From assembly GCA_030390025.1 (NCBI GenBank), contig CM059430.1, forward strand, positions 153,450,001 to 153,514,000: a stretch of DNA of 64,000 bases, written 5' to 3'. A program made the translations under genes and the position numbers. The notes beneath the pieces were generated by a model, which was not told the origin of the DNA, did not search any database, and saw nothing but the letters and a program-made list of their open reading frames with translations. This DNA comes from Squalus acanthias. Taxonomy: Eukaryota. This document shows, in pieces, positions 1 to 64,000 of this stretch (positions are counted from its first letter, which is position 1; the number at the start of each line of letters is the position of its first letter).

Positions 1-1266
1 TCGTAATCCCAGAGTGGAGGCCCATTCTTGCATCTCTACTATTACTCCTGGATGAGATCAGCTAACTCGGCACAAATGAAATCTGGTGCCTTTTGATTCC
101 GTTGTACACCTTCATTCATTGAGCCATTTGGGCAACCGTCCACACATTGCACCTGACTTAAATGCTGCACTAAAAAGACCAAAATTGGTTCAAACATGTG
201 GGGTGTTTAGATTTGCCCAAGTTAAAAGGGCAGTACCACATTATTCCAAGGTGAACCCTAGATGGGCCACTTTGGTTAGCTATGAATCTTTCTGCTCATC
301 TTAGAGGCAGCAGGTTAATCTTATGCAGTAATTGTTGAACTAGAATACAGAAGTATGGTAGCTGTAATGCATGATATGAAGTTATTAGTTAAATTTAAAC
401 TGTTAAAGTGAGGTGCTCTACCTTCGTCTACAAGAAAATTATCATTACATTTTTAAATTGTCTCATTAAATCATCAGCATCCTTCACACCCACAGTATAA
501 CTATTTTGGTAGGTTTTGGGAAACCACGTGCTACCATTTATTTGAAAGTGCCATCATGATGATGTAAGTAGGCAGTGCTGTACGTAGTTTCCTTGTCCAT
601 GCCGTATGAAGTCCCAGGGCCTATGTTAAATCATGTATGGCACTGGCTACTAGTGTCAAAATGTACAAATATGTATGGTCATTGCATGGTTTTGACAAAC
701 TATTTTGCTAGAATACACTTTTTTATAGTATGTGGTAGATGCTTATCAATTTGACAAATGGAAGCAAGTCTGCCAAGTAGGTAGATCTGTCTTTGCTCTC
801 TCAAACGGAGGCGCTTCCCATCCCAACCGCCATGTTTGCTTGTCTTGTCTTGTTTGCAGACTGCTCTGGTGATGTCACTGATCTGAAAGAACACCATGTG
901 TTCTGGAGCTGATGCATTGATTGGGGGCGGGGGTGGGGGGCGGTGGGTGCGTCGCTTTGGAGCCGACCTGTAGTGACCCAACCATTGACTGGGTTCACTC
1001 CATCCTTTGCCACTGCTGTGTTTTCCTCTTGTTCGCATCCTAATTGTCAGTTCTGTGTAGTGCTGTTGAAAGCTTGGGAGCAGGCTACCTACCCTCTGTG
1101 CAAGGATGTTGGAAGGAGAATCTAATTGGGGAAAAGATAACTTAAAAGGAGCATTACCCTTACAAAACCTAGGTGTTTGGTTCCCTCCGTGCCAGTGGGT
1201 GTCATTGATTTGCTGCAGTATTCTTGACGTACTTTAATTTTCTTTCTTCGTGTGCATTGTCTGCAG

Positions 1267-1439
1267 GTTGTGTGCTTCTTTATAAGCAGGACTTTACCAA
1301 AAACCTGGGCTTGTGCTGCATCACGTGTGCTTACTGTTCCCAGACCTGTCAGAGGGCAGTGACCAAAGAGCTGGATGGAAATACATGGGATTTCTGTGGA
1401 GAGGAATGTAAAAGCAAATACTTACTGTGGTACTTCAAG
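1267..1439 (+). CDS. ZMYM3: ZMYM3 exon, MYM zinc finger (GCVLLYKQDF...KYLLWYFK)
   Basis: ctgcag| acceptor, |gtcagt donor; CxxC motifs; phase 1 to 0. Confidence 0.93.
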
Positions 1440-4400
1440 GTCAGTAGGAAGTTGCATATCATTAGTTTTCTGGCTCTTGCATTCACCCTCACATCTTACT
1501 TTTTTTTCTCCTCTTCTTTCACCCCTGGGCAAAAGAATTGAAAGTTTTACACCTGTAGACTAGAGGTGTGTGATCAATATTTCAGTGAGTGTACAGATTG
1601 TAGTGGGTGACTTTATTTCCCCCTTCCTAGCCCAGGGGTGCCATGTCCAAGTGTAGTACCCCTATAACTGCCCTGAAAAAAATCGGCTAACTTACCTCGG
1701 ACTGTAGGTTGAAAGTGGCACCTTCATCTTTTGTGTGGCTCGTACCACACCAGGCATCGTTAACTGCTGAGTCTTCAGAGGAGCTAATAAGGTATGGCGT
1801 TTGAAGAATGAATAAAAATAATTGTGATGCAGTGGGTTTGAAATTAAGCTGCCAGCATTGTTCTAATCTTTTGTGATCTGCACTTTTTTTGAAGAGCCTT
1901 TTCATCTATCCAAGCATTCAAGTTATCGCAGCTGTTTCCTGAGTGATTTGTAAAGTTAAGTTAGCTGTATGTACTTTTCACTAGAAAATAAAGTGTTGAG
2001 AGTTTTGCATAGCTAAGGTATGCAAGACTGTATCCCCCCCCTTTATTATTCTTGAAGATATAAATTTATTTGCACCTTCTTAGTTCCTCTTCCCACCCCA
2101 ACCTCCTGGACATACACTGATAAGGATAGTTAAAGATAAAAGTACATGACTGGTTTATAAAGTAAATTTCAACAATATAGTAAGGAATAAGTCCAGATAA
2201 ATTGGAGGGAAAATTGGAAGATCAGGTGCTGGACAATGGGGAAACTCCCCAACAGGAGGTTATTGGGTACAATCTAGATATAATCCCACGAGCAGGCAAG
2301 GAATTGGAGCAATAGCTGAAGTTCCTTGGATGAATAGAGAAATTAAAATTAAAATCAAGCAGAGTGTAGAAATTACAACAGGTAAACAAAAGGATTAGAA
2401 AGGCTGGCCAGTAACGCAAGAAATAGTAAGGGATTTTATAAACACAAGTTTAAAAAAAAAAAAGTTACAGAATAGGCGGATGAAGGAATGGTGCAGATAC
2501 TAAATTAGTACTTTGCCTTGACTTTCACAGAAATGAAAAGGTACCAGTGGAGGAGTTGGAGCAATTAGATTGGATAAATGTAGACAGTGAAGTTTTTTTT
2601 AAAAAGTTGATCGAACCCAAAAGTGCGAATAGAAGTGGACCCTGCTCGCTTGCATCCTAGAATGCTGAGGGAAGTCTGAGAGGAAATAGCAGCTCGGACC
2701 AGTGTTTCAAAGCTTTTGGATATAGAGTTTGTGCCAAAGAACTGGATAAAATGATAAAAGTTAAGGTTCACAGTGTTAAAAGAAAATGTGTCAGCATGGA
2801 TAATTTAAAATATAGAAAGTAGAGAGTAGTTACTAATGTATTATTTTGTATATAGTGATGTCTCCCACAGGTCAGTGTTCTTAAAATTATATAAGATGCA
2901 TATATTATTTATATATAACATTTGAGCTCTGGACTTGAGTATAGGGGCCACAATATCAAAAGCTGTAGGTGACACATTAGGGAGCTTGGCTAAATTGTTT
3001 AGAAGACTCCAGGAAGGTATAGTTAGGCCAATAGATTTGGCAGATAATGAGAGATCTTACATTTTGCAAGGAAGCATAATAGGAAATATACATTAAAATG
3101 TAGAACTTTAAAAGGTGTACATGAGCAGCGAGACTTGGGAATTCAGATATACAAATCTTTATAAGTAGAAGGACAAGTTGATTTGAGCTTTAAAAAAAAA
3201 GCATGCAAAATCCTAGGTTTTGTAAGTGGAGGCACAAGAGTATAAACTTGCACAAATCATTGGTTAAGCTGCAATTAGAACATTGTGTCCAGTTTTGGGT
3301 GCTCTACTTGAGGAAGGATGCCAAATCCTTGGAGGGGATACAGAAGTGATTCACTGAGATGATGTCGGTGATGAGAGGCTTTAGTTATGAGGATGGACTA
3401 ATGAAACAGGAGATGTGATAAGTGTACTCAGAATTAAGGGGTTCGATAAGGTAAGCAGGGGAAATAAAAATGATACGATTGGTTGGTGAATTGATAACGG
3501 GGTGGGGGGAAAACATTTAAAATCACAAAAAAAGCAATAAGAGCAAAGGTTTTTTTAAACTGAGGGTTTCAATTGTGGAAGGCTTTTAAAAAGGAAGTCC
3601 ATAAATAAGTGAAAAAGAAAAATTTAGAAAGGTACGGGGTAAGGGCAGGGAAATAGGACTAAGTAAATAGCTCTTTCAGAAAACCGGCACAGGAACATTG
3701 GGCCGAATGGCCTCCTGTGCTGTAAAATTATTTGGTTTAATGGTTGAGCAGGTGAGTTCCTTCTAGGCCACTTCTAATGCCAGTGTATCAGTGAAGATGC
3801 AAGTGGCCTGGGGGATAGCTCTGGGAGCTTCTGCTTGACTGAAGAGCTCAAAGGACAAACTTGTGAGTAGGTAATGGTCAACCTCGAGCCATGTTTTTTG
3901 CACCATGTGGTGGGCCATGATGTAATGCTGCGATACATATTTTAAAACCTTTTTTATGTTGTCAAAAAAGGAAGAAAAATTTGAAAAAAAATACTCATTG
4001 TGCTATAGTCCAAGAAAATCTGTTCTATTGTAATGTTACATGTCCTGACATTAGCTACCTTGGCGGTTTAAAAAAAATCTATCTTCCGCTGTTTCTCCAC
4101 AGGCGTATTGTGAACCTGGATTACGCAGCCAGCCTTAAACAGAGGCACGGATATTTTCTTACAGATGATAGTGTTGTAATTAGGACATTGAATTTCACCA
4201 TCTTGTCATTCAGACTTGGCAACAAATCTTACCTTTTTCCCCCTTCCTCACAGAGTAATGGATCTGTGGAACAGACTCCTGGCAAAAGCAGTTAATGGTG
4301 TCGATTAACTCCATCAGAATAAAAGGCTGGATAAGTATCTGGCTAGGAATGCGATTTAAGGTTATAGAGATAGGTACAGACAGAGATCATCAAATGCTCC

Positions 4401-7400
4401 ATGGAACACGGTGGTTCCTGTGCTGCTGGGACCATGAAAATGTCATCTGCGGAGAGCAACTGGCCAGGTTTGAGTGACTGTGGATAGATATTGTGGAGGC
4501 ATGTTCAACCTTCTTGGGGGTGGGGAGAAATTTTGCAGAACTTTCCCTCAGGTCATTAAATAAACGTGGTAGAGCCCGTGATAGGGCAGGTTGTACATGG
4601 TCTGTGGAAGGAGCAGGCTTGATGGACTGAATGGCCTTTTTCTCGTTCCATGCTTTGTGTTAACAGCTGTGACCTGCCTTGTGCAACATGTTTGTTTGGG
4701 TGCGGAAGGTGACTGCTTCCTAATTGTTCACTGTGTCCTTCAGGTAGCCAGATGCCATGCCTGCAAACGTCAGGGCAAGCTTCTGGAAACGGTACACTGG
4801 CGCGGGGAAATTAAACACTTCTGCAACCAGCAATGCCTCTTGCGCTTCTACAGTCAGCAAAACCAGCCCAATCTAGCGACGCAGAAGGGACCTGAAAGTC
4901 TGCTCAACAGTAAGTGGGTAGAGAAAGCCGCATGTTGTAGGCAGTGGACGTAATAAACTAGTAGAGAAATTACACCACAGTACCAAATGGTGCTTTGCTA
5001 ACTACGGAATTAATAGTTGTTGATCTGTTAGCCATTTCACAGCAACCATTGGGACGTGATCGCTTGACTATTCTTAGCTGATGTTTGCGAGTTCTAATCT
5101 TCGCTGTATCAGCTGTTACCTGTGCATCTCTGTAAACTTGCAGTAATTGTGTCATTATAGGTAATTCTTCATTCACTCTGTGCGTAATTGCACATCAGTG
5201 ATCTAGTGCTTTGCCACCCAGTGTTCTCACTATTGGGCGCTGGATGAAAGCAGACTCTAAACTGAATAAAATTATGTGATAAACTTGGCAGTATATGTTT
5301 GTTTTGAAGAAGAGGCAAATGCAAGAATGATAACAGCCAATAATTCAACGTCCCTCTTCAGATAAATACGTAAACTGCAACAGCTTTGCTTTTGCTGTTC
5401 TGAACTTCTCAGATTATTGCCTTTATAATTGCACTCTCCCACGTATTTTCTCACGGATACATTTTCTTCTTCTGGGGAAGGGGCAGCATGACCTCCACTT
5501 GCGCAAAAGAATTAAATCCATGTGTGCTGTTTGCACATCCACTTGTATGAAATTATTTTTTCTTTGTCATTAGTTTTTTTTTAAAAAGCTGCTGTTTCTT
5601 CCATTACTTAGTTGGGAAGTCTCACACTCATTGATTGGGGGTGGGGAGAGGGCGATGGTGCCTGACTAGATCTATCATCCTGACTGCAGAGGTGCTCGAG
5701 TGGTTCAGTGATGGCCAATGTTCCCTTAATTTTTTTAACGGGCTGCGCGGCTCATTCAAATTACAGCGCATATGCGGTTTTTCGATTGATAACTCGGCTG
5801 TGGGGGAACCCTGGAGCGCTGCTCGGCCGTGCAGCTTACAGGGGACATTGGTCTGCAGAGGATGCTAATTTTCCACCTCAAATGTGAATCTCCTGACCTC
5901 CGTGTAAAAGAAATTTATTTATGCAGGACTTTTCACAACCTAAGGATGTCCGAAAGCACTTCATAGCCGAGCAATTAGTTTTTGAAATGTAGTTGTTAAA
6001 CAGCAGTCAATTTGACCATAGCAAGGTCCCACAAGTGCAATGAGATAAATGACCAGTTAATCTGTGTTTGTCAGTGCTGGTTGGTGGCTAAATGTTGACC
6101 AGGACAGCAGAAGAATTTGTCTGTACTTCAAATAGTGCCATGATATCTTTTACGTGAATAGGCAGGGCCTCTGTTTAATGTTTCATCCAAAACACAGCAC
6201 CTCTGACAATGCAGCATTCCTTCACTGGAGTGTTGGCCCTGATTATGTGCTCAAATCTGAAGTGGGATTTGAACTCGCAATCTTGTGGCTCGGAGGTGAG
6301 AATGCTACCACTGAGCCAAGCTGGCATCTGTAGTTTATGTAGTGTCTCAGTACACTTTGTGACCTCATGTAAGTTGAAATTGCAGTGAGATACTAACGTA
6401 CAAGCTTATCTGAAATTCCTCTCTGTTTCAGCAGAGGCGTTAACCCATTTATTTTAAACTGGTTAATTCCGCCGCTAAAATAGTGGAGAGAGATGTTTTG
6501 TGCATTTGCGTTGTGTTTGTTATTATACCACACTATAATTTCAGCGCCTTGGGTTTTAACATTTCACACTTCAGAAGTAGGACTCGTTTAAATATTTTTA
6601 TTTAATAATTAGAACTTTCCATCAAGTGTGTGCACAATTGCTGGTTCAACTCCCTAATCACTGCACAAAAGTCATAGCATTAGTACAAGTAGAGAGCTTT
6701 TGAAAAGGCATGCAGCTGTTAAAGTAAGCAGCTTCTTTTCTGGGGGGGGCATCCCTTAATCAGATCTCAGTGTGACTGGTTAAAACAAAAATTGGGCTAT
6801 TTAGTTTAGCGACTTTTTAACACTTATAAATGATTTTCACATTTTTGTCCTGTCTTCCTTATTTACTCATTTTTCTTTGCTGAAGATGGCGACTCATGCT
6901 GGAGTTTGGTTCCTCAGATGACAGCAGCCCTCCATTAACTTGTGAACATTGGCAAGATGTTCTGATTGTTGGTGGGGCAATAATAGAGCTTTGCCTAACT
7001 TCCACTCTGTCATCACAGATGAGCATTTCTAGCAGGGTTTGCTAGATTGTGGTGCAGCATTTACGGAATAATGGCTGTTTTTCAGCTGTTTCTTTCCCCT
7101 TGCCCTAAAGCTGGGAATCTATATTTAGTACCTCTACTTTTGTCCTGGCTCCGATTGCAAAGAATAGGAACTCACGGCTGGTACCATACCACATCGTACT
7201 TTTCCTAAAAATTTACTGAGGACTTTGCCTCTTATTGTTTGTCTCTGCAGTTGAGAGAGTAATGAATAAATATCTTGTAATGCTGTATGTGTGTCTAGAA
7301 ATAAAGAAAAATCTATAAATGCTGGAAATACAGCTGGGCTGTCAATGTCTGTAAAGTGAAAAGATAAATTTATGTTTCAGATACAAACCCTCCATCAGAA

Positions 7401-10400
7401 CTTTTCTAATGAAAGGTCCACAAAATGTTAACATATATCTTTTCTATTTACAAATGCTGATGGACATGCTATTTATGATTTTATTTTGTGCTTCATTATA
7501 TTCACATAATATACAGAATTATGGATAGTAGGAGTGAGAAAGCTGCCATTTGCTCCAGGGGTTCAGATAACCACTTTGTCTGAACTCTCGGAACAAATGA
7601 GAGCTACACCCCAACTTTGAAAACAAATTAATAATGTTAAAAAGGAGGTCTGAAATGACATTGAATTAAGACTGACACTGATATCAGTCCTGCCGAACAG
7701 TACAGTACATCATCCCATTACAGGAAACTCTTTATTAACCGGGACGGTGCCGGTTAATCAAAAAGTCCGGATAATGGAGAGTTATATCTCCCAACGTACG
7801 AGAGCCCCGTACACATTGACATGCGCCTGCGTTCGGAGCTCCGTCTCCCCGGGGACCGCCAGCTGACCATCTGTCGTGTCCGCTGCCTACCCGGGCTGCA
7901 CATTCCCCTCCCAATCTGCACGCTCCGATACAAGGCAAACGCTTCGGGGTTTTTTTAAAGTTAATTTTAAACGAGAGATGAAGGAAAACCCCGGTTACCT
8001 ACTCAAGAATTTTGCCGGTTAGAGAGATTTCTGGATATTTGGGTGCCGGTTAATAAAGAGTTTCCTGTATTAGGGCTTTGTGTATGTTAGTGGTGTTAAC
8101 TAGAATTTCAGGGAAGTATAGTACAGGGCATTTGTATAATGCCCACTTCAGTTGTGAAAAATAACCAGTGCCATTTTGGATTTTATCCTTCCGAAGTTGG
8201 GTGGTGTCTAGAGAGAACATTTTGAGCAGTGAAGTACTGATGGTTACAGGCATGACACTGGTGGTAGTCATGGGAACAATTTGAGATGATGAATTTGGAG
8301 TAACAAACGAGTAATGTACAGCACAGCAGTGAAGTATATTGGCTTAAGTGCAATTTTCTTTTTACACTTCCTTTCATCCTAGTGTATTAGTACCAACATA
8401 CTAAATGAGTGTAGTGACAACACTGTCAAATCCATGGTAGATTCTCCAAATCCAGATGCATTGGATTAGGATCAATTAGTGAAGGCTGTGAAATAAAATA
8501 CTTTGGCAATCGGAAGAAAAAATGATTGCAGTTCTTCGTATAAAATTTGCTCCTTTTAAAGAAACTTAAGTTAATGCAGATGTGATATGTTAGATAAACA
8601 GTACATAGGCCAGGAATTTGCGGTGGGTAATAACAGCAAACGAACAGTGTTCGCTGTATTACTCCTTTGAAACTGACCGCAACTTCAGGATTTAGCGCAT
8701 GCACATCCTAGCGCGGAAATCCTGAAGTTGCGGTCAGTCATTCACTGCTCCGACACTGGCTGTGCTGTGTGGCCCTTTCCCCATAGCCAGCAATCCGTGT
8801 AATCAGGGAAATTGACAAACTTTGGCTCTTCCGCGGTAATACCCTCCAAGTCACACACCATCCTGACTTAGATGTATATCGCCGATCCTTCATCGTCGCT
8901 GGGTCAAAATCCTGGAACTCCCTACCTAACAGCACTGTAGGAGTACCTTCACCACACGGACTACAGCGGTTCAAGGCGGCTCACCACCACCTTCTCGAGG
9001 GCAATTAGGGATGGGCAATAAATGCTGGCTTTGCCAGCGATGCCCACATCCCATAAACTAATAAAAAAAAAAATACCCCATTAAAAGTTAGACCCTTTTG
9101 GATTAGGTGTAACTGGGGTTTTAACAGCAGATTGACTGCTAAACAAACATTATGACGCTGAAAAACTAATTTTAATCTTGTGGCGTGTGAAATTTATTCA
9201 TTTTAATTTAAAAAAAAAAAAATTTTTAAGGAACTTTAAACAAAAAAAAATATATTTTTAAAAAGTTTGTTCATCTTTATTTCAGGTTTACCTTTTCCCC
9301 ATGTGAGAGCTCAAACCTTTGTTTTAAACATTTTTTTAAAGTTAGATTCAAAGGCGCTTACTCACTTGGTTCTCCGGTCTGTGAGAATTCTGCACTGTGA
9401 TTGGCTGCATAGACAGCTTGTTGACATCACAGCAGCTCACGCTATGGGATTCCCACTAAACTACGCTAATTTCCATTGCACATTGGAAAAGCCAAAATTC
9501 TCGCCACAGAGATGGAAATCTTTGTGGGTAGCTTGCTTCGGGGCCAGCAGCGAACGCCTTTGCTTCGCCGCTGACTGCGAATTATGGGCCTTTGTTGAAG
9601 ATTGCCTTTGAATCGCCACACAATCGGTTTCTCTATGGAGGGTTGTGTCCAAAGGACTGCTTGCTCCTAGGAAATGCTCTGCAATGATCTTACACCCTAA
9701 ATTTGTAGAACTCCGGTTTAAAGCTGTATTTGGAAGCCCAGCAACAGTTTGGTTGTAGTGAAGAGATGTCTTCTAATCTGTGCTCCTTTGTTGATACTGG
9801 CACTAAAATATACACACTGCAAATGGTACAGCATCTGTATTTGAAATCTGTAGCCAATTCTGCATTCCATCCAAGATTTTAATTGTAAATGAAAGAATAT
9901 GTTGCAGTCAAGACTGAGATGCGATTAAGTAGCTCCACGTTGGGTTGACTGAACAACTATCGAATGACTGTCAACGCCAGCATAACTAAAAAGAACGACT
10001 TGCATTTATATAGCGTCTTTCACAACCACCGTCTCAAAGCGCTTTACAGCCAATGAAGTACTTTTGAAGTGTAGTCACTGTTGTAATGTGGGAAACGCGG
10101 CAGCCAATTTGTGCTCAGCAAGGTCCCACAAACAGCAACGTGGTAATGACCAGATAATCTGTTTAGTGGATATTTAGCATTTCCCTACTGCTAGTGACTT
10201 GAATGTTATTTAAATGAGTGAATGCAATTTTCCTGTAATGGGCAGTAAAATAAAACCCAATATCACTTTAGTTTAAATTACGTGGCTTGCATGTGGAAGC
10301 AGATTTATTTAGTCAGTCACATGACGCACTGGCGTCAGGAGACCCCCATGAATTCCATTTGCACATGTCAATGTGAGCAACAGTGTGTTGGAGTATGGAT

Positions 10401-13400
10401 CAAGAATACAATTTATCTGGGTTCAGGTGACATTGTAATTCTGCAGAGCTTCACTTTCATGGTTTAGGATAGCACCTGAACCTCTTAAGGTATTCCCGCC
10501 TTGTAGCACACCACAACCTATGTTTACTCATGAGTAAAGTAAATATTGTAGTGGGGGTACTGTACAGCAATGTAAGATTTTTATGGCATTTGTCTTGCAT
10601 GGTCCATGACTCAAGTGTTGATACTAGATGGACAAAATCGGGGGTGGGATGGGGGGAAATGGGTCTCCCATTCTTCAATGACTGACACCCAGAGGAGCAA
10701 AAAAATTACAAAAATATTTGGAGCGGTGAGGAATGGGATATAGCGGACAAAAATTATGTTTCTATAACCAGGCAAATATGAAAGGATGTTTCTCCTGCCC
10801 TCGATACATTGCGCATCTCCTGATTTATCAATGAGGATCATGTTTCATTCGTGCCAGCTGCTATTGGCCTGATGTTGCAGGCAAAGCTCTCGGCTGCTCT
10901 CGTTAATTGCCTTGCTTGGAGCATTACCGCCAGGAGGTTGCATGTAATATTGGGAGTTGGGAACCAGTGCAAGTGACTGAGGATCATCCTTTGAGCCATG
11001 TAAGGCATACAAGCGTTGTGTAAAGAGGATAGGGTAGAAAAGCCTTTAATTTACCTTGTGACTGCTAGTGTAACAACACTTTAATAGGGTAACCTCTTTA
11101 TTAAAATAGGACAATGGAATATATTAATATCCACAGTTGGTTTTTGAGTCGGCTGTCCTTGAATTTCTAAAATATTAACTAGGCACAAAAGAGCTTTTTC
11201 CACTTACCTCTGTGCTTCATTAATTAGAGACAGTTTTTTTCAGTTTTTGATGAATTGTCATTGGCGAAGCAAACCCCACTTTTGGACTCCCAATTTTGGA
11301 CTTGGGAAAAGGTTTGCAGCCATACCTCCAGGCCACTGACCCAGCACAATAAGAGGTGAATGATACACTGACAAGTTTACAGGTGCCTCCCTTTTTATAA
11401 TTGGGAGCAGTTTATTTATCTTTAACAAGTGTTCCTGCAGAATGACTTTGACACTGCAGTGTATGTCCCCATTTCCAGAGTGTTACCCATCCCCAATGAT
11501 TGTGATGACTTTTAGCTCTGCCCAAGTTTGAAATGGATATATAATATTTTGGTTAAATGTGTTTTTATTGAATTTGTGCTTGCAGTCTGTGTAAGTGGTA
11601 AAATTAAGTTTCTTTTGTTGTGTTGTTCAGGTTTTTGCATGCAATCTCTATTGAGTAGGTTTAGCAATACCTAGTTCCAATTTAAATCTTCTTCCACTTT
11701 GCCCCAATTAAATCTCAGTTTACAGCTAACGTGGGTTGAATTGTAGTTTTATGCAGTGGGCTCATGCCTGGTAGGTACTTGGTTGAACTGCACCAGACTC
11801 ATTTTACTTAACTTGTTTCAGGTGGCACAGAGTCGTGACCTTTTACTCCCATTGGTCTGAGCTGAATTCAAATCCAAATCCCAGATGTTAGAGTGTGCGC
11901 CCCACGGTCCTCTTGAACCTGTTCATTCAGCTACCAACATTTAAAAAATATTTTTTTAATGGTTTCATTTAGTTACGCTAACAAAATGTATTGAACATTT
12001 ATAATTATATTTCAAAAATGAGAAATAATTAGCATATTTGTGTTTTGTCCCAGAAACTGTGTTTGGTCGTACGCCATGCACATGTTGCACAACTCGCGCA
12101 GACTAGTGCAAGTACAGAGATGTGCAGTAGTGACCTCAAACGACTTCCACATTATTATGTGGATGATTTTTGAAAAAAAAATAACAACTTATTGAGGTTT
12201 TGTAAACATGCACACCCACAAATGTGCACACTCTCAAACGTGCACAGTCACAAACATCGGCTCAGTTTGTTTCAAACAATCTGTGTCTTTTGTTTGCAGA
12301 TGAGGCGCAGGAGTCTAAGAATGCGACGTCTCCGACTCCCTCTCCGACTCCCTCTCCCACGAAATTTGAAGTAAGTAAAGTTTTTTTTGTTTTGAATGAT
12401 CTTCCACCTACCACAAGAGTGGATTGAAGTGTGTTTTTTTTTGTTACCATTTTAACTCCACATTCAGTGTGCTTCCTCCCATGCTCCGGGTGCTAGCTGA
12501 ACAGTTGAGAGATTGAACTCTGAATGCCTGAGGTAAGTGCATCCATATTCCATTCATAACTTTACAAAAAAAAAATGGTTCCAGAATTAGAGAAAAGTTG
12601 CCATGGAAATTGGATGCACTCTGTACACTCCAGGCATATTGAGCATGTTATCAAAGGTCAAGAAATCAAATTTTATCATTTTTAAATCACCTAAGTCTTA
12701 ATCCTTTATTTTTGTTTTTGCTTTGTGTTACTCTACAGAATGTGAAATTTTGTTTCTGGTTTTGTGTAACAGCTACCTAAACATACTGGATACAAACAAA
12801 TGTAAGAAAGCATTGAACAAGAAAAGACTATATGGCTTATCAAGCTCACTTCCTCCACAGACCGTGTACAATCTGTCCTGTGATGGATTCCATGCCAGCA
12901 GTGTAATCATAAGAGGGAAAGTTCTGCAAAATATCGTATGGTCTCCAATGATAGTTGAATAAAACTCCACAGTTTCTGCCTTGTATTTGTATTACTCGTT
13001 CAAAAGTAGTCAGCTGCCCTCCACAGTCCCAGCACTGCAAGAACCACTCTGTTCCATGGAGCATTTGATTTATCTTTGTGCTTATCCTATCGTCAAACCC
13101 ATTATTAACCATTTATTTTATATAACTTTTATTTATTAAGGAGTTAATCAGCAAAGCATTGGTAAAAAGCAGTGTGAATGCTGAATATCTGAAATAAAAA
13201 CAAAAAAATGCTGGAAACGTACAGCAGGCCATTCAACATCTGAAAGAGAAAAATAGGTAAAGTTTCAGATTTGACTCTTCATCAGAACTGTGTATTTAAG
13301 CATATTTTGTTTGTATTTCAGTTTGTAAAGCATTAACTGCTTTTATTGGGAGTCTCTTGCACATATTCACTGCCCTGGGAAGAGGGAAATGACATTGAGC

Positions 13401-16400
13401 TGAAAATCTTAGTCCTCATAGTGTATTTCTTAGTTTTATTTATACCCAGAAATATTCCTTTTAAATGGGATGGAAGGTAATTCTGTGAGTAAATAGAAAT
13501 ATTCACAGGTACTTAATCAGAGTTCCTTCCTTACCTGCAGTTGTTTGAGGTTTACATTCTGAGTCCTTTTTTTAAACAATTCCTTCTAAACAATTGTTTG
13601 GTGCCCTGTGGAAGCGAAGAACTGGAGTGATAACAGACGGGGGAGGGGGTTTCTGGTCCTCTTCTGTCTGCTGTGTCGAATGGGGTCATTGTTTACTGGT
13701 CTTGTGGAAAGGATTGTAGCTGGATTTTGAGAGTGTTTGGGGTCCTTCACATTAAGGAGATAAAATCAGCAAGGGGAGAAGCCCAGTAACAGTTTAATAT
13801 TTCACCCATACAGCTGTAGGGTGGTTATAGATAAAATCGGTGCATGCCCCAATTATGAAATTGGGCTACCTTCAGACCATGATTGACTGTAAAATAATCG
13901 TTGATGTTCAGCCCAGTAAAGAGGAACAGTACTTTGTTGGGGGGGCTGGGCAGGAAAAGAGATACAGCATGTTGCTTATTGCAAAGATTTGAAATTATGG
14001 GTTGTTGTGTTCAAAGAACAACGAAATCTAATTTTGTGTTTAAAAGGTTGGAAGAATTCTAGAGTGGGATTCAGAATGTTGTGTGTGTTTTCAGTCATCA
14101 CCTTGTGATTTTGTTCATATAACTTCCAGTGACATTCCATATATTCTTTGGAGACTGGCAATGTCTTTTATCAATGTATTTTTTCCCCCCATTTTATCCC
14201 TCTTAACCCATTCTGGGGTTCAGTTTTGTGATTGTGAGCAGCTCTCTGGTACCTCACGCAGTGGCCATTCTTCATGTGCAAGCTTGGGCAGTGAATGTGA
14301 GGGGGACAGCACAGCACAACCAGATTCTGTCGTCTCTTCCGATGACCCCACAGGTACACTTGAGCAGGCGTCACTAGATAGTAATTCGGAACAGAACCGT
14401 GGCTGTGATTTACGAGGGGGTGAGGGAGGCTTCTTCTTCTTGTGGCCCCACTGCCACACTGGCTGAGATTAGCTGACTCAACACAGACCAAGAATTCAAC
14501 CTGGAAACTTTCTTGTCTGTATGATCAGTTTCACATGTGATCTATTAATCCACTTGGGGTAAAGTAGTTCATTGTTCAGAATTAATTCTTCCAGTAATGT
14601 GGTAACTGCTGTATATTTCTAATTTTAAAATGTTCCTTATTAGGCATCTGTACAGACTCGGTCATCAAAACAACCACCACCTCCGCCGCCGCCACCACCT
14701 TCACCGCCATCTCCACCTCCTGTGACACTGAAGAATAAGGCTATACTGTGTAAACCCTTGACTCAGAATAAGGGCATCTCCTGTAAACCCGAAATGAAGT
14801 CCAAAGGATGTCAAACAGGTAAATGGTTAAGATGAAGAGAAAACCGTTGATGCTAGAAATACATAGCCAATTTGGTTATTATTGGAAAAAGATGAATTAA
14901 ACTTTCAGGTGTGCCCTTTCGTTGGTTCTGAAACATTAATCCTGCTTTATTTTTAAGATGCTGATCAATCCGCTGTGCATTTCTTGTTCTTATTTGTTGA
15001 ATTTATTTTAAAAAACTGCAGAGAAACTGAGCTTTTAATCAACACTTAAATTGCTCCATCATATTGAGGATGTTTAGTACACATGTTGTTGTCGTCAGCT
15101 CCCCCTTCCCCCTTGCTTGTATGCTACTATTGCTGATAGCTGGTGAAGGCAGATGTGAGGGAACTTTATAGAAGTATCCTAGATACTAAGTAGAATTCAG
15201 AAAGTTAATCTTGAGTACTTACTCAAATAAAACCACAAGGACAGGGGATGTATATAAAACTGATTTAAAAAAAAAACAATTGAGTAGTGATTCATACCTG
15301 GATCTGTAGTCTGAGTAGGCTCTTCCTGCTTGTTCCCTTTTGTTATGGCCCCCATCTTTGCGCTCTCAAGTCCAAGAGGCACAGGCTAGAGCATAGCTGC
15401 CACACAACTGGTTTAACCATCAATCACCAAATCTGGCGAGACCACATCGAAGGTACGATAGTGTATTGGTGATACCAGACTAGTAATCCAGATGCTAGGA
15501 CTAATAATCCAGAGAATGAGAGTTCAAATCCCACCATGGCAGATTTAGAATATGAATTCGTTTTTTTAAAATCTTTAAATAAAAAGCTGGAACCAGTAAA
15601 AGTGACCATATAACTGTCGATTGTCATAAAAGCCCACTGGTTAACTAATAATATCCTATCAGGATGGTGTGTGACTTTGAGGTGGGGAGAATGGTGTTCC
15701 CATGCGCCTGCTGCCCTTGTCCTTCTAGGCAGTAGAGGTTGCGGGTTTAGGAGGTGCTTAAAAAAATAATGGCATATATCTGAATATTGGGGAAATTAGT
15801 TTATAAAGGTTTGAGAGGGGGCAAGGATTGCATTATATGTGGCTCTTAACTGCTTGTGGATTGCTTCAGTTAGAAAATAGCTTGTGATTTCAAGTTTTAA
15901 AAAGCAATTAAAACATTTCCCAGTAATTCTAAGAAATCAGGGATTTTATAAATCGGCAATAAAATTATAACTCTTGAACCCTTTTATAAAAAAAAAAAAA
16001 AAAAAATCTTGTTTAATTTTCTGTTTCAGAGGAGGAATGGAAGCCACAGCTAATTGTGGTACCCATCCCTGTGCCAGTCTTCATACCAGTGCCTTTGCAT
16101 ATGTATTGTCAAAACACACCAGTGCCTTTATCTATGCCAATCCCGGTAAGTTTTATGGCTTTTGTAGCTCATACTTAGCAAGAATCTTTGAGTCAAATGT
16201 GGCAATTTACTGGGTAGATATCATAAACGACCAGGTTCATGTTCATTTTTTTTAGGGCTGCATATTTAAGCTTGTGAATATGGTATAGAAAACATGCAAA
16301 TGATCATGTTATCAAATTTCTTGTTGGTTTACATTAGTTCTGATTGGCAAGTTGTTTTAATTTTGCAAGCTTTTTTGTCCGTGGAAGATTACTTTTCAGC

Positions 16401-19400
16401 TGCCAAAATTTATAAAAGTGGGGGGGGGGGGGGGAAGGAGATGGAGATACTGCAGTAGATGGGGTGCTAGTGTTTATTTTACCTCCAATTTTCTCCCCTC
16501 CCTTAGTATTGACTGTTTCTCTTGTAACCTTTGCCAAGTGCCATTCTTCACTGGAGAGACTCGACAGTAAGTGTTGACAGGATGGGAGTGGGGGAGAAGG
16601 GAAGGAAGTTAATCGGGGTTCCTGCTCCTGAACCCTATCCGGGAATCTCAAATTGAAAGTATGCGTGTGTGGATGTTCGGTGAGAACAGGGATCAGGCTT
16701 GCTTGTGATACCTCCTATGATGGAATTGTTTGTTGACACTCCAAAATCATCTGTCTGTTGTGTGCATTTATTTAATTCTTATAATTTTCAGTGGTAGGTG
16801 ATGGCACCTTCAGGACATATTCCATGACAGAAATCTTCATATTTTGAATTTTAAAAAAAATCAATACTCAGAAGGTTAAGCACTGTAGCAAAACTCATTA
16901 CTAGCAGAGAAATTCTGATAAAGGTGAGAGGACATGTAAGTTAAGTTGGAAAAAGAGAAAGGTTACAGCAGTTGCTTTATGTGAGTTTTGATAGAGGGGG
17001 AGGTTTGACCCCTTAGTTTCTGGCAGGGTTTTCAAGGAGGATCGGGATGATGAGATATCTAACTGGGTTTTAGATAGAGGGGGGGTTGGAGGATATAGCA
17101 TGTAGCTGGATTTTTGAGGAGCACAATCTGGGAACATGCCATCTAGCTGGACTTTGGAGAAAAGTGGGATTTAGGGCTATGACATCTAACTATTTTGGAG
17201 GAGGGGGAGGATTGGGAGACATGAGGTATAGCTGTGGTTTGTAGGAAGAGGAGAATTATAAGGTTGGTAGATGTGGGAATCTGGATAAGTTTTCAGATGT
17301 GGGGGATGAGTTTTGCAGCATTCAAGAGTAAAGAAAGGTAAAACAAATATTTCTAAGTTATTAGCATGTACAGAAATGTTTGTTTTGTTTGTGAGTCTTG
17401 AAATTACATTTTTTACCGTTGTAACACTCTGTCGTGTGGTTTGTAAAATAGGTCCCTATTCCGATGTTCCTTCCTACCACTTTAGACAGTGCTGATAAGA
17501 TAGTAGAGACGATAGAGGAACTTAAGGTCAAAATCCCTTCAAACCCATTTGAAGCTGATATACTCGCCATGGCGGAGATGATAGCAGAGGCTGAGGAAAT
17601 GGAGAAAGCTTCATCAGATCTTTGTGGCAAGTTTCATTTTGATTTTTTTTTGTTCATTTCTCCTCCAACATTGTTCTTAAACCTGTTCTGATGAGGCATG
17701 AATCCTTCAATAAGCCATATTCAAAATATTAACTAATACACTAACCATACTGTAGAACGTTCTCGTATAATGTGACTTCTGATATAATGTACACCTGCCC
17801 TGTAACCTGGTCATAATTTTTCTTGTGATTTCAAAAGACTATTCCAAAGCTTGTCCTCGTGTATGTAACCAATTGTTTATCAGATTTACAAGTCTCCTGC
17901 TGCTCATTGAACCTCTGCACTGGTCTGTGACTCTTACTGGTTTAATAGACTTTTGAGCAGCATGATGGATGTTGATCGTGGTTCTAGTTGAGAAAATAAT
18001 TGGAAAAGCAAAGCAGCAGGAATGATTATTACATAGCAAATTATATCCAATTTTGTTTTCTATTCATTTTTCTTTTCAGCATTGCATTTGTTGTTGCCTT
18101 CTGATGACCAGGAGAAGTCCCTGCTTCTCTTTAAATCATGCCATGAGATCTTTAGCTTCCACCTTAGTTAAATATCTCATTGAAAATTTGGTACTTCCAG
18201 CAATGCAGTAGTCCCTCAATACAGCACTGAAGTGTCAGTCTAAATTATGCACTCTACTCCGGAAGTGTAGCTTGAACCCAAACCTTCTGACTCAGATGAA
18301 TGTGCTAACAACTGAGTCAAGCTGACATTTAACATTAGTTTTCCTTTTTAAGTAAATATATATTTACTAGCCAAATGTGTTGTCAGTGTTGGATTCTCTC
18401 TTTTTTCTATACCCCACCCAGCTGGCCTTTTAAAGTTAGTTATATATTTTTTCATAGTCAATAAGACCCAGTTATTTCTTCCTCGTCTGAAACAGATCTT
18501 GCTAGCAATCAGAGTGCTGATGGCCTCCTGGAAGACTGTGACTTATTTGGACCTGCCAGAGATGATGTGTTGGCCATGGCAGTTAAAATGGCTAATGTCT
18601 TGGATGAACCGGGACAGGATTTGGAAGCGGACTTCCCCAAAAGTAAGTATAAGTGGCTGCTGGTGTATTCTCGCTGCTTTGAAGCTATACTAAACAATGA
18701 CGTTGAGAAGTACAGTATGTTGCAAACTTGCTTTAACTTTTTTTTTAAATTGCAAACCTTGAAAATATTTTCCCAATGCAAATATAAAATGCAAATTTGA
18801 AAATATTGCTGATCTGACATTCAAAGTTGAACAGAGTTGGAGTCCCTTGAGCATCTCTGCAGCTTGCTTTCTTTTTATGTACCATAAAATAATATTTGAC
18901 AGGGACTGGAAGTGACTTGCTGGCCTAAATACAGTAGTGAGGTATAGCATTTCTTCCCATGGTAGGTAATGGGAGAAGAAAAGCTGGCCTACAATGTGAA
19001 CATCTGTCTTCCATATAAACCAAAAGGAATGGTTCTGCTGACATTTCCTGGTTCAGGTTGTTCATGTTAAGGTAGACTTGACCCTAAACAAAAAGGAGCA
19101 CGGTTAAGCAGCCCCCGCACCCCCACCTCCTTCCCCAGTGATTTGATGTGAGGTCTACAGTTGTGCATATATTTATGTTGCTTGGAGGAAAGATTGTAGA
19201 CCAGTGTAAAACATATTTGGCACAGTAGAAGCCATTTAAGTGTGATGTGAATAAGCTGGCACATCCATTTTATAGGGATCACCCAGTGGGTTCCAATGTT
19301 TTTTTGATGTTCTTGGGATGTAAGCAACACTGGCAAGGCCACAGTTATTAACACCCTGTGCGCCCCCCCACCCCCCCAATTAATTTCACTGAGAAGATGG

Positions 19401-22400
19401 TGGGTTGCCTTCTGCTGTAGTCCTTGTGCTAGTGATATTTCCCCCAATGGGAATTCCAGGATTTTGACCCAGTGACAATGAATGAATGCTGATATATATC
19501 CCATTCAGAATGACGTGAGATTTGGAAGGGAGCTTGACGTTCCTGTGGTCTTCCTGCTTTTTTTTTTTGGTAGCTAATATTTGTGTGCCTTCTTAACTCT
19601 GCGATCTCCCCAGCGTAGCATTTGTCTTTCAGTTGACTGAAATCCCAGTTGGCTGGGTTAATTGCTGAGTCATATGCATGCAAATTCAACAATCAGCTGA
19701 GAAATTTGGCTATTCTAATAGCATGCAAACAGTGGGGCAGTCAGTTCATCGGGAAAATTAGTTTCCACGGCAGCAACCTAATGGCTCTTACTAGATTGCA
19801 GTAATTCTTGCAATCTAAAGGTTTATTTTTTCCATAGGAGGCCAAAAAAACATATTATTTTCATATTTTTTCCACAACTTTGCTGTAAAAACTTTTTTGG
19901 AATTTCATGTAAATTATTAAATTTTTAATTTTTTTTAAAGTACATTTCATTTCTTTTATTTTCCAGCCCCGTTGGAACTTAATTCGGGTGTTGATTTCCT
20001 GTTTGACTGTGGGCTTGTGACAACAGATGAAGAACAGCCAGAATCTGAAATCCCACGAGCTGTCAGAAGGGTACGATTTATTTGAGAGTTTGTATGTGTG
20101 TTCAGCAGAGCCATGTGACTGCCGCGACAGTCAGTGGGTTCAAGTTGTGGCATTTTGGTCCTTTTTAAAAATAAATACAAAATAGTTGAGCTTTAACTCG
20201 GCAATCTTGCCATCAGTATCGCATGTGTTTTTTTTTAAAAAGCCCCACTCCCACCAGTGCTTGGTTGATAAATGCACTGCCAACTCAGAACTGAGCCACA
20301 GAAATTGGGAATGTTTGATCTCTGGTCTGTGGTGAGTTAGCTGATAGTTGAGGTGGTGATGGGACTACAATTACTTCAGTGTTCTGGGCCAGGGAGAGAG
20401 AAAATGGGCGAATGTGGCTGCTCCTGATTTCTAAACGTTGGCCCCTACTGGATAGTGGATGTGTGTAAAAGTAGTGCTTGAGGACCAAATCAAACTTGAC
20501 CTGGACTTCCTTCACAGTTGAATACAGGAAACTCTTTGGTATCCGGCACCTACGGGACTGGGATGGTGCCGGTTTATTAAAAATTCCGGATAACGGAGAT
20601 GTATACCTACCAAGGTACGAGAGCCCCGGTTACACGGCCGCTTGTGCAGGAGCCCCGGTTACACGGCCGCTTGTGCAGGAGCCCCGGTTACACGGCCACT
20701 TGTGCAGGAGCCCCGGTTACACGGCCACTTGTGCAGGAGTCCCGGTTACACGGCCACAGATCCAGGAGCCCCGGTTACACGGCCACTTGTGCAGGAGTCC
20801 CGGTTACACGACCACTTGTGCAGGAGTCCCGGTTACACGGCCACTTATGCAGGAGCCCCGGTTACACGGCCACTTGTGCAGGAGCCCCGGTTACACGGCC
20901 ACTTGTGCAGGAGTCCCGGTTACACGGCCACAGATCCAGGAGCCCCGGTTACACGGCCACTTGTGCAGGAGTCCCGGTTACACGGCCACTTGTGCAGGAG
21001 TCCCGGTTACACGGCCACTTGTGCAGGAGCCCCGGTTACACGGCCACTTGTGCAGGAGCCCCGGTTACACGGCCACTAATATACAGTAAAACTTACCTGA
21101 ACCTACTCCTGAATTTTGCTGGTTAATAGAGAATTCCGGATATTTAGGTGCCGTTTAAACGAGAGTTTCCTGTTGATCAAAGCCACTCACTGCTTTGTTT
21201 CACACGTGAAGAATGACCACTTGGATCAGATACTGAAGGGGGCTGAAACTTGTGAAACTGTACCCCAGTGTGAGTAATTGCTTTTGTGTGGAAAATGTGT
21301 TAAATTAGAGCCATTTAAAAAAAAAAAGAGATTTTTCATTCTCTGAATTAAGTGGGGAAAAGAGAAGGGGGACAATTCGAAGACACGAAGAGGTTTTCAG
21401 GAGAAGGGAGCAAATTCGCTTTGCCATAAAGAAAGACTTGATTTTGGTGTTTTTATTTTTGTTTTTCCCCTTGTAGGGTCAGAAGCGGATAATGCTTTCA
21501 GAAAGCTGTTCACGTGATTCTCTTGCTAGTCAACAGTGCTGTACTGGATTAAATTACTCATATGGAGTGAATGCCTGGAAGTCCTGGGTCCAGGCTAAAT
21601 ATGCCAGTGGCGATACCAGTAAAAGTGAAGAGCTCAGGTTTGGACGTAAGTGTGTGGTTTTGTTTTATTTCCTTTTGATCGTGATGGTGTGTACCTTTTT
21701 ATTTATTTTTTTCCTCCTTTAGTAGTCTGTTTGGGCAAGACCACTGGCCAAATCGCTCTGTCCACAGCTCTGCCAGTTCTGGAGAGTTATCCATTACAGC
21801 TGCAGGAAAGCAGTCCTGGACTAACTAGCACTCTTTTTGATCCGTTTCCAAGTGAATGTGGGCCACAGTGCAAAAACTGCCCCATATATGACGTTAGTTG
21901 GCATTGGATTGGAAATCTCACTTGGATTGCCATAGAATTGGAAATCTCACTTGGATTGCCATAGGACAGCTTAAGTGTTAAATGGAGAAATGTCACGGGT
22001 ACAGTAGGGAATAATTGCCTGAGGTTGGGGTGTTCACTTTTACACTTGACCTGGGAGTGATTGCTGATGTTAGGTGCCAAGAATGAGGACACAACAGCTA
22101 TTGCCGTGACAAGTTTAAAAAAAAAAAAAAAATCAACAAAAAATAAAGTTTTTTTAAATACATTACTTTGTTTGGAAAAGCATCCACTATTAACCTGGAT
22201 TGAGTTTAAAAAAAAATCAATAAATGATTGATTGTTGTATACATTCTTTGCAGCAGTCTCCGCTTTGTGGCTGTGATGTCCTGTACAGTTGAACTGCTTG
22301 TTGACACTCCCTGTCCAGGTTCATAAATTAAGACTGGACAGTTAAGGTAGCAGCAGGCTCCCATCACCTGTGGCAGCCATGGTCACTGCCTTGAGAGGAG

Positions 22401-25400
22401 AAAATTGGGGAGAACAAGATAGACAGCTACCAAAACATTTGGGCTGCTGCAACATTTTTTGAAGAATAGAAGTTTATTGATTTGTAATCTTTTTTTTTAA
22501 ATTTTCAGGTACTTGGTATATCTTGAGTGAAATACACATCCACAATATTAACCTTCCAGTGCATTTTGCAGTGGGGAGGGAAAGTACATGTGTGAAGTAT
22601 TTTGTGAATTGCTCCCCCAGGCCACAGTTTTAAAAAAACAACTTATTTCTCCAAATGTGGGTGATGGCAAGGTGGCATTTATTGCCCATCCCTAGTCTCT
22701 GAGAAGGTGGTGGTGAGCCACAGCATTCCTTATATTGATGATGCTCCCACAATGGTGTTTAGTAGAGATTTCCAGGATATTGGTCCAGCGATAATGGAGC
22801 AATGGTGATGTATGTCCAAGTTAGGATAGTGTCCCACAACATTGCTGCTCTTGATCTCCGTGGTAGAGGTCATAAGGGAGGGAGATATTGTCAAAATAAA
22901 CTTGATGTTGTTGCAGTGCATCGTCGGAGCTTCTTTAGTGTTGTGGTTGCACCCATCTAGGCAGCTGGTGTATGTTCCATCATACTCCTGACTTGAGCCT
23001 TCTAGATGGTGGAGAAGCTTTGTGGGGACAGGAAGTGAGCCAATTGTTGCAGAGTGCCCAGCCTCTGCCCTGCTCTTGTAGCTACCATTTATATATGGCT
23101 GGCTTTTAATTTGGGGCTGCGGTAAATATCTTTTCAGACTCGAGGGTGTCAGTCACTCCCTTAAGCCACCTAATCCCCTTCAGATGGTTCAAGTTAACAC
23201 TGGGTGAGGTTTGGTTGAATTGTCAGCTGCTTTATTCGAAAGTAGGTAAAACCCACAAAACAATGAGATTTATGAGAGTTGCTTAATACAATTGCCATAA
23301 CAGATTGAGATTCGGCTGGGGTGCCTGTGGGCACTTGGTGGTGGTGTTTTTGTACAGAGCCATTGCTTTATGCTGACTGAAGAAGTCTGACTCCCTTTTT
23401 ATTATGTGTAATTCTGGGATTTTTAACTGATGTTTTGGGGTTGGGGAGGGGTGGGGGCGGAAGGGTGCAGAGTGGGGCTTGAATTCTGCAAATCCATCTA
23501 TTTTTCCTGTTCTTCCCCTATCAGCTAAACCTGTGGCTCCTGTGGAGCAGTAGCCCAGTAAGGAGTCAGTACCTTCATGGGGAGAGAAGACAGTGGGGGG
23601 AGCGCAGATGTCAGATCTTTTGGCATTGCAACCTTGGAACCACTTGTTTGCTCCATTTTATAAAATTTTTATTTCTGTTCTTCCCCTATCAGCTAAACCG
23701 ATGAGGATTAAAGAGGATATTTTATCCTGCACTGCTGCAGAACTAAACTACGGGCTGGCCCAATTTGTTAAAGAAATACAGAGGCCCAACGGAGAGCGTT
23801 ACGAGCCGGATAGCGTTTACTACTTGTGTCTCGGAATTCAACAGGTTTGTTTAAGTTCAGATTTGGATGAGCTGAGTCAGCATGTTACTTTTGCTGTACA
23901 GTATATCTAGGAATGGCAGAATGCCAGCATTTTGCCGACGCACCATTGTATAGTGAGTTGCTGATCTAGGTCGCATGCTGTCGGGTGAGTCCACAAAGGG
24001 ACTTGAGGTTCATCTTCCACTGGGAAGGAGGGAGTTACTGAAGCTATTTCTCTCTCCCTCCCCCCCCCCATAGCAAAATTTTGCTGATTTCATGTTGAAT
24101 ATTGCGATTGTTATTGGTCTGCTTTTAAAAGCAGAGAATAAGATGTAAATGTGAATGATTTTGAGGCATACTGGTTCGGACGTCCTAGCATTGAGCATCT
24201 TCTGCTGACGGCTTGCTCCCTTACCACCGCTAATGTTGCTCTCTGCTAGCCACTCTGGAGTGGATGAGAGCAGCCCAATGAAGTCAATGAATTTTCTCTC
24301 CAGTCTCTTACTCAGGCTTTTGTGGGAGACTTGGCCAGATGCATTAATGCTGATCAACTTGCAGTCAAGTGTAAAAATAAAACTCAACCCTAATTGATAG
24401 TATATTGCTTATACACATCACTCTGTCAAAATCAGAAGAATTCTGGTTGAAATATTAAGATCACTTTGGTGTTACCTAGGTTTTCGAATTGAACTGATTG
24501 CAAGATGGGTTCAGGCGAAGAAGGCTGTTCAGGTCATTCACTGTCATCCTGCCACAATAAAGACCCTGCAGTCTTTCCATTGTAGCACTTAGCCTTTTCT
24601 TAAGAGTCTATTGTCATGGCCGTAACCACTGGAGTTACATCAAGTTAGTTACCACAAGTGGCTGTTAAGGCAGAAGCTGTCCCTTCATTTAAAAAAAAAG
24701 GAATTGGATAAAGAGTAAGAATGAATTTAGAGTAGATGGCACCAATTTTTATGTAGCACATAAGGTTAAGGGTTGGGATTGTACCACTAGCTCTGAGTGC
24801 TCTAAAAGTAACTGAAATGACCATCAGTCCTTTTATAAATCCTCTGTCGTAAAAAAATCTCTCTTGCATCTTTGTTTCAGTTATTCATTGTAAGACATTA
24901 GTATCTTTTTGTTTCCCAGTTGCTTGAGAATTAAAATAACGAATATGCTTTGAAATAGAGTATGGCTATACTCTACACAAGCTTTTATGGGAGCAATATT
25001 AGCAGGCTGAGAAGCACTTGGGGGTATAGCTCAGTGGTAGAGCATTTGACTGCAGATCAAGAGGTCCCTGGTTCAAATCCGGGTGCCCCCTCAAAAAGTT
25101 TTTTTTGTTTAAAAACAAATTCAATTATTCAGTTAATTTATCTTCAGTAATTTTCAATGTTTTCATCTTGAAAATTAAGGTCATGTTCTTTAATTTATCA
25201 TGGTTTCTACTAATTTTTTTGAAACTTTTTCGCATTGACTTTTGTTTTTGCTTTTGTCATTCTGCCTTTTTGGTGCCCCTCCACTAGAGGGAGCAGTGAC
25301 CTAAGAAATCTGAGTGCTTTCAACTGGAGATTCATCTATTTGCTGGTATAAACATAATCAGATGTAGTTTTAGATTGGGAACCGTCATAGCTTTTTAACT

Positions 25401-37416: not shown

Positions 37417-40400
37417 TGTGTAGTAGATGTTGTACAGAGTTCTGTTACTTTTTTTTAGAAAAGCAATGGGTCATTATAGGCTGACCTACTTGGTGCTGCA
37501 GAAAAAAATTACTACACACGTACTTGCAGAGTCATGTGGCCTATTTGTGAGAGCAGAGACGGTTAGACTATCGCCATTGTTTAGAGACAGTATCCCTTTT
37601 AGCTTGAGTGCACTTGCTGACAATCGGGTGTACAGAACATTCTCTAGAGACCAAAAAAAAATACTTTGAACCTAAAACTCCTGCAGTCAATAAGCAAGCA
37701 GCTTTGCACTTGCTCTGAATGGAACAGCTGAGATGGTTAGCAGTGTGCACACTGATGCAATGGGAGAGTCCTTCATTTAATTGCAATGCTTGGGATTTTA
37801 GAATTGCTTAACTGGTCAGCAAAGTGGAATGATAAATGCTACAAAATAGCCTGCCTTCCAGAACATTCCACCTCTCACGCCCATGTTATTTTTTAGAAAA
37901 AGAGGAATGGTGTGGGGTTGGGGGTGTGGTGGTGGTCAGTCTTTGGCTGTTTGAGGTTAAATATCACCAGAAACTGTTGCCATGTAGCCTTGTTCTAAGT
38001 TACTGCATTGCTCACAGATGGTCAGGAGAAAAATGTGAAGGCAAGTGGTGTCAAACAACTGAGGCACATCTGGAATATGCACTCTGAAATAGCCTTGCAT
38101 TCAGCTATTGCATTAAAAATGTATTCTCAGCTGTCTCCCTGAGGAAGATGGGGGGGGGGGGGGGGGAAGGAATGGGCATGGAGAAATGTTTCCAATTGCA
38201 TGATTAGCATTTAAAAAAAATATTTTTTTATAATTGATTTGAAGGGTGAAAAAAGTAATACCACCAGTGTGCAGCACATGTCTGCCTTGAGGGTATTTTC
38301 TGGTGCAGTCTGCTGGGTCTTATTCAGATTTAATGGTTTGAAGTTCTAGTGAATATTTGCTGGAGAAAATGCTCTCAGAACAGAAGAGAAGAAACAAGAC
38401 GAGCTTGAGCATCACAAATTAACCCTTCTCCGCACTCCTTGCCTGCCCCGCTGATATGTTTGCTGATTTCTGAATCTGTAAAAATATTTGATTGTATTTT
38501 GTGTATTTTTTATTATAACCAAAAAGGCTGTGAAGATTTATATGTGCTAGTTGATATCATAAATGCTAGTACAGAGGACCTTGAAATATGGGGCGGGGGA
38601 GAGGAAGGTTATATGGAGAGTTTTTTTTCTGTTCCCTGCAATTTCTTAATCTGAATTTTAATTTCTGTTGAAATAATCCTTTGTAATTCCCTCATCTCAT
38701 CCTAAGTGCTCCTACAGTGAGGAACATTAACCAGGGTAGTGATGCTCTCACGACTACGAACACAACTGGTGGATTATAATTCGAAGCAAAGCTCAAAAAA
38801 AGCTCTGCAGCTCATACAGATAGCTAATGGACTGAAATATTTGCCTCAGTTTTGATGATTAAGGGTTGGGGTTAAGGCAAGAGAAGTGTTGAGCAGCAAC
38901 ACTTGCTGTATCCTTGTGCTGCCAGGTGGTTCAACTGAACTGTTGAGAAATTCAGTATTTGAAGTAACCCAGGAGAGAAGGGGATCAAAAAGGGGATACT
39001 GTCTCTTGTGTGTTTTTCTGTAGTATATATGAATCTGTTTCAGTGAGCTAGATCAGTGTAAAACCAATCTGTTTTAAAATGGTAAATATCTGCACAGTAT
39101 TCAATTGGTAACCTGAAGGTTTGCCAAGTTCACACACAGTTTAAATTTAATTTTTTAAAGAGAAATTTAAAAGGTGCTTATGCAAACTGGATGGACCTGA
39201 TATTGCGAGGAATTTAAAAACTGCTGTACCACAATCACCAATAGTTAAAACTCCTATCTAGAAGAAAGCAGTTGAGTTTCACTCGATCATTTCAGAAAGT
39301 GTACTTTTTTTTTGGATGTGATGTAAAATTTAGGAAAAAAGTATTTACATGTCCGCAGTGAAGCATTTTTAGGGTATTTAGTGTAGGGACACTATAATGA
39401 CCCTTTTTATATCTTCCTTATGTTGAACTGTAATCTGTGAAGAACTATGTCTTCTCCACTTAGAGTAAAAGAAATTCTTGGTAGATGGGTCAGTTGAAAC
39501 AATAAGAATCTTGAGACCTGATTACATAGAGTGATGTAATGCTTCCAAAATACTCTGTTGCCTTGGAAAAGGGAGTAGAAGAAAGAGGGTGGCCTGAGTT
39601 TGTTCCAAATGGACCCTGTTAAATGGTATCTGCTTGTGGAAATGCAATCGTGTATTTATTAGATTCTTTCTAATAAGTAATATATCAATAATGATTGCAT
39701 TGTACTGGGATTCAATTTGGGTGTGTTAAAATGCACCCCCACCCATCCATTAACAGGCATTGGTTGTTTTACTGTCTCTAAGATTAACCACACTGGTATG
39801 TGTCATTGTATAAATTGTTGACCAAAGCTGAACTATGATGTCATCTTATTTTATTGGAAAAGATTGTAGAAAAGTGGCTGAAAACATAAAGATTAATCGT
39901 GTTCTCCCAGTTGCATTTTTTGTGTTTTGTGCATTCATTGGTCCTTTATAACTTAACAGTTGTGCAGAATTCCCAAACTTGATGCTCGACTTGGTTGTGA
40001 TAAATGATTTTCTAAAAAGGATGCATCTTCTGGTTTATGGCTGAAGCCATCAGAACAATGAGGGAGAATCTGTAAGACTGTTTTTTTGTTTTCTGTTTCT
40101 TCACCACATCAAAGTTTGAAGTATTACTGAATCATTGCAAAATGCAGTGTGGGAAATTTCCCAGATCTGTTGTCAACCTCTTCTCTTACCCCTCCCCCCC
40201 TCCCGACCCCACCCTCCACTCTAATCTACACTGACAAAACAATTCATCAAAGTATTTGTTGTACTAACTGTATGAGGTGATTTGTTTCAGAAAGAGTAAC
40301 GGCTGGCGATGTCTGTGCTGAATTATCTGTAAATATAGTTGCCAGTTTAGGCTTGCTCTACAGAGATGGACCTCTAACATCTTTGTTTACATAATGGTTG

Positions 40401-42260
40401 ATTAGCTCTTACAAAATTTTAAAAATGATCACTTCCTTCCTCCCCTCACCTCACCCCCAGCCTACCCAGCAGAAAAATTGAAAAGAAAAATAACATTGCA
40501 TTTCCTGTTGAATGTTTGAGGTTCATTGCAATTCTTGCGATGGCCAATAAACCAAGAAAGGAGAATCAAGTAAAGTGAGGTCTCCAAAGAAGGACAAATG
40601 TGATAAATATATTTCAGATCTCCCATTTTTTTGACGGATGTTTTCTCCCCTCCATGCTTGAGCTCGCTGACTCATGTTCGGTACATTTCCACAGTCCTCA
40701 CCCAAGTGGTCACTTTTTGCATATGAGCATTGACGGTGAATATTGGGAGGTTATTTGACCGGGAGGGTGGGAGCAGTGGTATAGCGACTAAGCCTGGTCC
40801 TGTTTTCCCCCTGACATCCAAATACATGCACTTTCCAGCATGGGTGACTGGATAGTTTTGGAACTCTTGCTGATTTTTCTTTTTTTTTTTGCTGAAGGGA
40901 GTTCAGGCAAATTGTAGCAACCCTATCCTTACCCCAGGTGAGATCACTTAATGCAGCACAGATTGGGCATCAAACGGGACTTTCTTGGTCTATATGACCC
41001 CATTCCAAGCTGGGTGTACATTTACCAATTGAGCCATTGGGAGAGCTAATCTTGTGAATAAAGATAACAAAGTAGAAGTCCAGCCCACACTAGAATATTG
41101 GCTATGTGGACCCTCTTTCCATAGCTTTTCAGTTTAATACATACAAATGTACACGACATCATGACACACATGAAATTCTGCTTAATGCAAACCTGCAGTA
41201 AAAGATTTCAACCCCTTTTCCAATTGAAAAATATTCAGCATAGCCAGAGTTCAGAGTGATTATATTTTAAGTGCGCTTTTACCTTTTCAATACATTTCTG
41301 AAATAGTTTAAGTATTTTATTGAACTGCGCTGGTTTCACCTTTTTATATCAAATATACTTTCAACAAAAAAAATGTACTAGCTACCCCCCTTTTTGTAGA
41401 TTACCCACTATTTCCTCTCATTGCTATGCTTCCTTCTCCAGACAGGACAGTGTGCTCGCAGAGTACCTCTCAGCTGTTCCATCCTCCATTGGCATGAAGT
41501 GAGCTGTTGGGGAGAGAGAGAGAGAGAGAGGAGGCAAATCTGGTCAGCTTTTCTTCCCTTCTCTCACCCTTTTGCAGTCTTCTCTTGCTCTCTTTCCTGT
41601 TCCCAGTGAATTGCTTTGGTGTTTGAGCTGGTTTGTGTGGCTGAGAACCAGCGGATGCAGCTATGTTCCGATGTCATTGGAACTCAAACCTAATGTCTTT
41701 TGGGTTGGCAGTCTGAATATTGTATTGGAGGTACTGTGCTGCCATTTTATTTTTTCTACTTTATGTGGAATGCTGTATAGATGCAGAACCTAACTACATT
41801 CTTACTGTTCTCCCCCTCCACCCCCCCCACCCCGCACCACCGAATGCAAACTGAACACACATGCCAAACATCATCAGTCTCACTCCACGTCCTCGCTGAG
41901 AATTCTTGTCCCCTCAGGAACTTGGTGGCAAATTTGTTTTACTGATTATGTTTATGGGGGAGGGGTGACCAGGCAGATGTGCAGGGCGTGCCTGTGAACA
42001 CAAGTGAAACTTTTATTTGTCTTGTTTCTGCTGTGTTCTTGACCTCAAATGTTGTTGTGAAGTACTGCATTTTAAAATAGAGTTTGATGCCAAAGAGATT
42101 TACTCTTTGATTTGGTTGATCCTCTAATACAATAAGCTGCTATAGGAGAATACATGTTTTAGAGTATTTACCCCTGAGCACCTCGCAAATTTGTTATTGC
42201 AAGTAACTATTTAACTTGGTGACATTTTACTTGGTACAAATTTAATTACCTGCAAATAAA
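37417..42260 (+). other. Putative long 3' UTR of ZMYM3 (end uncertain)
   Basis: Repeat-poor AT-rich sequence after the stop; candidate AATAAA near 41057 and at 42255-42260; no transcript evidence. Confidence 0.35.
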
Positions 42261-42974
42261 TGGAGTTAGGCTATTAATTAAATATAGCTGCCAGAGAGTT
42301 GGAAATTCCACCTCTGCTGAGTGCCAACTCACTCGAGCAATTCAAGACTATTAAAGTAGAAAGTTGGTTGCGATTAGTTTTCTATTAATGTGTTAATTTT
42401 ATGTTGTGTGCTGGTAATGTATCTGCAATATGTCACAAGATAGATATGTATGAGAGGATGTTTTGTGCAACTCAGCTCATCCATCCAGAAAGACAGTTTT
42501 CTCCCCCACCTAAGTGATGTTACAGGTATTTACAGATATGGAAAAAAACTAGCATGATATAAATACAGTGGATACCAACAATATATTGTGTTGAATAACC
42601 TTGTAGCTCATGCTAAGTTTACTTGTACTGACCCCAACAGTGTTCAGTTTCAGAAGGTTCTCTCCTGTATATCCCATGGAGCAGCGTCATAGAGCTGTTA
42701 GTGGGTAAACAGGACCCAGTAGTGTTCCCCGAACACTTGGGAGTGGGAGGAGAGCAGAGAAGCAATCAGTATTCAAGTACAGCCTACGTGAGGTAAAAAA
42801 AAAATACAATCTGCTAATTCCAGAGCTGTAACTGCATTCCTTTGTGCTATTGATTCACTTGTCCAGGCACTTGGATAAAAAGTAGGTTGAAGATGAGGAG
42901 GTTGCATTATTGAGGATAACTGCAAATGTAGCTTTGTGCCTACTGTGTCTCTGCACCTACCATTCAAAATGAAT

Positions 42975-43375
42975 ACCAATAAAAGAAAAAAAATGCAAAT
43001 GTTGAAAATTTTAAATTGTGGGAAATACAGGCCACTCTGCATCTGTAAACAGTAAGGGTAAGTTAATGTCTTGGGTGTATACCCATCATCAGAACGTAAA
43101 ACTAAACGAATGCAATCATTTTCACAAGTTTGGGGTGGAAAAAGGGATGAATGGAAGAAATGTCCAATCACAGAGTGAAAACACCATTTCCATGCGAGGT
43201 AGCAATTTGAGTATTTACTCCAATCTAGTACACTGTATTTGCTGGTCTGATGTGGCCTCTGCATCGGGAGGTTAAACTCAAATTAGGTGACTGCATCTCC
43301 GTTCTGTCTGCAAGTGTTGTCTCCTAATCGCCCTGTTGCTCGCCACTTTAAGTCTTCCCTTCCCACTTAACTGCA
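42975..43375. mobile_element. Degenerate Penelope-like element remnant (terminal repeat on - strand, GIY-YIG fragment on + strand)
   Basis: aatctagtacactgtatttgc...tgtggcctc...atcggga...cctgttgctcgccacttt resembles the PLE endonuclease NLVYCIxCxxCGLLYIGE...PVAxHFN. Confidence 0.55.
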
Positions 43376-44207
43376 TCTTTGGCCTTCTACTCTGTTCCAG
43401 TCCAGCTCAATTTCTTTCTCCTAGGCACTGCAGTCTTCTGCTCTAAACATTGATATCCGTACCATCAGACCTTAACAGTATCCTCCATTTTCTTTGCAGC
43501 AGGGCATGCTGGTGATGTGGGATGGATATGTTGGTGTCCAGCGGGAGACGAGACAAGACGAGTTGACATTTTGGGTTTAGATACTTTGTCAGAACATAAT
43601 GCGATGAAGGGCAATGTCTGTACTCATGGTGCTGACCTGATTTTGTTTCTCCCTTTGGGACTGTCAATTCTGTTTTACTAACATTTTCTATTTTAATTTG
43701 GATGTCCTGCATTTGCAGGGTTTTTCTCTTCCTTGGAAGACAGTCTTTATGAAGGAACATTTGGCAATCTACTTGGTTTGGGGAGTGAAAAGAGCCATGT
43801 GTTATTTTAATCTTGTGGAAGTCATGCAATGATGTATGTTTGTAGAATGAAAGGAGATAGAATATTTGTCAAATGGCTTTTTAGCATGAGTTCTACAAAT
43901 GACAATTCAAATCAAGACAGGCCCAACCCCAAACATACATATTTAAGCGCATCTCTTCAAGATTTGGGATTATGTTAGTCATCTTTCCATGCCACTGCCC
44001 ATTTTCCTCACCACCCCCCCCCCCCCATATGCCCTCTTCTTGCCCTGAACATCTGTATTCAACCACTGCTGCAATCTTCAGCTTCCACAAGCAAACCTGA
44101 GTTTTCTGTGAACTGAAACTTGATCTTGTATGAAAAATATCTGGGACAGCAAGTCCATTAGGTGAACAACAAAGCCGTACATCATTGGTGTCTACACCAG
44201 AAATAAT

Positions 44208-44927
44208 GGCCCAAAAATTCGGCCTAATACGGGAGAGTACGCACTGTGTACTCACCCGTATTAGATCCCGAAGTGCCGGTTTCCTGCATGCACTGCGCAT
44301 GTGCGGGAAACCGGCGAAGGGGGCGGTTCCTAGGTGAACCGCGTGCGCACTACAGGCTGTGCGCACGCAGCACACTTAGGTTTTTTTTCAGGTTTCAACG
44401 CGAGGGTAAGTATGGAAGATTATACACAAGTAAAAAGGAGGCGTAAGACCCCTTTTGAACAAGGTAAGTTAATTAAGTATAATTTTTAATTTTTTTCAAC
44501 AGGTTTATCTTTTTTAGAGACTAAAGAAAGGTAAATTTATTTTTATAACTTTAAAAAAAATTTAATTTTTTAATTTTTTAATTTTTGTTTAAAGTTAATT
44601 TATCTAACTAGTTTTTTTTTTTTTTAATTTATTTGAGATTTAGCTGTTCTTTTGGGGTCTCTTTCAATTCACAGATTTGACATGTCTCCTGTCAAATCTA
44701 TGAATGAAAGATAGTCTGCTGCCATTGGCTCTCCATGACCCACGTGATCCCAGAGGTCGCATCGCACTAACTGCGCCCCTGGGACACGCACACACTGCGC
44801 GCCGGCACTAGGGAGAGGCCCAGGACCCGAAGTTCCTGTGGGCCCAAAACACAACGGCCGGCGCGGAGTGTGATATCGTGCGCGATCCTTACCCCCGCGG
44901 CAAGCCTCCGAGTCAAATTTCTGGGCC
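44208..44927. mobile_element. PIF/Harbinger-like MITE
   Basis: TIRs ggcccaaaaattcg / caaatttctgggcc; 3-bp TSD AAT on both sides. Confidence 0.8.
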
Positions 44928-45913
44928 AATATGCGGTAGCGCTGCATACTTAAGATCTTCTGCATTAACAGAAAAACATCACACTGACAGTTCCACATAG
45001 TTCAGGCTAAGCTAATTCAAATTATATGTATTCAACTATCGCAAGTACATAATCGGTGTATAATATAACAAATTGTTTTGACATACTTCAAGTCTGTTTT
45101 AATACATTATTATGCCATACACAGGGTCTAGTCACCATTGAGTAACTTGGCCAAAGTGACTCCGACCTGCAACAGAAGTGTCTAAACTGACTTAAAGAAC
45201 CAGCTAAATCTTATCAGTTAACTCCAAGTTCAGGCAGCATCTGGTTACAGAATTGCCAATTGGAATCAGAATTGCCAATTGGAATCGGAACAAGTACACG
45301 GCGGCAGCATTACGGGTTAATTTTTTTTTCATTTATGGGATGTGGGCGTCGCTGGCAAGGGCCAACATTTATTGCCCATCCCTAATTGCCCTTGAGAAGG
45401 TGGTGGTGAGCCGCCGCCTTGAACCGCTGCAGTCTGTGTGGTGAAGGTACTCCCACAGGTTAATGAGCAACATTATCCATTGTCTGTGGTACCAAGAAAT
45501 GCTAATACTGACTCAATGAGCATCTGTCCTGTCCTACAAAAATGGCATCTGGTTATTACCAGGTCAAACAATGTGGTCTGCTTTTCTCTCATCATCTGAT
45601 CCTGTTTTAACTGGTAGTATGGAGAGGAAAAAATAGCTTTCATTTTAACATTAGCCAGTGTTAAAATCACTTGGCTATTCTCTGTAAAGGTAATTAATGA
45701 CTAAAGGAAGAAGTATATATCATGATCTTATGATTCAAAATAGGATTGGCCCCCTTGCTCTGTCACTTGATAGACAGGTGGCTTGCTCACTGGCTTCCAC
45801 TACAGGTGGTCAGCTGGCCACTGAGAGGCATGCAACAATAGCCTAAAGAGACATTTTTCATTCACCACCGCTATTGTAGGGAGGCATCTGGCTTCTGTTC
45901 AGCATCTCCTGAT

Positions 45914-48300
45914 AACATAAGAAATAGGAGCAGGAGTAGGCCATTTGGCCCTTCGAGCCTGCTCCGCCATTCAATAAGATCATGGCTGATCTTCTACCTC
46001 ATTTCACTTTCCTGCACCATCCCCATATCCCTTGATTCCCTTAATATTCAAAAATCTATCCATCTCTGACTTGAATATACTCAACAACTGAGCCTCCACA
46101 GCCCTCTGGGGTAGAGAATTCCAAAGATTCACCACCCTCTGTGAAGAAATTTCTCATCTCAGTCCTAAATGGACAACCCTTTATTCTGAGACTGTGACCC
46201 CTGGTTCTGGACTCCCCAGTCAGGGGAAACATCCTCCCTGCATCTACCCTGTCAAGCCCTGTAAGAGTTTTGTGTGTTTCAATGAGATCCCCTCTCATTC
46301 TTCCAAACTAGGCCTAGTCTACTCAATCTATCCTCATAGGACAATCCCTCCATTCCAGGAACCAGTATGGTGAACCTTCGATGCACTCCCTCTATGGCAA
46401 GTATATCCTTCCTTAGGTAAGGAGACCAAAACTGTACACAGTACTCCAGGTGTTGTCTCACCAGGGCCCTATATAATTGCAGTAAGACATCATTACTCTT
46501 ATACTCTCATCCTTTTGTAATAAAGGCCAACATACAATTTTTCCTAATTGCTTGCTGTACCTGCATGTTAACTTTCAGTGATTCGTGTACAAGGACACCC
46601 AGGTCCCTCTGAACACCAACATTTCCCAATCTCTCACCATTTAAAAAATACACTGCTTTTCTATTTTTCCTACCAAAGTGGATGACTTCACATTTCTCCA
46701 CATTATATTCCATTTGCCATTTTCTTGCCCACTCACTTAGCCTGTCTATATCCCCCTGAAGCTTCCTTGCATCCTCCTTGCAACTTATATTGCCACCCAC
46801 CTTTGTATCATCAGCAAACTTGGATATATTACATTTGGTCCCCTCATCCAAATCATTGACATAGATTGTGAATAGCTGAGGCCCAAGCACTGATCCTTGC
46901 GGTACCCCAATAGTTACAGCCTGCCAACCTGAAAATGACCCGTTTATTCCTACTCTCTGTTTTCTGTCCACTAACCAATCCTCAATCCATGCTAGTATAT
47001 TACCCGCAATCCCATGAGCCCTAATTTTGTTTAATAACCTCTTGTGTGGCACCTTATCGAATGCCTTCTGAAAATCCAAATACACCACATCCACTGGTTC
47101 CCCCTTATCTATTCTGCTAGTTACAACCTCAAAAAACTCAACAGATTTGTCAAACATGTTTTCCCCTTCATAAATCATGTTGACTGCCCAATCCTATTAT
47201 TTTCTAAGTGCCCTGTTACCATGTCCTTAATAATTCTAGCATTTTCCCCTACTGCTGATGTCAGGCTAACTGGTCTGTAGTTCCCTGTTTTCTCTCTCTT
47301 TTCTTAAATAATGGAGTTACATTTGCTACCTTCCAATCCCCAGGAACCGTTCTAGAATCAATGGAATTTTGGAAAATGACAACCAATTCATCCACTATCT
47401 CTATAGCCACCGCTTTCAAAACCCTAGGATGTAGGCCATCAGGTCCAGGGATTTATCAGCTTTCAGTCCCATTAGTTTCTCCAGTACTATATTTTTTTTA
47501 CTAATTTCTTTCAGTTCCTTATTCTCACTAGACCCTTGGTTCTCCACTATTTCCAGGAAGTTTTTTGCGTCTTTTTCCATGAAGACAGACACAAAGTATT
47601 TGTTTGATTTCTCTGCCATTTTCTTATTCCCCATTATAATTTCTCCTTTGTCAGCCTGTAAGGGACCCACATTTACTTTCACTAATCTTTTCCTTTTTAC
47701 ATACCTATAGAAGCTTTTACAGTCTGTTTTTATGTCTCTTGCTAGTTTACTCTCATTCTATTTTCCCTTTATCAATTTCTTGGTCATCCTTTGCTGAATT
47801 TTAAAATCCTCCCAATCCTCAGGCTTACTACTCTTTTTGGCAGCATTATAAGCCTCTTCCTTTGATCTAATACTATCTTTAACTTCTCTTGTTAGCCACG
47901 GTTGGACCACTTTTCCTGTGGGGTTTTTGTGCATTAAAGGAATGTATATTTGTTGTAAATTATTTATTAATTCTTTAAATGCTTGCGTACCATCATACCT
48001 TTTAATGTCGTTTCCCAATCTACCTTAGCCAACTCACCCCTCATACCTACGTAGTTTGCTTTGTTTAGATTTAAGATCCCAGTTTTGGATTTAACTTAAA
48101 TCACTTTCAAACTCTATAAAATTCTATCATATCGTCACTCTTCCCTAAAGGCCCCTTTACTACAAGGTTATTAATTAACCCTTTCTCGTTGCACAATACT
48201 AGATCTAAAATAGCCTGTTTCCTAGTTGGTTCTTCAACATACTGATCTAGAAAACTATCTTGCATACATTCCATGAATTCGTCCTCCACACTATTACTGC
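45914..48300 (-). mobile_element. CR1 LINE, 5'-truncated, with disrupted ORF2 (reverse transcriptase)
   Basis: VDVVYLDFQKAFDKVPH...GVPQGSVLGPQLFTIYVNDL...SKFADDTK; endonuclease-proximal ILDLVLCNE; 3' tail ...cctgctcctatttcttatgtt. Confidence 0.95.
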
Positions 48301-51300
48301 AAATAGTGGGGAGGATGAATTCCTGGCAACACAACTGAGGTAACGCTACAGATTTGAAGAGTAGGAAAAAAATGCCGATGCAGCCCACTATGTCATGGCA
48401 CTGTATGTTGATTTTCCTATAACCTGTACAACTCCAAGCATTTATAATTTTCTTTGCTTTTAAAGAGATCCTCGCTGAAAGACCTTCCTTTTTAAAATGT
48501 TTTTGTCTCCCATTAACCCAACTTCAGTTGTTCGAAAGAAAGCACAAAACCTAACACTAATAAAACCAGCTTGAGTTTCCACAGCACACTAGTTTGTGGC
48601 ACAGCACAGTGTTAGGAAATGATTTGACAAGTGGCTCTGCAGCCAGCATACAGTGCGATGTCATCAGATGTTTACACTGACCTCGCTATTAATAGCAACA
48701 GAATGATTCAAATTTCACCATGATTTTGGGTACAACCAATTCATTTGTCAATCCAGTTAGTTTAACTGAAATAAATTGTGGAAATGATCTCATAAATGAA
48801 ATACATCAATGTGAACCTAATTGTGACACTGACTTACTTGAGGATTTTATTCCTCTCTTTGTTAGTATTCTTATTTTCTTGGTTGTTGATGTGTGGAGAA
48901 AGATGATATGTAATTGTATGGAGGTTTCGGTGCCTCCTCCAATGGAGTGTTTTTATTCTTTCCTGAAGGTGGTGATTTATGCTGAGGTCCAGATCCTTGG
49001 AAGCCAGCCTCTTGACAACTGTCCATTCTTCATGTGTGAGCCCAGATAGTGAATAACAGCAATCTCTTCTACTGGGGAGATGTCGCCGTCAATCCCAAAC
49101 ATATCTTCATCCATATCTACATGTACACTTTCCTGCAAGGGCGTAACACAAAAATGAGGAGCAGGGACCTTGGCTCACGTTTTCATCCTAACTCAGGCAT
49201 GCTGAGGCCAGTGACAGTGTCTGCCATTGGAGTGGCTGCGATCAGCTAACTGAATAGAAACCAGTGATTGAGCCAGAGATTGCTAGTCTGTGTGGCTTAG
49301 TACCACCCTGCGTGGTGCACTAACACACTAAGCCAGCAGGAGATAGGAGGGGTGATTTCTGACCAGAAACTCTTAATTAAGAATTGTGGTACTCTATTAC
49401 ATTAATTTGGCTCAGTTAGTTGGAGTTTCTTCTATTTTCACCTGCTTGCTAATTTGAAGAGAGAGAGGGGTTTATTAAGGGATAAGGTAACGGGAGAAAA
49501 CTAACTTGTCCATCTGGTGATGCATCATGCCATCTGCTTGTGGCTCCTCTCCTATCATAGTTGGAAGGAAGATTTTTGGTGGATGTACAATCTATATTGA
49601 AAGAAAATATGGGAAGGCTGAGGAAAGCATAAATAAAATAATTTTAAATGATTAAACACTACCACATACCTGCATCCCAGAATTCCTGTACTTCTGGCTG
49701 AAGAAGGTATTAAATCCTACTGATGACTTGCTTGGGGTATTAGCTCAATCCATTGTGTACCATTGACCTTTGGTGATGTGCACCTTGTTAATCAGCAACT
49801 TTCAGTATGTGGGTCAATGTGTATTTATATCGGAGGTGTAGACTGATAAGTAAATCTTCAGGCAATAAACTTTTGTTTTTGTTTATATAATGTGATTAGA
49901 AGAAAGGTTTGTAATGTGTTACTTAGTCCACATTAAAAAGGAGCGCACTAATGTTAACTATGTATAAAAATTGTGAAATGCATAACATCAGTGATTTGTA
50001 TTTAGTTTTCCATCTGCTAAAGATTTGAATATTAATTATTTTGCTAAAATCATCCCGTTGAAACTGTCTCATCTCAACCTTGGGTTTAACATTGTTTTGA
50101 AATTTATATTGCTGGTATATAACCACCAATGACTTTTTATAGATATATATTTAAAAAAAACTAGACTCTTGACATATGGAATGAATATATGTTCATTTAA
50201 AAAAAAATCTTGATGTTTGTTGGAATAAATGGCTCCTGTGTGGGTGGCATTGTGGTATCTGAACCGGAGTAGCAGTGTCTTTGGATATTGTTTTAAAACC
50301 AAAATAAAATTACATTTAGTTGAACACGTTGGGAAACATTGGGTTTGATTTTAACACCTCACCCAGCAGTTTTCTAAGTAATCTAACTCCATCTCTCCAA
50401 CAGTTCAGGAAGCAGCATTTTTTTAAAATAGCAATGCACGACAGGTTGATCAGCACCCGAAAGATAAAAGGTAGATTAACATTTCAGGTGCAACCTTTCA
50501 CCTTTTTTGGATTCGTGAATAATTCAGTTAAGAGTTTTAATTTCATATCACTGACTCCGTTCGTTGTTGTCTCATCATGGAAATTGCTGTATCGTATGAT
50601 AAAATAACTTTAAATGCCAGGCTGTCCAGCTGGGTTGGTTAACTGGGCAATTCGGATAAGTACTGTATAGATGGATACTAGTAGGCTCGCATAATTTCTG
50701 ATTATGGGGAACCGGACTGGATGAAGGTTTCCCTCTCTCCTTGGAGGGCTAGCTCAGAAGAATATCAAAAATCTGAGGAAAAATTACCTCCAGTGGACAT
50801 ATTTGGGAGCCACAGGGAAAGTTGCTGGGATTATTACCGTCTGGAAAAGCTGCTGGAAATAGGGCAAGAGTAGGCAAAGAATGTGGCTCGACGATGCTCT
50901 GGAATGGGCAGGGGTAACGTTGGGGGCCGATGCAATTGACGTGAGCAAGATTGGAATGTACTAATTGTCAACCTGCAGAGCAGAGATGGCACACCTGAAG
51001 CTATTGAGAATGTTGATATTTCGAATTACCTCCTTTTTCTCTTTTAGAGGTTCCCCGCGCCTTCTCTGGTTGTCAGGCTGGCTGAATATAACCTGCCTGT
51101 TGGCCTCTGCCGAAATTCTTGGTCTCTGTTCTACCCTTTTGACACAGCTGGCATTGGAAACTCATAGGGAATTGCAGACGAGAATCCCTAACTGACCACC
51201 ATGTGTGGCATTGGAACTTCTGTTATCACCCTTCACTGCTATAGATAACATCTGATCTGGTTCATTAAAGGTTCTCTTGCATTCAATATACTGCGATGTG

Positions 51301-51659
51301 CACAGAATGTTGTGTGAAATAAGCGTAATAGTCCGGCAATGCAGTCCATATATTAATAAAAGCATTAGAATAAATTCCAAACAGAAGGGAGATGAGTTCC
51401 ATCTCCTTTACACAATGAGGGATAGGGGTTTATTGGAACAAAGGCCCATCAAGACTGTGCTACCATTGTATTATCTGTACAGCTCTATTTCTTTAATCCT
51501 CATTTTCTGACCTTGGTACATTGAAAATAAACTTTTTCTCTGTTGAGAGATGTGTGTTTTTATTTTAAAATCCCTTTTTACTTTCTTAAGTTCCTCCAAA
51601 TTCCCCACCCTGTTTGGCTCAGCAGGTGGAGGCAAGATTTGCTCCAGGCTCCTGTCCAT

Positions 51660-51793
51660 TCTGACGAAGGGTCATCGACCTGAAACGTAAACTCTGTTTC
51701 TCTCTCCACAGATGCTGCCTGACCTGCTGAGTGTTTCCAGCATTTTCTGTTTTTATTTCAGATTTCCAGCATCCGCAGTATTTTGCTTTTGTT
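51660..51793 (+). mobile_element. Penelope-like terminal-repeat insertion with hammerhead-like core
   Basis: CTGACGA-A-GGGTC-ATC-GACCT-GAAA-CGTA; flanked by the 8-bp duplication ctgtccat. Confidence 0.75.
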
Positions 51794-51881
51794 CTGTCCA
51801 TCCCAGTCTGAAACTGGTTCAAGAAGCCATGTGCGACCCTCCCTCTATAACCGCGTTAAATAATGCGCCTGCATATACTTA

Positions 51882-52774
51882 GGGGTAAAAATTCAGTTGG
51901 TTGCGCCTCCCGTTAGCGCCTTAAGAGGGCGCTAATGGGGCGCAAAGCCGCTAACGCCCGGGTGCAGCGATGTTTGCGCCGTTCGGGAACTTAACTAGAG
52001 ATTGTGCGGCGGCGCTAAACTTTACCGCTGCGACCACCTGCACGTGCAGATTGTGACGTCATTCCATGGTGCAACGCCCTTGTGGCGCCCCGGAGCGGAA
52101 ATTGAGTGGCGCCCCCTGCCTTACCGCCTGGCGCATCCAACGACCAGAAGACTGGAACGCTATCAATCGCTGTGGGGCTGGGGGGGGCGCTATTTAAAGG
52201 GGGCCTCTTCCTGTCTTTTATTGTTGGTGGCATTTTTGAACTACGCATTCTGAGAGAGAGAGGGAGAGACTTCTGGAGAGATTCAACATTGTGTGAAGGA
52301 GTTTTGGGTACTGAGCAGCACTTTGCAGGTTCATTTTGATTTGCCATTCCTTGTATCGATTTAGCAGAGACTGTGGGAGCTGCACTCTGAGCTCTTTGCC
52401 TGGTACTCTCCATTGTTCTTTCCAGCACATTTGATGTGCAAGTCTCTCCAGGCCGAGATTCAAGGCTGCAATGAACAGGATGTGGATGGAAAGCAAGATT
52501 AACCATCCCCTTTAAGAACTGGCCCGTGCCATTGTGTGTGTGTTCCATTGCTGACTGACATTACATGAGCTTCGCCAGCGCTCTGAGTTAGCGCCTCACT
52601 CCTTGGCCTTTGCGCCTTAAGACAGGTGTGCAGCGCCTGATTTAGCGCTCCACTCACCTCCCGGGGCGGTAAAAGTGAAGTTTCCAGTCAGTGGCGATAA
52701 TTAGCGCCAGGCGCTAATATTTGCGTCCAGACGATATTTGCGCCCCAAATGGGGCGCGACCTAATTTTTCCCCC
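51882..52774. mobile_element. PIF/Harbinger-like MITE (CpG-rich)
   Basis: TIRs ggggtaaaaatt / aatttttccccc; TTA TSD on both sides. Confidence 0.85.
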
Positions 52775-54931
52775 TTAGTATTCTAACAAATGCATTCTGA
52801 AACCTACTACAATTTGTGACAGACACCATATTGAGTTTGATTTTTCCATTCTCTCTTTATTTCTTATTTCCGTTCAAGTAAATAGGTAACAGTAACATGA
52901 CAAAAATGGAAGCAATTTCAGTGCATTAAACCTGTTGGATTCTGACAAGTATTTCTTCTTATTCTGGAATTAACTCGCAACATGATTTTGTTTTACCAAA
53001 AACAAAATGTAAATCAGATGTGAAGTATGCAAAATCTCCTCGTGTACTTTTGTAAAACTAATATGCTGCTGCTAAGCATCAACCCCTTCTAATCTGTCAG
53101 GGTAGCAGTGCTGTGCTGTGCTTTTATACGTAACACTGTTCAGAAAATACTAAGAATCTTATAGAAAGCTGAGCCTGTTTTGTACTTGGCACTTAGACCT
53201 AGCCATTGCAATTCTGTATCACAGCATTCTACTGGAAATATCGAGCCCTTTTCATTATAATAGTACAATGTTTTACAGAACTTTGGACGGATCCTTGTAA
53301 CAGTTTCACAATTGTCTAGCAGTTAAATTCACCGATCCGCTGGAACATTAGACCAGATGGACCAGAAGAGCCCAGATTCCATCCTTGGTCTGTGCTGAAG
53401 TAGGTGGTCTCGGCTGCAGAGGCAGTTGGGCTGTTATAATGAGGGCTCACCTGGTCTGATGACCAAAGTGGAAAAAATAGCCAGGATTCCCACACAGTGA
53501 TCTCTGCTGGAGAGTGCGTGGGTGTGGGTGAGAGGTGAGGACATGATCAAGCGCGGGTGTGGTTTTCATCTGCCCCGATCCCACAGTTGAATAGTCCGCC
53601 AACACTCGCTGCTTTGGTCTCCACACTTAAAGAATGGCCAGAAGAACTGCCAGAGCCTGTGAAACTCACCTGGAGTTTTCAGCAAAGGGGGAAAATACTT
53701 TTACAGGAAATGCTCATATATGTTTCTCAGCAATATTACGTTACTATATGAAATAAGAACATTTTAAAATTCAAATTACAGCCCAGAGTTCAAAATGCCA
53801 AAAGACAAAATGCTGGAAATACACAAAAGGTCTGAAAGAGAAAAATAACCTGCAAGTTTTGATGAAGTTTCTCCACCGGAAACCTATGTTTTCTCTTTCA
53901 GAGTCTGACCGACCTGTTGTCTATTTCCAGCATTTTCTGCTTTTTTTTTGTTGAGATTTCTAGCATTTGCAGTTTTTTTTGCCCCTCACCGAAAACGTTA
54001 AACTTTTAATGTCATTAATTTGTGAAGTTGTGATCTGATCACTGCAGGTTCATTGAGAGACAATCTGCAACTAATCACCAAGGAGCCTTGTGGCCAATAT
54101 ATTTTATATGCTGTCCATTTCATATTCCCGCTCCCATCTGTTTGACGCAGAACTTCTATAAGGATCTTATAAGTCCGTCAAAAGGAGTGCTAGTTTTCAA
54201 ATAAACCACTCTCTTCCTGTCAGCTGACAACTGTTTTCAATCAGTTCTGATGTTCTATCAACAAACATAAATGTGTTTTAAAAAAAACTCTCAATGAAAA
54301 GCAAAAAAACCCGAATGGCCATATTGACATTGATTAGAGAAAAGTTGGTGGCTGTAATGGAAAATATAAAAAGAAACAGCAAAAGCTCACTAAAAGGGCA
54401 TATACACATGTTTAAGGTTTAATACACTCAGTTTATATTATCTAAACTGCTGGGAGTGTCTTGTAACCTTATAACACACTCCTAGCCAACTATTATTCTC
54501 TACGTTATTGTTAAAAGTAGCAAGCAAAAGCGAATAATTGAATAATGAAAATGTTGAGCTATCTGCATAGTGCATTTGTGGGTATTAAAGAACACCATTG
54601 CTATTTTATTTAACCTGCAAATGTTTTCAACTTTATTTTTAGGGGTGTGTAAGTTTCCCCTTTTTTCCTGTATTTCTATGTTTCGTTGCCTGTAGGCGAG
54701 GGCAGAGAAAGGGTCTTCTCACAGGCTGCCATCATTGTAGCCAGCCACCAGGAGCCGCCAAAGGCTGCCCAGACATGAGCCCCCTCCTCTGATTTTCTTT
54801 CCATCTTCTCTCTCTTACACACCCACTACCCACTGTGATATGCTGCAGCCTTTGCTTATCACCTCCATGCTTTCTGTGGCTCAGCTGGGGAACTAAGAGG
54901 TGCAGAACTTACATTTGTCCCTACTCTGGTG

Positions 54932-55200
54932 CATAGGAACAGGAGCAGACCATTCAGCCCCTTGAGTCTGTTCAGCCATTCAATTAGATCATGGCTGATC
55001 TCTACCTCAACTCCATTCGGCTCCTTTGATACATATCTCTTACCTAACAAAAATCTATCAATCTCAGTCTTGAAAATTTCAATTGACCCAGCATCTACAG
55101 CTTTTTGGGAGCGAGAGCTTGGGATTTCCACCTCCCCTTGTGTGAAAAAAGTGCTTCCTGACTGCACTCCTAAATGGCCTACCTCTAATTTTAAGATTAT
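54932..55200 (-). mobile_element. CR1 LINE 3' end fragment
   Basis: Reverse-complement tail cataggaacaggagcagaccattcagcccc; FKTEIDRFLL. Confidence 0.85.
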
Positions 55201-55796
55201 GGACTTTCAAGAGACATTTGATAATGTGCCACATAATAGACTTGTTAGCAAAATTGAAGTCCATGGGATTAAAGGAGCAGTGGCAGCATGGATAAGAAAT
55301 TGGCTGAGAGACAGAAAGCAGAGAGTAGCGGTGAACGATTGATTATCAGACTGGAGAGAAGTATAGAGTGGTGTCCCCCAGGGGTCGGTATTAGGACCAC
55401 TGCTCTTTTTGACATATATGAGTGACCTGGACCTGGGCATAGGCGGCATAATTTCAAAGTTTGCAGATGACACAAAACTTGGAAATGCAGTAAGCAGTGA
55501 GGAGGATAGTAACAGACTTCAGGAGAACATCGACAGACTGGTGAAATGGGCAGACACATGCAGATGAAATTTAACGCAGAGGAGTGTGAAATGATAGATT
55601 TTGGAGGCAAGAATGAGGAGAGGCAATATAAACTAAATGGAACAATTTTAAAGGGGATGCTGGAACAGAGGGACCTGGGAGTTCACATACACAAATCTTT
55701 GAAGGTGGCAGGACAAGTTGAGAAGGCTGTTTAAAAAAAAAAGCATACGGGATCCTTGACTTTATTAATAGAAGAATAGAGAACAAAAGCAAGGAA

Positions 55797-55994
55797 TGAT
55801 GCGGAGATGCCGGTGTTGGACTGGGGTGGATAAAAGTGAAAAGTCGCACAACACCAGGTTATAGTCCAACAGCTTTATTTGAAATCACAAGCTTTCGGAG
55901 CGCTGCTCCTTCACCTGACGAAGGAGCAGCGCTCCGAAAGCTTGTGATTTCAAATAAAGCTGTTGGACTATAACCTGGTGTTGTGTGATTTCTC
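55797..55994. mobile_element. Penelope-like inverted terminal-repeat insertion
   Basis: Perfect 66-bp inverted repeat 55847-55912 / 55920-55985; 14-bp TSD acaaaagcaaggaa (55783-55796, 55995-56008). Confidence 0.85.
55911..55947 (+). ncRNA. Minimal type I hammerhead ribozyme motif
   Basis: Stem I UCAC/GUGA, core CUGACGA(+A), stem II GGAGC/GCUCC, GAAA, palindromic AGCU stem III, CUU cleavage triplet. Confidence 0.7.
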
Positions 55995-58900
55995 ACAAAA
56001 GCAAGGAAGTTATGCTAAACTGTTATAAATCACTGGTTGGACCTCAGCTAGAGTATTGTGGCCAATTTTGGGCACCACACTTTAGGAAGGATGTCAAGAC
56101 CTTGGAGAGCGTGCAGAGGAGATTTACTACAATGGTATGAGGGACTTCAGTTTGATGGAGAGACTGGAGAAGCTGGGCTGGTTCTCCTTCGAGCAGAGAA
56201 GGTTAAGGGGAGATTTACTAGAGATGTTCAAAGTTATGTAGGGTTTTGGTGGAGTAGATAGGGAGAAACTGTTTCCACTGGCAGGAGGGTCAGTAACCAG
56301 AGGACACAGATTTAAGATAATTGGCAAAAGAACCAGGGGGGAAAGAGAAGAATATTTTTTTTTTTTACACCGGAATGCACTGCCTGAAAGGGTGGTGGAA
56401 GCAGATTCAATAGTAACTTTCAAAAGGGAATTCGATATATACTTGTAAAGGGGAAGATTGCAGAGCTATGGGGAAAGAGGAGAAGAGTGGGACTAATTGC
56501 ATAGCTTTCAAAGAGCTGGCACAGGTGTAATGGGCCAAATAGCAGCCTTCTGTGCTGTATGATTCTAGGTCACTTTGGCCAAAGTTATTTTATGATCAAT
56601 TGATTTATCTATAATTTTTTAAAATTCAAAGTACTGTTATTAACGGCTGGGTGGTTGCTTGAAATATCTCTTTTTAAAATTTATTCGTTCATGGGATGTG
56701 GGCGTCGCTGGCAAGGCCGGCATTTATTGCCCATCCCTAATTGCCCTGGAGAAGGTGGTGGTGAGCCGCTGCCTTGAACCGCTGCAGTCCTTGTGGTGAA
56801 GTTACTCCCACAGTGCTGACTTTGTCGTAGCGGTTTGGTACAACTGAGTGTCTTGCTGGGCCATTTCAGAGGGCAGTTAAGAGTCAACCACATTGCTGTG
56901 GGTCTGGACCAGGTAAGGACAGCAGATTTCCTTCCCTAAAGGACATTAGTGAACCAGATGGTGGGATTTGAACTCACGTCTCCAGATTATTAGTTCAGGA
57001 CTCTGAATTACTAGTCCAGTAACATAACCATTATGCTACTGTCTGTTTAATCTCATTAGGACATAGCCTTCAACTTTTTACTTGAAAGTCACTTTTGTAG
57101 CTATTGTGTGACAGCACTGTGGTCTCTGAATAAGATCTCCTGTGCTAATGTTTTTCAGGGAATCCAGTGGCATAATGTATTGATGCTCTGTTGAACTATG
57201 CCATGCAAGATAGGACATGGGTTCATATCGTGATTCTTGATATCAACCAGACCATCTGTGGAAAACAAGCACCAAATGAAGCTCCTTAAAGAGATGAAGG
57301 GATAGTCAACTCCAATCATTGTATTCAGCATCGGTGAAGCCTGAGAGCTGCTCTCCAATGGCCCATTGGTGTTCCCATTGGCCTGTGAATGAGCTGCTAG
57401 CTCACATCAACAGCAGCAAAGACAAATGGCCCACAGAAAACCCTGAAAATGATTCTTCTCCCTGAAAAATAGAGCATATGTGTAGTTCATTGAAGGGGAA
57501 ATGAACACACTCTTTTAAAAAAAAACTACATGAGGAGAAATTTTAAAATGCAACAGAACTGAGAATTTTAGAGAAAGCTCAACTTTAATCATGGGACGAC
57601 AATGTTAACATTTGAACCAATTGCTTAAAGTCGTTAAAATGACTATCACCAAATGAAAGGGATATTGTCTTTTAAATCTATGCTGACATATGTGCCACAT
57701 GACAATGTGAACAAGCCTTTCATAAACCATTTCATTGTCCCTCAGGTTCCTCGTGCTGTGAAGTAATGGTCTCCATCTGACTTATAGATTGTTCTTTAGT
57801 TATGGTAACAGTTGTGTTATTTTTGCCCCAAACAGCATTAGCTAACAAACCTCCTTTTGCTGGGAGATCCTTATTTTGTAAATATTTTTCCCATGTATTG
57901 AACTGGAAAACATATCCATAACTATAAAAAGATGTTTCTGCGGACAGTAATGCACTATGGCAATGCTTAATACTCCATTGTATTATGCTTTAAAGTGGTA
58001 GAAGACAGTCTGTAGGGTGTACTCTTAATCTCAGCCATCTGGTCTGGTGGTGCAAGGCATTGGTTGCAGATTAGGCAACTTCTCTACAGGGAGGGAAAAG
58101 GGAGTCTGAGCAAGAGCAATGCTAGTGGGGGCTTAGGAGCAGGTCACCTAACAGCCTTAGTAAGGATTGATGTGTGGTTTGAAGAAATTGAAAGAGGAGA
58201 CAGTAAAAAATAAAAATACTTTAAAGCGAAGGCTGAAACATGGAAGTATGCCTTCCCTACTCCTCCAAATTTGGAAAAGAAAAAGTTAAAAGGGTATGGG
58301 GAAAGGGTAGAGGGAATGAAGCTAAGCAGATAGCTCTTTTAGAGAGCCAACACAGATGCATTGGGCCAAATGACCTCTTTCTGTGCTGTAATAGTCTATG
58401 TTTCTATAAATCCTTAATAATGGGAACTATATTACCAAAATTTAGCAATTGAAATAAAAAGAAAAGAAACATGAAAAGCGGATTGGTTACCCACACAATT
58501 TAACATTTGGGTGCCCAACGATAATTGTAAACATAGTTTTATAAAAAAACATTGCAATAAAAGTGGCTATTTAAACTACACTGCTGAATTGCAGAAAAGC
58601 CGAACTAGGTAAAACTAGAATTCTGGCAGCACTGACGAAGACTCATCGACAGCTGAGACTCATTTTTTGAAATTAGTGGCTGTTGTTGGATGAACGCAGA
58701 CTTGTCAAAGTTACCTGGATGACTAAGTTATGCTGTCTGAGTAGAAAGGAGTAGTGCAGGGTCACTAAGAGGACCATTCTTATCAAGTCAAAGTCTCTTT
58801 TTTTTGAATTAGGCAGCTGGCAAGCGAATCGCGATTGAAGATCAGGCCGCTGCTGCTGCTCCTCCCGGCTCCACAATCAGGTAAGTATTTTGAAAAACTT

Positions 58901-59351
58901 ACCTTGTTGGTTGTTCGGCCACATGTAGACTTGTTTTTCCTGAGTGCAACCAGCGTGTGCGGCCTCAGGGCAAAATATCCTGCAGTGGGGGCCTCAAACA
59001 GGCGCTCGGCCTCTGTTTCAGGCATGGGCAATGCAAGCTGATTTTTGGCCTTTACCAGTATGGTGGGTGGTGTAGTTCCCGCTTGTAATGAGCGTGCATT
59101 TCCTGCCCACTATATTGGAGGCTTGGGAGGCCGTTTAGTGCCTGAAAAACAGGGAGGGGTGTGCCGAATTTCTAGGCCACTGTTTCCCACCGCTAACCAT
59201 ATGCAATATTATAAAGTCTTCCTGAAGTGCAGTCCTTTACTTAAAAAAAAAGCTGCATGTTCCTAATACAAACCTTTAACAATGTTCGCATTGAAGCTTA
59301 GTGCTAAGTGACTGCAATTATTCTTCTGAATTTTGCTCAAGAAAAGATATT

Positions 59352-59720
59352 GGCCCGTATTTTCCGATCCCTACGGGTGTGTACGAGCTGTGTAGACACC
59401 CATAGGGACCTTGCAAGTGCCGGTTTCAGGCATGCGAAGCGCATGCGCTGAAAACTGGCACTTTCGATCTGTCAAGAATCCTCGACAGATTGGACGCCTG
59501 CGGCTGGAGAAGGGCCTCTGCGGGTGGAGAGTTCCGCTTTCTGCAGAACCTCCGCCCGCTGAAATCCCTTAAAAATCTTACGCCTGGTAAAAGCATTTCA
59601 TAGAGCAGAGGCCCAAGAGCGGAAATGGCTGGACCTCTGGAGCCCTCGGGTAAGGGAGTAGATTTTTTCCAGATCGGAGGCCTCCGCACGCAGGAAGCCT
59701 CCGATCGGAAAATACGGGCC
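59352..59720. mobile_element. PIF/Harbinger-like MITE
   Basis: Perfect 18-bp TIR ggcccgtattttccgatc / gatcggaaaatacgggcc; flanks att/gtt. Confidence 0.85.
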
Positions 59721-61625
59721 GTTATAATACAGCAGATATACATAGCTTAAATTACTGTTCACGACAGTGTGAAACCATTTTTGCAAATATAATTTTGTTT
59801 AACATCAGTATTGCAGTTTAAAAAATATTTTTGTCTGATACATATTTTATTAAATTTGAAGCTGGGCTCGTTGTTGGCACAATATAGGTAAATATACTGC
59901 CCAGTGGTACTGAGCCATACATATCAGGAAGGTTCAAGTTCAAGATTCAATCTGTGAGCCATCCTGTGTTAGCTGCTCCACTGATCCAGTGCTCACTTTG
60001 TGAGTGTTGCAATTGACAACAGTGTCCAGGGCTAAGAAGTTTTCCCACTCCTGATTGCTGTCCAGTGATTTGTGAGGCTTCACCCTTGAAGTCCCTCATG
60101 GTTGTACGTGTGAGGGAATTCAAATGTGCCATTTTCATTTTAGCTGTTCACACTGGAAGGCTCCCTGGGGATATGCAATTGATCTGAAGGTGACTTCCTG
60201 TTAACTTAGAAACGATATTTTAAAAAATATTCGTTCACGGAATGTGGGCGTCATTGGCAGTGCCATCATTTATTGCCCATACCTACTTGCCCTTAAGAAG
60301 GTGGCGGTGAACCGCCTTCTTGAATGGCTGCAGTCCGTGTTGTCGGAGTTTGGTACAACTAGGCCATTTCAGAGGGCAGTTAAGAGTCAACCATATTGCT
60401 GGTGGTCTGGAGTCACATGCAGGCCAGACCGGGTAAGGACGGCAGATTTCCTTCCCTAAAGGACATTAGTGAACCAGGTGGGTTTTTACGACAATCCGAT
60501 AGTTTCATGGTCGCCATTACTGATACTAGCTTTTTCTTTAATTCCAGAATTAATTAACTGAATTTAAATTCCTCAGCTGCTGTGGTGGGATTTGAACTCA
60601 TGTCTCTCCGGATATTTAGTCCAGGCCTCTGGATTATAGTCCAGTAACGTAACCACTATGCTACCGATAAAAAGAACCTTCAGTTCCCAAGTTGACAGGT
60701 TGGGACTTCCACAAGTTGTTGTCCAATTCCAACCATGCTATGCACACAATACAAATGTCTCAAGATATGCTGTTTGCATTTTTCTAAAGCTCCAGAAGGT
60801 TCTACAATTGTGCCATGCCTTCTAAATGTAGCAAACTAATACTGTTCTGCAATGAATTCATTGCACAAGTGTAAATCAGTGGCAAGTTTTAAATGTGTCT
60901 TACTGTTCTTTATTCCATTCCTTTCACCCTAACTAACGGTTGGTTTACTGACTGGAAGTAATTCTGAAATACAAGCTTTTAAAACTTTGTACTCCTTGAG
61001 CACTACTCTCTAAAAGATGTTTATGCAGTTCCTCAGTTCTACAGGATTCTATTCCAAGTGCTGACGAGCTGCAGAAGGAATTTGGAGGAAAAATTCTCTT
61101 CAGGAATCTTGGGCCTACCAAAATTCCTGGACTAAATAAGAATAAAGTGCTTGTGTTAGCTCACACAGTGCCACGAGTAATACCTTCTGGAGCAAAAAGT
61201 GTTTGCATAACATTTTTTGGTGGGAAGAGATGAACTTAACAAAATGATGGGGGAAGTGATGACATTATTTCATACCAATCATACCTGTAATTGACATCAT
61301 GACAGAGTAAAGTTGCAGAAAAGTGGAATATGGACAAGTGCATTGCAAAATCAACCCTGGTGGGTATTGGGATGCAGAAAGACCCAGATCAACTTTGCAT
61401 GCCAGTTTTTTAACTTGATGAGTTATGCTGTATACCACTCTTCCAGACGGCCATATCCTTTTAATGTTATAATCTCACTTAGAATCCATAAACGGTCAAG
61501 TAGCGGGGACACAAGTTAAAATAAATTAACAATAAAAAAGTCAGGCAGAAGCTCTTTACACAACAGACGTGTGGAATAAATTACTGGGGAAAACCTTGTC
61601 ACGCAGGCAGTGTAAATGGGACAGT

Positions 61626-62323
61626 GGCCCGGATTTTGCAGTAAAAATAATGGTGAGGCTATCAGCATTCACTGTTATTAAAGTGTCAATTGGACAGCAA
61701 CTTCTTGCGACCGCACATGCACAGTTAAACGCAGAAATCAGGACGTTGCTGTCCAAGTTGCCTGCTCCCCAGAAGCTTTGCTATAACAGTATCTCGCCGA
61801 GAGACTTGGAATTGAAAGGCATGGAAGGGCGTGAAGTTGCGGTATTTAAGTGGTAAACACTAAACTCACCAAAAAAAGTTAGGGCTTGTCCATTCCAGTG
61901 TAAGTAAATTTTTAACAGTGTGATGTCTTAATTTCTGCCAAACAACCTCTGGTTGCCCTGAAAATTAACTTTTACAAGTGTGGAGTCTCATTCCTTCAGA
62001 TTTTAATTATTGTTGGAGATTTAAAAAAAACCAATTTAAATATTAAAAAAAAACTTATTCTTTCTGTCTCTCTTATCCCTCTCTCTTAATCCCATCTTTC
62101 TTTCCTTCGCTTTATTTCATTTTCTGTACATGTATTAACGATTCTAACTGACACTTCCTGGTTCAGAATCTGTGCGGCTCATAAACAATTCTTCAATCTG
62201 ATTGGTTAAAGAGGTACACCATTGCTTGCCCTGTTCCCACAGGTCCCAGATTGCCTGTCGGGACAAGTAAGTGTAATGAATGGCTGGCGCCGTTTATTCG
62301 CCACTGAGAGCAAAATCCAGCCC
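61626..62323. mobile_element. PIF/Harbinger-like MITE
   Basis: TIRs ggcccggattttgc / gcaaaatccagccc; flanks agt/aat. Confidence 0.7.
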
Positions 62324-63114
62324 AATAAGATTAGATTTTGAAGAGAGAAGCAATCCAAGGATGTGAGAAGTTGGGCAGGTAGGGTTAAATTATCAGAAAG
62401 GGATGGTTTATTGGGTCAAATGGCCTTTTCTGTTCTTGAACATTTTCATGGTTTATGCATCAAAGAGGAACAATCTTCATTCGAAAAAATTTTAGCAAAT
62501 CATTTTGCTTGTCTATCAACGCATGATATGATCATGAAAATCAGGTCAAAATGTGGCAGTACATTAATGTGATTTCATTATAACAAAAAGTGACATGCCA
62601 GTTTTGGCTGTCCAAACAGAAAATAAGTTTGGTTTCAAGACAATAACCCTATAAACCTTCCAGGATTGATAAGGGATTTTAAATATTTTCTAAAGCTTAG
62701 TCTTTTAAACTCTGATATATATATATATATGTGGGCTCAAAATTCTTGTTAGTGTAAAACGGGAGAATACCTGATTTTCCCACTTGTAAAATCATGGGAA
62801 CATGTGGCTTTGAAACATGGGATTTCTGAAAATGCAATTTTGTTGAAAAAGGAGTTTTGCTCCTTATGTCATAGACTCTATTGAGTTTTTTTGACGTAGG
62901 AGGCAAATGACATTAACAATACAAATCAAATATAACTGAAACCCTCTTTGGCTGTTGACATAAACGCAACTTTTGATCAACTTTTTCATGTTGTTCAATC
63001 TGTCATTTTGACAGTTTTCTCACTGGTGGTTAGGTTCAATTCTTTAGGGATTTTTTAAAGTTCAAGTGGAATGATTTCTTTAGTATGCAGCTCATCGCCT
63101 CAGCAGCCAGAGAC

Positions 63115-63276
63115 TTAGATTGCCAAATCATCTGATCTGGTCCGGTTGCTCTGTTTGCTGGTTTCACTATTCCTTCTCTCGTCAGTCGCGGAAATGTGGC
63201 TGTTGGGTAGTGCACTTATCTCTTCCAGTCTCCCCTGCTTGTCATCCATCATGGCAAAGTTGTCTCTGTTTTGCTT
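63115..63276 (-). CDS. Frameshifted C-terminal tail of the same connexin (KQNRDNFA...SNRTRSDDLAI*)
   Basis: The alpha-connexin QNxxN motif and RxDDLxI PDZ-type terminus lie in a different frame from the upstream part. Confidence 0.8.
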   Translation of the reverse strand, partial: KQNRDNFAMMDDKQGRLEEISALPNSHISATDERRNSETSKQSNRTRSDDLAI

Positions 63277-64000
63277 AGGTTGCCACATTGCCGTTGTAAG
63301 GATGGCACACAGAGTCCGTTTCTGCCAGCGGGGAGACGTTGAAGCCCGACTCCATCTTGTAGAGCTGTGGCCCGTTGTTGTTGGTGAAGTACTGGTAACT
63401 AGGGGCGCAGGGCCCCAACCTCTCACTGGGCAGTACGCCATTCTGCTTACAGGTGGCCTTTGAGGCTTGGCTGTCCCTGGTCCTCTCTCTACATTTCTTG
63501 AGTCCCAGATGGCATACTTCAATTAGGTTCAAAAGTAGTGACAGGCAAGCCATAACCAGCATGAATATAATGAAAATAGTCTTCTCAGTCGGGCGGGATA
63601 TGTAACAGTCGACGGTGTTAGGGCAAGGCCAGTAGTTACACTTGTAAAGAGGCTTCAGCTCAAAGCCGTAGAGATAGTACTGGGCCAATATGAAACCGAC
63701 TTCAAAGAGGGTTTTAAAAATGATATTAAACAAATAAGTGCGTAGAAGGACGCCTTGCATTCTAACTTTACCGTTTTCGTCCAGGGTCTGGCTTTTGATG
63801 TTCTTGGCATTCTGCACCAACGCCTCCTTGTCTCCGGGTGGATACCTGCTCAGCTTCTCTTTCTCCTTCTGCTTCTGTTTTTCCTCCATCCGCACCAAGT
63901 GAAAGATGTGGCCCAGGTAGACCAGCGTAGGGGTAGACACGAAGACGATCTGCAGCACCCAGAAGCGGATGTGGGAGATGGGGAAGATCCTGTCGTAGCA
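63275..64000 (-). CDS. Alpha-class gap junction protein (GJA3/Cx46-like, probably cx39.9/gja2-type); 5' end outside window, this frame ends at a premature TAA
   Basis: [31 protein letters not shown]...[19 protein letters not shown]...[23 protein letters not shown]: connexin signatures, intronless in the window. Confidence 0.93.

Follow-up and report, generated by a model that had tools for sequence, protein, structure and literature searches.

An intron of ZMYM3 carries its splice acceptor twice. A block of 25 nt, consisting of 18 nt of intron ending in AG and the first 7 nt of the exon, occurs at 23507-23531 and again at 23675-23699 of the window (the whole stretch of 64,000 nt that was analysed, to which all positions refer). 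The duplication is real and probably young, and it makes a plausible latent NMD micro-exon. The best reading, with a probability of about 0.5, is a recent template switch, primed by microhomology, that placed a copy of the acceptor ahead of an old SINE remnant in which a stop codon and a donor were already present. The features concerned are listed here.

21477..21645 (+): ZMYM3 coding exon before the intron, with a phase-1 end and the donor GAC/GTAAGT (tblastn with named shark ZMYM3 proteins)
21646..23692 (+): ZMYM3 intron carrying the duplication (gene model)
23506..23534 (+): span bracketed by CCTGT (23506-23510 and 23530-23534), a possible microhomology scar
23507..23531 (+): upstream 25-nt copy, AG at 23523-23524, probably the derived copy (exact repeat)
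23525..23557 (+): candidate pseudoexon of 33 nt that keeps the frame, contains TAG (23551-23553) and is followed by the donor CCA/GTAAGG at 23558 (translation, splice scores)
23532..23590 (+): probable remnant, now decayed, of the 3' tail of an old SINE-like family of the window, source of the stop and donor (tail profile search)
23591..23674 (+): unique spacer DNA, the last 60 nt AG-free, with TnA candidates, probably the native intron end
23675..23699 (+): downstream 25-nt copy, with the AG of the working acceptor at 23691-23692, running directly into the conserved exon
23693..23844 (+): true ZMYM3 exon of 152 nt, in the QRICH1 domain (shark protein matches, gene model)

The repeated acceptor and its place in ZMYM3

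The two copies are identical at 25/25 positions, are maximal on both sides, and are separated by a spacer of 143 nt (168 nt from start to start). Local dinucleotide shuffling of the window, done 20 times, gave maximal exact direct repeats of 12-17 nt at distances of 30-1000 nt, so the repeat is not a product of chance. It was also the sole pair with a spacer of 2 nt to 2 kb in a census of the window's exact repeats of at least 16 nt, from which satellite and low-complexity rows had been removed. The acceptor duplication described in the initial annotation was therefore confirmed, being identical, non-extendable and beyond the shuffle maximum. A longer, old duplication around the copies was considered and dropped, as the DNA beyond them showed no significant similarity (p 0.12-0.66 for the upstream flanks, 0.83 for the downstream flanks). 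Minor local duplications are also present in the window, namely a perfect tandem duplication of 29 nt at 21908-21964, in the same intron as the 25-nt repeat, and a near-perfect tandem one of 19 nt at 45248-45290.

The exon 3' of the downstream copy matches shark ZMYM3 at 98-100%, and the gene model comprises 14 exons from 1267 to 37416, whose 713-residue translation has a terminal stop only and shows 98.2% identity to two named shark proteins. These data bear out the assignment of the gene to ZMYM3 made beforehand. The gene is intact, and the downstream acceptor must therefore work. In the numbering of a shark ZMYM3 protein (P0006), the QRICH1 domain lies at 1081-1194 and DUF3504 at 1204-1373.

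Some further features of the gene were recorded. The model uses a non-canonical GC donor at 17626/17627 (+), GTG/GCAAGT, with which the frame stays open. An exon of 71 nt at 12300-12370 (+), of low complexity and encoding Ser/Pro/Thr repeats, was missed by tblastn; it is found in two named shark proteins, and the region is skipped in one Pristiophorus isoform. ZMYM3 introns also hold a GC-rich minisatellite at 20621-21077 (29-nt unit, 15.8 copies, 93% matches) and, at 25020-25091 (+) on the same strand as the gene, an intact-looking tRNA-Cys(GCA) scoring 70.3 bits against Rfam and followed by a T8 run.

Splice signals and the candidate micro-exon

The initial annotation had proposed that the upstream AG opens a 33-nt phase-1/phase-1 segment reading PKPVAPVEQ and then TAG, followed by a GTAAGG donor; the phase is kept, and both the reading and the donor match the sequence. 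Splice signals were scored with crude matrices derived from ZMYM3's own 13 other acceptors and 13 donors. On the 13-site matrix the upstream acceptor scored 8.3 and the downstream one 9.6 (real ZMYM3 acceptors, 5.2-14.5), and the donor at 23558 scored 7.8 (real ZMYM3 donors, 0.7-11.3, leave-one-out). Equal or better scores were reached by 35 AGs and 16 GTs in 34,006 nt of intron, i.e. about 0.47 such donors per kb. Only two AG-GT pairs lying 20-300 nt apart in one intron had the candidate's scores, which places the 33-nt candidate among the best latent exons of ZMYM3; at thresholds relaxed by 1 and 2 bits there were 9 and 15 pairs, respectively. Both strict pairs use the 23558 donor, one being the 33-nt exon itself. 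The other is a second latent exon of 200 nt, at 23358-23557 (+), which also runs into an early stop.

A branch point of the form TnA is expected a short distance upstream of an acceptor. None was present at -17 to -40 of the upstream AG, the nearest being at -43, whereas 13/14 real ZMYM3 acceptors, and likewise 77/86 decoy AGs, have one in this interval. The candidate is also less than half as long as the shortest real internal exon of the gene (33 nt against 71 nt), and both properties count against use of the upstream AG. The downstream acceptor has TnA motifs at -33, -30 and -22 and is preceded by an AG-free stretch of 60 nt, a length reached at 2.9% of random intron positions. This branch-point and AG-exclusion context suggests that the downstream acceptor is in its native setting and that the upstream one is the new copy. 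The surroundings of the upstream copy are acceptor-like as well, with 79% pyrimidine and an AG-free zone of 50 nt.

Use of the upstream AG was translated with seven donor choices, giving exons of 8, 17, 25, 33, 44 and 68 nt and an extension of the true exon by 168 nt. All seven terminated prematurely, some at the TAG at 23551-23553 and the others at a stop reached through a frameshift; a further option, a 40-nt exon, contains the same TAG. The 33-nt form ends at about residue 1122 (P0006 numbering), inside QRICH1 and before DUF3504. Its TAG lies 650 nt ahead of the last junction, with 5 junctions downstream, and the established NMD rule (PMC8819188) sets the threshold for a stop at 50-55 nt before a junction; if the upstream AG is used, transcripts with the 33-nt segment are therefore expected to be removed by NMD. 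The consequence put forward in the initial annotation, truncation before DUF3504 or NMD, thus holds for this acceptor, whichever of the seven choices is made.

The 168-nt extension was also considered as a notable open exon and rejected. It is in frame and contains one stop, and since 21% of random intron stretches have at most one stop in 56 codons, there is nothing special about it. It may resemble an extra segment of the paralogue ZMYM4.

The candidate peptide was present in 0/169 named ZMYM3 proteins (cluster representatives only, with 49 unnamed proteins left out), 11 of them from cartilaginous fishes. The exons are joined directly in 166 of the 169; two bird models are a few residues shorter, and one protein is without the motif. 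This absence is weak evidence, because NMD forms are rarely annotated as proteins. When the protein sets were queried with the exon together with 28 intron-derived residues, each of the 32 matches covered at most 71% of the query, and no match was obtained for a minus-strand frame of 124 residues that spans the left junction. Measurable use of the upstream AG in cells is predicted at somewhat less than even odds, and a regulated, conserved role for the micro-exon appears improbable. From its sequence, the 33-nt segment is best regarded as a candidate for a pseudoexon of a familiar type, which falls short of a demonstrated poison exon.

The spacer and the origin of the duplication

The window contains an old SINE-like family, about 320-400 nt long and ending in a purine-rich tail, of which at least 13 decayed, interspersed copies are present, including those at 33990-34300 (+), 48930-49340 (-), 14170-14420 (-) and about ten more; that its head is tRNA-like is a by-eye judgement. 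Other elements seen in the window were a tRNA-Thr call by ARAGORN at 56954-57045 (-), which Rfam did not call and which is probably a repeat-derived look-alike because it lies in a repeat common to 35278-35540 and 60399-60666, and open frames at 46507-47757 (-) and 55200-56400 that by eye look like fragments of a LINE reverse transcriptase.

The 143-nt spacer had been said to resemble the 3' end of this family, and this is true, to a modest degree, of 23532-23590 and not of the other ~85 nt, which have no match elsewhere in the window. With a profile of the 3' tails of the 11 other copies in the window, 23535-23588 scored highest of all matches not used for training (11.6 bits, E 0.014), against 9.9 bits for the best of 20 shuffled windows, and it was kept in 10/11 leave-one-out builds and lost in one. 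A second profile of 9 copies, omitting two that were chosen partly by motif or by eye, ranked it first or second among outside matches in 6/6 builds (7.6-11.6 bits, E 0.012-0.29), each time above the best of 10 shuffles. The full-length family profile missed the spacer at E up to 10, and searches of the window with the spacer alone gave best other matches of E 0.23 (blastn) and E 1.7 (nhmmer). The likeness is therefore probably real but modest, and the same portion may correspond to the tail of a shark SINE.

Only the first ~57 nt of the spacer are SINE-like. The match starts about 3 nt or less from where the upstream copy stops and ends near 23588, some 85 nt short of the downstream copy; these ~85 nt also scored only 15-28 against the sequence that follows the tail in the 11 other copies (95th percentile of the null, 29), and they do not match the DNA preceding the upstream copy either (p 0.12-0.66). 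Neither end of the spacer has poly(A) or poly(T), and no SINE body was detectable upstream of the upstream copy, even with the 24-nt block sliced out. The spacer tail is identical to the profile consensus at 46/61 nt (75%; 63-79% for other family copies), a rough figure that overstates divergence, since the consensus was built from 11 decayed copies, and the tail could belong to a younger subfamily with members elsewhere in the genome. At the positions of the TAG and of the GTAAG of the pseudoexon, the tail differs from the consensus. A retrocopy of a structured RNA or snoRNA was considered and rejected, as no part of the spacer matched Rfam at the gathering score (3 chance-level matches, E 1.3-4.9) and it folds no better than shuffles (z -0.54 and +0.50).

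A neutral 25-nt copy would remain unchanged with a probability of 0.0008 at 25% divergence, 0.017 at 15% and 0.07 at 10%, and the SINE remnant looks much older than the repeat. With a tail at 75% and a perfect 25-nt repeat, a single SINE retroposition is unlikely to have made both. The SINE insertion with a 25-nt target duplication favoured in the initial annotation was not upheld: the tail stops ~85 nt short of the downstream copy, there is no poly(A), and the tail is the older of the two.

In the favoured account, the tail remnant of an old SINE-like element would have stood some 100-160 nt before the acceptor, and its decay would have brought TAG and GTAAG. A 3' end at a T-rich site near 23506 would then have primed, in the course of break repair or replication, on the similar T-rich acceptor 168 nt downstream, and about 25 nt would have been copied before a return to its own template, through Pol theta end joining or a replication switch. 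The downstream acceptor would have kept its native branch point, AG-free zone and exon, which would explain why the gene still works, and the copying of a real-grade AG to a site before the remnant would have created the latent 33-nt pseudoexon. If this form or a longer one were used, the protein would stop inside QRICH1 and the transcripts would be removed by NMD. The repeat, the intact gene, the stop and the scores are shown by the sequence; which event came first, by which repair pathway, and that the pseudoexon is little used are what we infer.

The bracket of microhomology measures 5 nt at the upstream copy and 1 nt at the downstream copy, and a bracket of at least 5 nt arose in 3.7-4.5% of 5000 random-flank trials (p about 0.04). 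Extra left-flank similarity amounts to 4/6 nt (p 0.08). These template-switch statistics are individually weak (p 0.03-0.1, several having been examined). Three weak clues suggest that the upstream copy is the newcomer: the CCTGT bracket, the branch-point and AG-free context of the downstream copy, and the missing branch motif of the upstream one. Short local duplications, perfect or nearly so (29 nt, 19 nt), are common in the window and fit an origin by local copying. On the other side, the SINE-like match has its 5' edge right at the junction, without a detectable body upstream, and a template switch can account for this only by coincidence or by a deletion that accompanied it.

That position, at the very end of the upstream copy and without a body upstream, is explained more simply by insertion, and it is the best clue for a rival account, which we consider rather unlikely overall. 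Here, in a modified form of the model in the initial annotation, a 143-nt fragment (an old SINE tail with 3' flank from elsewhere, or a read-through SINE transcript) would recently have entered at staggered nicks and left a 25-nt target-site duplication, making the upstream acceptor the native one. The repeat-spacer-repeat layout, the long pyrimidine tract and 50-nt AG-free zone of the upstream copy, and T runs at the end of the spacer agree with this, and entry of retroelements into 3' splice sites with target duplications is reported in PMC3219598. However, poly(A) and poly(T) are absent from both ends of the spacer, the tail of the element stops short of the downstream copy, and 25 nt is above the 7-20 bp given there as typical (PMC3219598). 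Moreover, the supposed native acceptor would have no canonical branch motif, the supposed foreign DNA would bring three of them together with a 60-nt AG-free run, and the cell would have had to skip its native acceptor from the start.

An old SINE insertion with a target duplication of ~110 nt, of which the upstream part decayed and 25 nt were kept by selection or gene conversion within a conserved, regulated poison exon, is improbable. It would account for the faint G-rich and then T-rich similarity upstream of both copies and for the scarcity of such latent exons (two pairs at the candidate's scores, with about 0.47 donors this good per kb), but the similarity is insignificant (p 0.12 at best), 9 pairs qualify once a 1-bit margin is allowed, and function does not call for letter-for-letter identity with the downstream acceptor; the lack of the peptide from the named ZMYM3 proteins is a weak point on the same side. 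Slightly less credible still is the birth of an exon in one step, in which the acceptor, copied before an old SINE tail already equipped with a donor and a stop, would have given an NMD micro-exon whose inclusion is measurable and tissue-dependent, which selection has maintained in this shark lineage, and which tunes the dose of ZMYM3, a chromatin regulator. An assembly or consensus artefact, the least credible of these, has in its favour that only one sequence was seen; against it, the spacer is unique, complex DNA without Ns, the repeat is short and non-tandem, and the surrounding gene model is intact over its 713 aa. The weights given to these origins are judgement and not computation.

Meaning and comparison with known systems

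If the upstream AG is used, the locus is a natural competition between two acceptors with identical last 18 intronic and first 7 exonic bases. Because these 25 bases are shared, any preference for one acceptor must come from the branch point, exon definition or downstream enhancers. Use would also point to a route to new poison exons by the copying of a gene's own acceptor; if the AG is unused, the duplication is an ordinary tolerated mutation scar. A literature search, which covered few subscription papers, found no report of a ZMYM3 poison exon or of this locus. All the ingredients, i.e. templated or target-site duplications, SINE-derived pseudoexons and NMD, are already known.

PMC7165422 describes templated insertions in which 3-30 bp are the same as flanking DNA and states that single Pol theta synthesis tracts are rarely longer than 10 bp; PMC7407515 describes non-tandem duplications templated within 200 bp. 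Like such locally templated insertions (PMC7165422, PMC12426944, PMC7407515), the ZMYM3 repeat is a short block (within 3-30 bp) identical to nearby DNA, in direct orientation and with possible microhomology at the junctions. Unlike typical cases, it would represent the long end of the range, with a single tract of 25 nt and a template 168 nt away. It differs further in that the block copied is a splice acceptor.

The repeat-spacer-repeat arrangement at an acceptor, with SINE-like DNA in the spacer, recalls retroposons at 3' splice sites such as the Alu and L1 insertions in NF1. In contrast to the NF1 insertions, there is no poly(A), the repeat is longer than the 6-17 bp seen in those cases (PMC3219598), the tail of the element is 85 nt from the second repeat, and the element is apparently old. 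The tRNA-derived SINEs of sharks listed in PMC3747384 include V-SINE HE1 and the DeuSINE SacSINE1, with which the local family, interspersed and about 320-400 nt long, may be compared.

Poison exons are described in PMC8819188 as conserved and alternatively spliced. The 33-nt candidate has in common with pseudoexons and poison exons an intronic AG and GT around a premature stop that precedes several junctions, and a body derived from a repeat. Unlike the acceptor of a pseudoexon that arises by point mutation, its acceptor duplicates the one that follows in the same gene.

What the first reader, a model, noticed from the sequence alone, without database searches (positions are those of the whole stretch)
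55783..56008. Young palindromic retro-insertion carrying a complete minimal hammerhead ribozyme
Seen: a 198-bp insert in a CR1 with an exact 14-bp TSD and a perfect 66-bp inverted repeat (7-nt spacer). The spacer plus right arm read UCAC-CUGACGA-A-GGAGC-AGC-GCUCC-GAAA-GC-UU-GUGA, which contains all hammerhead core nucleotides with stems I and II and a palindromic AGCU stem III. The - strand mirror lacks the CUGA core. Known: Penelope-like elements carry minimal type I hammerheads in their terminal repeats that cleave as dimers. Inferred: a recently mobilised non-coding PLE derivative whose RNA could switch between a long hairpin (ribozyme off, dsRNA substrate) and a self-cleaving fold.
Basis: partly seen in the sequence, partly recalled or inferred. 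Interest (0 to 1): 0.75.

Follow-up and report, generated by a model that had tools for sequence, protein, structure and literature searches.

The report
Hairpin-shaped Penelope retroelement stub with hammerhead
A 198-base hairpin-shaped insert with an exact 14-base target duplication and a textbook minimal hammerhead motif sits inside a dead LINE; it is likely the leftover end of a Penelope-like jumping gene, a kind of scrap already described, and its ribozyme is predicted to stay locked in the hairpin rather than act as a switch.

Summary
Related LINE copies lack the insert. The insert is two opposite copies of one repeat end joined head-to-head, one 41 bp longer. That matches the published Penelope-like element (PLE) signature: inverted 5'-truncated pLTR, one-sided 30-40-bp tail, TSD. 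The motif fits the 2014 PLE min-HHR consensus. In coded public runs the same end also occurs without a mirror arm and with other junctions, so the palindrome is likely built at insertion. No RT/GIY-YIG ORF could be linked here. The 'switch' is not supported: the hairpin is predicted to win by about 46 kcal/mol and to form first during transcription. 'Young' holds only relative to the host LINE. The scan's unchecked notes describe the same kind of stub on other DNA (e1-7858806, e1-9889456, e1-7790103). Verdict: new member of a known kind, low interest. The residual value is as one data point on how PLE inversions form.

The parts
55783..55796 (+). Left copy of the 14-bp target-site duplication
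   Evidence: related LINE contigs carry the flank directly before 55995, i.e. one copy only (loose ends in X1, 88 contigs, and X9, 197 contigs)
55797..55837 (-). One-sided 41-bp 'tail' (39 bp if the 2-bp match with the right TSD is counted to the element); 68% A+C in sense
   Evidence: tail definition from PMC8557442, PMC3846280 and PMC11167929
55797..55912 (-). Inverted, 5'-truncated repeat end (116 bp), starting at G8 of the hammerhead core, so it lacks CUGA
55797..55860 (-). Predicted stem-loop with an A/C/U-rich loop; the short arm ends at a position inside this loop (candidate reverse-transcription start region)
   Evidence: -13.4 kcal/mol, z -2.05, 8 of 200 shuffles as good; weak. Analogy to PAc (PMC11167929) is inferred
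55909..55923 (+). Junction: 4-bp CTTC/GAAG self-complement around the 7-nt spacer; CTTC appears native to the direct copy
   Evidence: 53 contigs of X6 fit from 55909 and go on upstream with non-mirror sequence; joint 55872->55909 in X1 (2 contigs) and X9 (1)
55909..55994 (+). Direct, 5'-truncated repeat end without tail
55911..55947 (+). Minimal type I hammerhead motif; predicted cleavage after U55943 (untested)
   Evidence: fits the consensus in Fig. S3 of PMC4209133
55995..56008 (+). Right copy of the TSD; its first two bases (AC) also continue the element sequence (2-nt microhomology)
55200..56405 (+). Host: decayed 3' part of a LINE (CR1-type label recalled), with stops and frameshifts; ends approximate
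   Evidence: 79% identical over 383 bp to a second copy at 26063-26435

Best explanation
The insert is two opposite copies of one high-copy repeat end joined head-to-head in a decayed LINE, and it is likely a stub of a Penelope-like retrotransposon whose palindrome was likely built during this one insertion and whose hammerhead is predicted to be inactive here. Shown: the anatomy (TSD, arms of 116 and 75 bp, 41-bp one-sided tail, min-HHR, 4-bp junction complement) and that related LINEs lack the insert. Inferred mechanism: the PLE protein nicked both strands 14 bp apart. One 3' end primed cDNA at the tail end of the PLE RNA, the other 41 nt further in. Both products stopped after about 80-120 nt, at the hammerhead. 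They were joined at CTTC/GAAG, either by annealing of the two cDNA ends or by fold-back of one cDNA with fill-in. The hammerhead is a passenger from the pLTR, where such motifs are thought to work as dimers or with protein help. Here any read-through RNA would form a 66-77-bp dsRNA hairpin.
For: Anatomy equals that described for endonuclease-bearing PLEs: inverted 5'-truncated pLTR, optional 31-bp tail, 8-10-bp TSDs and junction palindromes in A. vaga (PMC3846280); 30-40-bp tail (PMC8557442). Purified PAc cuts and extends both strands and starts at two sites that bracket the tail, in an AC-rich stem-loop (PMC11167929). The motif meets the min-HHR consensus (CUGANGA-H, G10.1-C11.1, palindromic 15.2/16.2, NUH, AU-rich 3' flank) and has the same UCAC/GUGA stem I as the lamprey Poseidon example. 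In one search (4 of 21 listed runs laid) all bins over the insert are covered in all four runs, 53 contigs of X6 carry this end with a non-mirror upstream flank, and 8 different left-to-right jumps inside the insert are listed (4 of 15 rows shown in table 5, 4 of 12 in table 5c). A second, older hammerhead-bearing family has a decayed head-to-head pair at 53800-53990. Hairpin dominance.
Against: No RT/GIY-YIG ORF was linked to this repeat: no genome is held, none of 136 ORFs scanned (133 of at least 62 aa from 33-64 kb plus 3 further upstream) hit GIY-YIG, and five collection scans found nothing. Rfam gave no hammerhead match. The TSD (14 bp) is longer than the 8-10 bp read for A. vaga. The listed jumps could also be central deletions of a palindromic master. 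The run tables are cut (127 variant rows, 661 joints and 3513 loose ends not shown), and the runs may not be the window's species (best share of words 0.47). Arkhipova 2013 reads such palindromes as self-priming on an antisense template, not two-ended priming. Energy models omit the hammerhead's tertiary contacts and proteins.
Confidence: 0.8

Rival explanations
1. Same PLE origin, but the mirror arm was made purely by self-priming (fold-back) at the native CTTC-N7-GAAG mini-hairpin, on an antisense RNA or on first-strand cDNA, with no second independent priming.
For: Junction palindromes are read this way in PMC3846280. 0 mismatches in the inner 66 bp against 3 in the outer 9-11 bp (P 0.001-0.002 if uniform) suggests the inner part was self-copied.
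Against: Self-copying of the short arm cannot supply the 41-bp tail. The 4 variant rows listed inside the insert all fall at 55831-55840 (4 of 40 rows shown), so the outer part may simply be the variable part of the family.
Confidence: 0.25
2. A non-autonomous palindromic PLE derivative that is transcribed and mobilised as a 198-bp unit.
For: Non-autonomous PLE derivatives exist (PMC8557442; bioRxiv 10.64898/2026.07.22.740005). pLTRs alone can mobilise sequence in trans (PMC3846280). The insert is abundant in all four runs.
Against: Other centres and a non-mirror upstream flank are seen. The two ends differ by exactly a tail, as expected of a fresh two-ended insertion. A 77-bp hairpin would be a poor template (inference).
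Confidence: 0.08
3. A functional RNA switch between a dsRNA hairpin and a self-cleaving hammerhead.
For: The isolated 42-nt motif folds stems I and II with P near 1. The PAc hammerhead is protein-assisted.
Against: ddG 46.5 kcal/mol; nine extra left-arm bases already bring it to 21.6; the hairpin forms first co-transcriptionally. Single min-HHRs showed no cleavage and dimers little (PMC4209133). The site lies between a ZMYM-family gene and a connexin gene, about 18 and 7 kb from their nearest detected coding exons, and read-through from the connexin gene would read the strand without the core.
Confidence: 0.02
4. A MITE or other palindromic DNA transposon, with a hammerhead-like sequence by chance.
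For: About 200-bp palindromic DNA transposons exist in vertebrates (Xenopus Harbinger, PMC5625713).
Against: The repeat starts 39 bp inside the left end, so it is not terminal. The motif appears in 0 of 200 shuffles at this strength. A 14-bp TSD is longer than usual for cut-and-paste transposases (recalled).
Confidence: 0.03
5. Assembly artefact (fold-back chimera).
For: Perfect palindromes with short loops are a known library artefact (recalled). No listed contig spans the whole stretch.
Against: Exact TSD on both sides, LINE sequence that resumes in register, three mismatches between the arms and a one-sided tail.
Confidence: 0.02

Closest known systems
Insertions of endonuclease-bearing Penelope-like elements with inverted pLTR, tail and TSD (Pen2a_Av and others, Arkhipova et al. 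2013, PMC3846280; Craig et al. 2021, PMC8557442)
   Same: Head-to-head inverted 5'-truncated copy, tail on one side only, TSD, short palindrome at the inverted junction, insertion into another non-LTR element.
   Different: No ORF and no second direct pLTR: both copies stop at the hammerhead. TSD 14 bp against 8-10 bp; tail 39-41 bp against 31 bp.
Minimal type I hammerheads (min-HHR) of metazoan PLEs (Cervera and De la Pena 2014, PMC4209133)
   Same: All consensus features; stem I UCAC/GUGA as in the Petromyzon Poseidon example; G-C-U-U at the cleavage site as in the Chrysemys and Philodina examples.
   Different: The motif is covered by its own full-length antisense arm. I saw no chondrichthyan row in Fig. 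S3 as text.
PAc (Poseidon of Anolis carolinensis; Frangieh et al. 2024, PMC11167929)
   Same: Ends roughly 80-120 nt downstream of the hammerhead core, two end points a tail apart, an A/C-rich stem-loop at the end.
   Different: No protein here. No ORF start in the hammerhead of this copy (CUGACGA). In the passages read, the paper does not treat inverted insertions or TSDs.
Non-LTR retrozymes (PMC7229834; bioRxiv 10.64898/2026.07.22.740005)
   Same: Short, non-coding, type I hammerhead, proposed PLE origin.
   Different: Retrozymes are head-to-tail tandems with a hammerhead in each unit; this is a head-to-head pair with one complete motif.

Membership tests
Penelope-like element (EN+) insertion | Parent element encodes PLE RT plus GIY-YIG endonuclease | not testable with these tools
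   No genome held; no GIY-YIG hit in 136 ORFs scanned; no copies in viral, metagenome, prokaryote or plasmid collections
Penelope-like element (EN+) insertion | Inverted 5'-truncated copy joined head-to-head | tested here: met
Penelope-like element (EN+) insertion | 30-40-bp tail at one end only | tested here: met
   41 bp (39 with the 2-bp microhomology)
Penelope-like element (EN+) insertion | Target-site duplication, single copy at the empty site | tested here: met
   14/14; paralogous LINE contigs lack the insert. The orthologous empty allele was not seen
Penelope-like element (EN+) insertion | Repeat end also found as the end of a longer, non-palindromic element | tested here: met
   53 contigs of X6 with a non-mirror flank before 55909 (median 16 letters, agreement 0.69); another coded organism than the best holder
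Penelope-like element (EN+) insertion | AC-rich stem-loop at the reverse-transcription start sites (as PAc) | tested here: inconclusive
   z -2.05, 8 of 200 shuffles as good
PLE minimal type I hammerhead | CUGANGA-H, G10.1-C11.1 stem II, GAAA, palindromic 15.2/16.2, NUH, short stem I | tested here: met
   against the consensus
PLE minimal type I hammerhead | Covariation in stems across copies | tested here: inconclusive
   No stem variant among 40 rows shown (127 hidden). The 2 indel rows in the insert (of 6) lie in loop II; one contig shows another loop II
PLE minimal type I hammerhead | Self-cleavage as a dimer | not testable with these tools
   Needs a bench assay; predicted blocked in the full insert
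Rfam hammerhead families | Match to a curated covariance model | tested here: not met
   None at gathering score in the window; none among 22 matches to E 10 at 55700-56100
Non-LTR retrozyme | Two or more head-to-tail units, each with a complete hammerhead | tested here: not met
   One complete motif; head-to-head; definition
MITE / TIR DNA transposon | Inverted repeats at both termini | tested here: not met
   Repeat begins 39 bp inside the left end; definition

The most novel reading that the evidence does not exclude
The stub records how PLE inversions form. Both nicked strands prime on PLE RNA at two sites 41 nt apart, and a native CTTC-N7-GAAG mini-hairpin made from the hammerhead's own core edge lets one cDNA fold back and copy the inner 66 bp. 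That would explain zero mismatches inside and three outside, make the ribozyme sequence a preferred inversion point, and be testable in the PAc in vitro system and on thousands of genomic stubs.
Probability: 0.2. Interest if true: 0.5.

Novelty: new member of a known kind. Interest (0 to 1): 0.17.

Why it matters
As a single locus it matters little: it is one stub of an abundant repeat, in an arrangement described in 2013-2021 with a ribozyme class described in 2014. As a class such stubs have two uses. Their junctions, tails and arm mismatches are a free record of how PLE inverted insertions form, which Craig et al. 2021 call still undefined. They are also self-contained dsRNA hairpins, likely editing substrates if transcribed, and easily mis-filed as MITEs or microRNA precursors (the best Rfam scores were miRNA models below threshold).

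Tried and rejected
No whole genome held, so no copy count and no ORF link. Rfam: only a tRNA at gathering score; at E<=10 generic hairpin models and no hammerhead. Pattern scans of viral contigs, metagenomes (17, 56) and prokaryote genomes (58), and blastn of plasmids (59): 0 matches. BLAST of the insert against the window: no second copy beyond 15-nt chance hits. Expression: no RNA holder on record; X16 is only guessed to be RNA and its contigs are family-wide, so it says nothing on this locus. Orthologous empty site: no listed contig spans the stretch, so presence/absence is undecided. Summed depths are not copy numbers and were not used as such. Look-ups of earlier findings by sequence, near place and relatives were blank. 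Cofolding two 42-nt motifs gave a stem-II-swapped dimer as MFE rather than an AGCU-paired one; the model cannot score the hammerhead core, so this is uninformative. The Cas9_C_2 hit at 49926-50150 (E 6e-4, below cut-off) was taken as chance. Lunse et al. (PMC5785218) is not held; known only as cited in PMC6765202. Searches for twin priming or fold-back stubs in PLEs listed no paper devoted to such mini-palindromes; most subscription journals and Repbase/Dfam were not searchable, so this is not proof of absence.

Full report
Observation. The 14-mer at 55783-55796 recurs unchanged at 55995-56008 and encloses 198 bp. The perfect inverted repeat is 66 bp (55847-55912 / 55920-55985) around ACCTGAC, and extends to 77 bp with three mismatches, all in the outer 11 bp. 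The whole insert folds at -144.9 kcal/mol, z -21.7. The hammerhead elements are where stated. A descriptor written after seeing the motif found this one full hit in the window; 1 of 200 shuffled windows gave any hit and 0 of 200 one as strong. Rfam has no hammerhead match here.

Host and empty site. The flanks are a decayed LINE RT region ('CR1' is a recalled label). The reading frame ends ...NRRIENKSKE at the left TSD and resumes VMLNCYKSLVG after the right one. Contigs of 4 of 21 listed public runs were laid on 55450-56350 at 85% likeness. In X1 (88 contigs) and X9 (197 contigs) the sequence before 55995 resembles 55753-55782, so related LINE copies have one copy of the 14-mer and no insert. 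These are paralogues. No listed contig spans the locus, so polymorphism is undecided. The site lies between a ZMYM-family gene on + (zf-FCS, QRICH1, DUF3504; last hit at 37162-37413) and a connexin ORF on - (63278-64000).

Read in sense, the left arm is 116 bp and the right arm 75 bp from the same base (G8 of the core); the left arm has a 41-bp extension. The right arm ends where the element and the TSD share AC. In X6, 53 contigs fit from 55909 and continue upstream with pyrimidine-rich, non-mirror sequence (median 16 letters, agreement 0.69), and X1 and X9 have contigs that enter at 55909. So CTTC and the whole hammerhead belong to the direct copy, the junction sits on a native 4-bp CTTC/GAAG complement, and this end also exists without a mirror arm. 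Eight other left-to-right jumps inside the insert are listed (4 of 15 rows shown in table 5, 661 hidden; 4 of 12 in table 5c, 401 hidden). They fit palindromes with other centres, but could also be central deletions.

Comparison with what is known. Arkhipova et al. 2013 (PMC3846280; abstract, passages and Discussion read) describe inverted pLTRs, an optional 31-bp tail, 8-10-bp TSDs and palindromes at head-to-head junctions, which they ascribe to self-priming. Craig et al. 2021 (PMC8557442; passages) give the 30-40-bp tail and inverted 5'-truncated copy as general PLE traits and call the mechanism undefined. Cervera and De la Pena 2014 (PMC4209133; parts 1-2 of 4 and supplement parts 1-2 of 3) define the min-HHR. 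This motif meets every consensus item and shares stem I with the lamprey Poseidon example. They report thousands of solitary motifs per genome, pairs 100-700 bp apart on opposite strands, no cleavage of monomers and low cleavage of dimers. Frangieh et al. 2024 (PMC11167929; parts 1-2 of 4 and passages) show that PAc cuts and extends both strands, starts at two sites that bracket the tail in an AC-rich stem-loop, and has a protein-assisted hammerhead that is not needed for insertion. The sense strand of the tailed end folds a modest stem-loop of this kind (z -2.05). Retrozymes are head-to-tail tandems (bioRxiv 10.64898/2026.07.22.740005, part 1 of 5 and passages, supplements not seen; PMC7229834, passages) and do not fit. 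MITEs need terminal repeats (PMC8969392, passages). Dimer cleavage by Lunse et al. is known to me only through PMC6765202 (passages).

Mechanism. Shown: the anatomy. Inferred: staggered nicks 14 bp apart; priming from both strands at the two PLE start sites; early termination of both cDNAs at the hammerhead; joining at CTTC/GAAG by annealing or fold-back. The mismatch pattern (0 of 66 inner, 3 of 9-11 outer; P 0.001-0.002 if uniform) favours self-copying or later homogenisation of the inner arm. But the 4 variant rows listed in the insert all lie at 55831-55840 (4 of 40 shown, 127 hidden), so the outer part may just be the variable part of the family. The defining PLE feature, an RT/GIY-YIG parent, could not be tested. 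Membership rests on structure and motif.

The switch. With stems I and II enforced and the core unpaired, the ensemble energy is 46.5 kcal/mol worse than the free fold, with or without 150-nt flanks. A transcript starting at 55900 is already 21.6 worse; one starting at 55909 is 4.3 worse; the isolated 42-mer 1.3 worse. In a growing + strand chain the arms are paired (P 0.9997) by 55930, before the 3' half of stem II exists. The model omits tertiary contacts and proteins, but these are unlikely to pay 46 kcal/mol (inference). The - strand has no core. If transcribed, the locus would give a stable dsRNA hairpin, as palindromic Harbingers do in Xenopus (PMC5625713, passages). Expression was not shown.

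Age. Younger than the host LINE: CpG o/e 0.75 against 0.26, with an intact TSD, although 0 of 14 differences only bounds divergence below 19%. Not brand new, or not the runs' species: the left arm differs from the majority letter at 55831 (96-100% of depth in the four runs) and 55840 (79-100%), and the right arm carries the majority letter at the mirror of 55840. The best run holds 0.47 of the words.

Recurrence. A second hammerhead-bearing family lies at 51661 (core and 5-bp stem II), with decayed relatives at 31100-31230 and a head-to-head pair at 53800-53990. Unchecked notes of this scan report palindromic PLE stubs in two other genomes and fold-back insertions and an intact young PLE on other pieces of this genome. 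I had reached the PLE-stub reading before these look-ups and could not tie them to this family by sequence. The label 'shark-like' comes from those notes and was not tested.

Verdict. Interest 0.17. The boldest reading not excluded, that the hammerhead's own edge acts as a fold-back point during two-ended priming, has probability about 0.2.

Noticed in passing
window 51657-51790 (+): Second min-HHR-type motif (CTGACGA, 5-bp stem II, GAAACGTA) heading a different repeat end; stem I looks degraded.
   Followed up: partly
window 53800-53990 and 31100-31230: Decayed relatives of the 51661 family; 53800-53943 is an old head-to-head pair with 40-bp arms at 80%.
   Followed up: partly
window 4585-37413 (+): Exons of a ZMYM-family gene (zf-FCS, QRICH1, DUF3504).
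   Followed up: partly
window 63278-64000 (-): Connexin ORF, tail-to-tail with the ZMYM-family gene; resembles the ZMYM3-GJB1 neighbourhood (recalled, not tested).
   Followed up: no
window 25020-25091 (+): Intact-looking tRNA gene (70.3 bits; anticodon reads GCA, Cys) between exons of the ZMYM-family gene.
   Followed up: no
window 20621-21080: Tandem array of a 58-bp unit, 91-97% alike, open in three frames on +.
   Followed up: no
window 7714-8074 and 59347-59725: MITE-like units with 32-bp (91%) and 23-bp (91%) inverted ends about 360-380 bp apart.
   Followed up: no
window 8672-8738: Perfect 22-bp inverted repeat with 23-nt spacer.
   Followed up: no
window 44224-44380: Two short palindromes (20 and 22 bp arms) close together.
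   Followed up: no
window 46354-48523 (-): Better preserved LINE with a 228-aa open RT stretch (RVT_1, E 5e-24).
   Followed up: partly
window 55929-55930 (run X1, X16 contigs): Family variants with one base put in at loop II of the hammerhead (30 and 24 contigs in X1), and one contig with a different 7-nt loop II.
   Followed up: no
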